IMG/VR virus record: IMGVR_UViG_3300028805_000004
From: an uncultured virus (IMG/VR IMGVR_UViG_3300028805_000004)
Taxonomy: Duplodnaviria; Heunggongvirae; Uroviricota; Caudoviricetes
Length of the DNA: 64,000 nucleotides
Reading direction: 5' to 3' (one strand)
Both the position numbers and the translations under genes were made by a program. How positions within the stretch are numbered: position 1 is the stretch's first letter; each line of letters opens with the position of its first letter. Under the pieces are notes generated by a model. That model saw nothing but the letters and a program-made list of their open reading frames with translations. It had not been told where the DNA came from and made no database searches. Positions 1 through 64,000 of this stretch are shown piece by piece.

Positions 1-102
1 CGTAGACAAGCAGCAACAGCTAAAGGTGCTACAAGCTGCACGTATCCATCTCGTGTCATTGTTAACTCCTTGTAGAGGAAAAACCCGGGTTCAAAAATAT
101 AA
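1..102. repeat. Terminal direct repeat (assembly overlap), identical to 63899-64000
   Basis: CGTAGACAAGCAGC...TTCAAAAATATAA occurs at both window ends and includes the endolysin start, so the genome is circular-complete with a 63,898-bp unit. Confidence 0.95.
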
Positions 103-132
103 CAAAAAAGTTCCCCCGGAGAAATATAAAGG

Positions 133-141
133 AGGGCGGCG
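133..141 (-). other. Probable cos site (9-nt cohesive end CGCCGCCCT)
   Basis: Lies in the non-coding gap between the last gene (240) and the endolysin, flanked by C/G-run palindromes; HNH plus TerS/TerL present; resembles the CGCCGNNCT 3' overhangs I recall for phages with this gene order. Confidence 0.65.
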
Positions 142-239
142 ATGCAAAAGGGGGGTATAAATATGAGGACCCCCCGGGGGTGTCAAAATATCCATATCAG
201 GGTATATTCTTATTGATATTAGATATGATATTTGACATT

Positions 240-572
240 TTAAGCATCTTTTTGTCCTCCAAAACTTAAAGACTCAAGCAAATCAATTGAAATTGGGGTG
301 ATTTTAGAATCTTTAGTGACTCGGATGTAAAAAGGAAACAAATCACAAAGCTTTTTGATTCCTAAATTCCAACTTTCATTGTTGAACTTATCAGGAAGAG
401 CTTGTGACATTGTTTCAGTTAATCGATCCATTCTTTGCAGTGTGTTGTAACCATGTTTACAATCCCAGTTGTTCCAGGAACCCCAATCAACGAATGGATT
501 CCAGGGATTGTCAATTGTTGTGGGGTAATATTCCACATTTGGATCAAAGATCCATGTCTCATTCTCATCCAT
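240..572 (-). CDS. Hypothetical phage protein (110 aa, TTxDNPWNPF motif)
   Basis: Start moved to ATG at 572 behind AGGAG; directly follows the RNA polymerase gene. Confidence 0.7.
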   Translation of the reverse strand: MDENETWIFDPNVEYYPTTIDNPWNPFVDWGSWNNWDCKHGYNTLQRMDRLTETMSQALPDKFNNESWNLGIKKLCDLFPFYIRVTKDSKITPISIDLLESLSFGGQKDA

Positions 573-612
573 TATTGAGGCTCCTAAAACAATTGGTGCA
601 CGTTGAGGTAAG

Positions 613-3399
613 TTACTCTGCTTTAATAGCCTTAGAAATCTGACTTGTAGAAAGGCCAGTTCTTTCAGCAATTTCAGCCTGTGTGTAGTTGGCAGAAAGG
701 GCCTTAATAAGACCAACCTTTGCTGCCGAGAGCTCTGTAGTATTCTCACGGGGCATTGCTAACTGCTTAACCTTATCCATATTGGCATTTGATAAAATAG
801 CCTCAAGATTTGTCTTTGCAATAGCGCCTGCCTGAATGGCTTCCCATTCGCGATCCGTGATTTCTACATGCTTTTTACCAGAACCAACAGTTTTTCTGGC
901 AGTACTGATAGCTTGGCCTCTAGCTTTCTGAATATGTTCCCAATCCATATCAGGATCAGCAGCTTTGGCCTGTTCTACCATTTTATTGCCTAAAATCTGG
1001 GCCTGGCGCTCTAAGGGTCTGTTTGCCTGAGCATCTCTTACCTTCCGCATCAAAGAATCCACCTCATCCTTATATTTTTCAGCGGCTTCGGGGTTCTTCT
1101 TGATGTCTTCTGTATGCAGATACTCTTTTCTTGCAGAATTCGCCAGTTTCTTCATCGAAATAGCAAACTCGGCACAAACAGCTTCCATTGGGTGACCGGG
1201 GTTGTCTTTAGAACCACCGGAGGTGAGCTTATAGACGTCCTCCTCGGTCCTAGCCTCTGCCATCTTGGTACTCGTATCCCTACGGGTCTCCCTAGTAAAC
1301 GTTACCTCCCCGGTTTTTCTGTTGGTATGAGGCTTCCAGTAATACCTATCCTTATCGGGTCGATCTATAATCTCACCAGTTTCGGGATCTGTATTGTATT
1401 CATTGATACCAGAACGAGCAGCACGTTTCTCAACATACTGAATGGATTTAGCACGTGATACAATGGTTCCAGCACCACCATATTTTCCATCGCCTCTATC
1501 CTGGTATATACGTTTGAGTTCATCAATATTGTTATCGATTTCAGATTGTTTCCAGTTGAGCCCGTGTTTTTCAGCATCAATGACAACCATGGAATGCTTA
1601 ATAGCTCGAACAAGATGTTCTTCAGGTGCTTCCTTTAAAGTCATATCGGTAATAAGATTGGATACAATTCCCATCTGCTTACCACGGGTTTTCTTATCCA
1701 TTTTTTTCATACCCTCATAACCAGGATATGCTTCTTGTGGATCAAAACCTTTCAATCCTTCAAAGTATTTTTGTGTTCTGATTTTTACCTTTCCACCAGG
1801 ATTATTAGCAGGAATAACCAAAACACTATCACCATCGAAATCTGCTCCAGATAACTGCTGAGCAACTTTGGGATTTATACCAATAGCATCAACAGCATTG
1901 CCAATATGAGATTTGGCCTTTTTGACGTTGTTATTTACAACAAGCTCAGGGATCTCGCATCTGCTGGCATGGGGAAAACGAACCAAAACAACTCGAGTTC
2001 CAGTTTTATAGTTCGGGGCGTATACCTCGGTTTCCTTCATAGCAGGCTCTGGCAGCAAGAAATTAGCAGTCTGTCCTGGTAAGGCTGCCGCTTTAAGATC
2101 AACCGCTGCAGCATCACAAGATTCTGCAAATTTCTCTAAAAGCGCCTTCTTTACCGTAGGATTGGTAAGATTACATATTTTCTCAAATTCCGCAGCCTGT
2201 TCTGCATATTTTTGCTTAAGCTGGTTTTGAGCCAACTTGACAGGCTGTTTTGAATAAAACTGAGAAGATAAGGCTCTTTTCCAATCGCCAACATCGCCTT
2301 CTTCGTTAACAACGTTAATGGCCGATGTATGGGTCTTGCCGTCTTTGCCAACATATTTTGTCTGGATAAACTCGAGATCGTCATCATCCTTTATGGAAGC
2401 TCCAAAAGGATTTTCTATAGAAACCTCGCCAGTAGTCTTATCGATTTTCTGAGGCTTAAAAACAGTGTTGTCCTTATCCCCAAAATATGGTGTTCCCTTA
2501 TGCTTGTTGGTATTGAAGATAATATCCACGCCAGGCGGAAAGTCTTCGTCATCAACATACATAGCCATGCCTTTAGCATAGTGCGAACCATTAATTCCGA
2601 TTCGAACCTGTGCATATCCTGCATTGCCAAGATTAAGGTCTTCACAGCCTCTTCTTATTTCGATAAGACCATCGCCTCGATCAACACCACCGTCTTCAGA
2701 ATATCTTACCCAAACTCGTTTTCCATCGATGTTCTGGATAGGCTCGCGCTTGGCAAGCTTCACACCATCAGTATCAATCATTGTGGCTGATACCGGCTTA
2801 ATCTCATATTTATGATCAAGCAAATCCTGATAATCAGAATCAGGAGGAATCAGACACTTTACCTGGGTTTTCTTGGTTGTGCCAAGCTGATCGAAATATA
2901 CAGAGTGCTGCTGATAACCCATATCTTTAAGCATCTGCACAGCAGTCTTCATACGGCTAGGTGTAACACCAAGAGCAATCTCTGTACCATCACCGATATC
3001 CACATATCTGTGTTTATCGACGAAGTCTTTGATTGTAGCAGCAGTCTTACCATTAAGGTTCTGTCTTATTTTCTTGGACTCATCCAAATAAGAACGAACA
3101 ACAGATTCGTTAACGCCCATACGTCTTCCGATCTCGGAATATCCATATCCTTTGTCTCGGAATTTCTGAGCAATCTGAACCTGGTTTGCTCTCCATTCGT
3201 TATGCCCAATAGCCCTTAAGGCTCTGAGCTGTGTTGTAGACATTTCCCATTCTTTGGCAATGTCTGCTTCTGTAAAGCCCCGTGAATGAAGCTGTTTGTA
3301 TACCTGGTAAATATCCAGGTTTCTCTGAGGCTTCTTTCCAGAACCCCAAGGATAACGCCCCGATCTGCGAGGCATACCATAGTGAAATAATTCAGACAT
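613..3399 (-). CDS. Single-subunit two-barrel RNA polymerase (YonO/cellular-RdRP-like) with fused HTH domains
   Basis: LSGADFDGDSV catalytic motif (1828-1842), upstream VVLVRFPH, QVR..KG (YAQVRIGINGSHYAKG); HTH-like segments near both termini; N-terminal LFHYGMPRRSGRYPWG tag. Confidence 0.82.
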   Translation of the reverse strand: MSELFHYGMPRRSGRYPWGSGKKPQRNLDIYQVYKQLHSRGFTEADIAKEWEMSTTQLRALRAIGHNEWRANQVQIAQKFRDKGYGYSEIGRRMGVNESVVRSYLDESKKIRQNLNGKTAATIKDFVDKHRYVDIGDGTEIALGVTPSRMKTAVQMLKDMGYQQHSVYFDQLGTTKKTQVKCLIPPDSDYQDLLDHKYEIKPVSATMIDTDGVKLAKREPIQNIDGKRVWVRYSEDGGVDRGDGLIEIRRGCEDLNLGNAGYAQVRIGINGSHYAKGMAMYVDDEDFPPGVDIIFNTNKHKGTPYFGDKDNTVFKPQKIDKTTGEVSIENPFGASIKDDDDLEFIQTKYVGKDGKTHTSAINVVNEEGDVGDWKRALSSQFYSKQPVKLAQNQLKQKYAEQAAEFEKICNLTNPTVKKALLEKFAESCDAAAVDLKAAALPGQTANFLLPEPAMKETEVYAPNYKTGTRVVLVRFPHASRCEIPELVVNNNVKKAKSHIGNAVDAIGINPKVAQQLSGADFDGDSVLVIPANNPGGKVKIRTQKYFEGLKGFDPQEAYPGYEGMKKMDKKTRGKQMGIVSNLITDMTLKEAPEEHLVRAIKHSMVVIDAEKHGLNWKQSEIDNNIDELKRIYQDRGDGKYGGAGTIVSRAKSIQYVEKRAARSGINEYNTDPETGEIIDRPDKDRYYWKPHTNRKTGEVTFTRETRRDTSTKMAEARTEEDVYKLTSGGSKDNPGHPMEAVCAEFAISMKKLANSARKEYLHTEDIKKNPEAAEKYKDEVDSLMRKVRDAQANRPLERQAQILGNKMVEQAKAADPDMDWEHIQKARGQAISTARKTVGSGKKHVEITDREWEAIQAGAIAKTNLEAILSNANMDKVKQLAMPRENTTELSAAKVGLIKALSANYTQAEIAERTGLSTSQISKAIKAE

Positions 3400-3401
3400 G
3401 G

Positions 3402-4052
3402 TTACCTCCCAGCAGCGTATATATCTTCAGCCCATTCATTTTTTTCTTTTACGATACCGATTAACTCAGACAGCTCTTCGTATGTCGGATGGGCTTCTTC
3501 ATAATCGCCCTTCTGATAAATACGAAGCTCTATATCCATATTTCGGACATCCTCGATCTGGTCCTCATATTCGAGAACAAAAAAAGCAGCGTACACAAGT
3601 AGCTGCCTCATCGATACCTGACCAGTACCGGTCTTAAGATCGTGGATTATTAATCGGTTTGTTTTCTCTGTATAGTTAATAGCATCGGCTGTGCCCTTTG
3701 CCACTTCGCTATATTTTAACTTCTGTTCCGGTCTCAAACGCCTCTGTATCGAATCGTTTACATACAACTGAGTTGTGGTAAATATGTTGTCGATGTCAAA
3801 GGCGTTTCTGGGGAATCCCTGTTCTACAAGATGTAAATACAGTTCATCCTTAGCCGCGTTCTTTACACGAACCATATTTTTGATATGAGCCGCTGCCCAA
3901 GCATGTACACACGTTCCAACATCAGCTGCATACCTTGCCAAATATCTTTTCTCAAGATCCTCGTATTCGTCATTTACCCAAGCAGACTGGGATGCTGACA
4001 AAAAACCATGAGAACCATCAGGAAAGTCTTTGGAATGATCGTTCCATATCAT
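3402..4052 (-). CDS. PD-(D/E)XK nuclease (Cas4/RecB-like)
   Basis: GTCVH, E..L, GTADAI, IHDLKTG and QLLVYA motifs. Confidence 0.75.
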   Translation of the reverse strand: MIWNDHSKDFPDGSHGFLSASQSAWVNDEYEDLEKRYLARYAADVGTCVHAWAAAHIKNMVRVKNAAKDELYLHLVEQGFPRNAFDIDNIFTTTQLYVNDSIQRRLRPEQKLKYSEVAKGTADAINYTEKTNRLIIHDLKTGTGQVSMRQLLVYAAFFVLEYEDQIEDVRNMDIELRIYQKGDYEEAHPTYEELSELIGIVKEKNEWAEDIYAAGR

Positions 4053-4314
4053 CTAATACGTCCTCCATATTTGTAGGGTTGACAAATGCCGAGAATGAAA
4101 GCTCGTTGTAGTTGCTAACTCTTCGTTCCTGGTTAGGACGTTTTTTAGAACTACTCCAAGCCTTAGTCTCAAGGAGCGCCCAATGGCTCTTGTACAATAC
4201 AAGTAAATCGGGGATTCCTTGAATTTGTCTCGGATCCGTCTTCATAACAGTACAACCTGGAAAACGATCCTTGATCGCCCGTATCAATTTGGGCTGAAAG
4301 TCTTTTTCGAGCAT
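4018..4314 (-). CDS. VRR-NUC domain nuclease
   Basis: EKDFQ, GIPDLLVL, LETK and RPNQ motifs; adjacent to the SF2 helicase. Confidence 0.8.
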   Translation of the reverse strand: MLEKDFQPKLIRAIKDRFPGCTVMKTDPRQIQGIPDLLVLYKSHWALLETKAWSSSKKRPNQERRVSNYNELSFSAFVNPTNMEDVLDDMERSFQRLS

Positions 4315-4329
4315 ACGTCCTCCTTGCTG

Positions 4330-4360
4330 AAAAAGAAAATCTGAGACTTATATTATCTCA
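4330..4360 (-). terminator. Hairpin plus U-tract (terminator/attenuator-like)
   Basis: Minus strand TGAGA-TAATATAAG-TCTCA followed by GATTTTCTTTTT. Confidence 0.45.
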
Positions 4361-4364
4361 TATA

Positions 4365-4390
4365 TCCATATCTGCGAGGATTTGCGTGCG
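4365..4390 (-). promoter_or_regulatory. Variant copy of the phage promoter-like motif
   Basis: CGC-N7-TC-N8-TATGGA, same spacing as the 15 TAATGA copies; upstream of the nuclease/RNAP genes. Confidence 0.5.
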
Positions 4391-4401
4391 AAAAAGAAAA
4401 A

Positions 4402-5592
4402 TCAAGGATCTTTGTGCTGACGACCTAAGAACTTCCTTTCATTGAACTCCTCCTTTCTTTGAATGCATCGCCAAATAGCGATATCTATAGGAGCTTTACT
4501 CCGAAGGTGATAATAATACAAATCGACATATTTGGTATTCAACCTATCAATACGCCCTGCTGCTTGTACAGTCCTACGATATGAGTAATCGAGACTGTAA
4601 AACAGTATGGTGTCTGTCAATATGCAGTTCCATCCTTCGGAACCACTTCCATAGTTGACCAAATATGCCCACACATTGCCTTCCGGAATCTCTTCGTGTT
4701 TGTGTCCATTCCACTGTGCGTATGGAACATCCAATTCTTGGCAAAGATCTTTAAGCAAGTCGAGCTCATAGTCAAAGCTATAGAATATGATTACCCTTTT
4801 CTTGTCCATCAAGACCTTACTGACGGCGGTCAATCTGGACCTATTGCTGTTGACAACTTTTCGTATAAGCGAAAATAACTGTGGTGGATTGTCAATTGGC
4901 TGGTCTTTATATATATCCCATCTGTCAATCCACACTTTCTTGTAGTCAACCTTGTCATAATCACACCAAACAGTAATATGGTGTGGTACTGTCTTCTTCT
5001 CGAAGTCCATCGGTACAAGTATGGAATCACGGAGCCGTTCCAGTTTGCGGACGTTCAAATATCCAATGACCTTTGGGAAGTTTGTGTAAGAAGCCATCCT
5101 TAAATGCTCTTGTCTGAACTCAGTCATATTTCTGTAGAAGCCATTGGCAACAAAGACAGGAATGTAGTCTTCCCATTTATCGCCTGGTGTAGCTGACAGT
5201 AATATCCACCTGTTCTTACGAGTAATGTTTAAGAACGTCTTTACCCAAACCCCATGTCCTGTGACACGCTGTTCGTCAAATATGAAAAATGCTCCGTACA
5301 CATTCTTGTATTTCTTTATGTTGTTCCATGAATCGATGACAACCTCGTTCTCGCTTATCTGCATCCTAAGACATTCAAGAAGCCACTCCTTATCGTCACG
5401 TTTCTTGGCTGTCGTGATAATATAAAGCGGCCTCTTTTCACGTCTCGGTCGATAAGGATTGAGCTGTCCTCCGCATGTGATGTGATAATAAGAAAGTGCA
5501 GTTAAACTCTTTCCGCTACCGACATCACCACACAGAATTGACCCATTTTTAAGCTCTTTTAGAGCTCTTTTCTGATGTTCGTACAGCTCCAT
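4402..5592 (-). CDS. SF2 (SNF2/DEAD-like) DNA helicase
   Basis: GDVGSGKS Walker A, IFDEQ, LLSATP, QAAGRIDR; start moved to ATG 5592 because the upstream extension lies in the repeat. Confidence 0.88.
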   Translation of the reverse strand: MELYEHQKRALKELKNGSILCGDVGSGKSLTALSYYHITCGGQLNPYRPRREKRPLYIITTAKKRDDKEWLLECLRMQISENEVVIDSWNNIKKYKNVYGAFFIFDEQRVTGHGVWVKTFLNITRKNRWILLSATPGDKWEDYIPVFVANGFYRNMTEFRQEHLRMASYTNFPKVIGYLNVRKLERLRDSILVPMDFEKKTVPHHITVWCDYDKVDYKKVWIDRWDIYKDQPIDNPPQLFSLIRKVVNSNRSRLTAVSKVLMDKKRVIIFYSFDYELDLLKDLCQELDVPYAQWNGHKHEEIPEGNVWAYLVNYGSGSEGWNCILTDTILFYSLDYSYRRTVQAAGRIDRLNTKYVDLYYYHLRSKAPIDIAIWRCIQRKEEFNERKFLGRQHKDP

Positions 5593-5613
5593 ACATTTTT
5601 CCTTAAAAACACC

Positions 5614-5723
5614 AAAAAATGCCAAAAATACCAAAAAACCACTCGTTTTATACTTTCTCCCTGAAAAAACATATACTTTTTCAGAAACTTTATGAAAAGT
5701 AAGTGGTTTTTTGGCATTTTTTT
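5614..5723. repeat. ~109-bp palindromic dispersed repeat, copy 1
   Basis: AAAAAATGCCAAAAATACC...AGTGGTTTTTTGGCATTTTTT; one C>A substitution relative to the other copies. Confidence 0.95.
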
Positions 5724-5731
5724 AAGAATTA

Positions 5732-6286
5732 TTAGAAGGGTATCTCCTCTTCCTGATCTTCTTCTGAAGCCTTCTCGTAAGAATCTCTGTACTCTTCGAT
5801 CTCCTCGTCGAGTTCAGAAACCAGCGGATATACATTCATCTGAACGAGATATGCAGTGGCTCCATTTGTCGGGAAATCGTCAGACGAGCAGTTGGGCCGG
5901 ATCTGAAGAGATATCTTGTCGATGTTGGTTCTCTGAAGTCTCTGAATTTCCTTGGGTTCCATCTTAAGAACCTTGCCGTTAACGAGCTCGTTGACAACCG
6001 GATTTCTCCAGGCCTGTTCAGGATCGTCTGTGGTGTAGATGTTGACCTTGATGAAGGGTTCCGGAACAGTGCCTTCCTTTGCGTCAGGATGAACCTTTGT
6101 CCATCCAATTCTCCATCCTTCAGCAGCCATCTCCTCAGCAAGGTGCTCCGGAAGCTTCACGCAGAACGATGCCATCGATGTGTGGCTGTTCTTGTATCCG
6201 TGTTCCTGATCGAAGTTTCTTCTGAAAATGCACTTGGAAGTTACGCCCTTAAAAAGTCTCTTTGTGTAAAATTTCTGGAATGCCAT
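5732..6286 (-). CDS. Single-stranded DNA-binding protein
   Basis: FRRNF motif, acidic C-terminal tail ending EEEIPF, between polymerase and helicase; start at ATG 6286 after AAGGAG. Confidence 0.7.
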   Translation of the reverse strand: MAFQKFYTKRLFKGVTSKCIFRRNFDQEHGYKNSHTSMASFCVKLPEHLAEEMAAEGWRIGWTKVHPDAKEGTVPEPFIKVNIYTTDDPEQAWRNPVVNELVNGKVLKMEPKEIQRLQRTNIDKISLQIRPNCSSDDFPTNGATAYLVQMNVYPLVSELDEEIEEYRDSYEKASEEDQEEEIPF

Positions 6287-6354
6287 AATTTTGTCTCCTT
6301 TTCTAAAAATATCTTTCATATTATATTAGCCCTTGATATTATCTATATTTTATC

Positions 6355-9300
6355 TTAGGCTGCCTGTGGAATGTTCATGAAGTCATTTGTCGGATCCGGT
6401 GAGATATCGTCAGACAGGAACCATTCGACATCGCCATATTCTGCCATAGCATCTACGGCCTTGTCTCTGAGTTCTCTGTAATATCCCATGTCAACCTCAA
6501 ACAAATTCTCCACTGTCTTTGTTTCTTTCCAGCGATATCCAGATGTGCCTGTTGCATTAGCCCATCCAGAACCGTTCTGTCTCATGAGCCGTCCGCCACC
6601 GTTCTTAACCGGCAAGAATGAACCAACTCTTCCGACAAACTGGTAGTCGTGCATCTTGTCGATTTCATTCTGCAACTCGACAACACGATCTAACTTGAGC
6701 GCGTCTTCTGCTGCAGTGAAATCATCCTTGTGCTCCTTAATGTATTTCTTGATGATCTTATCTCTTTCTTTGACCAGCATCGTATCATCCCCAAGTCCCT
6801 CATTCATATCGAGGTAGAGGGCAGATGTTACTGACTTTGTCTGGGCAAGATCTGAAATATCAATCTGCTCTTTGGAGAACAGACTCTTGAACACATAGGG
6901 TTCTGCAAACTGAGCACCAGTTGCGGTCCAGGGTTTACCCTTCTTTTCAGCCTTTGCATTGTCACTAGGTACATATCCATAGATACGCTGACATTTCTCT
7001 GTTGATGCATACTTAGCAATATAGACTGCGTTGTTCACTAAGCACATTCTTTCATATGTGGCCTCATGCTCGAACGTGTATCCATATTTCTTGCCATACT
7101 CCATAACAAACTCGATGATTTCCGGTGTTGCATTAGGAATCTTGATAGAGTCTGTCTTAATATGGGCTACTGTGAAACCTCTCTCCTGAACCTCATGCTT
7201 AAGGTTGATCATGAAGAGTGCTCCACGCTTAGCAACGATATTATCCTTGTTTCTCGGATCCTTGAACCTGTTCGGGAAAGAAGCCGACGTCAGTCCGTAG
7301 ACAGAGTTAATAACTGTCTTCAGTGCTGTAGCAAGATCATCAGCAATCGACTCGTCCTCAAGGAAGTCTGCAAGTCGGCCATCAAGAATATCATTACTTC
7401 TTGCCTTGTCGAAGTCGTGATGCTTGATAAGGACTCGTGCTCTCTTGATGTCAGAGAATCGCTTGGTATATCTCTCGCCAAACAGCATGAGTGCTTCAAT
7501 ACTCGACGGATGCATAGATGCTACGTCAAGCAGTGCCACATTGGACCACATGCCAGGTTCAGCACAGACATATCCACCCTCACCAGGATCCTCTCCACGA
7601 TACTCGGATACATATTTTCTCTTTTCTGGGTTGTAGTAAAATTTGTATCCAGGGAATATGGTAGAAAGGTCGGTATAGATGAATTCGTTCTGCGGTTCCC
7701 AGTTGTCGCCAAATATAATGTGTGCTGAATGTTGATTCGTGGTATCGTTGACTGTGAGTCCTGATAACTTGGCCAGAATCTGTCTTGCTGTCCAGTCGCC
7801 CTTAAGATGCTCGAATACAGCCTCAGTAGCAAGTACATCAAAGGAGCAATATTCTGCAACCTTAAGCCACAACTTTTCAGGTACAGGCTTATTCCAGTCA
7901 AGCCCAAGCTCAACGTGGTCGATACCAAGTTCAATCTCCCATTTCTTGAGAGACTTCTTATTTGCTGCAGACGAGAAGTCATAAATATCGGTGTAAGACA
8001 GGTTGTAGGCCTCTTTAATATAGCCGTCATGCTCCTCGATCATCTTTCTGGACAGGAGATACAGATCGTATAATGACTTGCCCATCATTCTCGCATAGAG
8101 AATATGGTTGTCGTATTTGCGGTTGTTGAAGCCGACAAGCTTGCGTTTGCAAAGAACCTCAATCTCTTCAGGAGACGGGTTTATCATCTTGTATACGACT
8201 TTGCCTTTCCAGAATTTCCAGCAAACCACGAATAAATTGGGCATTACTTCGCAGTCAAAGAAAACTATATTCGGCAACTCATCATCTGGCACACCAGGTA
8301 CAGAATCGGCAACGTCCTGAGATATAAAGTGCATTGAAGCCCACACATCCACACACCGCTTTTTCTGGTTGGTACTCTGTGCAGCAAATCGACCAACTGC
8401 ATCGGCCATATCTGACACATCATAATGCATGCCAGACTCATATGCCTCATCCAGCAACTTCTTAATATAATTGACGGACGAAGACGTATCGGCGTGGTAC
8501 TTCTTTTCCAGGTTTCTTTGGATCATGGTTCGGAGTTGTTTCTCACTCTTGACACGTTCCCAGTCTAACATTGGTTTCTCCTTTTTCAGCGGGAGACCTG
8601 ATGTTAGGGTAGCAATATCAATGTCGTTGCATTTAGTGAGCTTTCTTCGTAACGACGATCCCCCTTTGAATACCTTTATTTCAATTCCTTCTTTGTAAAT
8701 GCTCGAGAGTTTGTCAGGATCACCATCATAAATATAATGTAGATGGATACCTGCTCCTGACTTGGACAGCTCAGCATAGGTCCTGGGCCATTGAGATGCT
8801 GCACGCCAGTTAAGAATGAAGTCCTTTTCACCCTTGTCATTCTTCAAATCGAAGTCAATGACAATATGGTTTTTCGGAACCTTGACATAGTGCACCTCAG
8901 AAGTAAGAATATCTCTCAACCTAGTTGTGACATCTTCCCATTTCTTTCTCGGCAACTCAGAATCGCCAGCTTGCTGGGCAGGACAATCCGCAAGCACCTT
9001 GTCCAACAGGGATTTGACGCAATTGAACCTAAGCCATCCGTAGCTCTCTTCCTCAACCACCTCATCTTTCTTTGCTTCCTCATTGAAGTCAGTCTCAAAA
9101 CCAAACTTATCATACAGGAAGCCAGTATATAAATCCCTAACGTGTCGACCATCTCTTGTCGTGTTGGCCGAATATGTGCGGAAATAATTACCTAGTTCAT
9201 TTCCAACCATTCGTCTCGACATGGGAAATGGCACATTAGCATCTTTGGTATACTGAATATATCTTTTGTATACCTCAGACAGTGTTGCCTGATCGTCACG

Positions 9301-10419
9301 TTTGAAATCCTCATAGCAATAACTCATGAAGTCATAGAAATCGTTTGTCATTGCCATCATCTCTCTTGGCACATACTCGTTGTAATACTCTTCACCCATC
9401 CGCTGATACACGTCAAGGCAGTGACGAGCAATATATCCAAGTTCGAACTTTGTCTGAGCCATCAGAGCGTTGTATCTCTTGAATGGAATCTTTCTTCCTG
9501 ACGGCCTGACATCAATTAAGCGCCTTAATATACCTGACTTAGCATCCGTAATCTTTACAGGCTTGTTGGTACCCATAAAAAGGAACGCATGGATCTTGGT
9601 AATATAAAGACGCTCGTACTTTGAGTTGATGGGAACCGGTTCGTGTGATACAAGCGAATTGAGACGTGTATTGTCCTCGATTCTGGACAAGTCGCCATCA
9701 TGCTGTATCGCTACTAGTGGTTCCGTTTTAAACGGTTCCATTGCAAAAGACGCATTTGCCGAACCCAACGACTTAGCATCAAATGTTGTTACATAGTATT
9801 CTGAACCACCAAATAAGTCAGTAATAATATTCAGAACTGTACTTTTACCAGCGCCGGCTGACCCGTAAAGCACAATAAATTTCTGAATACGCTGAGCATC
9901 ACCACTGATGATAGAACCTATGGCCCACTCGAGCTTGGCTCTTTCTTCCGGAGAATATAAAGTGGCCATGATTTCCTCGTACGCTGGACATGGCCCCGGT
10001 TCATCCGGAAGAGTGTAAGGTAAGCGCTTGGTTGCATAAATACCAGAAGTGATTGGTGTGTTCTGGAATACTATAGACTGGTCAAGTTGTTTCCAGCTGT
10101 CTCTGGCTTGACTTGTGACATATCTACGCCACTTGTCGATGGACCCAGTCTCAACGTATTTCATGTAAGCCACGGTATAAGCCACGTCTTTACTTTCTGC
10201 ACGCAATCTCTCATACTCCTGAGCAATATCATTGTCCATGTATTGGAATAGTTCTTGCTCAGAAGTGGACCACAGCCCAGTGTCTGGATTGCGCCAGGCC
10301 AGAAACTCATGTCCGCGTATCATCAAATCCTTTGAGTGGACTGCCATGAAACGGAAATATAGTTCCTCAAGCCCTTTCTTAACCGGTCGATGGCCGATTA
10401 CATAGAAGTCTAGTGACAT
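6355..10419 (-). CDS. Fused SF3 helicase / AEP primase / 3'-5' exonuclease / family B DNA polymerase
   Basis: GSAGAGKST; IVIDFD..SKSGAGIHLHY; FFDCEV, GFNNRKYD, YCSFDV; LLDVASMHPS, KTVINSVYG, HIKTDSI. Confidence 0.9.
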   Translation of the reverse strand: MSLDFYVIGHRPVKKGLEELYFRFMAVHSKDLMIRGHEFLAWRNPDTGLWSTSEQELFQYMDNDIAQEYERLRAESKDVAYTVAYMKYVETGSIDKWRRYVTSQARDSWKQLDQSIVFQNTPITSGIYATKRLPYTLPDEPGPCPAYEEIMATLYSPEERAKLEWAIGSIISGDAQRIQKFIVLYGSAGAGKSTVLNIITDLFGGSEYYVTTFDAKSLGSANASFAMEPFKTEPLVAIQHDGDLSRIEDNTRLNSLVSHEPVPINSKYERLYITKIHAFLFMGTNKPVKITDAKSGILRRLIDVRPSGRKIPFKRYNALMAQTKFELGYIARHCLDVYQRMGEEYYNEYVPREMMAMTNDFYDFMSYCYEDFKRDDQATLSEVYKRYIQYTKDANVPFPMSRRMVGNELGNYFRTYSANTTRDGRHVRDLYTGFLYDKFGFETDFNEEAKKDEVVEEESYGWLRFNCVKSLLDKVLADCPAQQAGDSELPRKKWEDVTTRLRDILTSEVHYVKVPKNHIVIDFDLKNDKGEKDFILNWRAASQWPRTYAELSKSGAGIHLHYIYDGDPDKLSSIYKEGIEIKVFKGGSSLRRKLTKCNDIDIATLTSGLPLKKEKPMLDWERVKSEKQLRTMIQRNLEKKYHADTSSSVNYIKKLLDEAYESGMHYDVSDMADAVGRFAAQSTNQKKRCVDVWASMHFISQDVADSVPGVPDDELPNIVFFDCEVMPNLFVVCWKFWKGKVVYKMINPSPEEIEVLCKRKLVGFNNRKYDNHILYARMMGKSLYDLYLLSRKMIEEHDGYIKEAYNLSYTDIYDFSSAANKKSLKKWEIELGIDHVELGLDWNKPVPEKLWLKVAEYCSFDVLATEAVFEHLKGDWTARQILAKLSGLTVNDTTNQHSAHIIFGDNWEPQNEFIYTDLSTIFPGYKFYYNPEKRKYVSEYRGEDPGEGGYVCAEPGMWSNVALLDVASMHPSSIEALMLFGERYTKRFSDIKRARVLIKHHDFDKARSNDILDGRLADFLEDESIADDLATALKTVINSVYGLTSASFPNRFKDPRNKDNIVAKRGALFMINLKHEVQERGFTVAHIKTDSIKIPNATPEIIEFVMEYGKKYGYTFEHEATYERMCLVNNAVYIAKYASTEKCQRIYGYVPSDNAKAEKKGKPWTATGAQFAEPYVFKSLFSKEQIDISDLAQTKSVTSALYLDMNEGLGDDTMLVKERDKIIKKYIKEHKDDFTAAEDALKLDRVVELQNEIDKMHDYQFVGRVGSFLPVKNGGGRLMRQNGSGWANATGTSGYRWKETKTVENLFEVDMGYYRELRDKAVDAMAEYGDVEWFLSDDISPDPTNDFMNIPQAA

Positions 10420-10424
10420 AGTCT

Positions 10425-10955
10425 TTACCACACATTATGATTTTCGTTCACATATGCCATAGCGCCCTCCCAGACGCCAAAGTTGCGAGTGTCTTTTCTC
10501 GACCGTTTGAGTGGGAAGAACCAACCACGTCCGTTTTTCTCGAACTTCTTGTAGTTGATCCGTGTGAGGATATGGTCCACGGATGACTTCCGATAGTAAC
10601 GATTCGGAATATCCAGTTCTGCATTCTTAAGAAACTGCCAAAACCAGAATCCAGGATTGTCTTCCTCTGGATCTGTAGACATTGTTGACTCAATATGCTC
10701 ACACAGAGCCACAAGCATTTCAAGAACAGAGCAGGTCATATCTGGCTCTTCCTCTCCAGCCTGTCGAATATAACGTCGACGGAGTTCAAGTCCTTCAAGA
10801 GCCCTGTCTCTGTCGAGTGGGGTTAAGTACTTGAATTCCGTTTCAAGCAAATGGAGGAGGACCGCTCTATATTCTTCAGGGTCCTCGTCCGTTTTGACGA
10901 TCGAGATAAGCCAGTCAAGATATTTATCCCAATCAAATTCATAATCATGATCCAT
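10425..10955 (-). CDS. Hypothetical protein
   Basis: 176-aa ORF with RBS; DRDRALEGLELR and CSVLEMLVAL segments. Confidence 0.75.
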   Translation of the reverse strand: MDHDYEFDWDKYLDWLISIVKTDEDPEEYRAVLLHLLETEFKYLTPLDRDRALEGLELRRRYIRQAGEEEPDMTCSVLEMLVALCEHIESTMSTDPEEDNPGFWFWQFLKNAELDIPNRYYRKSSVDHILTRINYKKFEKNGRGWFFPLKRSRKDTRNFGVWEGAMAYVNENHNVW

Positions 10956-10959
10956 TTAA

Positions 10960-11607
10960 TCACTCCTCATAGGAGGTCTCATAGATCGTCACCTTATACT
11001 CTTCTGACCTTCTGCTATTTCGAATATAAATGGTTTTCTGAATGGTGCCGTCACGAATAGCTCGAGCAACGGTCTTCTCAACCTCTCCTTTAATTTCATA
11101 GTAAGCGTCGGTGAGTTCCTCGGCCTGAAGCTGGCCCGCAATGCCCCAGTCACGAATATCAAGGTAGCTGTTACCCTTGTACCAGTCCATGATCAACTTG
11201 TCATAGTCTGAGTTGTTGTACTGAGCCGTCGATATCAGAAGTGAGTCCGGTTGTGGCTCACTCAAATATGGCTTCTCGCTTGGAGTCTCTTCCTTTCCTT
11301 CAGGCTTCTTCTTTTTCTTATATGCCTCAGAGTAGCGGGTCTTATGTGTGTCCACATCATCATCTTTTTCAGCCGCTGCCTCTCTGGCAATGTTCTCCTT
11401 CTCAGCGATATCCTTTGGGTCTTTGTCGAATGTGACAGACTCTTCGGGTTTTATAGACGAGATGATGTTCTCGTAATATTCCCTGGTCTCGCACATTTCG
11501 TCAGCATGCTCACTGTCCAATTTCTTCTTCGTAAAGTAATAAGACAGAGCTCCACCGGCCAAACCGCCACCAACAAAGCTGAGAATATAAAAGATTGCTC
11601 TTTTCAT
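10960..11607 (-). CDS. Hypothetical protein with N-terminal membrane anchor
   Basis: Hydrophobic Gly-rich N-terminus followed by a charged body; AAGGAG RBS. Confidence 0.75.
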   Translation of the reverse strand: MKRAIFYILSFVGGGLAGGALSYYFTKKKLDSEHADEMCETREYYENIISSIKPEESVTFDKDPKDIAEKENIAREAAAEKDDDVDTHKTRYSEAYKKKKKPEGKEETPSEKPYLSEPQPDSLLISTAQYNNSDYDKLIMDWYKGNSYLDIRDWGIAGQLQAEELTDAYYEIKGEVEKTVARAIRDGTIQKTIYIRNSRRSEEYKVTIYETSYEE

Positions 11608-11618
11608 AGTTTCTCCTT

Positions 11619-11727
11619 AAAAAATGCCAAAAATACCAAAAAACCACTCGTTTTCTACTTTCTCCCTGAAAAAACATATACTTTTTCAGAAACTTTATGA
11701 AAAGTAAGTGGTTTTTTGGCATTTTTT
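11619..11727. repeat. ~109-bp palindromic dispersed repeat, copy 2
   Basis: Core identical to copies 3-5. Confidence 0.95.
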
Positions 11728-11741
11728 AGGTATTATTAATA

Positions 11742-12611
11742 TTATATTGATAGCCCAGCTTCCTCTCTATGAGCCATCCAATCATCTGGAAGGTTGTCTT
11801 CATCTCGATTACAGTACACACCAAGATCGTCACCTGGGTTATCTTTTTCCTTCACCGACCAATACTGAAAGTTCTCGATAGGCTTGTAGAGGACAATATT
11901 GATGTACTCTCTTCCGGTCCGATCTTTCTTAGGCTGCAGAGTGTAGTCAAAGAAGTTGGTTCCATAGAAGTCCTCAAGATATGTTCTTGTCCAACCAACT
12001 TCGTCTGTACCCTCGTTGGCAAGATAAGACTGGCCCCAGTAAGTAAGCAGCTCTGTGACACTCCCTTTACCGATTCCATGATTGGCATAGGCCATCTCAG
12101 AATCGTCGAAAATATCACGTCCAAGTTCAACAATCCCGTTGATTACTTCAGATGTTGTGGCCCTGAAGGTGATACCCTCATACTGAAAGACGTGCTGCTG
12201 ATCCTTGATACCGAAGTACTGGTCCTGCTTCCGGGCGATGTCCTTGTCGATGGCACGTTTCTTGATTTTGTCAGCAGTCTCTTCTCCTACGACTTCCTTT
12301 GTGGCTTCCTGGTAGTCCTTGAACTGCTTGGTTGTAAGGGCTGCAAGAGCGAGCTTGGCTGCCTGATCAGCAATCTTGGTCTCGTATCCAAGCTTAACCT
12401 TGCGATAGCAGAATATGGTCATTGCTGCAGCTGCAACTGCCGGAGCAAGGCCATACACATGCTCAACAACCTTGTCTTTGAGGGTTGCTTCGCAGCCATC
12501 AGCAAGAATATCGAGCTCCTTCTTGGTATCCATTCCGCCAAGATAAGCCATAACACCGGTTACGACGACACCAACAATGGTACCGACGTTCCAGTTCATT
12601 CTTATTCTCAT
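11742..12611 (-). CDS. Membrane-associated protein, paralogue family A (DUF6353-like)
   Basis: Two hydrophobic segments; shares YQEATKEVVGEETADKI / FQEATRKVVGPETYAKI with 21415-22251. Confidence 0.7.
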   Translation of the reverse strand: MRIRMNWNVGTIVGVVVTGVMAYLGGMDTKKELDILADGCEATLKDKVVEHVYGLAPAVAAAAMTIFCYRKVKLGYETKIADQAAKLALAALTTKQFKDYQEATKEVVGEETADKIKKRAIDKDIARKQDQYFGIKDQQHVFQYEGITFRATTSEVINGIVELGRDIFDDSEMAYANHGIGKGSVTELLTYWGQSYLANEGTDEVGWTRTYLEDFYGTNFFDYTLQPKKDRTGREYINIVLYKPIENFQYWSVKEKDNPGDDLGVYCNRDEDNLPDDWMAHREEAGLSI

Positions 12612-13546
12612 TTCACGCCTCCAAATTTCTCCTCGATATCTCTTGTGAATATCTTAAGGGTTTCTGCCGGCACCGGAAGCTTCTCCAGATGGACATAGTA
12701 ATCCGGCGCGGTCTTGCCATGTGTGATATCGATGCTGTTCGGGATCTGCTGGAGCGTTGCCACCATGGGGCTCGAGTCACCAGATGTGAACGGATATACC
12801 ATGTTCATGAACTGGACAACAGGCTTCACACCAAACAGATTGTAGAAATCATTAATACCGCAGAAGGCCCTGGAGTACTGGATCTGCTGGTTGAACCATG
12901 CTACATTGTTGGCAAATACAGATTCATTGCTCATACGATCATCATCGATGAAGCCTTCCATTCCGGAACCCCAGATAAAGTCGAAGCCATTGATGTCACC
13001 AGGCTCTACGGCCGGAGCATTCTCCATTTCCTCAGACACACCCTTTGCCTCGACAAGCTTCTTCTGATCCGCTGCCTCGTGCTCGGCTTTGAGGGCCAAA
13101 TATGCCGAAGACAGGTTTGCGATCCTCTCAAGAAGCATGCTGGTGCCTTTTGCGACGAAAGTCATGCCAACACCCCATAATATAATAGGAACCGCAAAAT
13201 GGCGGACAACCTTACCACCAATCTTGAGCACACACTGGGCATATGTCATCCGCAGGTCGTGGGCATAGGCCTTTTCGGCCTTCTCTGCAGAATATACGCC
13301 CTGGTTGATAACCTTTGTCTTCTGAGCTACGAGTCGTGCTTTCTCTTCCTGGAACTCGTCGAGATCGTCCTGAATAAGGTCGTCAAGTGACCGGGCCTTG
13401 AGGCAGGCCATAACTGTACCGGCAAGCATTGAACCAACACCCGCTGCGATCATGATTGTCGGACCATGCTTTACGCCTACGATCTTTGCAGTAGCAACCG
13501 CATTCTTTCCGGCATTTGCAGTAAAAGCTAACAGTTTATTGAACAT
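12608..13546 (-). CDS. Membrane-associated protein, paralogue family A (DUF6353-like)
   Basis: KHGPTIMIAAGVGSMLAGTVMA resembles KNKEPILMIAGTCFHAAGLAVA of 21415-22251. Confidence 0.7.
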   Translation of the reverse strand: MFNKLLAFTANAGKNAVATAKIVGVKHGPTIMIAAGVGSMLAGTVMACLKARSLDDLIQDDLDEFQEEKARLVAQKTKVINQGVYSAEKAEKAYAHDLRMTYAQCVLKIGGKVVRHFAVPIILWGVGMTFVAKGTSMLLERIANLSSAYLALKAEHEAADQKKLVEAKGVSEEMENAPAVEPGDINGFDFIWGSGMEGFIDDDRMSNESVFANNVAWFNQQIQYSRAFCGINDFYNLFGVKPVVQFMNMVYPFTSGDSSPMVATLQQIPNSIDITHGKTAPDYYVHLEKLPVPAETLKIFTRDIEEKFGGVK

Positions 13547-13558
13547 AGTATATCCTCC

Positions 13559-14182
13559 TTATGAGATTTCTATTGGTCTGCAAATGGAAATGTGGAATTT
13601 CCCATCACGGCCTCTTACAGCCCTGGCAGAATATAAGTCTTCGATGTCTTCCCAACCCCAGTCATTGACCGTGAAGTCAGTCGTTACGACCGAAGCTGCA
13701 GAATATAAGTTACCTACAGAAACGGCCTCGTCAGGCAACCGCTTCTTGCATCTGATGAGTTCCCGAATGACGTCTTCTGCCTCCTGGCGAGTGTCAAACG
13801 GGATACTCGGGTAGTCTTTCGGCCCCCAGTCAGATCTTGAAATATCATCATCGTCGTCCTCGTCTCGTCTTCTTGAGCGGGATGAAGATTTCTTTGAGTG
13901 TGATGTATAGTCGTGGTCTTTCCTTCTTGAACGGCTGTCCCTGCTGTCTCGAATATAAGACCCTCCGGAATTGATGGACTCGTCGATAAGTCTGTGAGCC
14001 GAATTAGCAACGAAATCCAGAAATCCAGGTATCACTTCCTCTTCCACGGTGTTCTTGACGACAGTTTCGAGGTCATCCTGGAAGAAGGTTTTGAATATCC
14101 GTGTACCAAGTGGCACTTTTGGCTTTGATCGACGTGATGTGACAGCCTGGATCTCATCATCCATGGTTCTTTCGTCGTCCAT
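13559..14182 (-). CDS. Hypothetical protein
   Basis: Start ATG 14182 after AAGGAGG; FDTRQEAEDV, VSVGNLY and DWGW segments. Confidence 0.75.
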   Translation of the reverse strand: MDDERTMDDEIQAVTSRRSKPKVPLGTRIFKTFFQDDLETVVKNTVEEEVIPGFLDFVANSAHRLIDESINSGGSYIRDSRDSRSRRKDHDYTSHSKKSSSRSRRRDEDDDDDISRSDWGPKDYPSIPFDTRQEAEDVIRELIRCKKRLPDEAVSVGNLYSAASVVTTDFTVNDWGWEDIEDLYSARAVRGRDGKFHISICRPIEIS

Positions 14183-14197
14183 ATTGCCTCCTTTGTG

Positions 14198-14236
14198 AAA
14201 AAATAAAAGAGAGGTTCCTTGTGAGAACCCCTCTCT
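14198..14236 (-). terminator. Repeated hairpin plus U-rich tract (family GAGAGGTTCCTTGTGAGAACCCCTC)
   Basis: Same sequence at ~22940-22974 and ~23415-23450. Confidence 0.7.
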
Positions 14237-14246
14237 GGTCAATCTG

Positions 14247-14603
14247 TTACTCTTCAGCCTGCTCCTCTACGGGAGCTTCCTCGAAGGAAGTCTCAACGAC
14301 TTCTTCGGTTTCTTCAACCGGTGCTTCTTCCTCAGCTGCCGGAAGATCTTCGGTCTGTTCTTCGATTTCCTCGGACTTTGTCCGCTTGCGTTCCTCAGCG
14401 ATCCCGGTAGCAACTCCGCCAACAAAGGCACCGGTAATGATCAGAGCAACTCCGCCCACGATCTTACCGCCAACTTTGGCAGCTTTGGTTACCTTGGGAT
14501 GCTTTTCAGCAAAGTCGGACGCAGCGTCCTTAATCTTTGTGAAAAATCCCTTCTTTGTTTCTTCCGGTGCATCAACTACACCATTCTTTTTCTCATCAGC
14601 CAT
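14247..14603 (-). CDS. Membrane protein with acidic C-terminus
   Basis: One Gly-rich TM segment and an E-rich tail; own promoter motif at 14642-14667. Confidence 0.75.
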   Translation of the reverse strand: MADEKKNGVVDAPEETKKGFFTKIKDAASDFAEKHPKVTKAAKVGGKIVGGVALIITGAFVGGVATGIAEERKRTKSEEIEEQTEDLPAAEEEAPVEETEEVVETSFEEAPVEEQAEE

Positions 14604-14670
14604 TTCATTTTCCTCCTTTATTTTTGGCCTGATTAACAGTTTCATTAAATGCCTCGAAAAATATCCGAGG

Positions 14671-15000
14671 TTAGAAGCAAGTCTCAGCGAGAGAATTTGC
14701 CATGATGGCAGAGGCCGCTTCTTCCTCTAAGTTAAGCGTATACTTTGGCATGGATACTGCAGCCTGTTTTGACGCAGCCATGGCATAAATATAAGCCAGA
14801 GCGGACATGGCTTCTTCCTCAGTATCGTGTGACGAAACGATAATCGGGTGAGGATCTCTGTTCCGCCCCTCAGAGAACGACACAACCACCCAGGGTTTGC
14901 AAGTGTTCTCCTCGTTATTTACAGACTGCTGCACAAATAACCGTGCGTGAGCAGTATCAAACATTGCCTTCTTATTCTGTGCCATTACCAGCATTTTCAT
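14671..15000 (-). CDS. Hypothetical protein, paralogue family B
   Basis: MLVMAQNKKAMFDT..SSHDTEEEA parallels MLIMNQNRDVLIDT..SEHEDLEEA of 15241-15552; start uncertain. Confidence 0.65.
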   Translation of the reverse strand: MKMLVMAQNKKAMFDTAHARLFVQQSVNNEENTCKPWVVVSFSEGRNRDPHPIIVSSHDTEEEAMSALAYIYAMAASKQAAVSMPKYTLNLEEEAASAIMANSLAETCF

Positions 15001-15238
15001 TTCCTCCACTAAGTTTTTCAGCTAACTCATCAGCAATTGCTATAAGCTCATTATTGAGATTATATAGCTCCTTGTTTACTTCTATAATTTCTTTGTTGAG
15101 GCGCTGCTGCTCAATAATTATAGAACGAAGTTCACGATTTTCAGTACGCAGATTCTGGTACAAAAGACCAACAATGAGCAAAAATATAGAAAGCAAACAA
15201 CAAGCAACGATGAGCCAAAATACATTTTTGTCATCCAT
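14972..15238 (-). CDS. Small membrane-anchored coiled-coil protein
   Basis: N-terminal TM plus heptad pattern. Confidence 0.65.
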   Translation of the reverse strand: MDDKNVFWLIVACCLLSIFLLIVGLLYQNLRTENRELRSIIIEQQRLNKEIIEVNKELYNLNNELIAIADELAEKLSGGNENAGNGTE

Positions 15239-15240
15239 TT

Positions 15241-15552
15241 TTACTTACCCTGTATCAATTTAAGCATCTTTCTGGTAGTAACAGTACGTAAGGTAGTCAA
15301 GGCTTCGTCTAAAATAGGCGTGTCTTTATCAAAATCCAAGGCGCCAATACCAAGACCAGCGGCCAAATGGATTACATCAACTACCTTTTTAGCCTCTTCG
15401 AGATCCTCATGTTCACTTATGGTAACTCTCATACCGCCGGTGTATCCACTAACACGATAACGATTAAGCTGTACTTCTTTGATTTCTTCGATCCTTATCA
15501 CAGCTCCGGTGGTATCGATCAACACGTCACGATTCTGGTTCATTATCAGCAT
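15241..15552 (-). CDS. Hypothetical protein, paralogue family B
   Basis: See 14671-15000; RBS present. Confidence 0.7.
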   Translation of the reverse strand: MLIMNQNRDVLIDTTGAVIRIEEIKEVQLNRYRVSGYTGGMRVTISEHEDLEEAKKVVDVIHLAAGLGIGALDFDKDTPILDEALTTLRTVTTRKMLKLIQGK

Positions 15553-15793
15553 AAATTACATCTCCTTTCTTCTTTTTGTGCTTCTTTTTAGTTCCTGTGC
15601 TAATGTCGGTTAACTGATCAACTATATACGAGATGTTTTTCGTGTAAGCTCCTATAGCCGGAACTATCAAATCATTGAGCGTCGATACCTCCGATTCAAG
15701 TTCGTTCAACTTATAGTTTGTCCTGCAAATACCGATCAGAACAAGTGTCTGCAAGATAATAACGAGTCCTAATAAAAAGTAAATCGCGATCAT
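15527..15793 (-). CDS. Small membrane-anchored protein
   Basis: N-terminal TM; start overlaps the upstream stop. Confidence 0.65.
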   Translation of the reverse strand: MIAIYFLLGLVIILQTLVLIGICRTNYKLNELESEVSTLNDLIVPAIGAYTKNISYIVDQLTDISTGTKKKHKKKKGDVIYADNEPES

Positions 15794-16077
15794 CTTTGCA
15801 CCCCCTTTTCATAATGATCCGTGCATTTCCTCGAGCAAGTCAGGCACGTTATGTCAGGTTTCTGATCATATTTACATCCCTCGCACGATCTTTTTGACGT
15901 GACATTTGTTATAATCAAGTAATCTCCATTAAGCGAACGCGACACTTCGTACAAACCGCTCTTCTTGAACATGACCGCGGCACACATGGACGGTGAAAAA
16001 CCAACATTATTTGTGCCAATACGGATCTGATCACCAACATCGACGACCTTGACTCCATTATAAATATACTCAGCCAT
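15790..16077 (-). CDS. Hypothetical protein with Cys cluster
   Basis: CEGCKY..CLTCSRKC; start moved to ATG 16077. Confidence 0.6.
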   Translation of the reverse strand: MAEYIYNGVKVVDVGDQIRIGTNNVGFSPSMCAAVMFKKSGLYEVSRSLNGDYLIITNVTSKRSCEGCKYDQKPDITCLTCSRKCTDHYEKGVQR

Positions 16078-16078
16078 A

Positions 16079-16741
16079 TTATTCATCCTCATCAATATCA
16101 CCACGAATTGTCAACGGAGATTCGCTGAAAGCCTTGCTAAAAGCCTCATCCGCACGTTCTATACTGTCCAAGATAGCTTTTGAAAACTGCTCACCAATTC
16201 TGACATACTTCCTGGATTCGGACTCGCTACTTCCCATCTTCTCGCCAAGTCTCTCCAGATTCCATCCATACCGCTGCCTGGTCCACTCACAGCAGAGAAT
16301 ATTCCAGATAAAGGCCCTGTCATGCGGTTCGTCTGTCCATCCAGCACGCCACTTACAGTAATGTCTCACCGCCGAATCAATATAGCGATCACACTGGATA
16401 CCTTTTTCCCAGTTGCGGTCACCATACTTCTTCGCACCTTCCTCGAAATGCTTAGCTACCTCGAGAACGAGCGAATATCGATAATTCCGGCGGTTCTCTT
16501 CGCTGAACTGCGGACCGTGCACCACTTTATGATACTCAGCAAACTTATTCAGAATATGAGCCATATCACCCGGAGTCTGTTCGTTACGATACAGATCGAT
16601 CATTTCAAATATAGGATCGACGAGCCAGTAGCCTATAACAGAGAGAGGCAGCAAATCACACCGCCCCTTGCCTTCCTGAATATCACGAACCGCACCGGAT
16701 TCAAATTTTGTTCTGTTTCCACTGTCTTTAATCATTTTCAT
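16079..16741 (-). CDS. dATP/dGTP diphosphohydrolase-like protein (DUF5664)
   Basis: FESGAVRD, GKGRCDLLP, GAKKYGDRNWEKG, SAVRH, EPH motifs. Confidence 0.75.
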   Translation of the reverse strand: MKMIKDSGNRTKFESGAVRDIQEGKGRCDLLPLSVIGYWLVDPIFEMIDLYRNEQTPGDMAHILNKFAEYHKVVHGPQFSEENRRNYRYSLVLEVAKHFEEGAKKYGDRNWEKGIQCDRYIDSAVRHYCKWRAGWTDEPHDRAFIWNILCCEWTRQRYGWNLERLGEKMGSSESESRKYVRIGEQFSKAILDSIERADEAFSKAFSESPLTIRGDIDEDE

Positions 16742-17015
16742 TTACCTCCTTCACAGCCCTGATCATCAAATGTCTTGTGCTAAGCTCATCGTCACTCTCA
16801 ACATAGTGAATCCGTTCAACGTAATAGCCTTCGAACATGTTAGGATTATCCTTGAGATGACTTGCAAATCCTTTCACATACACGTATTTACTATCGTACT
16901 CATTACGCTTCTCTAAACGTATCTCGAGCCACACATCATCGCCTTCATCACCTTCTATGTACGAAAGCTCGGTCAAGAGTTTAAGCGGCTCTCTATCATC
17001 CATTTTGTTTTTCAT
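16728..17015 (-). CDS. Hypothetical protein
   Basis: Start ATG 17015 after GGAGGT. Confidence 0.6.
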   Translation of the reverse strand: MKNKMDDREPLKLLTELSYIEGDEGDDVWLEIRLEKRNEYDSKYVYVKGFASHLKDNPNMFEGYYVERIHYVESDDELSTRHLMIRAVKEVNEND

Positions 17016-17355
17016 CTTCCACCTCCTTCTTTCCTTGAGCGTAGCCATCGTTATAACCAGCAGTATAACCATCAGCGTAACCTTTTTCATACTGCCGGCG
17101 GTCATATAGAAGAGCTTTTTTCAATTCACCTTTATCGATTTCTAGGCATAAAGCTTTCTCGCACGAAAGTTCTATGTAGTCGGTAATGATTTTCTCCTCG
17201 TTAGCCAGCTTTTTAGCGACAACTTCTTTAACATGTTCGGCAAGCGGTATATCACTACACGACATATAAGACTCATAAAACTGTTCCATTGCCTTTTTTC
17301 TCGCTTCAAGCCCTTCTTTCGAACCTACAAGAACGGTTATAGGAGATTCGTACAT
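16996..17355 (-). CDS. Hypothetical protein with GYxxG repeats
   Basis: LKKALLYDRRQYEKGYADGYTAGYNDGYAQG. Confidence 0.7.
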   Translation of the reverse strand: MYESPITVLVGSKEGLEARKKAMEQFYESYMSCSDIPLAEHVKEVVAKKLANEEKIITDYIELSCEKALCLEIDKGELKKALLYDRRQYEKGYADGYTAGYNDGYAQGKKEVEDEKQNG

Positions 17356-17362
17356 TTGATTT

Positions 17363-17758
17363 TTATTCCTCCTTTTCAGGCCATTTTACCTTAACATTAA
17401 CACGCTTCAATGGCTTACCCATATGTGCCCTAAGCTCGTTATAAGCATCTATGATGCAATATTCCAGCATCTTGTTACCAGGCGGCAGTAAACCTATGCA
17501 TCCATTTATCAACGGGTCCTGATCAATCATACGCCTATATCGAAGCATCCCTACAGAGGTGGTCATGACGATTTTCTGACTATACAACGTGGTGGATATA
17601 GACTGATCAAAATTAGCGATAAAGCCATAGTCGTCTTCAACTGTGAAAGAATATCCAACCAGTGTTCCGTCGTGCTTCACAATATTACTAACCTTAAGTG
17701 TTAGTGTTTTTGCAAAATTCACCGGATAAATGTCTGGAATACGAAGGTCATTGTCCAT
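17363..17758 (-). CDS. Hypothetical protein
   Basis: 131-aa ORF in a tightly packed operon. Confidence 0.65.
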   Translation of the reverse strand: MDNDLRIPDIYPVNFAKTLTLKVSNIVKHDGTLVGYSFTVEDDYGFIANFDQSISTTLYSQKIVMTTSVGMLRYRRMIDQDPLINGCIGLLPPGNKMLEYCIIDAYNELRAHMGKPLKRVNVKVKWPEKEE

Positions 17759-18491
17759 TTTCTTTCTCCATAAACTCCTTCATGTATGGAAGTTCCTTGA
17801 TCGCATCCACAAATACATGCCACTCGTCCAACTTATGGCCGGTTCTCTGGCGAATAATAGTCATCGCGGTCTCGTAGTTGAAGTCGAGCGTTCGCTTCTG
17901 GTTATACGAAGAGGGCAGAAGCTGGATCAGTTGCCACCAGTACCGTTTATCATTGGTTTTCAAATATAGAGCACGGCATAAGTTTAGCATGACAATCGTA
18001 CGTGACAGAACGCCTTCTGGGGTAGTCCACACCTCGTCGCCATCATGTGTAATAGTACGCACTACCGGAGCGTCTGGAATGGGCTGCTCTTCACCGGGTT
18101 TAAAACAGTCAAGAACCCCCATTAAATGCTCACAGCTGAAATCGTCCCACGTGAACTCTTTACTGTGGATCTTGTGCATCGTGCTACACGAGTTCGCAAC
18201 AGTCCCCACTTTATAGGTGTCGAACTCCTTCCACCAATAAAGCGGAGCGGTTACGTCCATCTGAACATGGATCATTCTCAGGAACTTACGATGCTCAGGT
18301 CCTGATTTACACAGCTTTTTTGCCAAGCTGAGATCGTTTGGACCAAGATTATAAACGACCATGAGTCCGGAATCATTTGAGTCCAGAATATACGAAGAAT
18401 CCTGTTTGTCCCAGGAGTTCATAGGGTTTCTCATCCCACGAATGGCACCTTCGAAACCGCCAACCCAAATATTCTCAATTTTGATACTCAT
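17748..18491 (-). CDS. Divergent ThyX-like (flavin-dependent thymidylate synthase fold) protein
   Basis: GPEHRKFLR, APLYWWKEFDTYK..NSCSTMH, LLPSSY..R, R.GHKLDEW; canonical RHR motif absent. Confidence 0.55.
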   Translation of the reverse strand: MSIKIENIWVGGFEGAIRGMRNPMNSWDKQDSSYILDSNDSGLMVVYNLGPNDLSLAKKLCKSGPEHRKFLRMIHVQMDVTAPLYWWKEFDTYKVGTVANSCSTMHKIHSKEFTWDDFSCEHLMGVLDCFKPGEEQPIPDAPVVRTITHDGDEVWTTPEGVLSRTIVMLNLCRALYLKTNDKRYWWQLIQLLPSSYNQKRTLDFNYETAMTIIRQRTGHKLDEWHVFVDAIKELPYMKEFMEKENGQ

Positions 18492-19003
18492 TTGGTCCTC
18501 CTCTTGCAATCAAGAACGATTGCCTTGTCGTTGTAGTCAGTGTTGATAGAGGCGATCTGAAGACTGCAGAACAGGTCGTCGATGCTCTTATATTCTTTTT
18601 TGATACGAGAGTAGTCTACTCCAGACATCCCAACCCGGATAAACTCCTTTGCATTCACGTCCATATCTCCGTACCAGAGATCGAGATACACATATGCATC
18701 CGGGTCGAGCTTTTTGAAGAAAGCATCGAGCTCACTTTCGGTTTCAACAACCGTTGGTTCTGCTTTGAGATAAATATCACAAAACGTCTCGAACCCCTGA
18801 CCCTTTGCAACTGTTCTATAGTCGCAGTGATCGACCTCTTTGTCCATGTTTACATCAATCCACGGCTTGTCGTCGGCATGGCCCCGAAGCATATCAGCGG
18901 GATATGCTCTCAGGAATAAGTGATCATATCCGCTCTCGGTGGCTTTATAAAGCTGAACTCTTACTTCCGAACCCAAGTCTCTTATTACATCCTTTACTTT
19001 CAT
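18488..19003 (-). CDS. Hypothetical protein
   Basis: Start ATG 19003 after AAGGAGG. Confidence 0.7.
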   Translation of the reverse strand: MKVKDVIRDLGSEVRVQLYKATESGYDHLFLRAYPADMLRGHADDKPWIDVNMDKEVDHCDYRTVAKGQGFETFCDIYLKAEPTVVETESELDAFFKKLDPDAYVYLDLWYGDMDVNAKEFIRVGMSGVDYSRIKKEYKSIDDLFCSLQIASINTDYNDKAIVLDCKRRTK

Positions 19004-19013
19004 TTTGTCCTCC

Positions 19014-19184
19014 TTAAAATATATCATCCTCAAACCACAGAAATCCCCAGCCTACGAGAAGAAAAAAAGCGAGCAACACTCGGTCACTCGCCTTCTCACC
19101 ACTGGGGTTAAACAACAGAACCAACAAACCAAGAGTTATGCCGATCGCAAAATATGACACGACCAACGCTGCTACGATCTCAAA
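19014..19184 (-). CDS. Small two-TM membrane protein
   Basis: Two hydrophobic helices; start uncertain. Confidence 0.55.
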   Translation of the reverse strand, partial: FEIVAALVVSYFAIGITLGLLVLLFNPSGEKASDRVLLAFFLLVGWGFLWFEDDIF

Positions 19185-19608
19185 CATTGCTACCACCACA
19201 AAATGCATTAAGAAATTCTCTTGTGGTGCAGATCACCTTATACGGTTTCCGGGCTGCATGACGATCACCGTTTTTGAAAATATCAGACACCTTGTTCTTG
19301 AGGTCAACTTCAACAAAGGTGTCTCCGGCCTTACCGTTAACTGCGTCTGCGCCCAGTCTGGTCCAGTTTCCGAGCGGCTTCATAAAAATACCGCGTTTCT
19401 GGAGGGCCTCTGAAACTCTGGAGAAGTCGCCAACCTTATCGATAGTCACAGCGATGACATCAACCTGATCCCTCTCAATAAGCCCCTGCTGCCGATCCTG
19501 GTAATCCAGGAATGAGTAAATATCAGCCACAGTGATTGGATCCATAGCCTGCTTTCCAGCTCTGAAGCAGTAGTTGCTCCAGGATTTTTTAAGTGAATTC
19601 CAGTCCAT
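19180..19608 (-). CDS. Hypothetical protein
   Basis: 142-aa ORF with RBS. Confidence 0.7.
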   Translation of the reverse strand: MDWNSLKKSWSNYCFRAGKQAMDPITVADIYSFLDYQDRQQGLIERDQVDVIAVTIDKVGDFSRVSEALQKRGIFMKPLGNWTRLGADAVNGKAGDTFVEVDLKNKVSDIFKNGDRHAARKPYKVICTTREFLNAFCGGSNV

Positions 19609-19610
19609 AT

Positions 19611-20264
19611 TTATTCTCCTTCCGAAATAGTGAGAAGCTCCTTGAGAGCCAGAACTTCAGTGTCGAGTACCGAGCATGCCAGGGTTGTAGGTGTCCAGGA
19701 ATTGTGCGGAACAACCTTACCCAGCTTCATGTCAGTTGACAGCTGAGTGATCTTGGAAATATCAGTGTTGATGCCATCCACAAGCGCTTCATGCCTGTCA
19801 ACAAGGGCCTGGTACTGGAAATCCTTTAAAAAGTTGTCAGCCGCCAACTTGTTGTTCTCCTGTCTAAGAGCCAGTCTTTCACGCTCTTTGACGTGATGCC
19901 GGGCCCTGTAACCCATAGCGGTCATGAAGGTACAGCCATAGGATGCCATCTGGAGCCAGAAAATATCCTTTCGCTCCTTGTCCATAAGCTGGTATTTGCG
20001 AACTGCATCCTTGAGACTGGATGTGTCAAAGATAACGCATGCCTCGAAGGTCCCCCATGCCAGATCAGAGATGACATCGCTCGGGGTCGGCATAGGTTCG
20101 GCAGACTTAACCCCAACAACGTTTCCGTCCGGATCAACGTCAAGGATCTTGGCTTCCTTCTTCGGATCAAGTCTTTCACTCTTTGCCAGGACCACGAGTT
20201 TAAGAATACCACCAGTCAGTGCAAATACTTCGGGTAATAATGATAATACGCCTCTAAGTAACAT
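19611..20264 (-). CDS. Hypothetical protein
   Basis: 217-aa ORF with AAGGAGG. Confidence 0.7.
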   Translation of the reverse strand: MLLRGVLSLLPEVFALTGGILKLVVLAKSERLDPKKEAKILDVDPDGNVVGVKSAEPMPTPSDVISDLAWGTFEACVIFDTSSLKDAVRKYQLMDKERKDIFWLQMASYGCTFMTAMGYRARHHVKERERLALRQENNKLAADNFLKDFQYQALVDRHEALVDGINTDISKITQLSTDMKLGKVVPHNSWTPTTLACSVLDTEVLALKELLTISEGE

Positions 20265-20330
20265 TTTTGTTTTCCTCCTTAAATTGAAAAATATAAAAGA
20301 GGAACCCCATTTGAGATTCCTCCATTGTTT

Positions 20331-20417
20331 TTAGCCGTTATCCTTGTTCTGCTTGATGAGTTTTAATAAACCCATCGTAACAAGCATAACACCGGCTACA
20401 ATCATGAATTCTGCCAT
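20331..20417 (-). CDS. 28-aa hydrophobic micropeptide MAEFMIVAGVMLVTMGLLKLIKQNKDNG (not in ORF track)
   Basis: Translated by hand; AAGGAGG RBS, promoter motif at 20451-20476, hairpin at 20288-20323. Confidence 0.7.
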   Translation of the reverse strand: MAEFMIVAGVMLVTMGLLKLIKQNKDNG

Positions 20418-20479
20418 TTCCGTTCCTCCTTTATATGAAATAAATTTGTTTCATTAAAAGGAAAGAAAAAAATGCTTGG

Positions 20480-21280
20480 TCATTTGGTTCCGTACTTTGC
20501 CATGAGCTCAGGGATTCTGAGATCAGTCTTTGCTGTAGACCAGTCAAGAATATACTTTATGCCGTTAAGTATAACCCAGTTGTATTTATAGAATCTGGCA
20601 AGTTCTTCTGATGTAACTTCTGTAGAGCCGAGCATCGCTTTTCTGAGCCGACGAAGACGATTTATCTCAACCTTCTTCATGTAAGGCGTGAGACATTTCC
20701 CAGCCATAAGTGGCTCAACCATCTCACAGTAGCGCTTAATGTCTTCAATCTCAGTATCTGTGAGAATTGGGAATTTCGGGTTTAAAATATCACGCATTCT
20801 CTGTTTCTTCAGAACTACCATGGTAAACTGGTTGTAAAAGACAGTTTCCAAAGTAGGAACGGCTGTGAGGATCATTTCCTTCAGCAACCTTAAAAGGGGA
20901 TCTGCAATAGGCCCAAATATAATGACATCACAGTTGGACTCCAGATCTAATAAAGTTTCCCATAACGGAGCCAACATTGATGCTTCATCTGCCGGATTGT
21001 TTTCTGAATCAATAAATCCCATAGCTAATGTAGCAAATGCCAAATCACGCCTAGTGGCAGAAGCAGCAGTCCGCAGACCGTCAAGATGCTCCTTAAGAGA
21101 ACTGCAGGTAATATGGTTGTGTTTTATTCTAACCGAGCTGTCATTGAGTTTCGCGCTCGCATACACAATATCTTTAAAGAAGTTATCAACGAGCATTCTT
21201 TCAGTTGATTCGTTGCATTCGTCTGCAATAATTGAAATTTCGACTCTATAGAGTCGGTCTGTGAATAATTCTTGATGCAT
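20480..21280 (-). CDS. Hypothetical protein
   Basis: 266 aa, AAGGAGG RBS, directly downstream of repeat copy 3. Confidence 0.75.
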   Translation of the reverse strand: MHQELFTDRLYRVEISIIADECNESTERMLVDNFFKDIVYASAKLNDSSVRIKHNHITCSSLKEHLDGLRTAASATRRDLAFATLAMGFIDSENNPADEASMLAPLWETLLDLESNCDVIIFGPIADPLLRLLKEMILTAVPTLETVFYNQFTMVVLKKQRMRDILNPKFPILTDTEIEDIKRYCEMVEPLMAGKCLTPYMKKVEINRLRRLRKAMLGSTEVTSEELARFYKYNWVILNGIKYILDWSTAKTDLRIPELMAKYGTK

Positions 21281-21304
21281 CTCTTAATCCTCCTTAAAAT
21301 TATG

Positions 21305-21413
21305 AAAAAATGCCAAAAATACCAAAAAACCACTCGTTTTCTACTTTCTCCCTGAAAAAACATATACTTTTTCAGAAACTTTATGAAAAGTAAGTGGTTT
21401 TTTGGCATTTTTT
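21305..21413. repeat. ~109-bp palindromic dispersed repeat, copy 3
   Basis: Core identical to copies 2, 4 and 5. Confidence 0.95.
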
Positions 21414-21414
21414 A

Positions 21415-22251
21415 TTATTCAAACCTATCGAAATCCTTACCTAAATATCTGGGTTCAATGCTCGGTGATACGATAATCAGGTCTCCGCCATACTTCTTCC
21501 TGATGTATTCCGGAGCCTCTTCAGGATACGAGAACCTCGGTTCAGGAAGATTGTCGTGCAGATACCCCATCTGATCATACGCCGGAATATCATCTCGCAG
21601 GCCCAGATACTCGAGAAGTGTATTGTGGCACACAGCATCTCTTGCAGGAACAAAGGACTTGCTTCCGTGAGGATAGACGTCATAATATAACTCGCGATAC
21701 TGGTCTTCGATCCACTTCTTTGAGGCCTTGAAAACCTGCTTAGTCTCCTTCTCCATGAAGAGATCGTTGCCATATCCGGTCTCGATGATCTGAGGAATAT
21801 CAGTCTCTTCTCGAGACTGGAAGTGTCTGGATACAGACTCATCCGCCGCCTTGTCCTGAATCTTTGCATACGTCTCAGGACCTACAACCTTACGGGTTGC
21901 TTCCTGGAAAGAATCCTTGTTGTCAGCAAGAACCGCTGCAGTTGCAGCCATTGAGGACAGGCTTGCCAGCGTGATCTTACGTGCTCTCCAGTGACAGAAT
22001 TCCCCGGCTGCAAAGAGCAGAAGAATCGGACCACCGTCAAATATCAGGTCTCCAACAACCTGGCGATGATCGATGTCGATACCATTTTCCTTGGCTGACT
22101 TTACATCTGCCATTGTATCCAGCAGCTTCGGACCATTTATAACGGCTACTGCCAGGCCCGCTGCGTGGAAACATGTTCCGGCGATCATAAGGATCGGTTC
22201 CTTGTTTTTAGATACGACATTTGCGAGTTTACTGAGTAACTTAAGCTTCAT
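21415..22251 (-). CDS. Membrane-associated protein, paralogue family A (DUF6353-like)
   Basis: Start ATG 22251 after AAGGAGG; similar to 11742-12611 and 12608-13546. Confidence 0.72.
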   Translation of the reverse strand: MKLKLLSKLANVVSKNKEPILMIAGTCFHAAGLAVAVINGPKLLDTMADVKSAKENGIDIDHRQVVGDLIFDGGPILLLFAAGEFCHWRARKITLASLSSMAATAAVLADNKDSFQEATRKVVGPETYAKIQDKAADESVSRHFQSREETDIPQIIETGYGNDLFMEKETKQVFKASKKWIEDQYRELYYDVYPHGSKSFVPARDAVCHNTLLEYLGLRDDIPAYDQMGYLHDNLPEPRFSYPEEAPEYIRKKYGGDLIIVSPSIEPRYLGKDFDRFE

Positions 22252-22313
22252 TGTTTGCCTCCTTTGAAAAAATATAAGAGGAACCTTTTTCAAGATTCCT
22301 CTCAATTGACTTG

Positions 22314-22496
22314 TTACTTGCTAAGCAGGAGCTTTAACAGCTCATTTGTTTTCCGCTGCTCATCGAGGAGCAAGTCAATAGACTTCTGCAGATCGTTAGA
22401 TGCCATGACATTGTCGTCATGCATATGCTTGACTTCTGTCAGGACCTTCTCAATCCGTGTGTCTACCTTTTTCTCGATATCAGCTGTTCCAAACAT
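22314..22496 (-). CDS. Small coiled-coil protein (cassette gene)
   Basis: Own promoter motif, RBS and hairpin. Confidence 0.75.
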   Translation of the reverse strand: MFGTADIEKKVDTRIEKVLTEVKHMHDDNVMASNDLQKSIDLLLDEQRKTNELLKLLLSK

Positions 22497-22591
22497 AATA
22501 ATACCTCCTTAAAAAGTTTTATAGTCATTAAAAGACAAGAAAAAAATCCGAAAAATAAAAGACAGTTTTACGACATGTCTAGGTCGAACCA

Positions 22592-22744
22592 TTACTTCAA
22601 CTCTCTCGTGAAGTCAAAGTAAGGGATTTTCAAAGTTACGTCAGCCAGCCAGGTCGCTATGCATACGATAATAACCGTTCCGGTCATATACCATGCTACA
22701 AAGCGAACCGCAGGGTTGAACAGAAATTTTTTGATAATTCCCAT
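22592..22744 (-). CDS. 50-aa membrane peptide MGIIKKFLFNPAVRFVAWYMTGTVIIVCIATWLADVTLKIPYFDFTRELK (not in ORF track)
   Basis: Translated by hand; AAGGAGG RBS, promoter motif at 22778, hairpin at 22551-22586. Confidence 0.75.
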   Translation of the reverse strand: MGIIKKFLFNPAVRFVAWYMTGTVIIVCIATWLADVTLKIPYFDFTRELK

Positions 22745-22794
22745 ACTTTTAATCCTCCTTAAAAATTAAAGTGTTTTTCATTAAGAAGGTAGAA

Positions 22795-22913
22795 AAATAT
22801 AAGAAAAGAACTATCGGGCTTTTAACCCGAGTCTCCGATTCTATTCGAATCAGCGTGCTGCGAGTTACCGCGCTTACACCATTTGTTGGTGTTAATTCAA
22901 CCTCATTCTTTTC
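22795..22913 (-). ncRNA. tRNA-like structured small RNA (cassette 2)
   Basis: Promoter motif at 22914-22939, no RBS-led ORF; closing stem AGAAAAGAA/TTCTTTTCT encloses four hairpins including T-arm-like TCGGG-TTAAAAG-CCCGA. Confidence 0.6.
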
Positions 22914-22981
22914 TCATTAACAGAATGGATTTGAACGCGAAAAATATAAGAGAGGTTCCTTGTGAGAACCCCTCAATGAAC

Positions 22982-23362
22982 TTACTTCGTCAGACCCATG
23001 TCTCTCAAAATGTCATACCGAGTTTCTCCGGTCCCATTCGACTTGGCCTCCTTGAGGCGATCGTTGTATTCCGCGTCTTCCTTGGGCGACAGCGGTCGCT
23101 TGATGTGAATGTGCTTCCCCAATTCAGGATCCCAGACTTCTCGATCTGCATTATGCCCATCAATTGCTTTGGCTGCGAGTGTGATACCCGAGCCAAGAAT
23201 CGTGAACACGCCTGCAGCAATCTCGACACCCAGGGCCGGATTGTCTTTACATAACGCATAAAGCTTCTTCCCCCTGTCGATACACCAGGCTTTCGCCTCT
23301 TTAGCCTTTTTCTTGGCCTTATCGAGGACCGTTTCCTTCTTATAAATCTCAATCTTCGCCAT
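22982..23362 (-). CDS. Membrane-anchored hypothetical protein (cassette gene)
   Basis: Central hydrophobic segment; own promoter, RBS and hairpin. Confidence 0.78.
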   Translation of the reverse strand: MAKIEIYKKETVLDKAKKKAKEAKAWCIDRGKKLYALCKDNPALGVEIAAGVFTILGSGITLAAKAIDGHNADREVWDPELGKHIHIKRPLSPKEDAEYNDRLKEAKSNGTGETRYDILRDMGLTK

Positions 23363-23456
23363 TTTATACCTCCTTTTCTAATAGGCGACTAATAAGTTTC
23401 ATTAAAAGCATCGAAAAATATAAGAGAGGTTCCTTGTGAGAACCCCTCTCGGTGAA

Positions 23457-23960
23457 TCATTTCTTCACAGGCACGTTATGTGTTTTGTGCTTATATCGCT
23501 GACGTGACGCATTGGTGCGGATGATAATGTCCTCATCCTTCTCCATTTTCGCGCTTGTGTCGAACTCATACGCCTGTTCTTCCAAGCCAAGACGATTGTC
23601 TCTCGAGTTAGACAACACTGCAAGTCCAATTCCTGCAAGAGAACCAACGACACCAACAACAGCTCCCATGAACCCCCAGAACGTCCCAGACTTGTGCTGT
23701 TCATCCTTCTGCTTTCTGTCAGCCTCTGCCTGCGTGGCTTCTGCGTCAAGATGTGCAGCCTCGATGTCAGCTCTAGCCTGGCGGTCAAGATCCGCATCAT
23801 GTGCTCTCTGCTGGCGGTCGGCCTCTGCGATCTTCTCCTGCAACAACTCTTTTTCGAGAGCCGTTAAGGCTTTCAACTTTTCAGGCGATGGATCGTTAGC
23901 GTAGTCGTTCCGTGCTACCTGCACCACGTCTTCGAGTGATACAAAATTTTCTTCGTTCAT
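23457..23960 (-). CDS. Coiled-coil membrane protein (cassette gene)
   Basis: ADRQ/ADRK repeats and a Gly-rich TM; own promoter, RBS and hairpin. Confidence 0.78.
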   Translation of the reverse strand: MNEENFVSLEDVVQVARNDYANDPSPEKLKALTALEKELLQEKIAEADRQQRAHDADLDRQARADIEAAHLDAEATQAEADRKQKDEQHKSGTFWGFMGAVVGVVGSLAGIGLAVLSNSRDNRLGLEEQAYEFDTSAKMEKDEDIIIRTNASRQRYKHKTHNVPVKK

Positions 23961-24048
23961 ATTGTACCTCCTTTGTGAAATATAATAGATTCATTAACAT
24001 CGGCGAAAAAAATAAGAGGAACCTTTTTCAAGATTCCTCATTGCTTTA

Positions 24049-24288
24049 TTACTTATCGTTCATGGCGAAGACCATCGCCCTCACCACGAAACATATCGGC
24101 CAACTGATGAATATCATCAGCCTTGTGATCAACATCGACAGATAAAATGTCTTTTTATTGACTTTCATCTCTAATGCCCAATCACAGGCATTACGATACC
24201 CACCGGTAATGCTGATATATCTCATAGTGTTGAGATAACCTGTATACCATACAGCGATCATCAGTAATACAACAAATCCTTCTAACAT
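24049..24288 (-). CDS. Two-TM membrane protein (cassette gene)
   Basis: Start moved to ATG 24288 after AGGAGG; promoter motif at 24320. Confidence 0.72.
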   Translation of the reverse strand: MLEGFVVLLMIAVWYTGYLNTMRYISITGGYRNACDWALEMKVNKKTFYLSMLITRLMIFISWPICFVVRAMVFAMNDK

Positions 24289-24337
24289 AATGATACCTCC
24301 TATTTTGTGAAATATAGTTTCATTAAGAGGATGGATT

Positions 24338-24601
24338 TCAGTGCGAGTCGCACATTCGATACTTGCATACGCATGTGAAATGATTACCCCTAACACGCGA
24401 ACTTCCAGGATTAAAACGGCCAGCAAGTACTAAATGGTCGCCAAACATGTCCTTTTTGAAATATTCCGAGACAAAGTTGATGTCTCCGGACACTTGCTTA
24501 ATGCACGGCACAGAATCATCCAGAGTGTTTTTGTAAACACAAACGTTAGCATACGTGTAGTCTTTTTGTGCCTCTTCAAGATACTGAGTCAGAGTTTTCA
24601 T
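24338..24601 (-). CDS. Hypothetical protein
   Basis: AAGGAGG RBS; 87 aa. Confidence 0.65.
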   Translation of the reverse strand: MKTLTQYLEEAQKDYTYANVCVYKNTLDDSVPCIKQVSGDINFVSEYFKKDMFGDHLVLAGRFNPGSSRVRGNHFTCVCKYRMCDSH

Positions 24602-25022
24602 TGTTGTCCTCCTTCACCATAAGCTTCAAATATAAGTAGTTGTATACTTCTCTCATGTACTCATACATCTTGTTCTTCGAGAAGTGGTTCTTCATCAGTT
24701 CCTTGTTATAGCCCATGCCCCGTGCTACAGCTTGGAAAATATAAACCATGGCATCATAACGCTCAGTGTGGTTCTTCATAACCTGGAACACAGCATCATG
24801 AAGCAGCCATTTGTTATACTCGATCTTCTCCTTATAGATCAAAATCATCTCTTCCTCAGATTTTTTCTCTGAGGTAAGTGTTGGAACCAGAGACAACGCA
24901 AGCCTCTGTGGAATATAAGTGCTGGGTTCTTTAAGCCACGCTTCCCAATCAGGATAGCATCTGCACCAAGCCCTGATATACTTAAGGCTTTCTTTGTCTG
25001 GTTTCAGTCTTTCTTTCTTCAT
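24576..25022 (-). CDS. Hypothetical protein, possibly an ArpU/RinA-like regulator
   Basis: Helical, with a possible C-terminal HTH-like segment; function weakly supported. Confidence 0.55.
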   Translation of the reverse strand: MKKERLKPDKESLKYIRAWCRCYPDWEAWLKEPSTYIPQRLALSLVPTLTSEKKSEEEMILIYKEKIEYNKWLLHDAVFQVMKNHTERYDAMVYIFQAVARGMGYNKELMKNHFSKNKMYEYMREVYNYLYLKLMVKEDNNENSDSVS

Positions 25023-25086
25023 TTTTGTCCTCCTTTGCAAAAAAAAAAGAACCCAGGAATTTCACCTGGGCTCAAAATGAAGATCA

Positions 25087-25314
25087 TTACTTCTTGATAT
25101 CATCCATAAGATGTGACATCATACGGAGAGTCACGTCCATCTTCTCACCGACCGCAGCTGCGTATTTCTCCACCAGGAACTTTCCTAAGCGTTCCCCAGC
25201 CGGAGATTCCTGCAGCTCTTTATCGGACTTGAAGTAGTTCAAAACTTCCTCAAATGCCTCACATCTGATTTCAAGCTCAATGTCCTTCATTTTCAACTCG
25301 ATATTGTTTCTCAT
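25087..25314 (-). CDS. Hypothetical protein (cassette gene)
   Basis: Start ATG 25314 after AAGGAGG; promoter motif at 25347. Confidence 0.72.
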   Translation of the reverse strand: MRNNIELKMKDIELEIRCEAFEEVLNYFKSDKELQESPAGERLGKFLVEKYAAAVGEKMDVTLRMMSHLMDDIKK

Positions 25315-25390
25315 TTTAATCCTCCTTTTGTGATGAGATAACAGTTTCATTAAGACCATAAAAGTTTATGCGAAAAAAGAAAAGCCCAGA

Positions 25391-25624
25391 TTAAATCTGA
25401 GCCTTCTTGTCAAATAGTACCTTATAAACTACGTACGGCCATAGAATCCCTATGACAATACTTGCGAGCGCATTTAAGGTCGATGGTGTTGCATTAATCC
25501 TTTCTGACCACTCTTCCGTTCTTTCCGGAGAGGGGTCAGGTGTAAAATACACCATCAAACCAATCAGTACACCCGCAACGATGTAGATCATAGCGAGTAT
25601 GTCCATAACAACAAAAACATTCAT
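25391..25624 (-). CDS. Two-TM membrane protein (cassette gene)
   Basis: Promoter motif at 25647; stop lies in the terminator loop. Confidence 0.75.
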   Translation of the reverse strand: MNVFVVMDILAMIYIVAGVLIGLMVYFTPDPSPERTEEWSERINATPSTLNALASIVIGILWPYVVYKVLFDKKAQI

Positions 25625-25690
25625 AATGATACCTCCTTTTTGTTTTTCATTAAATCCCCAAAAATTTATGCGAAAAAGAAAAAGCCCAGA

Positions 25691-25846
25691 TTATTTCTGA
25701 GCTTTCTTCTTTTCTACATTCTTTTCTTTATTTGTCTCTTTGTTCTTTTGCCAATCTTCCAAATTAGTCCGTACGATGTCAATGGCGGTCCCCATTACGA
25801 GTGCCTTTGCAAAACGTCCTTTTTGTGTTAATCTGCAATTATACAT
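25691..25846 (-). CDS. 51-aa basic peptide MYNCRLTQKGRFAKALVMGTAIDIVRTNLEDWQKNKETNKEKNVEKKKAQK (not in ORF track)
   Basis: Translated by hand; AAGGAGG RBS, promoter motif at 25880, stop in the hairpin loop. Confidence 0.7.
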   Translation of the reverse strand: MYNCRLTQKGRFAKALVMGTAIDIVRTNLEDWQKNKETNKEKNVEKKKAQK

Positions 25847-25955
25847 AATACAATCCTCCTTTTAATAAGAATATAGTTTTCATTATCATCCTTGTTTTCC
25901 ACGCGAATGGCAAAAATAAAAAGACAGTTTTACGACATGTCTAGGTCAAACGTAG

Positions 25956-26222
25956 TCACAGGATTTCGAGAGGTTTCCCCTCGTTCCTGAAACTCATTTT
26001 TGATTTCAGAATCCCGTATCTCACGGGGTCCGTCACAAGGGTGTACCTTGTTCCCTGACGCGTCGGAGCATTATCGAACCCGATCCTGTATTTCATTTGA
26101 TCTACTTTTTCAGTGATCTTAATGCCCAGGTCGGACATAATCTCCTCAGCTTCAGACTGTCTACCCTCAGCAACGAACACCCGTTTAACGGGATTGACCG
26201 TGTTAATAAGTTTCTTTAACAT
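25956..26222 (-). CDS. Hypothetical protein (cassette gene)
   Basis: Promoter motif at 26263, RBS, hairpin at 25912-25947. Confidence 0.75.
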   Translation of the reverse strand: MLKKLINTVNPVKRVFVAEGRQSEAEEIMSDLGIKITEKVDQMKYRIGFDNAPTRQGTRYTLVTDPVRYGILKSKMSFRNEGKPLEIL

Positions 26223-26340
26223 TTGTAAATCCTCCTTTATGAATATAAACTGTGTTTACGTTTCATTAACAAAGGAGAAGTTTCTGCGCAAAAAAAAAGA
26301 AAAGCCCAGAATTAACTGAGCTTATCTTTAAGTTCCCCAA

Positions 26341-26694
26341 TTATCTATCAGGGAACTCACCTTTTACTTCCTTGAATCCTGCTTCCAGATACACCTGCTC
26401 TAATATGGTGTTTCGGGTCAAGATTACGTCAGCTGCATACCAGTCACCGTACCAGCCAAGTCTGTTAGTCCATACCGGCGGGCAAGTATAGCACCCTGTG
26501 AGTTCCTTGTATCTATAGCCCAACCTAACCTGGATATATTTTCTATCCCTAGATGTGTTAGGCTTATGATACCCTGACTCCCTGAAGGGGCCATCCTCGC
26601 TTACAGAATAGACCTTCCTCGCAATATACTGGCGAGAGGTAGGTTTTTTGTAAAACTCGTCCCTAGTCATTGTGCTTCTTCCATAGTTAGTCAT
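26341..26694 (-). CDS. Hypothetical protein (cassette gene)
   Basis: Promoter motif at 26738, RBS, hairpin at 26289-26321. Confidence 0.75.
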   Translation of the reverse strand: MTNYGRSTMTRDEFYKKPTSRQYIARKVYSVSEDGPFRESGYHKPNTSRDRKYIQVRLGYRYKELTGCYTCPPVWTNRLGWYGDWYAADVILTRNTILEQVYLEAGFKEVKGEFPDR

Positions 26695-26786
26695 GATAAT
26701 ACCTCCTAATAAAAATAGTTAATGTGATTCTAAGTTATCATTAAGAACGTAGAAAAAAAAGCGCAAAAAAGAAAAGCCCTGATTTC

Positions 26787-27059
26787 TCAGAGCTCTACTT
26801 CCTCTTCTGGTGGATCACACACGGTAATCGCGCCATCAGGGGCCAACAAGAAGTATTTCCCAGTAGTCTCTAACTCGTAGAGACCATCCGGGTCCGGTTC
26901 AGCATGCATGCGCCCGATACCAAGTCCGCTTCTAGTTCTTCTAACGAACTTAGCTTCACACACGCATCCGAACACGACCTTTCCAGTCTCGTCGTGTCGA
27001 ACTACTATAATGTTATCCTCGTCGGCCGCGTGATAGCGGCACCATTCACTAACTGTCAT
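26787..27059 (-). CDS. Hypothetical protein (cassette gene)
   Basis: Promoter motif at 27084, RBS, hairpin at 26765-26794. Confidence 0.75.
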   Translation of the reverse strand: MTVSEWCRYHAADEDNIIVVRHDETGKVVFGCVCEAKFVRRTRSGLGIGRMHAEPDPDGLYELETTGKYFLLAPDGAITVCDPPEEEVEL

Positions 27060-27110
27060 AGTGATACCTCCTTATAAAGTTTTTCATTATCATCCAAGAA
27101 GAAATAGCGA

Positions 27111-27199
27111 AAAAATAAAACCAAGGATTGCCCTGCGGACTCGAACCGCAATCTCTTTAAAGTGTTTTCCCAATTAAACTAGTGTTAACAATCTTAGTT
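27111..27199 (-). ncRNA. tRNA-like small RNA lacking a normal anticodon arm (cassette 1)
   Basis: D-arm TAGTTT-AATTGGGA-AAAC, stub CTTTAAAG, T-arm TGCGG-TTCGAGT-CCGCA, closing stem plus U-tract; promoter motif at 27200-27225. Confidence 0.7.
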
Positions 27200-27231
27200 T
27201 CATTATCATCCTTGTTTTCCACGCGAAGGGC

Positions 27232-27272
27232 AAAAAATTAACTCCGATGACCTATTTGCGCCACCGGAGTTA
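27232..27272 (-). terminator. Intrinsic terminator ending the late/lysis transcript
   Basis: TAACTCCG...CGGAGTTA stem followed by ATTTTTT on the minus strand. Confidence 0.75.
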
Positions 27273-27288
27273 AAAGTTTCAGAACGTT

Positions 27289-27516
27289 TTACCCCTGGGA
27301 AATATCAGGAGTCGAATCGTGAATAACGTCCAATAGGACCTTATCGTCGGATAGGAAGTTCTCTGTGAAGTGAATCTCGATTGGTTCCTTTGTCGGATCT
27401 TCCAGATTCACCTTGATAAACCCGCACAGATGTGGACTTGATGCTCCCTTTAAAAAGCACTCAAGTACAACTCCCATTACTACACCGATTAAAAGAACTG
27501 CAATATACGTTCCCAT
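27289..27516 (-). CDS. Small membrane-anchored protein (lysis region)
   Basis: N-terminal TM; follows the holin. Confidence 0.7.
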   Translation of the reverse strand: MGTYIAVLLIGVVMGVVLECFLKGASSPHLCGFIKVNLEDPTKEPIEIHFTENFLSDDKVLLDVIHDSTPDISQG

Positions 27517-27537
27517 AGTGTCTCCTTTTCTCGTGTA

Positions 27538-27765
27538 TTATTTAGAAATATCAGTGTAGTCGGCCTTCTCTTTGGAAATCGTCTTAGCGGAAACTCCGAT
27601 CAGCGCACCAAGGAAGGTGTCAATTGCTGTCAGAGTTCCGACGATCTGCTCACCATACGGGAAACCCCAAATGCCGCTCAGTGCGAAATATAGAGTTCCG
27701 CAAGCTGGCAGTACAATGAGACAAATCCATTTAAGAATGTCATATACTTTGTCAGGTAACCTCAT
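27538..27765 (-). CDS. Holin, Dp-1 family
   Basis: DKVYDILKWICLIVLPA..LSGIWGFPYGEQIVGTLTAIDTFLGALIGVS. Confidence 0.88.
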   Translation of the reverse strand: MRLPDKVYDILKWICLIVLPACGTLYFALSGIWGFPYGEQIVGTLTAIDTFLGALIGVSAKTISKEKADYTDISK

Positions 27766-28139
27766 TAATAATCACCTCCAATCTTAGACCGTAAATGTGC
27801 ATCAATGTCCTGTTTCGATTTGGCCACACTTGACGTGTGGTTCCCGTCGAGAGCATGGTCCAGTAATGCTCCCTGAGCCTCCAGTATGAGTTTCATAGTT
27901 TCATCCACCTCTTTAAGGTGATGATAGTCTCTGTCGATTTTCCTTTCGAGATCAGTAATTCTTTTTTCATGATCTCCAAGGACTTCATTCTGCTTCTCTT
28001 CAGGCTTTCTTATCCACCCAATTGCCTTGCAAATATACACAAGAGCACTGCCAAGAACGCCAATGCCTCCGCATATAGCCAAGACTAGCGAAATGACATC
28101 CTGGATAGAAAGCATTGTAACCGGTTCTGGCATTCGCAA
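27765..28139 (-). CDS. Membrane protein with coiled coil (lysis accessory)
   Basis: One TM, HEKRITDLE heptads, ALLDHALDGN; coupled to the holin. Confidence 0.7.
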   Translation of the reverse strand: MRMPEPVTMLSIQDVISLVLAICGGIGVLGSALVYICKAIGWIRKPEEKQNEVLGDHEKRITDLERKIDRDYHHLKEVDETMKLILEAQGALLDHALDGNHTSSVAKSKQDIDAHLRSKIGGDY

Positions 28140-28146
28140 ACCTCGT

Positions 28147-28533
28147 TTATTTTAGTTGAGCAGTCAGATCCTCAAGCATCTTTCGAATATCAGCAAGCTC
28201 TGATTTGGTAACAAACTCACTGGTATCAGGAGCTGCTGGAGTAGTAACCGGAACTGTAGAGAACACCTCGTCGAAGTTGAAGGTTCTCACCGGCTGGGGC
28301 ATAGAGTTAATGTCTGTGCTCTTGATCCAGAACTTCTTTACATTGAAGTCGATCAATATAACAGTTGTACCGGCAGCAACCGGATACGCGTTAACACTTG
28401 CTTCTCCTCCATTCACAATAACAGCCATAAAGCTGCCGGTCGAATTCTGGGAAGGACTAGGTAAAGACCATCCAAAATTCATTCCGTTATTGTTTACACC
28501 AGTGTTAGGGCCGTTTCCCCACATACCATTCAT
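28147..28533 (-). CDS. Six-gene module, gene 6 (hypothetical)
   Basis: N/G-rich N-terminus, VNGGEASVNAYPVAAG, FWIKSTD, FVTKSE. Confidence 0.75.
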   Translation of the reverse strand: MNGMWGNGPNTGVNNNGMNFGWSLPSPSQNSTGSFMAVIVNGGEASVNAYPVAAGTTVILIDFNVKKFWIKSTDINSMPQPVRTFNFDEVFSTVPVTTPAAPDTSEFVTKSELADIRKMLEDLTAQLK

Positions 28534-28919
28534 AGCATTGCCTCCTTTTCAAAATATGCTATCGGTATCTCACTACCTGTGTCTGATGTGTCATAGTAGT
28601 CACCGTCAACGACAGCAACAACGTGACTTCCGGTTGAGACCACATATGTGCCGTTCGGATGGTCTGCACAGAAGTCACGTATTGTATAGCAATCAGGACA
28701 AGTATCAGGAAGGAAATACCGTTTGAACCCAATCCTCAGTAGATAGTCACCCCAGACTTTGTTGGCCGATGGCATGTCTCCGACTAAAGCACCGACAGCG
28801 CAAATCCTAAGATATGTACTAGTCCAGTCTCCCGATCCGTCAACTCGGGTCAGAGCTCTCACCACACAGTCGCCAACCGATTTGCCATATGGATTTGGGT
28901 TAAAATATACAAACGACAT
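28530..28919 (-). CDS. Six-gene module, gene 5: putative papain-fold cysteine peptidase
   Basis: NPNP..VGDCVVRAL and HVVAVVDGDYYDT give Cys-His-Asp order. Confidence 0.55.
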   Translation of the reverse strand: MSFVYFNPNPYGKSVGDCVVRALTRVDGSGDWTSTYLRICAVGALVGDMPSANKVWGDYLLRIGFKRYFLPDTCPDCYTIRDFCADHPNGTYVVSTGSHVVAVVDGDYYDTSDTGSEIPIAYFEKEAML

Positions 28920-28938
28920 TTCCTTTGCTCCTGTTTAC

Positions 28939-29343
28939 TTACTGATCTCTACGAATTCTGTCAATGGTCTCACGAAGTCTTTCTCTCTCATGCTCAGACT
29001 TGGCCTGGTCATAGAGTTCTTCAAGACAAGCGATCATCCTGTCGTTGATACTATGACCGGAATATCCCCGATACATGTCGCCATAGGAATAAGAATGAGG
29101 CATATGCATACGTCCATAGGAATTCCCGCGATAGTATCCGTAAGAGTTCCCGTCCGCATCAAGGCCGTTAGAATATCCAGATTCCTTCATGGCTTTGAGA
29201 GTTACAATATTCAGCATAGTCTGGACGGCCTTATAGACCGAATCCATCTCTGTTGCCGAGATAGTGCCCTTCTTCGCAACTTCGTCAACCTGGTCACAAA
29301 GGAGGTCGTAGAGTTTGTCGAGTTTCTTATGCTCTTCTCCCAT
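28939..29343 (-). CDS. Six-gene module, gene 4 (helical with Y/G/S-rich linker)
   Basis: Start ATG after AAGGAGG; GNSYG repeats. Confidence 0.75.
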   Translation of the reverse strand: MGEEHKKLDKLYDLLCDQVDEVAKKGTISATEMDSVYKAVQTMLNIVTLKAMKESGYSNGLDADGNSYGYYRGNSYGRMHMPHSYSYGDMYRGYSGHSINDRMIACLEELYDQAKSEHERERLRETIDRIRRDQ

Positions 29344-29357
29344 TTTGATTCCTCCTT

Positions 29358-29786
29358 TCACCTAGAAATAATGAGGTTAGAATTTTCAACCAGAATCGGC
29401 TGATCCGAGATGTTCCTTACCGAGAAATTCTCGCAGCATCCACACCACACAGAAACGTTGGCCGAGACAGCGACATTTCCGAACTCCTCAACAGCAGCCG
29501 GAGTGATCGTCATCTGCGTGGCAGGAACAGTGTTACCGTCAATAGCTAATGCTAAAGAAATCGGTCCAACAGTTCCGCCAGTCGGGATAGCAATGTTAGC
29601 TCCGAACTGAACGAGGTAGTTCGTGGAAGGATTGCAAGGACAACCGGATAAACCTTTCAGAAGGAAGATGCCTGTCTCGTCACGATGACGGACAAGGCCC
29701 AAACGACCAGGCACCGGGTTTTCTGTAAATATAACAGTCTCTCCCGGATTCACGGTCTGCTGAGCATTAGCTGACCATTCTGCCAT
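29358..29786 (-). CDS. Six-gene module, gene 3: beta-sandwich protein (BclA C-terminal/C1q-like)
   Basis: Beta-rich pattern YLVQFGANI, ISLALAIDG, SVRNIS; Cys clusters CPC and CGCC. Confidence 0.6.
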   Translation of the reverse strand: MAEWSANAQQTVNPGETVIFTENPVPGRLGLVRHRDETGIFLLKGLSGCPCNPSTNYLVQFGANIAIPTGGTVGPISLALAIDGNTVPATQMTITPAAVEEFGNVAVSANVSVWCGCCENFSVRNISDQPILVENSNLIISR

Positions 29787-29797
29787 AGTCTACCTCC

Positions 29798-30535
29798 TCA
29801 CACGTTCCCGCACTGATTGAAGTTGCAGCCGCAGTTACATCCGTTGGGATTGGGAACACAATATGCGGGGACCGGAGCCGGATTGAGTCTCTGAAGCAGA
29901 GCAGCCGTCTGTGCAGCGTTGTCTGCCATGAGCTGACCGGTCTGAGCATTCTGGCTTGCAGCAAGGTTGGCCATCTGAAGCTGAGTGTTGAGCTGAGCGT
30001 TCTGGGCACGAAGAGTGTCAAGCTCCTGCTGGCACATCTTGTCGACGATGGTCTGAATTCCGGCAGTCTGGTTGGCGATAATCCGTGTAGCAACAGCCTC
30101 GAGAGCGTTCCGGTCAGCGCAGTTCTCGGTGGCCACCGTATACTTCAGATCAGCGATACCGGACTGAATACCGTTGTGCCCCTGAGTGAGAGCTGCCTGG
30201 TTGGAGTTCATAGCCTGCAGAATGTTGGTCATGCCGTTACAACGAGAGATCTCAGCGTTGGCGAAGCCGTTGGACACAGCGGAGGTAAGACCATTGATGC
30301 CGCCCATAATAGCCTGCTGATCGAAGCCTCTCTGCATGTCGTTCTGAATCGTGACGCCCATGCCGTTACCACGACCACCGCCGAATCCGCCCCAGTTGCC
30401 GTTCATACCAGCGAAGAGGAACAAGATCAGAAGCCACCAAGCGCCGTCGTTTCCGAAACCGCCAAAACCACCGTTGTTACCAGTCACTGCAGCCACGTCT
30501 GCCGCAGAAAGACCATTACCATCTACAAAACTCAT
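29798..30535 (-). CDS. Six-gene module, gene 2: Gly-rich TM + coiled coil + Cys-rich tail
   Basis: GGFGGFGNDGAWWLLILFLFAG, N/Q-rich heptads, C-terminal CVPNPNGCNCGC. Confidence 0.8.
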   Translation of the reverse strand: MSFVDGNGLSAADVAAVTGNNGGFGGFGNDGAWWLLILFLFAGMNGNWGGFGGGRGNGMGVTIQNDMQRGFDQQAIMGGINGLTSAVSNGFANAEISRCNGMTNILQAMNSNQAALTQGHNGIQSGIADLKYTVATENCADRNALEAVATRIIANQTAGIQTIVDKMCQQELDTLRAQNAQLNTQLQMANLAASQNAQTGQLMADNAAQTAALLQRLNPAPVPAYCVPNPNGCNCGCNFNQCGNV

Positions 30536-30648
30536 ATTTTAACCTCCGTTTTCGTAGATTGAATAAAGTGTTAATAGGGTTACAGTTTCTCGGCCAAGAA
30601 ACAAATATAAAAAGGAGTCTACATCTCGTAAGCTCCTCTCTACCATGA

Positions 30649-30834
30649 TTAATAGTTTTTACCAGTGATCTGATTCGCCATCATTCTCAACTGGTTGAAT
30701 TGATCCTGTGTCATCTGTCCAGAATTTAACATGTTCTGAACGAGCTGCTGAGGATTTCCCTTACCCTGCATCTGCTGCTGGAATAACTGAAACTGCTGCA
30801 TGAAAGCCGGCATGTTCTCAAAAGGATTAAGCAT
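30649..30834 (-). CDS. Six-gene module, gene 1: small Q/M/N-rich protein
   Basis: NPQQLVQNMLNSGQMTQDQFNQL; AGGAGG RBS. Confidence 0.8.
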   Translation of the reverse strand: MLNPFENMPAFMQQFQLFQQQMQGKGNPQQLVQNMLNSGQMTQDQFNQLRMMANQITGKNY

Positions 30835-30848
30835 TTTGAATTACCTCC

Positions 30849-31727
30849 TTACATCGGATGAATGACTTCCTGCTGTAACAGGTTTCCATCCCATGATGCC
30901 GCGAAGTCATCCAGTGGAGTATCATAGTGTATTGTGGCGGTTGTCGCTCCCCACGGAGCATCTGCCACTTCACCTTCTGACCACGGGACGTAGATGTCGG
31001 TCAACATCGGCCAATAGGGTTTTGTAAAAACTTTTCGCCCAATGGTTGTCGGGGTGCCAAGAAAAATTGCTGTTTCTGCTCTTGATGCTCCAAACTCGAT
31101 ATATATACTTCTTAACGTACGTGGATAAACGACACTTTTAAAGCTGCCGTTGTCAAACCCAAAAGCATGGCTTTCAACTATCTCAAGTACTGGTGCGTAT
31201 AAATATCTTAAAGACACAGAATGGTTTGCACCTCCGTACTGTAACCTATCAGTCCGAAGACTGCGCTCCCCTAGATATACACATTTTGGCAAATATATCT
31301 CTTCTGGGTTACGATTATAAAAAGCATTTGAACCTACGGCAACACAATTTGGAGCAACTATTTTTCTGATTCTACAGGAAGCGTAATAGCTATTTTTAGA
31401 GATACCCGCATATTTTTCAAAGTTCATTGTTGATGATTCCATTTTAAATGCACTCGGAATTACATATTCAGCCTCAATCGTTAAATCTCCATACGCGTCT
31501 TCGCCCGTTGCAATTTGATCAGCGGTCATAGCTTTCGGCAGATGAACAGTAACGGGATTAAACCCCTCCACACCGTCAGGAACTTCGTATGTTCCATTCT
31601 CTGTAACTTCTAACGGCTCGATGATGGGATTCTGTCCCAAACGAATAACACTTCCAATAGTTTCACCTTCTATGGCATTGTCAAGCCTAATAACTCCATC
31701 AATTGCTACTGAATCTCCAGGAACCAT
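30849..31727 (-). CDS. Tail-associated protein with BspA-type leucine-rich repeats
   Basis: TENGTY..GFNPVTV, AVGSNAF, IYLPKC.YLG, IVESHAF, TIGRKVF, LTDIYVPW. Confidence 0.6.
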   Translation of the reverse strand: MVPGDSVAIDGVIRLDNAIEGETIGSVIRLGQNPIIEPLEVTENGTYEVPDGVEGFNPVTVHLPKAMTADQIATGEDAYGDLTIEAEYVIPSAFKMESSTMNFEKYAGISKNSYYASCRIRKIVAPNCVAVGSNAFYNRNPEEIYLPKCVYLGERSLRTDRLQYGGANHSVSLRYLYAPVLEIVESHAFGFDNGSFKSVVYPRTLRSIYIEFGASRAETAIFLGTPTTIGRKVFTKPYWPMLTDIYVPWSEGEVADAPWGATTATIHYDTPLDDFAASWDGNLLQQEVIHPM

Positions 31728-32036
31728 TTACATCACCCCTTCTTTCAGATTCCGAACGAAGGATATAGCCGTCTCCGGAGTAGCATACCGCTTATCGCCG
31801 ATGACGAAATTGCAGGAAACAACTGCGTCACCCTTGCCGATTGCGATGGTTTCTTCCTGAGTAAGATCCCAAGATATCTGCTCACCGGTTACTTCAGCGT
31901 CTTCCAAGGTCTTTTCAAGCAGCACTTTTCCATAGCGGGAAATAATCAGTGAGGCCTTCTCGATCTCAAGCGGTTTGATGACATTGAAGTCAGTGATATA
32001 GATTGTCGGAGTAGTACCGACCACGATTGTTCCCAT
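31728..32036 (-). CDS. Baseplate/tail accessory protein (BppU-like)
   Basis: GTTPT and LTQEET motifs; position in the tail module. Confidence 0.5.
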   Translation of the reverse strand: MGTIVVGTTPTIYITDFNVIKPLEIEKASLIISRYGKVLLEKTLEDAEVTGEQISWDLTQEETIAIGKGDAVVSCNFVIGDKRYATPETAISFVRNLKEGVM

Positions 32037-32047
32037 TTTGAATTACC

Positions 32048-32656
32048 TCACGTTCCGTCTGTGAAAGTGAACCGCATACCGTATGATATAAATGCAGTAT
32101 CACAATTCGGCTGAAGCATTGTCGGGCAGTTTAGAACAACCAGCAGTGCTCCTCGGTTAGTCGTAACACGTATTTCCCGAACACTCAAACTCGACGTCTT
32201 TATCTCTTTCCAGCCATTTGTCCCGCAAGATCTGAGGACATCAATAAAACGAAATGTTCCTGTAACATATGGCTTTTGCGACGGAGAAAGTGCAGTTTCC
32301 GTAGGAATTATAGCTGGTGCTTTTTTTACAAGCGGTACGCGGATCGTCACTGCTCCAGAAGAGAAGAAACCTACGAGCCAATCGTGTATACCGATGTCCA
32401 CATACTCGCCAATATTGTACAGATGGTTTGTGTCCACCTTGACTAACGCTGACGTCAAAGTGCTACCGTATTTGGAAATATCCGTCGTCCCTAACTGGTT
32501 TTTGATCGTTGCAATATCCTGTCGAGCCTGATCGTCAGTTGCTCCAGCATGTCCGTCTGCATAGCACTGGCGTATAGCATTTACGATTGCCGCTCGTACA
32601 TCTCTGCCGTAGACACCGTTCGCTATGGTGTCTAAATATGTTTCAATGTCTGCCAA
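32048..32656 (-). CDS. Tail fibre-associated protein
   Basis: VYGRDVRAAIVNAI N-terminus, DDQARQDI; position. Confidence 0.55.
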   Translation of the reverse strand: MADIETYLDTIANGVYGRDVRAAIVNAIRQCYADGHAGATDDQARQDIATIKNQLGTTDISKYGSTLTSALVKVDTNHLYNIGEYVDIGIHDWLVGFFSSGAVTIRVPLVKKAPAIIPTETALSPSQKPYVTGTFRFIDVLRSCGTNGWKEIKTSSLSVREIRVTTNRGALLVVLNCPTMLQPNCDTAFISYGMRFTFTDGT

Positions 32657-32670
32657 AGGTCATCACCTCC

Positions 32671-34275
32671 TTAACTCTCTGTGTATGGGTAGTCTATGTG
32701 TGCCCAGAACACATTTGCTGTAATAGCGGCAACACTCGTATTCGTGGTGGCCCTGTAAATATTAATATAGCCGTCCGTGCTTATGTATGGCTGTATCTCT
32801 TGGGCATAGTTATTACAAACACCGCCTCTACCACTAGTAGAACCCACACCACGACCATTAACGAGCCAAATTGTATACGGAGGCGCAACCTGTGATCTCT
32901 GAACGCTGTTTATGAAATGCGCTGTTGAGCTATCAACATAGTCAACCAACGAAGTTGCGACATTGTTTTTAACTCCAGCAGTCCACTCCGGGGTGTTGCC
33001 GTCCAGAATAAGCCAAAACAGGCTAAGATCACCCTTCGTGTATAGGGTAAAATATATACCTGTATTGGCTATCTGTTTTCGTGGCGTTAACGTATACCAC
33101 GCTGATATGTTTCTTCCTGGAATCCAAAAGCCGCCATTAGACACCGCTTTATTTTTTGCAACAAGGTATTCAGAAGAGATACTTCTCGGGCCAATATAGG
33201 ATTCGCCCCATAAAGACACCGTTGATGGTGGATGCCAGCCTCTCTGATATATGTCTGGGACAAATGCAGTCGTAGAGGACCCAACTATTTCCAGTCCACC
33301 TTCGACATCGAGCGATGATTTGCCAGTATGCTCAACACCAGATTCGTCAACACCAGTGACATGATCCGACTCCAAAGTCTTTTCGCCAATGTTCCAACCG
33401 CCGACGTTTCCCTTCGTAGCCGTTAGACCATCCTTATCCAGACTAACTTGTACAGCATCGTCCTCGTCGTAAACCTTAATTGTACCAGAAATGTCTTGAG
33501 CTTTACCAGCTTCGATGTCGACGGCTGTAAGTGTGCCGGCGTTAATATGGCTTGCATTAAGATTTCCGATAGCCTGATCACCGAGTTCAGCGGCAACCCA
33601 CGTACTCCCGTTCCATCGATAAATTTTATTACCATCGTTTGTATCAAACCACGTGTCACCAACTTTCTTGCCGGTCGGAGCTGAAGTCTGATAGTATACG
33701 GAGTTTTTTGATTCGGCTGTTGTTTTGGCGGTGTTTGCGGTTTCCATAGCGGTGACGACATCTTCTGGAGCTGGTGTCCAATCCGTCGCGGCTTTACCTA
33801 CCTCGAGTTTAAAATTTTCGATATAAGTTGCGCCTTCACTGCTAAATGTTGTGACAATCTTATCCACTGTTTTACCGGCGGTCGATGTAAGGGTAAATGG
33901 CGACCAAGCATTATTCTGATTTGGCTGGTTAATAGACACCATGGTTCCGTCTGTGTGGTGTATGCGCAAATACATTTTGTTGAATTTATTGTCTGTTCTG
34001 AACTGCGCCCATTTGCCAGAAAGAGTGTATTGAACCCCTTCTTCGAATACTAAATCTGGAAATAAGTTGTCTACACCTTTATTAGTATTAACGTATAGCC
34101 ATCTCGTAGTTACCGGCAAACAATATTTATCATGATATATTCCAAACCCGTCACCAACTGCATTATAAGTCGGTCCAGTCCAAGGCTCCTTCGTAAAGAA
34201 AGCCCTCTGGAGAAGATTACGTCCACTCAAATCACCAGTATCTGTGATTGTAAACATGGCACTAACAGTAGCCAT
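32671..34275 (-). CDS. Tail fibre / receptor-binding protein with carbohydrate-binding-like domain
   Basis: GRNLL..KLEVGKAATDWTPAPED, GDTWFDT..IYRWNG, GNVGGWNI. Confidence 0.75.
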   Translation of the reverse strand: MATVSAMFTITDTGDLSGRNLLQRAFFTKEPWTGPTYNAVGDGFGIYHDKYCLPVTTRWLYVNTNKGVDNLFPDLVFEEGVQYTLSGKWAQFRTDNKFNKMYLRIHHTDGTMVSINQPNQNNAWSPFTLTSTAGKTVDKIVTTFSSEGATYIENFKLEVGKAATDWTPAPEDVVTAMETANTAKTTAESKNSVYYQTSAPTGKKVGDTWFDTNDGNKIYRWNGSTWVAAELGDQAIGNLNASHINAGTLTAVDIEAGKAQDISGTIKVYDEDDAVQVSLDKDGLTATKGNVGGWNIGEKTLESDHVTGVDESGVEHTGKSSLDVEGGLEIVGSSTTAFVPDIYQRGWHPPSTVSLWGESYIGPRSISSEYLVAKNKAVSNGGFWIPGRNISAWYTLTPRKQIANTGIYFTLYTKGDLSLFWLILDGNTPEWTAGVKNNVATSLVDYVDSSTAHFINSVQRSQVAPPYTIWLVNGRGVGSTSGRGGVCNNYAQEIQPYISTDGYINIYRATTNTSVAAITANVFWAHIDYPYTES

Positions 34276-34298
34276 ATTTGTCTCCTTTCAAATATAAC

Positions 34299-36905
34299 TT
34301 ACACTACTTCCACTTCACAGAAGGCAGTAAGCTTAGTGTTAACAAAGTCTCCGTCGACATAAACAATCTTTCCGCTCGTCGCCATACCTGACGGATGTGT
34401 TTCTTCACCGTCTTTGTCCAAATATGACCAGGTGTAAGTCGCGGTTGGGGTGTATGTCTGTTCAGCCCATGCGTTGCTTACGTATTTCATAAGCTTTACA
34501 GAATTCGTTGTCGGATCGATTTTGAAATACATGTCATTCGCGCTCGGACTTGCAGGGGCCGTTTTGGAAATAACCTCTGTCGGAAGCGGATCGATCTCAA
34601 TACCATTACGATAAACCTTGACATACATGGCACCTTCTGCAATACCGTTGACAAATTTATCGCCGGCAGTCGAAAAGATCTCAGCCTGAATAGGATCGGT
34701 CTTGTCTCTCACAGTCACGTAGGCGGTATATTTGAGTGATCCATTGGCATGGTACATCTGACATCTGTAAGATGCCGAACCATTCACGTCTGAGGGATTC
34801 ACGGTTAATGTATTAGTAGTAGTTTTATCACCGATTAGCTCATAACCGTCCGTTCCATACTTAGCCCACTGAAAATATGCACTAGACCATTCCGATGCAC
34901 CGTAATGCAAATGAGCTTCAAGTGTAACAGAGTTCTCTTTATTTGTTATTACGTCTCCCTGCGGAGTCTCAATATAACCGTAATATACAGATGCTCCTGT
35001 ATCACCAGTCTGAGACCTGCCAAGCGTGTAGTAAGCAACGAACTGTGCTGTGTTACCGTCGCTCTTTGTGACAGTAAATGTTAAGGTTACCGTCTGATTG
35101 GCGATGGCGTCAACCAACTTACCGCCAGCCGGGATTGTATATTTAACGTATCCATCGGATGAAGCCGTAGCTCCTTGCGTGTTCTTCGTAGCTTTCGTTG
35201 ATGTGCTGTTGTAATGTAAGTCACCAGCTGTAACAGAGCACGCTACACGGTTTATTCCTTCGTAGGCTGTAAACGGAATGTTGATGACTGTCTGTGAGCT
35301 GGTCGGAAGAATCTTGTCGTCCACTCCGCAAGAAAGAACATCGGAGTAATTGCCGAGTACGACGCTGATCGGAGATGTGCCATCTGCGCCATTCGGTCCC
35401 TGGGGTCCAGTTGCACCATCTTTGACTGATGTAAGTGTCAATGTGTCAAGAACGGCGGAAGATGTGGACGCGTTTGCAAACATTTTCACAACAACATAGC
35501 CAGCAGTCACGACGACTGGTAAAATACTACCGTTCGCTGTAAAAGTCGAGCCCTTTGAGTTAATACTATGCTCGGCTCCACTAGTTGGATATATCTGATC
35601 TCCGGCAGGACTAAAGACCGCATAATAAAAATCAGTCTGCGTTCTATCTCCGGCACCAACCCGTTTATAAGCTTTAACAATTATAGATCCGCTCGTTATT
35701 GTTCCATCTGATGTGGCATGTACAACTTGATTCGAAGCCTCAAGAATATAAGTTACAGCATCCGCACCGTCAGCACCGGTTTTGACCTTTGTGAGTGTAA
35801 ACTTCTTTACAATATCAGTCTCGCCGGTTTTCTTAGCTGTAAACGTTACAGAGCCTACACTGAGTCCTGTTGCCATACCAGTGATACGGACGTGATTGTA
35901 ATGAAGTCCCTGTATGCTGGAATCATCCCAGTTCGTTCCGTCCGTCGATTTCTGATACTGAATATCAGTCGGTGCACTGATTGTGATCTCCCACTGACTT
36001 GTCTCATCAACAGAGCCTCTGAAAATGGTAAGCTGTGTGTAAGCGTCAGTAAATGCAGTATCCACAGGTGCACCGGTTTCGTCTGCCGGGATCATCTGAT
36101 CTTCGTTCGTAAGGATGGCCGCTAATGTAGACTGACCTGCTGCACCATCATGGATCTTCGTGATAACGTGCACATCAATAAGGCCATCAACGGATGTAAC
36201 TACTCTGAAGGTTGCGACGTCGTTCTTGAAATATGCAGCATGTGCGGTCGACTTTGCGTTGATTTCAAGAGTAGCAGAACCTGCTGTGTTCGCAATATCT
36301 GTCCAACTGTTGCCGTTTTTGTACTGCCATTTTGAAATTGTGCAATGCCCGTATGTTGCTGTGAGTGTAATGGACTCTGCCCCTACAAGAGTCTGGCTGG
36401 TGTTGTACTTGAATACGTTCTCGCCAGTAATTCTTACATACGGGACCGACGCAGCCTGCCTTACAACAGAATATGTAATTTCTCCTGCTGCTGTAAGTGG
36501 AAGGTTCGTTGCCGGTTCGTTGTAGTTTGCCGTGCACTTGAATGTTACGCTGGAAATGCTCGAAGACGTGAACGGGTTTCCAGTAAGTTTGAGTGTTCCG
36601 TCGGACTGAGCTGTGGCCCAAGACGGAAGAGTGGTGAACGATGTAGCGTCATTCGTCTTATATGTCCACGTAACCTTGGGATTGGAAGCCGCCGCAATTC
36701 CAGGATTGAGCTGTGTTCCACCATAATATACAACCGGCGTAATGGTAACGTTGCCAGAGCTGTCCGCCCAGTTCGGCGTGTAGGTATTGTTGTCAGGTGT
36801 ATAAATGACTGTGGTAGCTCTGTTGCTCGAAGGGGTGACTGAAAACTGCCCGATGTCAGTTGTGTCGACAATCGTTATGGTCCCCCATGCTTTAGCACTT
36901 GCCAT
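34299..36905 (-). CDS. Tail fibre / host-specificity protein (Ig-like beta repeats)
   Basis: T/S-rich beta segments, DGATGPQGPNGADG collagen-like linkers. Confidence 0.75.
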   Translation of the reverse strand: MASAKAWGTITIVDTTDIGQFSVTPSSNRATTVIYTPDNNTYTPNWADSSGNVTITPVVYYGGTQLNPGIAAASNPKVTWTYKTNDATSFTTLPSWATAQSDGTLKLTGNPFTSSSISSVTFKCTANYNEPATNLPLTAAGEITYSVVRQAASVPYVRITGENVFKYNTSQTLVGAESITLTATYGHCTISKWQYKNGNSWTDIANTAGSATLEINAKSTAHAAYFKNDVATFRVVTSVDGLIDVHVITKIHDGAAGQSTLAAILTNEDQMIPADETGAPVDTAFTDAYTQLTIFRGSVDETSQWEITISAPTDIQYQKSTDGTNWDDSSIQGLHYNHVRITGMATGLSVGSVTFTAKKTGETDIVKKFTLTKVKTGADGADAVTYILEASNQVVHATSDGTITSGSIIVKAYKRVGAGDRTQTDFYYAVFSPAGDQIYPTSGAEHSINSKGSTFTANGSILPVVVTAGYVVVKMFANASTSSAVLDTLTLTSVKDGATGPQGPNGADGTSPISVVLGNYSDVLSCGVDDKILPTSSQTVINIPFTAYEGINRVACSVTAGDLHYNSTSTKATKNTQGATASSDGYVKYTIPAGGKLVDAIANQTVTLTFTVTKSDGNTAQFVAYYTLGRSQTGDTGASVYYGYIETPQGDVITNKENSVTLEAHLHYGASEWSSAYFQWAKYGTDGYELIGDKTTTNTLTVNPSDVNGSASYRCQMYHANGSLKYTAYVTVRDKTDPIQAEIFSTAGDKFVNGIAEGAMYVKVYRNGIEIDPLPTEVISKTAPASPSANDMYFKIDPTTNSVKLMKYVSNAWAEQTYTPTATYTWSYLDKDGEETHPSGMATSGKIVYVDGDFVNTKLTAFCEVEVV

Positions 36906-36920
36906 TTTGAATTTCCTCCT

Positions 36921-39041
36921 TTAAATCACAAGCGTGACTTCACAATCGAATATTGCTTTCGTGTTGACATCATCGCCTGTGATTGAAATAGATTTTCCAG
37001 GCATACGAGACCATGTGTCGTCAACGTTGCCATCTTTGTCTTTTTTAACCCAGTGATAACTTGTAACATGGTCGGAGTAATCTTTTGTTCCGTAATACAC
37101 GTTGCAAGTTAGGATAGTGTTTATGTCTCGCCGTAAGAACATGTCTCCGGCGGAAGAAGAGATAGTTACAGAAATCGTGCTTTCCCCATGATGACCGGTT
37201 AAGCAAATCGGGTCAGACTCTTTGATCGTTCCGTCCGAATATGTATCGACCGTCTTCTGCCAAACATAAGTCGTCGATGACCAAGTCGGGGTGTCCGTAG
37301 ACCAGGCGTCATCGTGAACGTCCGGTTTTGCCTCAGGATCATCGTTAACCAACCAATATGTCTCCGAAGATTTGATGTAAACAGGGGCATCGGCAGCTGT
37401 TACGAAGTTGGATTTGGTCGTAATCCCAGTTAATGTAGCTTTATCTGCCCCAAAAGTGAATTTGCTATTCTCAGGATGGAGAATGTCAATCTCAGCCTTT
37501 GAACAGATAAAGTAGTCATCGACACCATGGGGCTCAGATACTACTCTATAGCTGTTTCCGACTCGAATATCATCGGCGTTGATGTCTATAAGACTCAGAT
37601 CCAAGGCCGTGAGCTCTATAGACAAGGCCAACTTCATGGATTCCTGTAAATATAACTTGGCGAGATCGAGTAAGAGTTTTGGGGTTGTCCCAGATTCAAA
37701 CTCGACCATCCTTGTAATATCACCGAATAAGTCTATACCAGTAGAATTCTCGACATAATCAAGACCACCGTTGGCCGAGTTAACTGTTAGTCTGTAACCA
37801 AGACTATTACCATCAGAATCCGTGACTTCCGGGCCAAGTGGTATGATTCTTGTGACTATGTTTTCAGCAGAAATATGCTCAGAGAAATCTAAAAGGTTCT
37901 GTCCAAACTTAATAACCTGTGAAGCTTTCACACCCGGTTCTTTGGTCCAATTTAAGAAACGCCCGGATCCTCCATTAGAGGGTTCATCAGTGTATAAATA
38001 TCCGCCTAAAGAACCAACCAGTGTGTTCGAGAAAAGCTCCCAGGAATTAGTGTAATTCTCATCTTTAAAGAATATAGCGTTTGTGGATACACGTTTGTCA
38101 GCGTTTCCGACCATACGAGCTATGTTTCCACGATACTTCCATAAGTTCTTTGGGAGGTTGTCATAATCAACATTGCTAGCCTGACGTTCTTCATCAGTTA
38201 GAGCTCGCTGTGTGCATTCGTAGATAGCATAAGTTGTATTGTTAATATAACGGTCACCGACTTCAATTTTGTCAACATTTGACAGATTGAACTCAGTCGG
38301 GGTTCCAAAGGTTCCGGAAATTTCTTCCCCGTGGAAAATTACGTTTTGCGAAGGAACACTCCCCAGAACTGGCTGAATGTTGCCAACATACGCCCACATG
38401 GCAACAGCTGGCTCTCCGCCAACAGTACATTTGTACAGTCTATAGGTTTTGCGGTTCAAATATAACATTCCGGCCGTAGCAAACCCTATCTCAGAATCGC
38501 TAGCACCGGAACCGGCAGTTGACGTATGGTTGATCTTGGAACCGTTGGTGTAAATATAAGTTCCATAACTTGTAGCACCTTCTGCAATGTCATTAGTTGA
38601 CATGTTGCATTTGCCAACCATGAACCTACGATTGTATGAATGCTTAATCTCAGCATTATGTCTGTGCACAAAAGTCGAAAACGCCCATTTAGGAGACTGG
38701 ACAAAGCTGAATGGTCTCTGTGTTGAATCATTCAAGAATGCCAGGTCGCCTTCGCACAAGACTTCCTTATTGTTGTTAAAGTCTCGTGTTGTGTCAAATA
38801 CTCGACCATAGAATCTGGTTTTCTCAGTAGCGCCCCAACCTTTTGCAAATATAACTTTCACATCAGTCGACAGATGCTTAAGCCTATTGTACAGATAATG
38901 CGTTGGAGGCATAGTGAACTGAACGCTACCAGCTTTATTCACTTCGAGAGACATTGTTGCGTCAGTCAGCGCATACTCCGGTTTGTTACTTGAGACTTCG
39001 GGACTGTATAATAATTCGTCGTCGACGTAAATTCTATACAT
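36921..39041 (-). CDS. Baseplate hub / Tal-like tail protein
   Basis: EVNKAGS, CEGDLAFLND, IKFGQNLLDF, TRIIPLG; follows Dit. Confidence 0.8.
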   Translation of the reverse strand: MYRIYVDDELLYSPEVSSNKPEYALTDATMSLEVNKAGSVQFTMPPTHYLYNRLKHLSTDVKVIFAKGWGATEKTRFYGRVFDTTRDFNNNKEVLCEGDLAFLNDSTQRPFSFVQSPKWAFSTFVHRHNAEIKHSYNRRFMVGKCNMSTNDIAEGATSYGTYIYTNGSKINHTSTAGSGASDSEIGFATAGMLYLNRKTYRLYKCTVGGEPAVAMWAYVGNIQPVLGSVPSQNVIFHGEEISGTFGTPTEFNLSNVDKIEVGDRYINNTTYAIYECTQRALTDEERQASNVDYDNLPKNLWKYRGNIARMVGNADKRVSTNAIFFKDENYTNSWELFSNTLVGSLGGYLYTDEPSNGGSGRFLNWTKEPGVKASQVIKFGQNLLDFSEHISAENIVTRIIPLGPEVTDSDGNSLGYRLTVNSANGGLDYVENSTGIDLFGDITRMVEFESGTTPKLLLDLAKLYLQESMKLALSIELTALDLSLIDINADDIRVGNSYRVVSEPHGVDDYFICSKAEIDILHPENSKFTFGADKATLTGITTKSNFVTAADAPVYIKSSETYWLVNDDPEAKPDVHDDAWSTDTPTWSSTTYVWQKTVDTYSDGTIKESDPICLTGHHGESTISVTISSSAGDMFLRRDINTILTCNVYYGTKDYSDHVTSYHWVKKDKDGNVDDTWSRMPGKSISITGDDVNTKAIFDCEVTLVI

Positions 39042-39050
39042 AAAGCCTCC

Positions 39051-39788
39051 TTACAATCGCGAATCCCTCGTTGAAATTGTGAAGCTGCCAGTCCATGCTT
39101 CAGCAACCAATATGTTATTACCGTGGACAAGTGATAGAAATGGGGATGTGAAAGTTCCGTTTCCAAGATGGACTTTCTTTCCAGAATTGAAAGTGAAGTC
39201 CATTCCTTTGGCCGTGCCACTAACGGTTATCGTCGGTGTCACAGCAGCACCAGGCCAGTTGAACTCAAGAATCCGCTTACCCGTAACCGAAATATCAGCC
39301 CAGTCGTAGCAGTAATCCTTGTTGAAGTTAAACGGATCCCAGAGCCAATCTCCAAGTGTCGAGTAGTTGGAATACTTAAAGGGCTCGAGACTATAGTTCA
39401 GTGTGATCTTACTGGCTATCTGCTCGCTGGCCCAGTTGTTGACAAATACTCGCCCCATGTAATACCAGTTTGGATCGTCATTGAGAACGACCTTAAGTCG
39501 CTGACCGGCAGTATCCATAGAGATAATACTGAGAAGTTCTGCCCAGGTTTCTTCCTTATCATTCTCGACAAAGAACTCCCAGGACCCTTCTCGGTTCTTG
39601 TATGTTACATAGTTAAGTAAGCTCTCGGTAGTGTCGAGTGACCCATTCATTCCTGGAATATCAGTGAACGTAAACTTGGGTTGAGCTGGCACCACGAGAG
39701 GACGTGAAGACGGAATCAAATGCCAGTCCGTCCACGTGTTTTTGTCACCAATCGTGATTGTGTGTTCACCAGTGTAATAAAATGACAT
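39051..39788 (-). CDS. Distal tail protein (Dit)
   Basis: DIPGMNGSLD, DDPNWYYMGR, EPFKY; follows the tape measure. Confidence 0.8.
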   Translation of the reverse strand: MSFYYTGEHTITIGDKNTWTDWHLIPSSRPLVVPAQPKFTFTDIPGMNGSLDTTESLLNYVTYKNREGSWEFFVENDKEETWAELLSIISMDTAGQRLKVVLNDDPNWYYMGRVFVNNWASEQIASKITLNYSLEPFKYSNYSTLGDWLWDPFNFNKDYCYDWADISVTGKRILEFNWPGAAVTPTITVSGTAKGMDFTFNSGKKVHLGNGTFTSPFLSLVHGNNILVAEAWTGSFTISTRDSRL

Positions 39789-39805
39789 TTGATTCCCTCA
39801 CGTAT

Positions 39806-39915
39806 AAAAAATGCCAAAAATACCAAAAAACCACTCGTTTTCTACTTTCTCCCTGAAAAAACATATACTTTTTCAGAAACTTTATGAAAAGTAAGTGGTT
39901 TTTTGGCATTTTTTT
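39806..39915. repeat. ~109-bp palindromic dispersed repeat, copy 4
   Basis: Between tape measure and Dit genes. Confidence 0.95.
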
Positions 39916-39926
39916 ATTATTATAAG

Positions 39927-42900
39927 TTACATTCCTCTAGCTTTAAGAGCTGCTCTACGACCTAAAGACTGGTCTAAAGGAGCAGTAATCTTACCAACCA
40001 GAGTACCGTCATTGAGCTTCACTTCCATTCTCTCGATACGATTTCCGAGATCTGAAATAGCGTCGTTGAGCTGTCGCATCACGTTCACTGTTTCGTCACC
40101 TCTACGAATATCAGCCCTCGAGAATGTGTTGATGGAATCTCTGAAGTTTAATCCAGAAGTATTGATGCTAGCCTGCACGTTGGCAGCCCTGTCAAAGAAT
40201 CCGTTAATTGCTCCACTCCCTGCAGAGAAGGATGACATGTCGAGTACCGGAGAAATATGAGGTCTATACCCAGCTCCGCTCGTATCGAAATGAAGCGTAT
40301 CAGAGAATGCTCCGATTGCCGCCTTAGCAGCAGATACCGAATTCTCAACAAGATAGTGAGTATTGTCAGCGATACCAATAGCAGCACCAAGCATCTGATA
40401 CATACCAGACTCTTTAAACTTCCGAGATGGTGATTTAATTAGGGATTCTGCATTGTATGCATCGTTTGCAGCCCTAGCAGCTCGTCTGGCAGCAGCAGTA
40501 ACCTTATAGGTATTATCGTCAATACCAGCAGCACCACCGTCCATGGAATGCGAACCAGATGCGTAATATGAACCATAACCGGCCCTACCGAACTCTTCGC
40601 CAGAGCGTCTACCGGCATTACCAGCAGCATTGCTAACATTGTTGTTATTGTTCACAGCGCTGGCCGCAGCATCCATGTTGTCTTCTGCAGCACCTTCAAG
40701 ATCCTGATTGTCACCGAATTCGTCGGCTGAGTCTTCTCCAAGATCAACATACTCAGATATAACACTAGTATCACCGTTCTGCAGAGCTTCTATGATGCCA
40801 GAGATAGAGCTGTCACCCATGTCAACGCCACTTGACTGAAGCATAGCAAGCATCTGCTGACTATCAGCTCCGTTGTTCATCATGGACGTCAACTGTCCCA
40901 TGAGACCCTCACCAAGAGCCCCACCAATATTGACGCCAAATATATTAGCTGATTCTTCTGTACCATCAGCATCTTCAGCCATGGCCTGATTAACAGCAGC
41001 AGTTGCAGCATGGGTACCATCTGACGCAATCTGAGCCTGCTTGTCGTACTTAGCCTGGATACGTGCAATATCCTCGGCAGCCCTCGCTGCTTCATCGGAC
41101 ATATGCTGTTCCCACTCAGCTATTGTTTCAGCATCCCGCTTAGCTTTGTACTCAGCGTGGATTGCTTCTCGTTTGGCTTCGTACTTTTCTTCAACAGCAT
41201 TCACATTCGCCAAAGCCTCTTCAGCTTTAGCCGTAGCGTTATCTGCCCAAGACTTGACGTCAACACCTAATGCCTCGAACACTTTAGAAAGTACAGGGTT
41301 GTTGGCTACGGCATTGGCTATCATAGATATAATGTTCGCCATACCGTACTTGACGAGCGCTCCTCCATAAGAGAAGAACTGCTGAATATAAGTAACGTTG
41401 GTTTTCTGCCATTCACGCCAGATGTCCCACCAGTCGCCAAGCCTGTCAGCAACTTCTGACCACAACTTGCCAAAGAACTCTTTGATTTTTGGTGGTATAC
41501 AGTCCCAGAGCCACACGAAGGCCTGTCCGAGTCTATCAACAAGAATAACCGTAATATGCCCCAGCAGCACAAGCAAATGGTCAAGGAGGCTTGGCAGATA
41601 CTTGTCCAGCTCCACCACTACCGTGTCAAGACCGCTGATTATTGCCCCTACAAGCAAGCCTAAGCCATCAAGAATACCCTTAACAATGCCTGCAATTATG
41701 ACACCAATAGCATTGACGACCTCGTCCTCATGACCCTGAATATCATTAGCCATAAGCACGATGCCTTCACCGAATGCCGGGAAAGCAGCAGCAGCTAACT
41801 GGACACCAAGACCAAACAGTGCAACGCCAGCACCCACAAGAGCTACAGCGATGCCGAATCCGGTCATTACCTTGGTGAGTATCAGCAGACCAGGAGCAAA
41901 TATCTGTGCAATAGCACCGAAACCTGCCAAAGCGGCTGCTATAGCCACCAGACCAATAACAATCACACCTAAGGATCGCCATACATGGTCTAAGGAATCA
42001 AGCTGTTTCAGAGCATCAGCAAATATCCATATGACACCTGCCACTACAACAAGACCCGCCAAGCCAGTAATGAAGCCCTTCATGTTCTCCTCAATGGCAC
42101 TAGCACCAAGCTTAGCAAATATACCAATAGCCAGGGCCATAACACCGAGAAGTATACCCAGACCGATAGCAACACCTTTGAACTTGTTACCGCCAGCACC
42201 AGCAACCTTAGTCAGCTCCTGCAGAGGCTTAGCAATAAGCTTGAATGCAATAGCCATGAGAATCGCAGTGACACCAAAAGCTTTGATGTTCTTATCAGCT
42301 TTCTTACTAAATCCGGTGGCTATCAGTAACACACTGAGCATGCCAACAATGCCCCACATAGCTTTTTGGGCCTTGTCGAAGTTCTCATTTCCGACGATTT
42401 TGTTCATCATTCCGAAAGCTTTGACAACCTTCGTGATAGCTATACCAAGTGCAAATATACCAAGTGCTGAACCAACACTCAATTGCTTCCCCTTGGCTAC
42501 AATTTTTATGAAGGCACCTAGCACACCAACAATGCCAAGGAGCACAAGTATGGCTGTTCTGAAGTTCGGCTCGCTAGCAATCTTCTGAATCTGCTTGAAG
42601 GATCGTACAACTGCTACAATAGCAAAGACAATTGCTATAACGCTACCTATTATGAGAGCTGCATTACCAATCTTCTTCAGGAAGTTAGAAAATGTTTCGC
42701 TTACACTGTCGAGGAACTTACCAAGACCCTCTTTGATACTTTCGAGAGCTTTTGCCCCCTTTTTACTGTCCTTAGCACTGGCTTCGGCTGCTGCGGAGGC
42801 ACCTGAGAACTTCTTAAACAAAGCAAGCGCGCCGACAAACAGCGACATCAGAAGTAATATGATAGCGATTGCAGAGGTGGCATTCATTAAGTTGTCCTGG

Positions 42901-45900
42901 TTTATAGAACTAAGAACAACTAACGATCCAGCCAGAATAGCAATAGCGATGCCAGCTTTAAGGAAAGCATCAGCAATAAGCGTCCACTTGGTTGCCTTTG
43001 CCGCCTTGCCAATATCGGAGAACATGCCCTTAATGGTAGAGACAATTGTGACAGCGCTTGTGAACGAGTCAATTGCCTTGATTATCTGGTAAAACGCGTA
43101 GATAGCAGCAGCGCCCTTGACAATGTCGAACACCGGGGTCCAGTCGAAATTCTTGAACTTGCTGAGAATATCACTGAAGGTGCCCATCAGAGTGTCTTTA
43201 AGTTCCAGCATTCTGTCTTTTGCCGGACCGACTTTCTCCTTGAGCATATCAACGAATTCGCCTAGCTTTGTACGAATCTCACCAAACTTATCGGTGCTGA
43301 CGGTCTTAATATAACCAAAGAATTCTTTGACTTTGTCAAGTAATGCTGTAAGCGTTGTGCTATCAAATTTGAAGTCCTTAATCTTTTCGAGGAAAGCTGT
43401 GAAACCGTCCCCGGCAGATCCTTTAAGAGCCGTAAAGGTCTCTTTAATTTTGTCAAATATAAAGCCGATACCCTGAGCAGCCCTAGAGTTCTTCACCCAT
43501 TCAATCATAGGTTCAAAGATACCCTGTACGGACTTAACTATGTTGGCATTGGCAATCTTATCAAAGAACTCTCCAACTTTCTCTTTCGCATTCTGGAAAA
43601 TATCAGGAAGCTGTGATGCCAGATCCTTAATCTTCTCGAGTGCTCCAGAGCCTACGTCCTTAGCACTTCCGCTGAAGTTGCCCCACAGTTCTTTTACTTT
43701 ATCAGAGATCTTTCCGATCATCCCAGGAAGGCCAAGAGTGATGAAGTCCTTTACAGAATCACGAATCTTGGAGAACCAAGACTGAATATCACTGAGAACC
43801 CCTCCGAGATTGATGTTCTTCTTGATTGACTTTCCGATGTTTCTGAAGAACTGACTAAACAGAGCTCCAAGGTTTTTGAATATCTCGTTTGGCTTCCAAC
43901 CCTCGCCTAATAAATAGGAAAGTCTTGCTGTCAGCCATTTGAAACTTGCACCGACGTCTTTAAATATCCGTTTAAAGTTGAGGTTTCGTTCGAAGTACTT
44001 ACCAATTCCAGAAAGCTTCTCTTTGATGCCGTCAACCATGGCAGAGACACGACTTAGAATGTTGGCCTGGAAGAACTCCTTAACGACCCCAAGCAACCTG
44101 GAAAGGTCTCCTCTAAGGTCACTAAATATCTTAAGCTGAGACAGACTGTCAAACACACCGTCAAGATGCATCAACTCAAGTAGAGACCGACCGAGTTTCT
44201 TGAAAGCATTAGACACACCAGCGATTAGTTTGTCGTATTCGATCCAGTTTTTGATGCCATATGTGAACGGAATTAACAAACGCTGGAAAGCCTCTTTCAA
44301 AACTCTAAGTTTTTCAGACATGGCTCCAACACTGGCGTCACCGAAAAACACATACTGAACTGCTTCGCCAAACTCTAAAAAAGAATATCGGACACGGTCA
44401 ATAAAATCTGTGATTGAAGTGGAGAACTTAAATGCATTCGCAAGGCTCTCTCCAAGATTCTTAAATTGCGTTCCCAATCCTTTTAAGAATAGAGGCATTC
44501 CTTCAGGTCCAAATATCCACTTTAAGTCATCCCATACTACGTGACACCAAGCGCTTACTGTATCAAACCAGTCGATAATCCAGCTATCTTCAAGTGCCTT
44601 GTAAATATCCTGTCCAAACGTAGCAAAAGCCTGCCTGTAGCCTCTTGTAGCCTGCTCTATACTTGAGCCAATGACACTGAAGAAGTGACCAATATCCTGA
44701 CCTACAGCTTTGAAGTTGATACCCGTGAGCCTGTAAAGGTCGGCATTTAAAATGTTTAAAGCCCCTTTGACGCCCTTAACAATTTTAGGAACGTCCACCT
44801 GGAAATAGGAGAACATCTCTTTGAGATCTTTGATGCTTCCACCAGGGATCAAATGACCAAATATTGATGAAATTGCACCAAAGAAGCCGTCTTCCCACAT
44901 AAAGACCTCGTCCAGCTTGGCTTTGAGATCCTCAAAAGGTTTCTTAAGATTTTTAACGAATTCTCCTATGCTGCTCGAGCCTCTAAAAGCTTCGATGGCA
45001 GCCTTACCAAAGTCTGCAAGTGCACTGGCAGTTCCGCTAATTGTATCCGGAATAACACTTGTGAAGAACGATCCGACCATCTGACCGGTGATGTTGTTCC
45101 ACTTAACGATCCAGTCGATGAAGTCACCAAGACCAGAATCTTTAATAACGTTCTGGATGCTTCTCTTGAACTTGTCAAATATCACAGATAACTTCACGAA
45201 GAAGGGGATAACCGTGTTCTTGGCCTTCTCGAACGTGCCGACTATGAACCTCTCGGCAGTAGCACCAAGGTTTACAAGAGTTTGGGCCAAGGCGTTTGGA
45301 AAAGTGACAATATCTTTCTCAAAGAACTTGACAAACTGCTTTGACGCCTTTCCAAAAGTTTTGGTAAATTTTTCCACCGGGGAAAATAAGGACTGAAAAG
45401 TTCTCGCCATGTTCCCGGTGATCAAAAATATTGCTCGGACGATGGAACCGACCAACTTCAACGCTGTAGGTAACACAGCCCCAAAGACACTCCCAATAAG
45501 CTTTCCAATAGTGACAATCGGGAATATAAGCATCTTAAAGGTGTCGCGAATGTCCGTTGCGAACTCGTCAGAGATTCTGATGCTGCCAGCGGCCATCATA
45601 AAGCTATGCGACAGAGTAGCAAGCCTGATGCCAAGAACCTTAACAGATGGCAAGAAGTAATCAAGAGCTTCGCCAATTGGCTTCATAAGGCCCGTGAAAG
45701 CACGCCATAACGCTGTAATACCAGCAAGCATGTCGTCACGGCCACCACGAGCCTTCCAGACCTTAAGGATGCCGTTTCGAACTTCACCGATAGCTCCGAT
45801 TGTTCCAGAGAGAACGTTGTTGAGTCCTGTCCAAAGCTTTTTCGCCTCATCAAGGTTACCAAATATAAGTTCGAAGGTCGTTGCCCAACCAGAACCAATG

Positions 45901-46943
45901 GCTTCCTGAAGAGAATCCATCATCATGGAATACGACTTAACATCCTGAGCTGCATCGAAAGATGCTTTGCCGAGTTCTTCGATTTTATCGATCTGTTCGT
46001 CGGTGTAGTGAAGACCGACCATCTTTTCGCGCCAGAGTTTATACTCGTCGTCAGTCATCTCCCTAACATCAGTAGAGTAGTTTGACAGGGTCTGGGTAAG
46101 AACATCAGAAGTCATCCACAAAGATGAAAGTGAATCGTTGAACATGGACGTCGCAGTGAATGCCTCAGACACATGTCCGTTGGCGTCCGTAGTCGTCGAA
46201 ATATACTTGTCGCCTTCTTTTCGAACAGTACCCATTGCTACGGCTGTATCAAGCAGTGACTGTTTGAATTCGACAGTTGCCATATTGGCGTTTTCGATCG
46301 ATTTCCAGTCAATAAGCTTGACTGCACCAGATGATAACGCCTGGGAGAAGTTATACATCGCAGCAGAAGCCTGTTGAGCGTTAGCACCAGATCGAGCAGC
46401 TTCATTCGAAATACCCTGGATAGCCTTAACAGCATCGTCCAGCTTGACACCGGCGTTGGTGAACTTACCAATCGAGGATGTCATGTCTGAAAAGCTGTAG
46501 ATAGTCTTATCGGAGTAAGTGTTCAGTTCCTCGAGGTACTTATTGACCTCTTCCATCGAAGCTCCAGAACCTGCCATAATGGTTTGGACAGACCCCATTT
46601 TGAGCTCGTACTCTTTAAAACCACCAGTGATCTGGTCAATAGAGAGGGACTTAGCCATACTGGTTGCCCAGTTAGCTGCCTTGGACTTGATGTTGTCGAA
46701 GACGTGCCCAACAAAGGACTCCATGAACTGGAATCGGTTGTTGATCTCTTCAACGCTCTTGGCAATTGCCGAGAAGTCAACGTTATTTGCCGCTTTCTGG
46801 AGACCGCTAAGGGCCTGACCTGCATCTTGGAGTTTCAAACCCTCATCAAGTTTCTTGAGGTCCTGGAGTGTAGCCTCAACACCTCTCGAGAAGTCATCAT
46901 GGTTGAATTTCATCTCAACTATTCTGTTCTCGATTTCGCTCAT
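39927..46943 (-). CDS. Tape measure protein (~2338 aa)
   Basis: Tape-measure N-domain (ELNTYSDKTIYSF, YNFSQAL), hydrophobic repeats, IKSPSR; start ATG 46943. Confidence 0.92.
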   Translation of the reverse strand: MSEIENRIVEMKFNHDDFSRGVEATLQDLKKLDEGLKLQDAGQALSGLQKAANNVDFSAIAKSVEEINNRFQFMESFVGHVFDNIKSKAANWATSMAKSLSIDQITGGFKEYELKMGSVQTIMAGSGASMEEVNKYLEELNTYSDKTIYSFSDMTSSIGKFTNAGVKLDDAVKAIQGISNEAARSGANAQQASAAMYNFSQALSSGAVKLIDWKSIENANMATVEFKQSLLDTAVAMGTVRKEGDKYISTTTDANGHVSEAFTATSMFNDSLSSLWMTSDVLTQTLSNYSTDVREMTDDEYKLWREKMVGLHYTDEQIDKIEELGKASFDAAQDVKSYSMMMDSLQEAIGSGWATTFELIFGNLDEAKKLWTGLNNVLSGTIGAIGEVRNGILKVWKARGGRDDMLAGITALWRAFTGLMKPIGEALDYFLPSVKVLGIRLATLSHSFMMAAGSIRISDEFATDIRDTFKMLIFPIVTIGKLIGSVFGAVLPTALKLVGSIVRAIFLITGNMARTFQSLFSPVEKFTKTFGKASKQFVKFFEKDIVTFPNALAQTLVNLGATAERFIVGTFEKAKNTVIPFFVKLSVIFDKFKRSIQNVIKDSGLGDFIDWIVKWNNITGQMVGSFFTSVIPDTISGTASALADFGKAAIEAFRGSSSIGEFVKNLKKPFEDLKAKLDEVFMWEDGFFGAISSIFGHLIPGGSIKDLKEMFSYFQVDVPKIVKGVKGALNILNADLYRLTGINFKAVGQDIGHFFSVIGSSIEQATRGYRQAFATFGQDIYKALEDSWIIDWFDTVSAWCHVVWDDLKWIFGPEGMPLFLKGLGTQFKNLGESLANAFKFSTSITDFIDRVRYSFLEFGEAVQYVFFGDASVGAMSEKLRVLKEAFQRLLIPFTYGIKNWIEYDKLIAGVSNAFKKLGRSLLELMHLDGVFDSLSQLKIFSDLRGDLSRLLGVVKEFFQANILSRVSAMVDGIKEKLSGIGKYFERNLNFKRIFKDVGASFKWLTARLSYLLGEGWKPNEIFKNLGALFSQFFRNIGKSIKKNINLGGVLSDIQSWFSKIRDSVKDFITLGLPGMIGKISDKVKELWGNFSGSAKDVGSGALEKIKDLASQLPDIFQNAKEKVGEFFDKIANANIVKSVQGIFEPMIEWVKNSRAAQGIGFIFDKIKETFTALKGSAGDGFTAFLEKIKDFKFDSTTLTALLDKVKEFFGYIKTVSTDKFGEIRTKLGEFVDMLKEKVGPAKDRMLELKDTLMGTFSDILSKFKNFDWTPVFDIVKGAAAIYAFYQIIKAIDSFTSAVTIVSTIKGMFSDIGKAAKATKWTLIADAFLKAGIAIAILAGSLVVLSSINQDNLMNATSAIAIILLLMSLFVGALALFKKFSGASAAAEASAKDSKKGAKALESIKEGLGKFLDSVSETFSNFLKKIGNAALIIGSVIAIVFAIVAVVRSFKQIQKIASEPNFRTAILVLLGIVGVLGAFIKIVAKGKQLSVGSALGIFALGIAITKVVKAFGMMNKIVGNENFDKAQKAMWGIVGMLSVLLIATGFSKKADKNIKAFGVTAILMAIAFKLIAKPLQELTKVAGAGGNKFKGVAIGLGILLGVMALAIGIFAKLGASAIEENMKGFITGLAGLVVVAGVIWIFADALKQLDSLDHVWRSLGVIVIGLVAIAAALAGFGAIAQIFAPGLLILTKVMTGFGIAVALVGAGVALFGLGVQLAAAAFPAFGEGIVLMANDIQGHEDEVVNAIGVIIAGIVKGILDGLGLLVGAIISGLDTVVVELDKYLPSLLDHLLVLLGHITVILVDRLGQAFVWLWDCIPPKIKEFFGKLWSEVADRLGDWWDIWREWQKTNVTYIQQFFSYGGALVKYGMANIISMIANAVANNPVLSKVFEALGVDVKSWADNATAKAEEALANVNAVEEKYEAKREAIHAEYKAKRDAETIAEWEQHMSDEAARAAEDIARIQAKYDKQAQIASDGTHAATAAVNQAMAEDADGTEESANIFGVNIGGALGEGLMGQLTSMMNNGADSQQMLAMLQSSGVDMGDSSISGIIEALQNGDTSVISEYVDLGEDSADEFGDNQDLEGAAEDNMDAAASAVNNNNNVSNAAGNAGRRSGEEFGRAGYGSYYASGSHSMDGGAAGIDDNTYKVTAAARRAARAANDAYNAESLIKSPSRKFKESGMYQMLGAAIGIADNTHYLVENSVSAAKAAIGAFSDTLHFDTSGAGYRPHISPVLDMSSFSAGSGAINGFFDRAANVQASINTSGLNFRDSINTFSRADIRRGDETVNVMRQLNDAISDLGNRIERMEVKLNDGTLVGKITAPLDQSLGRRAALKARGM

Positions 46944-47335
46944 GAGCGTTTCACCTCCTCCCATGCAGACTTAGCTATCTTGTCAAAGATCGGTTTAAGA
47001 GCAGGGTTAATGAAATCTATGCCCTGTACATAACCGCCTGTACCTGTCATATGCCCATACTGGAGTAATAGAACTATTGGTATGGACTTATTGTTTGAAG
47101 AATTGACCCATCTAAGGGTCACAGAATCAGTAGTCCTCTCAATCTCGTAAGACCAGGAATCTGCTGTTTCACCGGTTCGGACCGGGGTAGCTGCACGTAA
47201 GGCCTCTACCCCTTCCTGACCGTACTTGTCCAGCGAAGAAAGGAACGAAAGACGCTGGGCAGTTTTTAGGAAGTTTCTGGTTTTCTTCCAGTCTCCCTTG
47301 TATGAAAAAGTGATAGACGGCATGGATCTAGCCAC
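46940..47335 (-). CDS. HK97 gp10-like tail completion protein
   Basis: TPVRTG, LQYGH, FINPAL motifs. Confidence 0.75.
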   Translation of the reverse strand: MARSMPSITFSYKGDWKKTRNFLKTAQRLSFLSSLDKYGQEGVEALRAATPVRTGETADSWSYEIERTTDSVTLRWVNSSNNKSIPIVLLLQYGHMTGTGGYVQGIDFINPALKPIFDKIAKSAWEEVKRS

Positions 47336-47340
47336 AGCGT

Positions 47341-47883
47341 TTACCTCCTTTTTCCTCGTCGTCTTTGTTTCAGAGCTCTCATACGTGCGATGTTTTCGTC
47401 TTTTGACAGTTTCTTCTTAGGAGCGCTTTCTCGGTTACAATACTCGACAAGGGCTCTAAGACTGTTAAAGTTCCACTTTTCGCACTCGAGTGGTATGTTG
47501 TTCTGAAACATCTGAAAATATATGGTTTCCGCACTAACAAATTTACCAGTACCGTGACGTTGTCCAGGAAGCTCTTTGAAGGTTGCTGCCGTAGCAGGAT
47601 CATTTATGTACTCTTCAATTTGTTTCAAATTGTCGTTGGTAAGGGCAAAATACACTAGCGGATTTACATTCTTGGTTAAAGTCATGAAACGTACGTAATC
47701 TCGCATCTGTTCTTTGGTTTTCTCATTAACCTCATCGAGAAATGGTACCTTCCATTTTGATTCCCACAACCGAATTCCATACAGCGAGTGCTCAAGCCTG
47801 AGCGTTGTCTCAGGGACATTGATGAATGAGCCTGTTCGCTGGTCGTAGAACTCCCGTCCGGGCACAGTGATTGTGAGAGGCAT
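47341..47883 (-). CDS. Tail assembly chaperone-like protein 2
   Basis: LEHSL..WESKW; position before the TMP; own RBS. Confidence 0.6.
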   Translation of the reverse strand: MPLTITVPGREFYDQRTGSFINVPETTLRLEHSLYGIRLWESKWKVPFLDEVNEKTKEQMRDYVRFMTLTKNVNPLVYFALTNDNLKQIEEYINDPATAATFKELPGQRHGTGKFVSAETIYFQMFQNNIPLECEKWNFNSLRALVEYCNRESAPKKKLSKDENIARMRALKQRRRGKRR

Positions 47884-47893
47884 GACTTACTCC

Positions 47894-48331
47894 TTAATTA
47901 ACCGGCTTGATGTCAGCAGACACCTTTGCAATAGCTGCATTAAACTCAGCATCATCGATATCGACAGCATCCTCGACGACACCTCTGATGAAATCTGCTG
48001 CCAGCTTAGCATCGGTAGCCAGATCCATGTAGATCATGGAGAAGGCCGGTGTGGAAACGAACTGCTCCACGTATTCCGGAAGCTTCGAGAAGCGGGTACC
48101 GAACTTGGGATCGAATACCTTCTGGCCGTAAGAAGCCAACAGAATCTTCTTGAAGAATCCGATGATCTCACCGCCATCGTTGGTCTTCTGAATACTCTCG
48201 ATGTATCGGACAAGTCCGCCCGGAGAAGTGAAGTTCAGCTCGACGATCTCCTGCTTGGAAAGGCTGAAATAGAAGTCATTCGTCATTTCATTGCCGTCGT
48301 AGTCTTTGTAAGTCTTGGTAATCTTAAACAT
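47894..48331 (-). CDS. Tail assembly chaperone
   Basis: YKDYDG..FYFSLSK; follows the major tail protein; start moved out of the repeat. Confidence 0.7.
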   Translation of the reverse strand: MFKITKTYKDYDGNEMTNDFYFSLSKQEIVELNFTSPGGLVRYIESIQKTNDGGEIIGFFKKILLASYGQKVFDPKFGTRFSKLPEYVEQFVSTPAFSMIYMDLATDAKLAADFIRGVVEDAVDIDDAEFNAAIAKVSADIKPVN

Positions 48332-48356
48332 TGTGGTCTCTCCTTTTAATTTTGTG

Positions 48357-48465
48357 AAAAAATGCCAAAAATACCAAAAAACCACTCGTTTTCTACTTTC
48401 TCCCTGAAAAAACATATACTTTTTCAGAAACTTTATGAAAAGTAAGTGGTTTTTTGGCATTTTTT
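48357..48465. repeat. ~109-bp palindromic dispersed repeat, copy 5
   Basis: Between major tail protein and chaperone genes. Confidence 0.95.
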
Positions 48466-48483
48466 AGGTATTATTGGTATTAA

Positions 48484-49149
48484 TTACTTCGCAGCCTTGA
48501 CAGCAGCGAGAAGAACTTCCGGTGCCGGAAGGGTCGGTTCAGCCTGCTCTGTACCGTAAAGCAGATCCTCAACGGCCTTCATAGCAGCCTCAGTGAGCTT
48601 CGTGGAATCGAACTCAAGAGTTGCGACCTTATAGGTCTTATTGTCGTACACGAAGGTGACCTTCTCGGTATCGAACTCATAGCTGAGCGTCTGAGCTTCC
48701 GGAGACTCGTTGGTAGTCTCATCGGTCTGATCGGACGGAGCCGCCGTAGCATTGTACACAACCTTGATCTTGTAGCCGTAGTCCAGGCCCTTGACATCGT
48801 TGCCGACTTTCGATCTGTATGCGAAGCCGAATTTACGTCTGATCTGCTGCCCAAGGCTTACGCCCTCGAGAGCCAGAATGCCATCACAAATATCAAACTC
48901 ATCCGGAGTGTTGAAGCACTCGATCGTGCCGGAACATTCCTCCTCGGAACGAATATCAGCATAAACGCCGTTGTCAGCATACTGCTTATTGGCCTCAGCA
49001 CCAGACGGGGAAATGGCAACCGAGATGAGACCATTCCATGCAACTCCATTTGCGTACACACCGGTGTCGTCCATGACGTAAAGTGCGCCCCAGTCACAAC
49101 CTGTGAAGAAGCGCTTTACACCGGTTTCACCCCATTTCATCTTAGCCAT
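48484..49149 (-). CDS. Major tail protein (phi13-like)
   Basis: GVAWNGL, YADNG, FGFAYR, LYGTE..PTLP.P. Confidence 0.88.
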   Translation of the reverse strand: MAKMKWGETGVKRFFTGCDWGALYVMDDTGVYANGVAWNGLISVAISPSGAEANKQYADNGVYADIRSEEECSGTIECFNTPDEFDICDGILALEGVSLGQQIRRKFGFAYRSKVGNDVKGLDYGYKIKVVYNATAAPSDQTDETTNESPEAQTLSYEFDTEKVTFVYDNKTYKVATLEFDSTKLTEAAMKAVEDLLYGTEQAEPTLPAPEVLLAAVKAAK

Positions 49150-49160
49150 AGTTGAACCTC

Positions 49161-49469
49161 CTAATAATAGAGAATATAAACATCGTAGTTGTAGCCCTTA
49201 GATTCATAGTGCCGGTCGTGCCGACAGAACCTAAAGTGCTTGCAGAATTCCTCAACAAGAGGAAGGTCGGGGTCCTTTGTGATGATAGACACGGAGTATT
49301 TGGTGTCTCCTGTGTAAATATCATCATCTGCCCTTTTGTATTCAATCCCAGTTCTCGAGTATACGATTGCTGGGAACTTCATCTTTAACGACTCTGGCGG
49401 CTGAAAATACACGTTACTACTACCAAGGAGGGCTTCGAGCTTGGCGTGTAGTTCTAAGCGCTTACTCAT
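49161..49469 (-). CDS. Tail terminator-like protein
   Basis: NVYFQPP..PAIVY; position. Confidence 0.7.
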   Translation of the reverse strand: MSKRLELHAKLEALLGSSNVYFQPPESLKMKFPAIVYSRTGIEYKRADDDIYTGDTKYSVSIITKDPDLPLVEEFCKHFRFCRHDRHYESKGYNYDVYILYY

Positions 49470-49794
49470 AAAGCCCTCCTATCTGAAGCGTAATTCTCGG
49501 CCAACCAGTAGGATCCGCTGTAGAGATTTTCCACTTGGCTCCACGGTACGTAATATAACGCATGTGAGCGAAGTTGGCTCTAGCAAACGGATCACTAATG
49601 ATTGACAAAGACATGTTCAGGGAAATATCATCATTGACCTTGGATACCTGCTGAAAGCTGCTTCCAAGCCTGGTCATTTCTCCGTAGTAGTGATGTTCTT
49701 CAATAAACTCAGAATCGTCATCTGAGCCATTATAGACGCCAGGAGCCGTTTCCTTGGTAACAAGGAAGCCGATGTTTCCTGACCACTTGCTCAT
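49462..49794 (-). CDS. Head-closure (stopper)-like protein
   Basis: Position after the capsid gene; beta-rich, YRGAKWKI. Confidence 0.6.
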   Translation of the reverse strand: MSKWSGNIGFLVTKETAPGVYNGSDDDSEFIEEHHYYGEMTRLGSSFQQVSKVNDDISLNMSLSIISDPFARANFAHMRYITYRGAKWKISTADPTGWPRITLQIGGLYE

Positions 49795-49802
49795 AGATCA
49801 CC

Positions 49803-50042
49803 TCAGCTGTTAACGGCAACTGCACCGGTGGCCACTGTATAGGTGTAGGTGCTGCCGTTACCCGCAGTGAGCGTGTAGGTAGCTGCACCGTTGGCACCTG
49901 CAACATTGGTAATGACCGTATGGACGTTGCCGACGATCATGATCTGGCCGACCAGCTGCTCCGGGAAAAGCTTCGGCTGAATTGTACCGGCACCATCATT
50001 GATGATAAAATCGAAATCACCATTCTCTCTTCTGAGTCTCAT
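49803..50042 (-). CDS. Small virion protein (possible capsid decoration)
   Basis: Start ATG 50042 after AAGGAGG; T/A/G-rich beta tail; directly after the capsid gene. Confidence 0.55.
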   Translation of the reverse strand: MRLRRENGDFDFIINDGAGTIQPKLFPEQLVGQIMIVGNVHTVITNVAGANGAATYTLTAGNGSTYTYTVATGAVAVNS

Positions 50043-50061
50043 AATATAACCCTCCTTCTGC

Positions 50062-51987
50062 TTACTGCTTGGTAACATAGATCGCACTGTACGGCTTGGT
50101 CAGCATGCCAGAGCACCGGCCCTCAAGCAGGTAGGAATACTGGTTGTAGTCCATATCGAACTTGTCGAAGCTGGTGATCTCGCCGCCGGCATTGGTGCCC
50201 ACAGTGTAGTCCTTGAGGTTCAGGATCAGGAGACCGAAATTCGCCGGAACGACTTCCTTCGGAATACGGACGATGCGGGTAACACCGAACGCATCTGCGA
50301 TCTCGCTCTGATTCTTATACAGACGATAACCCTGGCCGTCCTTCATGAGTCTGTAGTCAGCCAGCTGACCTTCGGTCATGAAGCACACCGTGGAACCGGA
50401 GCCCTTGTAGTCTTCGAATGCGCGGACAGCAGTCTCAAGCATCTCATCAGCAACCTCGTACCGGGTCTTATTGCCGACAGTAACAGACTTCTTGATGGTC
50501 CAGAAGTTATCGTCGGAAATGATCGGATGGATAGAGCCCTCGTCGATCTTGTCCGGGGAAGTAGCGTCACGGCCGTCACCGAAGACGATTGCACGTGCCA
50601 GCTCTTCATTCAGCATCTTTCTCATCTCTTTCCAGAGCCATGCGATGATGTTGAAGTTCTTGATCCGGATGATGGTCTCACGATCAAGCTTCTGGCGCTT
50701 GTAGAACATGCAGGCATCCGTGGATCTCCGCATGAGCTTGAAGACTTCTTCCTTCTTCAGGTTGCCCTTAATATAACCACGGGCACGGGCCTCATCTTCG
50801 GTAATATCAGCCCACATGGATCTGAACTTCTCGAACGGGACATGAGAAACACCGCCGAGAACAACCGAAACCCACTCATCATCACGAGCGATAAGCATCG
50901 GCTCCTGATTGAGGTTGTGATCCTCCGGGAACAGGTAGTCGATGTTCTCGACACCGTAGGAGTCATGCTGAAGAGCTCTGCCATTGCGGCCATCCGGGAA
51001 GAATACGGTAAGATCATTCTGTTCTCTGAACTCATCGCCATAGTCGCCATGAGCCAGGGCCATGGAAACGGCCTTCTTGAACGTGCCGGCAGCCCTCAGG
51101 TTGGTGTCATCGAAAATATCATGCTCAAGAGACTGTCTCGTCTCGATGAAAGCATCAAGGGAAAGAACGCCCTGACCACCGGCGCCCTGCTCAAACGGAT
51201 TGTACTGCATGTACTCATCACCTCCAAAATCGTCATGTTCGGCTTCATCGCCGTCGTCTTCATCTTCGTCATCATCGTCAACCTGCTTCTTGATCTCGGA
51301 AGCATGGTCAACAGCATACTCAAGAGCCTGATAGAAGGCCGCCTGCTGCTCCTCATTCATGGTTGCGATAATGTCGTCGAGGGACTTTTTACCCTCAGTC
51401 TGTTTTTCAGCCACTGGCTTTTCCTCCTTTGGCTCGTCGGCATGCTCAATGACAGGCTCGACGGTGGGCTCGAGAGTGTCTTTGGCGAAGACCGAATGCT
51501 CGAGCGCGTTGTTATAGAAATAAAAATCCCCAGACTCATCATCCGGGGTATAAGATCCATCAGCATGCTGGATTGACGGATACTCGATATAAGCGCCCTC
51601 GTTTGCGCCGGCAAGAACAAGGCTTACCTCTCGGATGTTACCGTGGTAAACGTTTCCACCGGATTCACGGAGCTGGTTGGCATAGATAGAAAGTGCTGTA
51701 ACAACACCTTCTTCGATAAGCCCTTTGGCTTTCTGTCCATCAGCGCTGTGACTCAGAAGGCCATACATGTACATACCTTCCGGCCGACTTTCAAGAAGAC
51801 CCTTGCCGACTACAGCGTCGAGGTCTTTGTGGTTATGCTGATAGACGATCGGGACGATCTTGCCGTTGCAGTCGTCAAATGCGCTCTGCTTAATGGTTCG
51901 ACCATCCGCACACTTAATGTTGAAACGTGTTGCCCACCCAGCGAAATCATAGTTTGTCGCTGAGGGGTTCTTATACACATCCCCCAT
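50062..51987 (-). CDS. Prohead protease-scaffold-major capsid fusion (HK97 fold)
   Basis: FAGWA, YQHNH, LSI, IREVSLVLAGAN protease motifs; acidic linker; capsid domain ELARAIVFGDGR. Confidence 0.88.
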   Translation of the reverse strand: MGDVYKNPSATNYDFAGWATRFNIKCADGRTIKQSAFDDCNGKIVPIVYQHNHKDLDAVVGKGLLESRPEGMYMYGLLSHSADGQKAKGLIEEGVVTALSIYANQLRESGGNVYHGNIREVSLVLAGANEGAYIEYPSIQHADGSYTPDDESGDFYFYNNALEHSVFAKDTLEPTVEPVIEHADEPKEEKPVAEKQTEGKKSLDDIIATMNEEQQAAFYQALEYAVDHASEIKKQVDDDDEDEDDGDEAEHDDFGGDEYMQYNPFEQGAGGQGVLSLDAFIETRQSLEHDIFDDTNLRAAGTFKKAVSMALAHGDYGDEFREQNDLTVFFPDGRNGRALQHDSYGVENIDYLFPEDHNLNQEPMLIARDDEWVSVVLGGVSHVPFEKFRSMWADITEDEARARGYIKGNLKKEEVFKLMRRSTDACMFYKRQKLDRETIIRIKNFNIIAWLWKEMRKMLNEELARAIVFGDGRDATSPDKIDEGSIHPIISDDNFWTIKKSVTVGNKTRYEVADEMLETAVRAFEDYKGSGSTVCFMTEGQLADYRLMKDGQGYRLYKNQSEIADAFGVTRIVRIPKEVVPANFGLLILNLKDYTVGTNAGGEITSFDKFDMDYNQYSYLLEGRCSGMLTKPYSAIYVTKQ

Positions 51988-52003
51988 TTTGAATTCCTCC
52001 TCT

Positions 52004-53239
52004 CTACTGTTTTTCAACAGGTTCTTCCTCCTGGGCTGGAGGTTGTTTCTGAGCTTCAGCTTCTGCCGACTGGTTGATGTTCTTGTTTCTCAGTTCATCA
52101 GCACCAGGATCCTTAGAAGGAACAAGACCAAGAATCTGCCTGAACTCGTTAGAAGACATAATCTCATTACGAGTAAGCTTATCCGCAAGGTCTGCAAGCT
52201 GAGTTGTCGGAACGAGCTTGAACGGTTCCCTAAAGAAAAGAATAGACTGCCTCTGAGTACGAGCGGTCTTACTAAGGAACTTCCATCTCATACTATCACA
52301 GATAGCTGAAACGAAAGGTTCAAGTATTCGGTTCTGGTATTCGAGTTTCTGGTCGTCAGTGGCAGTACCATCAAGGATAGCCTGAGAAAAGCCAATCTGA
52401 CTGAATACCTGGTTTGTGAAGTACTCAACCTGTGAAAGCATCTTGTTTTCAATGGCTCGGTTGAGCTGGATGACATGCTCAGTTCCGTCGATGTATGCTA
52501 CACCGTATTCGGAATCGGCAAGCTGCGATTTGAGGTCGTCTCTACGCTGCTTTGCCCTTGCCTGCTGAAGCTCTGTGCGTGCACTATAGGGTACCTGGAT
52601 GATAAGATCAAGCTTATTGGATGCCGATTGTTCGTCAATCGTATCAAGCAAGTCGAGTTTCCTAATTAGACGCTGCAATGTGGAATTGTACTCATTCATC
52701 ACAGAATATAACGGATTCTCAACGATTGCCGTGATGGATTTGGGAACAACAATCTCCTCAAACTCACACTTATCTTCGTTGTACACACGCACTCTTATGT
52801 GTTCTGGAAACCATTCCAGAATCTTGCCAACCTTCAAGGCCTGAATATCAAAGGATGTCGTCTCTGGATTGAAGTCTGCCCTTGTGATAACAATAGCAAC
52901 TACTCCTTCATCCATCATAGACATGACAACATCCTTGATGAACGCTCTACCTGTCTGATCCCGGTTGGCATTTAAAGTCAGACAGTTGTTAAGACCAGAG
53001 TTGATCGGTTCCAGGAATCTATTGTTTTCGTCCAAACGGACGTGTTTTATAGAAATCTGAGACACGTCAACCGCGATTCTGGTCATAAACGATGCAAGAA
53101 TAGAGCGCTGGTTCTCTCTTTTCAGGCGAATTCGATCCGGTCGAGAACCACCTCCGTATCCGCCACGTGAAATATAAGGCGTCGGGTCGCGGCCCAAGAA
53201 AGCATTCCACGCATGTTGTAGTCTTTCACCAAAACCCAT
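52004..53239 (-). CDS. Portal protein (HK97-like)
   Basis: RIAVDVS, ANRDQT, LTRNEIMSSNEFR..LGL; start ATG 53239 after AGGAGG. Confidence 0.88.
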   Translation of the reverse strand: MGFGERLQHAWNAFLGRDPTPYISRGGYGGGSRPDRIRLKRENQRSILASFMTRIAVDVSQISIKHVRLDENNRFLEPINSGLNNCLTLNANRDQTGRAFIKDVVMSMMDEGVVAIVITRADFNPETTSFDIQALKVGKILEWFPEHIRVRVYNEDKCEFEEIVVPKSITAIVENPLYSVMNEYNSTLQRLIRKLDLLDTIDEQSASNKLDLIIQVPYSARTELQQARAKQRRDDLKSQLADSEYGVAYIDGTEHVIQLNRAIENKMLSQVEYFTNQVFSQIGFSQAILDGTATDDQKLEYQNRILEPFVSAICDSMRWKFLSKTARTQRQSILFFREPFKLVPTTQLADLADKLTRNEIMSSNEFRQILGLVPSKDPGADELRNKNINQSAEAEAQKQPPAQEEEPVEKQ

Positions 53240-53252
53240 TGTGGGGTACCTC

Positions 53253-53963
53253 CTAGTTATACCTAGAAGTAGACGTACGTCTGTTCCTGCGCCTACTACC
53301 GTCACCGTCTTCATAACTTGTGCTGTACTGTTTTCGGATAGTACCACCATTTCCGTAGTTGGTGACATTATTATTAACAGTATGTTCTGCTTCTTTATAC
53401 TGAGCTTTATACTTTGTACCCTGGATCTCAGATGTACTGATACGGTACACGCCAGCGGCTGCGGCAAGAACATTTATGGCAAAGTTGGCAATCTTTTCGC
53501 CCCTTGTTCGAGTGCTTCTGTACGTGTCTTTTGCAGTTACGTCGATCTTTAGCTTTTTACAAGCATCAGCAATTTCAGCCTGTCTTCCATAAGTTTTAAG
53601 GGTCTTCTCGTCCCACATTTCTTGGACGTCCTTTAACTTGGCGCGTCTTTTCTGCTGCTTAGCAAGAACTTTTTCAGCTTTTTCGTGTTTTCCGGCCTTG
53701 CGCAATCTGTCAACACGAGCGTCAAGATTAGATAACTCGTTACGAGCCATGATTCCGTGAGCTCTGGAAACAGCCAACGCTTTATCGTTTTTGTTCAACT
53801 CACGAGTAAAACGTCTGGCCTGTCGTTTCAAGCCAGCGGTCGTGAGTGTTCCGTCCTCGTTCTGATATCTTCTTACGCCCCACTTCTGACCCTTTACTCC
53901 ATGGTGGGCAAGGTATACATCATATGCGAAAATATCAGAGGACAGTAATACTGATGTACTCAT
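53253..53963 (-). CDS. HHG-tagged putative virion cargo protein
   Basis: YLAHHGVKGQKWGVRRYQNEDGTLT.AG; basic helical body. Confidence 0.75.
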   Translation of the reverse strand: MSTSVLLSSDIFAYDVYLAHHGVKGQKWGVRRYQNEDGTLTTAGLKRQARRFTRELNKNDKALAVSRAHGIMARNELSNLDARVDRLRKAGKHEKAEKVLAKQQKRRAKLKDVQEMWDEKTLKTYGRQAEIADACKKLKIDVTAKDTYRSTRTRGEKIANFAINVLAAAAGVYRISTSEIQGTKYKAQYKEAEHTVNNNVTNYGNGGTIRKQYSTSYEDGDGSRRRNRRTSTSRYN

Positions 53964-54190
53964 TGCTCCTCCCATTTCTTGATCGTTCGATTTCTGACAG
54001 CGTCACTATACTTTTTAAGGTCAGACATCGGTGAGAAATATCCAACAGTGCCAGTTCTTTTGTCAACACCGTACATGCCCATATGAGTGGTAACAACAAA
54101 GTGCGAATTATTGTAGTCTATAAGACTGATCGGGTTTAGTTTCGGATAGACAGCTTTAAATCGCTGTATGGCTTTTTCTGATGTAAGCAT
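53960..54190 (-). CDS. Putative immunity protein (Imm35/YrhB-like)
   Basis: 76 aa, MLTSEKAI and GVDKRTGTV; TAATG overlap with the toxin-domain gene. Confidence 0.5.
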   Translation of the reverse strand: MLTSEKAIQRFKAVYPKLNPISLIDYNNSHFVVTTHMGMYGVDKRTGTVGYFSPMSDLKKYSDAVRNRTIKKWEEQ

Positions 54191-57100
54191 TAGTGCACCA
54201 CCTCTTTAATTTTCTCAGGATCAAAGTCGACATTGTCCAATCGGGCATACTGAATATTGTTAGCAACAGCCACAACGTTCATTGTATCCATTTTCATGTT
54301 GGCTTGTCCGTCATAAACATAGGCTACACCATCGACGACTTCATAAGCCATGCTATGTCCGCCACCGCCATCCCAGGTAACCATCAGATTTCCTCGAGCA
54401 CCGTCTCCTTGAGCTACGAGTTCTTTCTGGAGCTGCTCATTTACCTCTTGCTTGTACTGCTTTTGTGAGTCTTCAGAATATTTATGAACATACTTACGCT
54501 CAAGTTTTTCTGTATCAAGATGTTTTACCTTGGCGTCAGGATACCATCTTGTAACATCGCCATAATCATAACCAAACTGAACTTCGTTAGCCGTTACATC
54601 ATAACCACGACGTCTCATGTCATATGTGGCCGTACAGCACATGCAGTTATGCTTAGTATTTGTAGCAAGGTTCTTCCAACCTGGATTTACATCTTTAAGA
54701 TCTTCTTCTCGCGAAGCATTAGTATTCTGTTTAAGATGCAGTCCAGTTTCTTCGTCTACTGGTTCACCCTGTTTTCTCTTTTCAGCTTTCGATTTTGCCA
54801 TTTCTGCAGATATAACGTCCTTGACAAAGATTACAGGATCAGCAACCGCTGAAAGGTTAGAGGAGAAAAGCGCATTGACAACTGCTGATACACCATTGGC
54901 TATTCCCTCACTGTAGCTAACCTTCTTTCTTTGAGTTTGCTGGAAATTGAACATTGCCGTCTTAAGATCTGATCCGCTTGTTTTTTCTACGGTTTCTGTC
55001 AGCCTTCTCAGATGCACATCCATTGGTAAACTATCGTCAAATTCGTAACCAAAAGCATCAGCAAGCTCTTTTACTTCCTCTTCAGACATCATTCCACGAT
55101 TAAGAAATAGTACTAATGAGGCTTTCTGGTCATTCAAGGTTACTTCATCTTCTTTACTAACATCTTCCCAGCCATCAATAGATCCGCCTCCTCCACCTCC
55201 TTGGACTTCAAACTCCATAGATTTGGCGTTTATCTTAAGCTTGGAAGTTACCTTATCGCGAAGCTCTGCTGCATGCTTTTTGCCAGCAGAAGTCAATCGA
55301 CCGGCTTCGTCCTGAAACCTTCTTATGCCCCACTTCTGACCTTTGATGCCGTGGTGTTCGAGAGCATTATCATCGGCAAATATAACAGCATGAGCAATCT
55401 GTTCCAGCCGATACTTGTCACGTGTGCCTGCTGACGCAGCCTTACCCATTGCTACGCCCATTGGTATGGAGGCAATGTTAGGAAGACCAGCAACTGACGA
55501 AGCAAGCGTTGTAGCTACACCAGCTAATACCGCTTTGCCAATAGCTTTGGTTCGTACAGCTCTGTGTTCATTGTAAATATCATCAACAGTCATCTTTACA
55601 AGATGGTCTGCTAACTTTTCGTACATTTGCTTCGTGTTCGTTTGCCCACGTGCTATAGCCCTATCGATGTTTTTATCGTAACGCTTCAGCTCCTTCTCTC
55701 GAAATTTTTCAGCCTTTTCGTTACGCCGCAATCCAGCTTTTGTAAGTGTTCCATCTTCATTCTGAAACCGTCTAATACCCCACTTCTGACCTTTTATACC
55801 GTGGTGGGCTAGGTAGTTGTTATAAACAGAGAGGTCTGAATGATTAATATAATACTCCTCAGCCCGTCTGAAAAAGTCTTCAGCCTGACGTTTTTGCCAC
55901 AATGCTTTTTGTTCTTCTTGTTCGTATCTATTATCAAGAGCTTTTAGTTTCTTGGCTTTATCGGAATCAGAAGGCAGTTTTCGAAGCGCTTTTGCTACTT
56001 TTACTCGAAGCGGTGATACTCGAGACAAAATCTCGTCAGCTTCAGAAACATTTTTTTGCGCTTTACGAACACCCCTCTCCATTTCTGCTGCATCTAATCT
56101 TGCCTTACGTTTTGTAGTTTTAGCAGCTTTTTTAGCAGCACGAGTTTGCTTTAAAGTATCAAGGTCAAAATCCTGTGGAGTGCCTTTGTAGTCTTTCATG
56201 AATTGCCTCATGGATCTGAGACTTTTTATCATAGAGTCTACATCAGCATCTGTTCTTGCCGCTTTTCCAAGATCTTTTTTCATCTCTTCATAGCGTTTCT
56301 CCATATGGGCTTCGAGTTCTGCTCGTTTCGTATCTGCTTTTGCTTTTTTCTCGACGGGTTGTTCAGAAACTTTTGATTCTGCGTTCTCCTGACCCTTGGA
56401 CTTATCTGACTTTTTAGTTCGCTCTTCTAAGTAGTCAAGTCTTGCATTACGAGCGTCATCTTTCTGCTTTTTCATAGCATACTCGTAAGCTTCAGGATTC
56501 GTCTGCTTCACAAAGTCGGAGTCGTACTTTTTCCCATTAAGCTCTATGGTGTTACCACCACCATTGTTGGGCCCATCCGGATCATTTGGCTTAGTAGATG
56601 CTGAAGGCTTGTCAGGATCACCCTTTTGGTTCTTTGCATCAACTGTGTATTTGCTAATGCGCTCACGAGATTCACGATCAAGTTGATCTTTCTCGCGCTT
56701 GTAGTCGATGTCACGCTCAGCAGAAAGTTTATCTTTCTCAAGAGCTCTCTGATGATCACGCTCTTCTTTCTCGAGCTGACGCTGATACTTGAGTTCGTCG
56801 GCAGCTTTCTGCTTACGTTCTTTCTCGCCAGAAATATCCTCAATGTAATCCTTGGTGTCCTTGATAGCACCAGTTACATCACGGATAGCCTGGAAATATC
56901 CAACACCTCGCTTAACCTGCTCAGCAAAGCCTTTGGCGGCTCTATCGCGTTCGTCGAGTCGATTGTTGGCCTCTCTAAGCTCTTCGACAGTGAACTTGTC
57001 AGCATTCATGGTCAGGCCGAGACGAGTTTTAGCCCAAACCTTCTTCTGGCGCTCAAGCTTCTCGGCAGCTTTACGAGCTTTTACCTCTTTAGCCTTCTGG

Positions 57101-58194
57101 ATTCCGCCACGCGCAGCCTTCACAAGACCCACACCGACCTTACGTCCGGCGGACATGGCGCTTTTAATACCATAGCGCTTGGCTCCAGCAGCAGTCAGAC
57201 TTCCGTCAGCTTTCTGGAACCGTCTCACACCCCACTTCTGACCCTTGATTCCATGATGAGCCAGATAGGATCTGTAAGAATAAATATCATCATTTACAAT
57301 CACTGAATGACTAACCTCCTCGCCTTGCAGCATACTTCGAGCTTCTTTACTGTATTTGTCGAGATCCGACTTCATTCTTTTAAGTTCATTGTCGGTGTAC
57401 AAGTGTACTGAAGATGTATAGTCAATTGCGTTAGTGGTTTTACCAACACTCCGCAAAGCGGATTCTGTTACATATTCCTCTAAGATAGCGCCAGCATACC
57501 CGCCGTCTCTTGATGTCGATATGTATTTCTCAGCCTGATTACCCAAAGCCTCATCAGAGATTTTCCTAGAAAAATCTTGCAATGTAGACAGCGCTTTATC
57601 ATAGTCAGACCTAACACGGTTTGGATTTTTACCATTAGCAACAAGGCAATAATCGTATGAATTGTATGAACCATCATCCGCAAGGTTTTTAGGTCCCTGC
57701 CTATATGCTTCGACAATTCGTTCTTTAGTCCAACCTTTTATAGTCCGACGATCGGCTTCTGCAAGGCCTGCCACTGTACGATAAAAATCAACATTTTTTT
57801 CATAGTCTTCAGCACAAACGCTGCCAGCTTTTTTAACGCTCATGGCGAGAGATTCGATTTTATCGGCAGTAGCTGTATCTCTTGTGATGACATTGTCTAC
57901 TAAATTGTCAATTTTATTTTTAACCCTGTCAAAGTCATTAGCCCGACGATTATTAGCATCTACTTGCCTAGCTTTTGCGGGATTCAGAAATCGTTCTTTA
58001 AAAGAGAGTTGCTGGTATTCAGGCCGATCGCCAAACCTATCAGATGCCTTGAATATCTTCTTTACTATCTTGTAGTTCTTTTTGGTGTTACTTAAAGGAT
58101 CTTTAATTCTTGTCCCATCGTAATTCTGGAACCTTCTTACACCCCACTTCTGACCTTTGATGCCGTGGTGGGCTAAATATGTTGTGTAGCTCAT
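54190..58194 (-). CDS. Four-module HHG-tagged polyprotein with C-terminal papain-fold toxin (Tox-PL-like) domain
   Basis: Four HHGIKGQKWG[VI]RRFQ tags; C-terminal HNCMCC..MRRRGYDV, GGHSMAYEV, VYDGQ; start ATG 58194 after AGGAGG. Confidence 0.8.
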   Translation of the reverse strand: MSYTTYLAHHGIKGQKWGVRRFQNYDGTRIKDPLSNTKKNYKIVKKIFKASDRFGDRPEYQQLSFKERFLNPAKARQVDANNRRANDFDRVKNKIDNLVDNVITRDTATADKIESLAMSVKKAGSVCAEDYEKNVDFYRTVAGLAEADRRTIKGWTKERIVEAYRQGPKNLADDGSYNSYDYCLVANGKNPNRVRSDYDKALSTLQDFSRKISDEALGNQAEKYISTSRDGGYAGAILEEYVTESALRSVGKTTNAIDYTSSVHLYTDNELKRMKSDLDKYSKEARSMLQGEEVSHSVIVNDDIYSYRSYLAHHGIKGQKWGVRRFQKADGSLTAAGAKRYGIKSAMSAGRKVGVGLVKAARGGIQKAKEVKARKAAEKLERQKKVWAKTRLGLTMNADKFTVEELREANNRLDERDRAAKGFAEQVKRGVGYFQAIRDVTGAIKDTKDYIEDISGEKERKQKAADELKYQRQLEKEERDHQRALEKDKLSAERDIDYKREKDQLDRESRERISKYTVDAKNQKGDPDKPSASTKPNDPDGPNNGGGNTIELNGKKYDSDFVKQTNPEAYEYAMKKQKDDARNARLDYLEERTKKSDKSKGQENAESKVSEQPVEKKAKADTKRAELEAHMEKRYEEMKKDLGKAARTDADVDSMIKSLRSMRQFMKDYKGTPQDFDLDTLKQTRAAKKAAKTTKRKARLDAAEMERGVRKAQKNVSEADEILSRVSPLRVKVAKALRKLPSDSDKAKKLKALDNRYEQEEQKALWQKRQAEDFFRRAEEYYINHSDLSVYNNYLAHHGIKGQKWGIRRFQNEDGTLTKAGLRRNEKAEKFREKELKRYDKNIDRAIARGQTNTKQMYEKLADHLVKMTVDDIYNEHRAVRTKAIGKAVLAGVATTLASSVAGLPNIASIPMGVAMGKAASAGTRDKYRLEQIAHAVIFADDNALEHHGIKGQKWGIRRFQDEAGRLTSAGKKHAAELRDKVTSKLKINAKSMEFEVQGGGGGGSIDGWEDVSKEDEVTLNDQKASLVLFLNRGMMSEEEVKELADAFGYEFDDSLPMDVHLRRLTETVEKTSGSDLKTAMFNFQQTQRKKVSYSEGIANGVSAVVNALFSSNLSAVADPVIFVKDVISAEMAKSKAEKRKQGEPVDEETGLHLKQNTNASREEDLKDVNPGWKNLATNTKHNCMCCTATYDMRRRGYDVTANEVQFGYDYGDVTRWYPDAKVKHLDTEKLERKYVHKYSEDSQKQYKQEVNEQLQKELVAQGDGARGNLMVTWDGGGGHSMAYEVVDGVAYVYDGQANMKMDTMNVVAVANNIQYARLDNVDFDPEKIKEVVH

Positions 58195-58217
58195 ACAAGC
58201 CCTCCTGCTTTTGGTGC

Positions 58218-58766
58218 TCACATGCTCAAGCCATGATTGCTCAGATAGTTCTGGTATGCAGAAATATCAGAATGCTTTACATCCTTACCTGCATGGCCAT
58301 CATTGGTAATCTTTGCATCCTGGAAACTGACTGTAACGTGTTTCCTAAAGTATTCTTCCTGTTTCTTTTTCTTTTTCTTGTATCTTTCTAACGACTTGGC
58401 AGCCTTCTTTGTGGCTTTCTGTAAACGTTTGTGATTTTTGTCTATTTCGCGCTGCTTCTTTTGCAGCTTCATCAAGGATCCAACGCCTTTAAGCACTTCT
58501 TTAGAGGAATTGGCAACGTTTTCCCAATTTACTTTTTCTCCTCTTTTCAACGGGAAGTAAATTTCATCAGCAATACCTTCTCGCCAGCCTTCATCTATAT
58601 CGGCCTTTAAATCTTCTATTGTTTCACCATCTTCATTAGTCAAAGGTTTACCACCTCCGCCGCCTTGTCCTTCAAATTTGACAGACTTGGCATCGCTGGC
58701 ATCTTTATGATGTCCCCACTTCATGCCTTTTACGCCATGGTGGGCAAGATAAGCTCCGTAACCCAT
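58218..58766 (-). CDS. HHG-tagged putative virion cargo protein
   Basis: YLAHHGVKGMKWG; FEGQGGGGG; start ATG 58766 after GAGGTG. Confidence 0.75.
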   Translation of the reverse strand: MGYGAYLAHHGVKGMKWGHHKDASDAKSVKFEGQGGGGGKPLTNEDGETIEDLKADIDEGWREGIADEIYFPLKRGEKVNWENVANSSKEVLKGVGSLMKLQKKQREIDKNHKRLQKATKKAAKSLERYKKKKKKQEEYFRKHVTVSFQDAKITNDGHAGKDVKHSDISAYQNYLSNHGLSM

Positions 58767-58773
58767 AAGCACC

Positions 58774-60522
58774 TCACTCAAACATGTCAATGTTCTGTCT
58801 ATAGGCAACCCATGCATCCATCAAGGCCGATACATTATCGATCTTGTCAGCATAACGCTTCTTCCAAAGCTTACGGTTGCCATTGGTATCTTCAAGAACC
58901 ATGGCATTGCCCATAGTCATACTCATTAGTTCCTCATCAAAGAGCAGCATGCGCTCACTGGCAAGTTTCTTCAACTCACCGAGCGGAACTGACTCTGTCT
59001 TTACTCCCTGGATTACCTTAACAACTCCAAACTCGCCTCGATCTTGAATATAACGAGCAACAAACTCCTTAGCATTATACGGGTCGTAGCCCATGCAGAG
59101 AACGTCGTACTGTTGGTCTTCCATAAACTGGTCGAGGTCGTCGTAAACGTCCATCATGTTGAGGACTGTTCCTTCAAATACGACGAGACTGCCTTCATCC
59201 ATGAACTGACGATACTTGTCCCTTGCTGCCGGCTGTAGCCTTTCATAAGTTAACGAAGAAATATAACTTCGAACCTTGATTCCGAACTTCCCGTTCTTCA
59301 ACGGGAACAAGAAGGTGGCTGCACAGAAGTCGTCACCTTGAGATAAGTCCAAACCAAGAGCACACGGCATCTTCCAATAGCTCCGTTTCCGATGTGGCTG
59401 TATCTCAGCATACGTGAAGTAGTAGGTGAGCCCCTCCATCGGTATCCCGAAACGCTTGGCAAGAATATCGTTGCGAGCAGACGGAACGTTTTCAGCTCTT
59501 TCGACGTCGAGCTGGTAGGTTTCCCAGGAAACTGTCTTTCCGAGATTCGGATTAGCTTTGAGCCACATGTCAGGATCGTTGACTTCCGAAACATCGTCAA
59601 GACGGTAATACCAAATGGACACATGCGGTGCATAATAGTCACCTCGAAGGATGTCCATTAACTCCATTTTGATTGAGTCTCCAGCTCCGTTACGAACACA
59701 ACCCTCAGAGCTAGAAGCGATGATGATGTAGTCGTCCAATCCACCCTTTCGAGCACCCTGTTCAAGAGCACCGACCGGATCTTCTCGCAGAACACCAGAG
59801 AGCCACTCGTCTACTGTGGAATACTTCACTCGTAATCCCTGAAGCTTGTCAATGACCATCGGTCTGATCTCAAGAAGGGAGTTTGTGAGAAGATTCTCGA
59901 TACCCTTTTTGGTACTGGCAAGCTTTGGACGGTTCATCTTGGAACCAGTGGTGTTCTGCATCGAGCCATTGGTCAGAAATCTGAAGAATGGTCCTCGTGA
60001 CTTGGTGATGGAGGTCTTGAATGGAGACAAAACCTCCTCGGACTGTTTCATCGTTGGTGCAGTTGTGACCTGATGAGTTGTCGACGGGTCTACTGTCAAG
60101 CCGAATGCCTGAATGCAGAAGTCGTACATACTCTTAGCCGCTCCTCGAGCAACAATCAGATACTGCTTTGTTGTCAGACGCTTCTTGACTGTCCGAACAA
60201 CGTAACGAACTCCGTGTCCGTTAGGGTCTGGCTCCGGTACCGGCTGTCTTACAAAGTAATACCAACCATAGAGCTGTTCGGCCCAAAGCTTAAAGCTGTC
60301 CAACAAGAAGAGAGGCTGACCGTCGGTTAAGGTAAGTTCGTTTTCACAGAACTCAACCCAGCCGTCGATAGCCTCATCATCGTAAAAGTATTTTGGATTG
60401 GCTATGAGAGCGTCAATCCTATTCATCTCCATAGAGATTTCTTCATTGACCGGTATCTCCCCCCGAAGAACCTGATCACGAAACTCTTTGTAGTATTTCG
60501 GGGTAGCTCGATTTGAAAGCAT
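58774..60522 (-). CDS. terL: Terminase large subunit
   Basis: VARGAAKS Walker A, TVDEW, LGLDLSQGDD, YDPYNA, KIDNVSALMDA. Confidence 0.93.
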   Translation of the reverse strand: MLSNRATPKYYKEFRDQVLRGEIPVNEEISMEMNRIDALIANPKYFYDDEAIDGWVEFCENELTLTDGQPLFLLDSFKLWAEQLYGWYYFVRQPVPEPDPNGHGVRYVVRTVKKRLTTKQYLIVARGAAKSMYDFCIQAFGLTVDPSTTHQVTTAPTMKQSEEVLSPFKTSITKSRGPFFRFLTNGSMQNTTGSKMNRPKLASTKKGIENLLTNSLLEIRPMVIDKLQGLRVKYSTVDEWLSGVLREDPVGALEQGARKGGLDDYIIIASSSEGCVRNGAGDSIKMELMDILRGDYYAPHVSIWYYRLDDVSEVNDPDMWLKANPNLGKTVSWETYQLDVERAENVPSARNDILAKRFGIPMEGLTYYFTYAEIQPHRKRSYWKMPCALGLDLSQGDDFCAATFLFPLKNGKFGIKVRSYISSLTYERLQPAARDKYRQFMDEGSLVVFEGTVLNMMDVYDDLDQFMEDQQYDVLCMGYDPYNAKEFVARYIQDRGEFGVVKVIQGVKTESVPLGELKKLASERMLLFDEELMSMTMGNAMVLEDTNGNRKLWKKRYADKIDNVSALMDAWVAYRQNIDMFE

Positions 60523-60528
60523 GAAATA

Positions 60529-60888
60529 TCACCCCATCAAACCCTGTTCTACCTCAAGAGCCAGCTTGATTCGGAACTCATCCTCGGCAATGGTGTCCTT
60601 GAGAGCCTGCATAGTGCTCCCACCTGCCGGAGGATCGAAAGACAATCGAACCAGATCGCCGACAAAGGACGGTACATCCGCGAGAAGGAAAGTCTGGGTA
60701 GCCGGGATCAGGTCTGACCATTCAGACGTCTCATCAAATATAACAAACCCCCGCTTGGGTCCGACGCCGAGCTGTCTGCATTTGACAAGAGCTCGATTGA
60801 TGTGCTCAACGATCTGATTGTCATAGCTTTCATCCTGGGCATCAATGCCAAGATGTTCTTTAACACTTGTTAAAATACTTGTGGTCAT
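60529..60888 (-). CDS. Head-tail adaptor-like protein
   Basis: SILTSVKEHLG, QLGVGP, VRLSFDPP; helical gp6/gp15-like pattern. Confidence 0.55.
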   Translation of the reverse strand: MTTSILTSVKEHLGIDAQDESYDNQIVEHINRALVKCRQLGVGPKRGFVIFDETSEWSDLIPATQTFLLADVPSFVGDLVRLSFDPPAGGSTMQALKDTIAEDEFRIKLALEVEQGLMG

Positions 60889-61334
60889 TATGCCCTCCTC
60901 CACGGACACTGGTCATATGGTTGCCGTTCAATAATAGGTTGTGGCAGCAGAGACCTGTCACCATAGTGTATTGCCTGGTGTGTTAGAAAGCGTACACATA
61001 CAACGTTCTCAGGATCAAAGACACAGTCTCGCATGTACAGGACATCGTCCTTAGACAAGGGGTTGATGTGATGCAAAACTATTCGGTCCTGCTGTCGCTT
61101 TCCAATAATCGGAAAATCCTCATGAGCCATGTCGCACACAAAGTCTCCATTGAGACTATCACGAAGAATCATGTCTCGCTTGAAAGACTTCCATTTTGAA
61201 TTTTTCTGGTAAAGTTGCTGGTTGACCCATCGGTCGTAGCCGAAGGTTTCCTCTCCAACCTTGCCGTGAAGCTTAAGATAGTCAAACCGGTCGTAATAGT
61301 CTGGGATTCGAATGAGTTCACTGTAGGTTCTCAT
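60888..61334 (-). CDS. HNH endonuclease (packaging-associated)
   Basis: RD..C, VLHHINP, ENVVCV..THQAIH. Confidence 0.85.
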   Translation of the reverse strand: MRTYSELIRIPDYYDRFDYLKLHGKVGEETFGYDRWVNQQLYQKNSKWKSFKRDMILRDSLNGDFVCDMAHEDFPIIGKRQQDRIVLHHINPLSKDDVLYMRDCVFDPENVVCVRFLTHQAIHYGDRSLLPQPIIERQPYDQCPWRRA

Positions 61335-61669
61335 TCTTTCCCCTCCGAAGGAGCGAACATTCGACCGTATGTTGTGAATGCTCTCATAGCTTCCTTCATG
61401 TCGATCTCGTTCTGCTTCATACGTTCGTACATTTCGACCTTAGCCGCTGCCTCTTCGGTCTTCTGACGCATGTGCTCACGCTCTATCTGTTCCCTGGTTG
61501 ACCCCATCCTTAAAAAGTGGACGGTTTCTTGAGAGGTGGCAGTTCCATCTTCAAGTCGCTGCTCAACTAAAGCATAGGCCTTGGCAATACAACGACTTTC
61601 GACAGCTTCTCGAGAACTACCACCCGTCCTCACTTTCTTTTGAAGTGGTTTAGGTTCTCGTTTTGGCAT
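61331..61669 (-). CDS. Terminase small subunit (probable)
   Basis: Position upstream of HNH/TerL; RLEDGTATSQETVHFL; start ATG 61669. Confidence 0.6.
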   Translation of the reverse strand: MPKREPKPLQKKVRTGGSSREAVESRCIAKAYALVEQRLEDGTATSQETVHFLRMGSTREQIEREHMRQKTEEAAAKVEMYERMKQNEIDMKEAMRAFTTYGRMFAPSEGKE

Positions 61670-61815
61670 TGTTTCATCTCCTTTTAGACCCCTTTGCAGT
61701 AGACACAAACAGCATTGCACCCTTCATGGAGGACAGACGAAAGGAGACACGAGGAACGTCTAAAACAGACTGCTTGTGCCCACTGCAAAGGAGTCCAAGT
61801 TGGACCCCTCTAATG

Positions 61816-63957
61816 TTACTTAAGAAGCTTAAATATCTCGATGTCTGACAGCCAGGCATCACCGAGTGCGTTCTTGAGACCGTCGCCAAAGTGACCAGGA
61901 TACTCAACGCCCTTTGGATCAAGCCCCTTGCAGTAAGCAATGATCTGAACAGCTGTGACGACATACTGTGTTTCACCCTTACGAATGTAATGGCCTTCAA
62001 AAGCCTTACGTGTAAGCGGACCAAGATCTCCGTCTTCCTTAAGACCAGAACCCCAGTCAAGGTTTGCAGCATGCTGAAGACATCTCACCATCTGGCGGTT
62101 GGTATTACTCCCTCGAATGCCATCAAGCTCGATCTTGAAACCTGTGAACTTGACGGATTCGGTCTGTCCCTTGAACACCAACTCCTGAATGGGTGTGAGC
62201 TTCTTGGCCGGCTTGACGTAATGGAAACGAACTCCGTAACCGAACTTCCGCCCATAGTCTCTCCAAGCCGGTTCAATGAACTCTGATCTGTAGGGCTGCT
62301 CTCTCTGGATCTTGGAATCCATTCCGAAATCCCATTTTGAAATTACCGGAGCGTAATCGGACGCCATAACAAACGTATGGAACGTCGGATCACCAGGAGC
62401 TGCAATGATGACGATGTCACCAGCCTGAAGATCTTCCTTGCGATCAATCTTGTCAGCTACACCGAGATTGACAAGCTTGATGAAGTCCTTGGTAAGGTCT
62501 CCATGACTTCCACCGAGGTCAGCTCGCTGCCTGGTCCATCCGAGATTATACATTGCAGCTGAGGCAAGTCTGTCACAAGACCACTCGGAAGTTCTGCCAA
62601 TCGGGAAACACTTGTTGTCACCGTACAGGTTGATTCCTTTGGACCCATGCGGATCGAGACTGAAGGCATAGTCCGCTACAGCGTCGAGCTCCTTAAGCCA
62701 CTGCTCCTTGGTGAACGGGATTGCAGTAAGCCGCTGACCCTTCATGTGGAACACGTAGTCCTCGATAAGCTTAAGGCTGGTCTTCGGTCCGAACTCACCG
62801 TCAACTTCAAGCTTCCCTCGCCAACCCTTCTGGTACTCACGGACAGCAAGCATCGAGAGTCCGCCGTAGTCACCATCAAGGTTTCCGGTGTACCAGCCAA
62901 GGACACGCAAGCACTGCTGCATCTCTCTGACTGTGAGCTGATACCGGCTGCCGGAAACAAGAACGATGACAGTATGACCCTTGGTCTTGGTTACGAGAAT
63001 ATCACCTCGAGCCAGCTCTTCCTGGGACTTCACGTAAACCTGGTCGAAGTAGCCACTGTTGGAAAGGGCAGACGGTTCGTCACCAGTGTAGAAGTCTTTG
63101 ATGTCGATGCCAGAATATTTGATGCAGCATCTGACAAGACGAGCGCAGTCGGTCTCACAGGGCGTCGTGACCTTAGAGAGATCGAAGTCTACTTTCTTGG
63201 CTACGGAATATAAGCTCTGGTTGTTGGACTGGTCGTAACCAATGTTGTCGTTGGCACAAGCAGCCTCCATGGCTTCAGCAATGAGCTCTCGTACGAAGAC
63301 AGACTTGGCTCTGAATATGAACCAGCCCTTGGGATGATCGTAGTAGGGCTGGGTTGAAACCTCGCGACCATTGTTGTCTCCGGCCTGTCCGCCAGAAATG
63401 TTGCCGTTCTCGTCAATGCGAGCTGATCCGATCGTAACCATTGTATGTACTCCTATGTCATACTGTGTGAGATTAAACTCGTTGATGATCCTCATTACTG
63501 AAGAAACATAGGTTGGGCCGGTAGCATAGCCACGCTGGCTAACCTGAGTGATTAAAGCTCGAGGATCTGTAATCTTCAGCACATCACGATACTTGTAATG
63601 CCCTCCAGTCTTAGCATCTCGCATGAACTGAAGATAGTCATAAAAGCAATCATCCAGAGTTCTATACTTGCGGAAAGAATCCCAAATGGTTGTTGGCACT
63701 CCGTTGTAAACCTCAGGGGTGTATTTCTCAACTGTATCACCATGCCAGAACTCTGACTTCCAGGTTGAATTGAGAAGCTCTGTCTTCATTCCAAGGCAGT
63801 TGTTAGCCTGGGAATATAGTTCACTGCCTGAACCAGTACCGAAACCAGGTTCTAGACAGGCCTGGGCAATGAGAACCGACGGCAAATAACCGCTAAATCG
63901 TAGACAAGCAGCAACAGCTAAAGGTGCTACAAGCTGCACGTATCCATCTCGTGTCAT
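61816..63957 (-). CDS. Multidomain endolysin: GH73 glucosaminidase + cysteine-peptidase/amidase-like domains + peptidoglycan-binding repeats
   Basis: IAQACLE..NNCLGMK..GYAT; DC..GH; LDGDYG, VDGEFGPKT, LDGIRG, EDGDLGPLT. Confidence 0.85.
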   Translation of the reverse strand: MTRDGYVQLVAPLAVAACLRFSGYLPSVLIAQACLEPGFGTGSGSELYSQANNCLGMKTELLNSTWKSEFWHGDTVEKYTPEVYNGVPTTIWDSFRKYRTLDDCFYDYLQFMRDAKTGGHYKYRDVLKITDPRALITQVSQRGYATGPTYVSSVMRIINEFNLTQYDIGVHTMVTIGSARIDENGNISGGQAGDNNGREVSTQPYYDHPKGWFIFRAKSVFVRELIAEAMEAACANDNIGYDQSNNQSLYSVAKKVDFDLSKVTTPCETDCARLVRCCIKYSGIDIKDFYTGDEPSALSNSGYFDQVYVKSQEELARGDILVTKTKGHTVIVLVSGSRYQLTVREMQQCLRVLGWYTGNLDGDYGGLSMLAVREYQKGWRGKLEVDGEFGPKTSLKLIEDYVFHMKGQRLTAIPFTKEQWLKELDAVADYAFSLDPHGSKGINLYGDNKCFPIGRTSEWSCDRLASAAMYNLGWTRQRADLGGSHGDLTKDFIKLVNLGVADKIDRKEDLQAGDIVIIAAPGDPTFHTFVMASDYAPVISKWDFGMDSKIQREQPYRSEFIEPAWRDYGRKFGYGVRFHYVKPAKKLTPIQELVFKGQTESVKFTGFKIELDGIRGSNTNRQMVRCLQHAANLDWGSGLKEDGDLGPLTRKAFEGHYIRKGETQYVVTAVQIIAYCKGLDPKGVEYPGHFGDGLKNALGDAWLSDIEIFKLLK

Positions 63958-64000
63958 TGTTAACTCCTTGTAGAGGAAAAACCCGGGTTCAAAAATATAA
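63899..64000. repeat. Terminal direct repeat, identical to 1-102
   Basis: Exact match by eye. Confidence 0.95.

Follow-up and report, generated by a model that had tools for sequence, protein, structure and literature searches.

The 64,000-nt stretch analysed here (the window) is a complete 1706/ReqiPepy6/Oengus-like siphovirus genome. It encodes on the minus strand, at 613-3399, an intact single-chain two-barrel RNA polymerase (RNAP) of 928 aa, which matches phrog_4291 at 1037 bits. Fifteen copies of an intergenic element, all on the minus strand, are made up by a TAATGA hexamer, a triplet 17 nt upstream (CGC in 9 copies, CTT in 3, CGG in 2, AGC in 1), and a spacer dinucleotide, TC in 11 copies. 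A variant at 4365-4390 (CGC/TC, hexamer TATGGA) heads the nuclease-exonuclease-RNAP operon, with an RBS and an ATG at 4314, and brings the TC count to 12/16. Copy number, triplets and TC counts agree with those of the initial annotation.

Copies are given below with the first base of the minus-strand hexamer in brackets. The copy at 27200-27225 (27205) is CGC/AC, the family-ancestral spacer, scores 23.9 with the family matrix, lies just downstream of a terminator (27273-27238), and is followed by an ORF-less, tRNA-like stretch. The second CGC/AC copy is at 25880-25905 (25885; ATG 25846; score 23.6). CGC/TC copies reside at 27084-27109 (27089; RBS and ATG 27059), 26738-26763 (26743; ATG 26694, terminator 26796-26773), 26263-26288 (26268; ATG 26222, terminator 26323-26302), 24320-24345 (24325) and 22914-22939 (22919; terminator 22974-22950), the last followed by an ORF-less structured stretch at 22910-22800 (fold z -3.66). 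CGC/TT copies are found at 25647-25672 (25652; ATG 25624, terminator 25707-25679) and 25347-25372 (25352; ATG 25314, terminator 25406-25380). The remaining copies all have a TC spacer and feature CTT at 23991-24016 (23996; ATG 23960), 23399-23424 (23404; ATG 23362) and 22778-22803 (22783; ATG 22744, terminator 22830-22814), CGG at 22525-22550 (22530; ATG 22496), AGC at 20451-20476 (20456; ATG 20417), and again CGG at 14642-14667 (14647; ATG 14608; score 12.9), the last copy before the replication genes. An RBS lies 9-30 nt downstream of 13 of the 15 copies, and a called terminator adjoins 10. According to the initial annotation, triplet variants may tune strength or timing. Since the triplet overlaps the end of the called terminator stem in two of the three CTT copies (terminators 24039-24016 and 23450-23422), CTT may have arisen by overwriting, not by tuning. 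Nothing was found at threshold by Rfam and ARAGORN over the window; in ReqiPepy6, one copy ends 6 nt ahead of an annotated tRNA.

CGC-N17-TAATGA occurs 9 times on the whole minus strand, against a mean of 0.23 (maximum 2) in 100 shuffles, and is missing from the plus strand. The distance from CG[CG] to TAATGA peaks at 17 (11 matches), with at most 3 matches at every other spacing from 12 to 23. Over the whole genome, TAATGA by itself shows no enrichment (33 vs. 25.9 expected), and of the 19 TAATGA in the region, 4 stand outside the motif. Its location upstream of nearly every cassette, as initially annotated, holds true for 22.5-27.2 kb (13 copies), not for 14.6-22.3 kb, where only two copies reside, and several genes behind terminators have no copy at all. 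The conserved spacer base is C (13/15 copies); AC is the norm in the family, and was retained by two copies in the window. Some copies have flanking blocks in common, and are partly non-independent. A matrix made from 189 sites of 38 relatives, window excluded, ranked 14 of the 15 copies among the top 15 matches on the 64-kb minus strand, and 10 outscored the best plus-strand match. The variant at 4365-4390 is by score alone not above chance (6.6 vs. 6.1 for the best plus-strand match), but it lies 991 nt upstream of the RNAP start, where a family-wide copy is located, syntenic at 750-1250 nt upstream of RNAP in 45 of 144 related loci.

The RNAP features an N-terminal HTH-HTH-winged helix region and a C-terminal HTH. 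No solved structure matched it by sequence. Its structure model (pLDDT 81.2) matches QDE-1 (Foldseek E 4.2e-9; Z 12.7, rmsd 4.5 over 374 residues), and structures of the gp64 type rank among its best fold matches. Relatives among viral contigs were missed by a single-protein scan, and found by alignment. The three aspartates of the catalytic motif DFDGD (residues 520-524, 1828-1842, minus strand) are invariant in 80/80 aligned family members, as are R266, K276, R474 and P476, and K299 is found in 79/80. HTH2 (residues 87-105, 3085-3141, minus strand) scores 24.8 bits against Pfam Sigma70_r4_2, below the cut-off of 25.7, and matches DeoR, LsrR, sigma-4 and NarL folds alike (all Z 7-8.6), so that by fold match it is indistinguishable as a true sigma-4 domain from other HTHs. 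DUF7211 is weakly similar to the N-terminus of two of the four RNAPs tried (E 0.019 and 0.026), with no similarity for the window RNAP. The orthologue in phage 1706, orf75, carries the depositors' label 'structural protein' (EU081845). No informative look-alike was found for the small gene which follows RNAP.

The element, as CGC-N8-C-N8-TAATGA or lineage variants, was found in 46/46 RNAP-bearing family genomes, scanned with a matrix seeded from those very genomes, and the co-occurrence of motif and RNAP, proposed in the initial annotation as a check, holds in all of them. Sites number 4-28 per genome, 515 on the RNAP strand and 6 on the opposite one. Named carriers infect Gordonia, Rhodococcus, Arthrobacter, Streptomyces and Lactococcus. 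Temperate members were suspected to have one copy only; this was ruled out, as their hexamer is TTATG(A/G), and their sites number 4-28. As this hexamer follows one RNAP clade (16/17 rows), the residues best correlated with the hexamer only mark ancestry, and residue-base correlation tied no RNAP residue convincingly to hexamer variants. Searches with RNAP, primase-polymerase and capsid (250, 253 and 244 records, in equal counts for named host genera) found no RNAP-less relatives that could be used as negative controls. Of 34 matches to the local variant in five host genomes (21.6 Mb), 29 reside in prophages, on the RNAP strand, and 5 outside, vs. 4 for a reversed control. In 26 genomes, 63 of 111 matches are on RNAP-bearing contigs, the other 48 comparing with 53 in controls. 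In host chromosomes the element is thus confined to prophages, and at chance level elsewhere.

The triplet tracks the recognition helix of HTH2, bases 1, 2 and 3 covarying with E98, R102 and S99, respectively. Polymerase classes, here given by residues 98-102, were compared with triplets counted by a triplet-blind scan. Of the 575 sites that go with the [ED]-S-x-x-R class (61 genomes), 451 have CGC and 14 CGT; of the 68 that go with the E-G-x-x-R class (8 genomes), 47 have CGT and 4 CGC. Among genomes with at least 4 sites, CGT leads in 5/5 of the latter and 0/50 of the former class. The prediction was set down before held-out E-G polymerases were looked at, and of the 23 sites there, 17 had CGT and none had CGC. 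Several lineages separately pair S99G with CGT in place of CGC: on a FastTree tree of RNAP residues 221-880, E-G requires 6 changes, at least 3 of which are forced by well-supported branches. When all well-filled alignment columns were scanned (59 genomes), the top columns for bases 1, 2 and 3 were E98, R102 and S99. Where E98 is lost, the first C is lost too (A-S-x-x-R, 0/7 sites starting with C), and where R102 is lost, so is the G (CAC in W-S-x-x-K, TAC in I-S-x-x-E, 0/6 sites with G in Q-S-x-x-E).

The three correlations differ in strength. Against the maximum of 30 label shuffles, which ignore kinship, r is 0.79 vs. 0.68 for S99, 0.70 vs. 0.70 for R102, and 0.60 vs. 0.63 for E98; when each is judged by itself, S99 alone stands clearly above the shuffles. 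Variants of R102 and of E98 each come from one or two lineages and few sites; V-S-x-x-A is represented by a single site, and in S-S-x-x-R G is kept in only 5 of 10 sites. Exceptions are phage 1706, in which CAC leads (6/14 sites) in spite of E-S-x-x-R, a genome with E-S-G-x-R and no preferred triplet (G027c22), and an E-G one which is mixed (G027c24; CGT 4 and CGC 3 of 12). The window RNAP is E-S-V-x-R, yet 6 of its 15 copies are non-CGC.

RNA contigs were taken from one sheep-gut library. Of the six early-region contigs of run X1 listed, five stop 12-19 nt downstream of the hexamer, at the copies in 26738-26763 (15 nt), 26263-26288 (12 nt), 24320-24345 (13 nt), 23991-24016 (14 nt) and 23399-23424 (19 nt). 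As these are assembled contigs from one sample (among the matches listed, 16 of 45 RNA pieces), their ends cannot show starts, and are a weak hint only that transcription begins there. Two RNA contigs, one each from X1 and X2, run across a motif; X3 and X4 probably represent related-strain DNA. No comparable late promoter was found downstream of RNAP (9 sense vs. 3 antisense matches in 597 kb from 68 loci, partly host DNA), so that the element would not account for late transcription. A window match at 38595 falls within a tail gene, and was dismissed as fortuitous.

We believe that the phage RNAP very probably uses the element as an early/middle promoter, and reads it with an HTH of its own. 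The initial proposal of a cognate promoter of the 928-aa protein, not used by host sigma-70, gains support from the co-occurrence with RNAP, the confinement to prophages, the lack of -12T/-11A in 15/15 window copies, and the covariation of triplet and HTH. That host sigma-A holoenzyme uses a TATAAT-like -10, alone or with a phage protein at the CGC box, is unlikely, although much in the family resembles it: TA occupies -12/-11 in 300 of 515 sites, T occupies -7 in 503, CGC falls at about -30 in that register, and copies in Gordonia phages have been called sigma-70 promoters (PMC9671010, PMC10868162). Window copies do not follow the pattern. TA at -12/-11 is found in none of the 15 (-11A in 3), and when TAATGA is taken as the -10, position -7 is A in all; neither register has a TTGACA-like -35 hexamer, and neither a sigma-A -35 at 16-18 nt nor an extended -10 TG was found. 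One of the 15 copies coincides with a match of a sigma-70 consensus scan. The annotated lack of a TTGACA/TATAAT fit in register is thus correct. The pair -12T/-11A is found in 0/12 sites of G017 and 2/18 of G034, and the chance level of the element in host DNA outside prophages also argues against host use. 'Non-sigma70' is to be qualified, as the sigma-A-like TA of so many sites makes dual use by the host enzyme possible in many relatives. T4 middle promoters combine a MotA box with a sigma-70 -10, and the RNAP-like protein might similarly act as an activator through its HTH; activation as its sole role is less parsimonious, because the covarying protein keeps all catalytic aspartates in 80/80 sequences.

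Covariation points to likely binding, not to initiation, and the RNAP could bind the element as an operator, loading or roadblock site, silencing host read-through or keeping the prophage quiet, with true promoters elsewhere, for example late. YonO, the sole characterised relative, transcribes late genes (PMC5467207), and the late region of this family is devoid of the element. Such a role is very unlikely given the strict orientation on a single strand, the location between terminator and RBS, and, more weakly, the RNA contig ends just downstream; moreover, sigma-70 promoters of the region are no better than chance (38 consensus-scan matches vs. 29.6 +/- 5.6 expected). Flanking blocks and terminators shared by some window copies might also suggest just a recombination scar, or a common cassette border multiplied by duplication, and no function in transcription. 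This we regard as most improbable, the element keeping its spacing while the filler varies, in phages whose RNAPs are about 45% identical, being syntenic as a single copy before the RNAP operon, and covarying with RNAP residues.

The original ReqiPepy6/Poco6 paper reportedly describes promoter-bearing 'genome expansion modules', and may show this motif. The intergenic motif of the Gordonia cluster DJ phages Vardy and Conley is the same element (PMC9671010, PMC10868162). Five copies of a 50-bp MEME motif are reported for Vardy (PMC9671010), whereas CGC-N17-TAATGA is found 8 times without mismatch in this genome, between small genes of the central region. In the available text of both announcements the motif is read as a sigma-70 TATAAT promoter, and not linked to an RNAP; window copies, in contrast, lack TATAAT. 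What is added here is the residue-base covariation, the motif itself being already known from these two announcements. The 928-aa protein belongs to the putative RNAP family of 1706 orf75 and Oengus (phrog_4291; PMC2919709, bioRxiv 10.1101/842583), found in the candidate family 'Sisseviridae' (PMC9723715, PMC10159846). A DxDGD motif, and HTH domains at either end, have been noted already (10.1101/842583), in a text from which the word 'promoter' is absent, and the 1706 protein was classed as YonO-like (PMC2919709). The accessible parts of PMC2919709, 10.1101/842583, PMC9723715 and PMC10159846 mention no activity, promoter or specificity residues for the family; neither 'promoter' nor 'motif' occurs in PMC5513430, 10.1101/2022.11.23.517428 and PMC12859696. 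No paper was found in the published literature assigning the element to the RNAP, or giving a residue-base code for it.

YonO of the Bacillus phage SP-beta is likewise a single-chain two-barrel DNA-dependent RNAP of similar size, but serves late genes from one start, whereas the window element has many copies, at early/middle genes, and is absent late; its promoter sequence and need for other factors are left open in the sections available (PMC5467207). Phage-specific motifs upstream of starts that are assigned to single-chain two-barrel RNAPs are described for gp96/gp64 of the Thermus phage P23-45 (10.1101/2022.12.01.518664, as far as accessible); the window has one enzyme, known here from sequence alone. 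The 17-nt spacing of triplet and hexamer, the upstream element read by an HTH, and the A/T-rich downstream element recall sigma-70 -35/-10 and T4 MotA-type promoters. Unlike these, window copies have no TTGACA, no -12T/-11A and an extra conserved spacer C, and the HTH is within the polymerase chain, and resembles DeoR, LsrR and NarL as much as sigma region 4.

The proposed promoter consists of triplet (CGC), spacer C and hexamer (TAATGA), about one helical turn apart. The recognition helix of HTH2 would bind the triplet, E98 contacting the first C, R102 the G, and S99 the last C; as HTH2 would itself bind the triplet, no sigma factor would be needed for this contact. DNA would probably open at the A/T-rich hexamer, with the start a few bases downstream. 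Copies head terminator-promoter-RBS-small gene cassettes, small RNAs, the replication block and the RNAP operon, and since both early cassettes and the RNAP operon are so headed, enzyme delivered in the virion could start the cycle, and then amplify its own production. Motif and distribution, RNAP fold, conserved catalytic residues and residue-base covariation are observed; promoter activity, direct contact, melting site, start position, and virion packaging in this phage are what we infer. On balance, it seems probable that in a large phage family of gut, rumen, soil and dairy a one-chain RNAP related to the cellular polymerase reads sigma-70-spaced promoters via a built-in HTH, by a residue-to-base code in which E98 pairs with C, R102 with G, S99 with C, and S99G with T.

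How single-chain two-barrel RNAPs find promoters without sigma is the question which, in the parts available, was left open for YonO (PMC5467207), and the covariation of triplet and HTH residues points to how such enzymes may find genes. For a predicted polymerase family, this defines a promoter, nominates a recognition helix and yields point predictions (S99G: CGC to CGT). If this is true, the published sigma-70 reading of the Gordonia phage motif would be corrected, and early genes and small RNAs could be marked across a phage family which 80% of infants are reported to carry (PMC10159846). Enzymes and promoters that naturally pair through differing triplets could be orthogonal expression systems in Gram-positive bacteria, and the family would hold a two-barrel polymerase which needs no sigma, can be retargeted, and has orthogonal promoter variants in nature.

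The virus record spanned by the window measures 63.9 kb, and all the genes identified are minus-strand genes. From 63957 to about 27500 these are lysin, head and tail genes; small-gene cassettes come next, and then genes for a primase-polymerase, a helicase, nucleases and a 928-aa protein (613-3399), a predicted single-chain RNA polymerase (RNAP) matching phrog_4291. Full-length relatives of this protein were found in 250 phage records, among them those of 1706, ReqiPepy6, Mudcat, Rima and the Gordonia cluster DJ phages, and the family has already been predicted as RNAP in the accessible portions of PMC2919709 and bioRxiv 10.1101/842583. The folds nearest to its structure model (pLDDT 81.2) are QDE-1 and the Thermus phage gp64-type RNAPs; the catalytic aspartates are unchanged in 80 of 80 sequences, and fold comparison places two helix-turn-helices (HTHs) and a winged helix in the N-terminal part. 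A small 87-aa gene (240-503, minus strand; phrog_4303) immediately follows, and a gene sits at the same position in five of the five named relatives; its product is a candidate RNAP partner, for which a look-alike search gave nothing informative. The region is present in public runs labelled sheep gut and bovine gut. The stretch separating the last gene from the lysin gene contains a conserved cos-like region (about 130-185, minus strand); of the 19 related loci that match its core, most are arranged likewise.

As the initial annotation had counted, 15 minus-strand copies of the element, a triplet set 17 nt ahead of the hexamer TAATGA, lie in 14642..27225; the triplet is CGC in 9, CGG in 2, AGC in 1 and CTT in 3. 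The TC reported in the spacer is likewise present in 12 of 16 copies, a variant at 4365-4390 included. The minus strand has nine occurrences of CGC-N17-TAATGA where 0.23 are expected, the plus strand none; 17 is the sole spacing peak between triplet and hexamer in the window. TAATGA on its own shows no genome-wide enrichment (33 occurrences vs. 25.9 expected). An RBS is found 9-30 nt 3' of the element in 13 of the 15 copies. Ten directly adjoin a called intrinsic terminator at their 5' side, and the T-run preceding CGC is thus often a terminator tail. ORF-less stretches lie behind two of the 15 copies. One (27195-27120, minus strand) has a tRNA-like T-arm, received no ARAGORN call and folds no better than shuffles; the other (22910-22800, minus strand) has a fold z of -3.66. 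Both are candidate small RNAs.

A long hairpin of ~112 bp is present in five near-identical intergenic copies (5614-5724, 11618-11737, 21303-21414, 39805-39916, 48355-48475), all in the same orientation (fold z -7.2). It has no Rfam match at threshold and no real match among the related loci compared; related-strain contigs diverge at the edge of the 21303 copy, and the hairpin is possibly a small mobile element. Three phrog_2152 paralogues, two also matching DUF6353, reside at 11742-13546 and 21415-22305 (minus strand), in the early/middle region.

The element was traced in 28-50 kb each from five named phages and from another 40 sequences, long contigs or prophages picked by length out of 160 loci. 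Exact CGC-N17-TAATGA copies number 8 in Vardy, 14 in ReqiPepy6, 4 in Mudcat and 5 in Rima; phage 1706 features the form CAC...TAGTAG. A family matrix made from 189 sites in 38 of these sequences, the window left out, placed 14 of the window's 15 copies among the top 15 minus-strand matches, 10 of them exceeding the best plus-strand score. A softened matrix, seeded from the same 46-sequence set and controlled by the opposite strand, detected sites in every sequence, 4-28 in each; over all 46 the RNAP strand has 515 and the opposite strand 6. The core common to the family is triplet-N8-C-N8-hexamer; the spacer dinucleotide is usually AC, the TC of the window being a local form. Strict copies at 750-1250 nt upstream of the RNAP were seen in 45 of 144 loci, with none on the opposite strand in the same bins, and they lend support to the variant at 4365-4390, which is marginal on score alone. 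In a Clostridia prophage clade (G001, G002, G003, G005, G047) most copies have a TTATG(A/G) hexamer. At about 18-25 kb upstream of the RNAP, G001, G002, G005 and G047 carry an additional copy with TAATG(A/G), possibly under different regulation.

The element is real, and very probably of the phage-polymerase promoter kind. According to a published reading of the Gordonia phage motif, host sigma-70 would read it: a genome announcement (PMC9671010) describes the motif as a sigma-70 promoter, as does the available text of a second (PMC10868162), and 300 of the 515 family sites do contain the -12T/-11A pair. The pair is found in none of the window's copies, in agreement with the non-sigma70 character originally assigned to them, and host DNA also argues against this reading. 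Across five host genomes the local variant gave 34 matches; 29 fall inside prophages, and the five outside are about as many as the controls (4). A set of 26 genomes gave 111 matches, 63 of them on RNAP-bearing contigs and 48 on other contigs, the latter number being close to controls (53). RNAP-less relatives, sought as a control by RNAP, primase-polymerase and capsid, were not found.

In the first 46 genomes, changes in the triplet coincide with changes in the recognition helix of the second HTH of the RNAP (HTH2, residues 87-105). When the triplet columns were masked from the matrix before scoring, enzymes with [ED]-S-x-x-R at residues 98-102 were paired with CGC, E-G-x-x-R with CGT, W-S-x-x-K with CAC, and I-S-x-x-E with TAC. 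Predictions for held-out phages were written before their sequences were fetched. E-G enzymes had CGT at 17 of 23 sites and CGC at none, as predicted; one of these phages (G039c24) is closely related to a training phage, another (G025c66) is not, and groups with CGC phages in a well-supported clade. With A-S-x-x-R the first C is gone in 7/7 sites and G retained in 6/7; G is absent in 6/6 Q-S-x-x-E sites, and retained in only 5/10 with S-S-x-x-R. The single V-S-x-x-A site reads AAC. On a tree of residues 221-880 the E-G state requires six changes, at least three of them forced. Over the 79 phages scanned in all, [ED]-S-x-x-R enzymes have CGC at 451 and CGT at 14 of 575 sites, E-G enzymes CGT at 47 and CGC at 4 of 68. 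Among all well-filled columns (59 genomes with at least 4 sites), E98, R102 and S99, all within one helix, best predict triplet bases 1, 2 and 3 in that order; S99 alone clearly beats 30 label shuffles, which ignore kinship. Exceptions are 1706, with E-S-x-x-R and CAC in 6 of 14 sites, G027c22, with no preferred triplet, and G027c24, which is mixed. HTH proteins generally contact bases through the first turns of their recognition helix. Pairing of glutamate with cytosine and of arginine with guanine is chemically reasonable, and so is glycine leaving room for a thymine methyl. From the sequences we infer that E98, R102 and S99 may directly contact the triplet.

The co-occurrence of element and RNAP in 46 of 46 sequences, the confinement to prophages and the triplet-HTH2 covariation uphold the earlier proposal that this is the cognate, predicted promoter of the phage enzyme. 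Very probably, HTH2 of this enzyme would bind the triplet, further domains would contact the spacer C and the hexamer, and transcription would start a few bases 3' of the latter. One copy in ReqiPepy6 stops 6 nt short of an annotated tRNA, which bounds the start position if that copy is the promoter of the tRNA. In one RNA library, five of six listed early-region contigs end 12-19 nt past a hexamer, two of them past CTT copies, and two RNA contigs run across an element; one of 12 listed pieces from probable DNA runs ends within 25 nt. These ends hint at a start there, assembled contigs from one sample being unable to show starts.

Since the RNAP gene sits behind its own copy of the element, the first RNAP molecules would have to be delivered by the virion or produced through transcription by the host. 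In the database record of 1706, the orthologous protein carries the label 'structural'. A DUF7211 tag is found in three head-region proteins (1, 4 and 1 copies; 53253-58817, minus strand), and a similar L-x-H-Y-G motif at the RNAP N-terminus (3340-3399, minus strand) is a possible capsid-loading signal. The 1343-aa protein with four tags (54190-58221, minus strand) also has a C-terminal papain-fold toxin-like domain (PF15644, E 2e-7), and is possibly injected cargo.

The late region has no copies of the element, which therefore does not account for late transcription. In contrast, YonO is a proven late-gene enzyme, its promoter being left open in the accessible text of PMC5467207. Motifs were mapped for two enzymes of Thermus phage P23-45, according to the available part of bioRxiv 10.1101/2022.12.01.518664. 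A literature search, with the original ReqiPepy6 and 1706 papers outside it, found the motif nowhere assigned to the RNAP and no specificity residues. The proposed recognition code relating HTH2 residues to the triplet is directly testable.

Follow-up and report, generated by a model that had tools for sequence, protein, structure and literature searches.

A short peptide on thousands of unrelated phage proteins probably marks them for packing into the head and release by the head protease

What is the role of a short peptide that recurs on otherwise unrelated proteins encoded among the head genes of a phage? The question is raised by a locus in the window, the whole 64,000-nucleotide stretch of uncultured virus DNA that was analysed, in which all of the features described below lie on the minus strand. 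The upstream boundary of the locus is the terminase large subunit (58774..60522; PF20441, PF03354), which shares 68–71% identity with TerL of Gordonia, Streptomyces and Rhodococcus phages and of gut phage contigs. The phage belongs to the 1706/Oengus/actinophage BI-DJ-AU-CC lineage. Next come a 182-aa tagged protein (58218..58766; tag core 58713-58748), a 1334-aa ORF (54190..58194) with four tag cores (58141-58176, 57229-57264, 55777-55812 and 55327-55362), a 76-aa untagged ORF (53960..54190) and a 236-aa tagged protein (53253..53963; tag core 53877-53912). These are followed by the portal (52004..53239; PF04860) and a prohead protease-scaffold-capsid polyprotein (50062..51987; PHROG 3270, PF05065).

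A six-frame scan of the window found exactly six copies of H-H-G-x-K-G-x-K-W-G, on the minus strand only, with the first His at 58742, 58170, 57258, 55806, 55356 and 53906. One opens the 182-aa ORF, one opens the 236-aa ORF and four lie in the 1334-aa ORF, at His 9, 313, 797 and 947. The PF23847 profile detects the same six, four of them in the 1334-aa ORF, with no seventh in the whole record, and against its cut-off all six copies score >27 bits; the number of copies given in a sequence-only reading of this DNA is thereby confirmed. The tag is Pfam DUF7211 (PF23847), a family without assigned function, and the remark in that reading that the tag had no functional characterisation holds, with the addition that it is an existing Pfam family. 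A literature search on 'DUF7211' returned no paper naming the family, a search on the tag strings gave nothing relevant, and no virion proteome of the 1706-type lineage was found. A sequence search of solved structures with the tag likewise produced no match.

The claim that each tag is followed by unrelated sequence needs some adjustment, as the payloads do diverge, but in five of the six copies only beyond a shared tail of about 14 residues, [VI]RR[FY]Q-x-x-x-G. Among degenerate codon pairs for the same residue in the tag copies, 70 of 147 differ synonymously, so the copies have been kept at the protein level; recent DNA duplication as their origin is ruled out by this divergence. The tag opens with L-x-H, in which the His is invariant in the tag alignment and is followed by H, Y, F or W (P1') and then by a strongly conserved peptide. 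At the hydrophobic position (P3), 76 tags have L71, M2, I2 and V1, and a larger set L350, I13 and V1. In N-terminal tags the His is found at residue 6-23 (122 of 127).

Linkage of the tag to head genes holds in other genomes. The tag is present at 79 of 84 loci found through the terminase, a terminase, portal or capsid of the 1706-type lineage accompanies it at 69 of 71 loci found through the tag, and all 12 tag matches in five whole genomes fall inside the head module, although the loci are related to one another and the counts are not independent. The two exceptions (L099 and L122) are one locus with tags amid tail genes and one with no head gene in view. Restriction of the tag to the terminase-portal interval was considered and dropped, the tag being equally common just upstream of the terminase.

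The new observation is that, at the level of sequence, the opening L-x-H of the tag shares the first three positions of a motif, [LIVMA]-x-H-[ASGND], which saturates the scaffold of the capsid precursor. In the window, the scaffold linker (50962..51573) contains eight [LIVMA]-x-H-[ASD] sites, at His 141, 164, 182, 228, 251, 289, 313 and 341 (8/8 of the His in the linker), whereas shuffled linkers hold a mean of 0.74 sites and none of 100,000 reaches eight. The 39 dereplicated linkers of relatives (6,688 aa, 242 His) contain 215 sites against a shuffle mean of 23 and a maximum of 41 in 2,000, and 30 of 30 further linkers have 4-8 sites each. Chance as the source of tags and sites is ruled out by the shuffles and by the lack of any PF23847 match in 14 control genomes. 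The P3 residue of the scaffold His (n=241) is L128, I37, M30, V24 or A12, compared with L or I for only 21 of 155 His in the capsid domain, and P1' is A, S, G, N or D. Within scaffold words of the form hydrophobic-x-X-[SA]-[DE], His is enriched 24-fold and Glu is depleted. A Gln-for-His variant of the junctions, seen by eye, is not enriched in scaffolds and is not claimed.

The placement of the sites fits with maturation of a capsid precursor. His141 is invariant and lies directly behind the protease, whilst the last site, His341, leaves 300 aa of capsid in the window, the size of HK97-fold capsids; residues ~326-641 match the HK97 fold in fold searches of the polyprotein model. In this model most of the linker is low-confidence or disordered, and the mature capsid domain is nearly free of sites (8 in 12,381 aa). 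The putative catalytic His51 and Ser100 of the protease are present in 39/39 relatives. Peptidase_S78 (PF04586) falls short of the Pfam cut-off in the window (E 0.0088) and is frequent on homologs. The fold searches returned matches for the capsid domain only, the protease domain, which was queried within the whole model, being unmatched, and a sequence search of solved structures with the polyprotein found no relative. Co-folding of the tag alignment with the polyprotein scored zero in two runs, which weighs neither way.

The T4 prohead protease gp21 has the motif I/L-x-E; cleavage after His is not known from any prohead protease, and a literature search for such an enzyme with virion proteomics found none. 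This, together with the fact that the cut sites are predictions from sequence, gives some room to an otherwise improbable explanation in which hydrophobic-x-His is a binding or metal-coordinating glue for scaffold, portal and accessory proteins and no cut takes place at His. Pairs of His are able to bind metal. However, the sites are located at both of the domain borders that require a cut, within disordered acidic linkers, they are almost absent both within the mature capsid domain and inside payloads (21 in 34,207 aa), and their P3 and P1' preferences resemble the repeated motifs of T4-type proteases.

Sites of this type also lie between the modules of the 1334-aa ORF. The sequence-only reading had described a second x-x-H site 13-17 residues upstream of the internal tags; the site is present, but the spacing is 17, 12 and 12 residues ahead of the tag His. 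The three are scaffold-type predicted cut sites, V-S-H-S (His296; 57304..57315), I-N-H-S (His785; 55837..55848) and I-A-H-A (His935; 55387..55398). More widely, a strict second site within <=38 aa upstream is found at 61 of 92 unique junctions against 19 of 808 payload windows, and in the repeat set at 120 of 188 junctions against 51 of 1,544 payload windows, the background rate of upstream-type motifs being 2-3%; the strict site is absent from 31/92 and 68/188 junctions. The C-terminal end of the 182-aa ORF contains a decayed site-plus-tag junction, V-K-H-S followed by L-S-N-H-G and a stop (His codons 58274 and 58235), which had been missing from the earlier list. Modules of the 1334-aa ORF recur in a different order in relatives, and the payload of the 236-aa protein occurs inside polyproteins P0232, P0253 and P0245 as one of their internal modules. 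The best reading of the 1334-aa ORF from these sequences is a shuffled polyprotein of four modules. Comparison supports the proposal that it is cut at His sites, in that the predicted cleavage motif not only fills the scaffold but is also found again ahead of internal tags.

The tag's own L-x-H may be a poor substrate for the protease because its P1' is H, Y, F or W in place of the A, S, G, N or D of the scaffold. It is possible, if rather unlikely, that only the scaffold-type sites are cut and that L-x-H-[HYFW] is an uncut look-alike which docks on the protease or prohead, such that the modules keep their tag. The sharply different P1' residues would agree with this, as would the strong conservation of the peptide behind the His and the presence in polyproteins of an upstream scaffold-type site that would be redundant were the tag site cut well. 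Yet about one third of the junctions have the tag site only, and L-x-H is kept ahead of four other unrelated peptides, as for a cut site. Such docking is a variant of the main reading, and the odds of the two overlap. In relatives the same gene slots are filled by L-x-H with different peptides, which indicates that the shared element is L-x-H and that the K-W-G peptide is the swappable part.

The proposal of a portable tag on diverse payloads is borne out by 74 payloads that fall into 44 families. Only about 12 of 131 representatives scanned have any Pfam domain besides the tag. Cargo types recognised across the lineage are a polymerase and domains of the GNAT, 2H-phosphoesterase-like, barstar and papain-fold kinds, with GNAT and papain combined in P0121. 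Toxin-like payloads are a minority, a single one in the window having the look of a toxin, and most payloads are basic proteins without a known domain. It is doubtful, though conceivable, that the tagged proteins, while located inside the head and processed there, serve as DNA-condensing or structural filler and not as delivered effectors. The scarcity of domains and the net basic charge of 72 of 74 payloads (97%) would suit such a role; the enzymes among the cargo, including a papain-fold domain with a paired small ORF, would not, and the turnover of payload families is far above what a filler needs.

The papain-fold domain, Tox-PL1 (PF15644; 54301..54648), is located in module 4 and is the single known enzyme domain above cut-off in the 1334-aa ORF. 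Its Cys1184, His1280 and Asp1295 are intact, and the catalytic N-C, H and D are invariant in 14/14 sequences; a fold search with module 4 gave weak matches to papain-like enzymes (E >0.03). Besides the window's own copy, PF15644 was found in 4 distinct relatives among 120 proteins and in none of the 131 representatives. An untagged ORF of 72-95 aa follows the papain module in 6/6 loci inspected and resembles the window's 76-aa ORF in 4/6 (E<0.03). The latter has no Pfam or PHROG match and is a candidate immunity or inhibitor partner of the papain-fold module. Since Tox-PL1 is described as a releasing peptidase in some systems (PMC3482391) and the triad is intact, the domain might itself release the modules of the polyprotein. 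This is very improbable, as most multi-tag proteins have sites yet no papain domain, and the scaffold motif is found in all relatives checked. Module 1 gave a sub-threshold ADP-ribosyltransferase lead in the ESM Atlas (0.83-0.84), where module 2 had no match.

The hydrophobic-x-His motif extends to two further proteins. The window portal has an N-terminal L-Q-H-A (His9, codon top 53215), and L/I/V/M-x-H opens 20 of 36 distinct anchored portal N-termini and is missing in 16. A single-subunit, two-barrel RNA polymerase (613..3399; PHROG 4291), with the catalytic motif D-F-D-G-D of the D-x-D-G-D type, begins with the leader L-F-H-Y-G (His6), and L-x-H is present at all 14 distinct anchored N-termini of this protein. 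A sequence search of solved structures with the polymerase gave no match. A fusion of the polymerase to tags in P0277 was rejected for want of a BLAST match.

In the record of Lactococcus phage 1706 (EU081845.1), orf7, with two tags and further L-x-H sites, and orf75, the polymerase ortholog with L-Q-H-Y-G, are both labelled 'structural protein'. These labels reportedly rest on virion mass spectrometry. The tagless orf62 and orf71 are labelled in the same way, so the 1706 list may include contaminants or proteins that use another route. The presence of tagged proteins in the virion, which the sequence-only reading presumed, is thus seen only as a GenBank label for phage 1706. The L-x-H leader and this label suggest that the polymerase is packaged in the virion, where it would be a candidate virion polymerase.

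Taken together, it is likely that the locus encodes a T4-like system, with cleavage after His by the prohead protease maturing head-internal cargo and with the 1334-aa ORF as a polyprotein. We infer cleavage, an addressing element and ejection into the host. A single maturation code, hydrophobic-x-His, would be recognised by the serine protease of the prohead, which is fused ahead of the scaffold and capsid. Tagged proteins, expressed late from genes located among those for the head, would enter the prohead core by means of their leader, an acidic and Tyr-rich mimic of scaffold segments with L-x-H at its end, and the basic Gly-Trp peptide that follows it may offer an added or alternative route. 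The maturation protease is then strongly expected to cut after His, to free itself, to shred the scaffold at 4-8 sites and to trim many portals. The same activity should convert the 1334-aa ORF into modules of about 33, 54, 15 and 43 kDa together with acidic spacers of 12-17 residues. More weakly, and at roughly even odds, the modules, most of which are basic, would remain with the DNA, and some of the cargo would accompany it into the host, namely the RNA polymerase and enzyme modules such as the papain-fold domain. By comparison between genomes, modules are seen to fuse, split and reorder, because each has its own site-plus-tag cassette.

More tentatively, and with somewhat less than an even chance, the lineage as a whole may use a two-part code, consisting of a His-specific prohead protease site and an interchangeable short peptide that becomes the new N-terminus and steers cargo into the head and, together with the DNA, out of it again. 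The cargo would include a very large pool of effectors that are as yet uncharacterised, as well as a virion RNA polymerase, and the polyproteins would be recombining cassette arrays. The interchangeable peptides include H-G..K-W-G, Y-G..S-G-R-Y, Y-N-H-N-H-D..G-R-F and others.

If the system works as proposed, it would supply a function for a very large family of uncharacterised phage proteins (the tag occurs in 52,193 clusters at 50% identity), and both head cargo and cut positions of a common gut and soil phage lineage would be predictable from sequence alone. His would be added to the residues at which prohead proteases are known to cut, and attention would be drawn to a virion RNA polymerase in culturable siphophages. 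Should a loading tag of 20-30 residues function in phages of Lactococcus, Gordonia or Arthrobacter, the T4 CTS would have its counterpart for Gram-positive hosts. The relevant phages are already in culture, and hence the predictions are directly testable.

Amongst the closest known systems is that of T4, with its CTS, internal proteins, Alt and gp21, where a short N-terminal leader ends in a protease motif of which the precursors of core and capsid contain further copies, the propeptide is comparable in length to the leader seen here, cargo genes lie near head genes and the cargo includes an enzyme (PMC7411985). Unlike T4, the predicted cut is at His and not Glu, the phage is a siphophage with the protease fused to scaffold and capsid, a conserved peptide remains behind the site, internal tags build polyproteins, and tens of thousands of payload clusters stand against the four proteins described for the T4 system. 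SPN3US, with gp245 and A-x-E, similarly has one motif in capsid, portal and head-internal proteins and, as predicted here, an RNA polymerase in the head, but it is a jumbo myophage whose propeptides are long and whose polymerase has five subunits, and no shared conserved post-cut peptide is described in the relevant excerpts of PMC7411985. MuF-fused toxins and polyvalent proteins (PMC3482391, PMC5512222) also place variable, predicted-packaged modules among terminase, portal and capsid genes, including Tox-PL1 with a small downstream partner ORF, for which the 76-aa ORF is the candidate here. In contrast to these, no MuF domain was matched in the window's tagged ORFs or the 131 representatives, tag-and-site cassettes separate the modules, and an enzyme can be recognised in only a minority of the modules; neither 'KWG' nor '1706' turned up when the text of PMC5512222 was searched. 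The polymerase resembles the N4, crAss-like and YonO-like enzymes in its single chain and D-x-D-G-D (10.1101/842583, PMC5512222). It had already been noted as a lineage signature in 10.1101/842583, although its packaging is not proposed in the excerpts of that work. The Pfam description of DUF7211, for its part, does not connect the family with the scaffold motif, with the upstream site or with the polymerase leader, as is done here.

A scan of the window confirms six copies of the tag, an H-H-G-x-K-G-x-K-W-G peptide opened by L-x-H, all on the minus strand and where the sequence-only reading had placed them, in ORFs of 182 residues (58218-58766), 1334 residues in four modules (54190..58194) and 236 residues (53253-53963). 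Profile and pattern scans found no further copies in the window or in the whole 63,889-base record. The tag is Pfam DUF7211 (PF23847), a 25-residue family with no assigned function, and a profile built from 58 tags hits 52,193 protein clusters (E up to 0.001). Of 147 synonymous codon pairs, 70 differ between the DNA copies, so the tag is conserved as a peptide and not as DNA. The sequence after each tag had been described as unrelated, which is true only beyond some 14 extra residues common to five of the six copies, where the payloads diverge. An F-E-x-Q and poly-Gly stretch is also common to the 182-residue protein and module 4 soon after their tags (58640-58680 and 55185-55215, minus strand).

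The idea of a portable tag on diverse payloads is upheld by the 74 dereplicated payloads, which fall into 44 families and of which 97% are net basic. The tag is the sole Pfam domain in about 119 of 131 payload representatives, and GNAT, 2H-phosphoesterase-like, barstar and CW_7 domains occur in payloads elsewhere. The C-terminal part of module 4 is a papain fold of the Tox-PL1 type whose catalytic residues are intact. An untagged 76-residue ORF follows it, and a counterpart of this ORF comes after the papain module in all six loci inspected, so that the two resemble a toxin-immunity-like pair. Module 1 (57319-58122, minus strand) bears a weak language-model likeness to ADP-ribosyltransferases, scoring 0.83-0.84, short of the threshold of the tool. 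Modules are found in differing orders across 120 multi-tag proteins of two to seven tags each: P0122 has modules 2-4 at 85-94% as in the window ORF behind different front modules, P0232 joins module 2 straight to the payload of the window's free-standing 236-residue ORF, and the 182-residue ORF ends in a decayed junction. Comparison of these sequences thus shows fusion, fission and shuffling at the cassettes.

Phages of Gordonia, Streptomyces and Rhodococcus, and gut phage contigs, have terminases that share 68-71% identity with that of the window. By its gene order, its fusion of protease to capsid and its single-chain RNA polymerase, the phage belongs to a lineage in which actinophage clusters stand together with Lactococcus phage 1706 and Faecalibacterium phage Oengus. 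This lineage is described in 10.1101/842583 and the fusion is recorded in PMC5513430; the tag is not mentioned in the portions of either that were consulted. An endolysin with glucosaminidase, ELLD and peptidoglycan-binding domains (61816-63957, minus strand) lies upstream of the head module, as has been recorded for clusters AM and AU. A small-gene cluster (27765-30535, minus strand) includes a Gly-rich 245-residue protein, and similar genes adjoin tagged genes at two other loci, L005 and L122.

Linkage of the tag to head genes, whose absence had been named beforehand as counting against the proposal, is seen at 69 of the 71 loci found through the tag alone, which carry the terminase, portal or capsid of the lineage; one of the other two has neighbouring lineage genes before the sequence ends and one has none. 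All 12 tag matches in five whole genomes lie inside the head module. Among the 84 loci identified by the terminase or annotated around it, 79 have the tag; many loci of this set are near-identical, and two of the five tagless ones are incomplete at their ends. Tagged genes do lie between terminase and portal, as had been proposed, and not only there, for they flank the terminase on both sides. Two tagged genes stand amid tail genes at one locus (L099:7504-9356), with N-termini that are near-copies of tagged genes preceding the portal.

Behind the portal, a 641-residue protein (50062..51987, minus strand) combines protease, scaffold and capsid in a single chain. All eight of its scaffold His residues fit [LIVMA]-x-H-[small], which was equalled in none of 100,000 shuffles. 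Among 39 scaffolds of relatives, left after 70% dereplication of 187 and including those of 1706, ReqiPepy6, Scap1 and Oengus, L, I, M, V or A stands two residues ahead of 231 of 241 His residues and A, S, G, N or D right after 222; 215 sites are observed against 23 in shuffles, some being homologous columns and so not independent. Capsid domains of the relatives hold 8 sites in 12,381 residues. One site is invariant immediately after the protease, and the last in the window would leave a 300-residue chain, which fits HK97-fold capsids in size. The pattern is that expected of prohead protease sites, and T4 and SPN3US follow the same logic with Glu in place of His (PMC7411985).

The tag opens with this code, the residue two before the His being L in 71, M in 2, I in 2 and V in 1 of 76. 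With the motif fixed beforehand from the scaffolds, a site lies in the 38 residues ahead of the internal tag at 61 of the 92 unique junctions, compared with 19 of the 808 windows taken from payloads; for 134 further proteins, a set new to the analysis with first-set relatives kept in, the figures are 120 of 188 and 51 of 1,544. The three upstream His sites picked out by the sequence-only reading all match. The spacer ahead of the tag is acidic and the peptide after the tag His basic. Predicted products of the 1334-residue ORF are 287, 472, 138 and 387 residues long. The motif is also found at the N-terminus of the portal in 20 of 36 distinct anchored sequences (9 unanchored excluded) and of the RNA polymerase in 14 of 14 (4 truncated excluded). 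The large ORF terminates in V-V-H-stop (54190-54201, minus strand), probably by chance; a comparable motif occurs in the last 12 residues of only 5 of 134 relatives. Cutting after His by the prohead protease is likely.

Which part is the address can be approached through three related loci that lack DUF7211 (L022:3574-5159, L024:9002-15750, L025:1307-7513), where the same slots hold L-x-H followed by a peptide of the Y-N-H-N-H-D..G-R-F or K-Y..Y-R-Y type and the scaffolds retain their His sites. Two more peptides follow L-x-H, one on the polymerase and one on a gene behind the portal. What all these places share is thus L-x-H, with the K-W-G peptide as one of its several partners. An L/I/M-x-H start is found in 54 of 74 non-core ORFs in the two slots against 7 of 239 elsewhere. 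This count is partly circular: 44 of the 74 have DUF7211 itself, and among the remaining 30 the 12 that fit include 10 from the three DUF7211-less loci. A Y-D-P-x-K-A-H-E-Y-Y module occurs in two forms, as a free-standing gene product behind the portal, following L-x-H, and as a C-terminal fusion to the portal, preceded by an L-S-H site (L114:792-2957; L001:21274-21966; L009:13086-13919); L135 and L143 are as L114, judged from local sequence and length. A simple cut at the tag is called into question by the residue that follows its His, which is H, Y, F or W and so differs from that of scaffold sites; cutting at the tag may be slow or absent.

In the depositors' record of 1706, orf7, which combines two tags with additional L-x-H sites, and orf75, the ortholog of the window polymerase, are labelled 'structural protein', as are the untagged orf62 and orf71. 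The record marks 15 ORFs as structural, portal, capsid and tail genes included, in agreement with the 15 virion proteins that the 2008 paper on 1706 reportedly identified by mass spectrometry. The tagged proteins are likely to be head-internal. Their ejection is about an even prospect and is argued from analogy and from the polymerase, as about 119 of the 131 payload representatives have no Pfam domain besides the tag. That polymerase (613-3399, minus strand) is a two-barrel RNA polymerase in a single chain, led by L-x-H-Y-G. About 250 annotated phage records have a matching N-terminus, and across them the enzyme is a candidate virion polymerase; in the virion it would be of use only if delivered.

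The combined reading, in which the prohead protease cuts after His and matures head-internal cargo and the 1334-residue ORF is a shuffled polyprotein, is probable. No earlier description of the system was found in the main texts of the freely readable papers searched, and the His code is new evidence of this analysis. The system is not a MuF one, having no MuF domain. The T4 capsid-targeting system, whose motif is I/L-x-E, works alike, and the present system is not a member of it, using His where T4 uses Glu.
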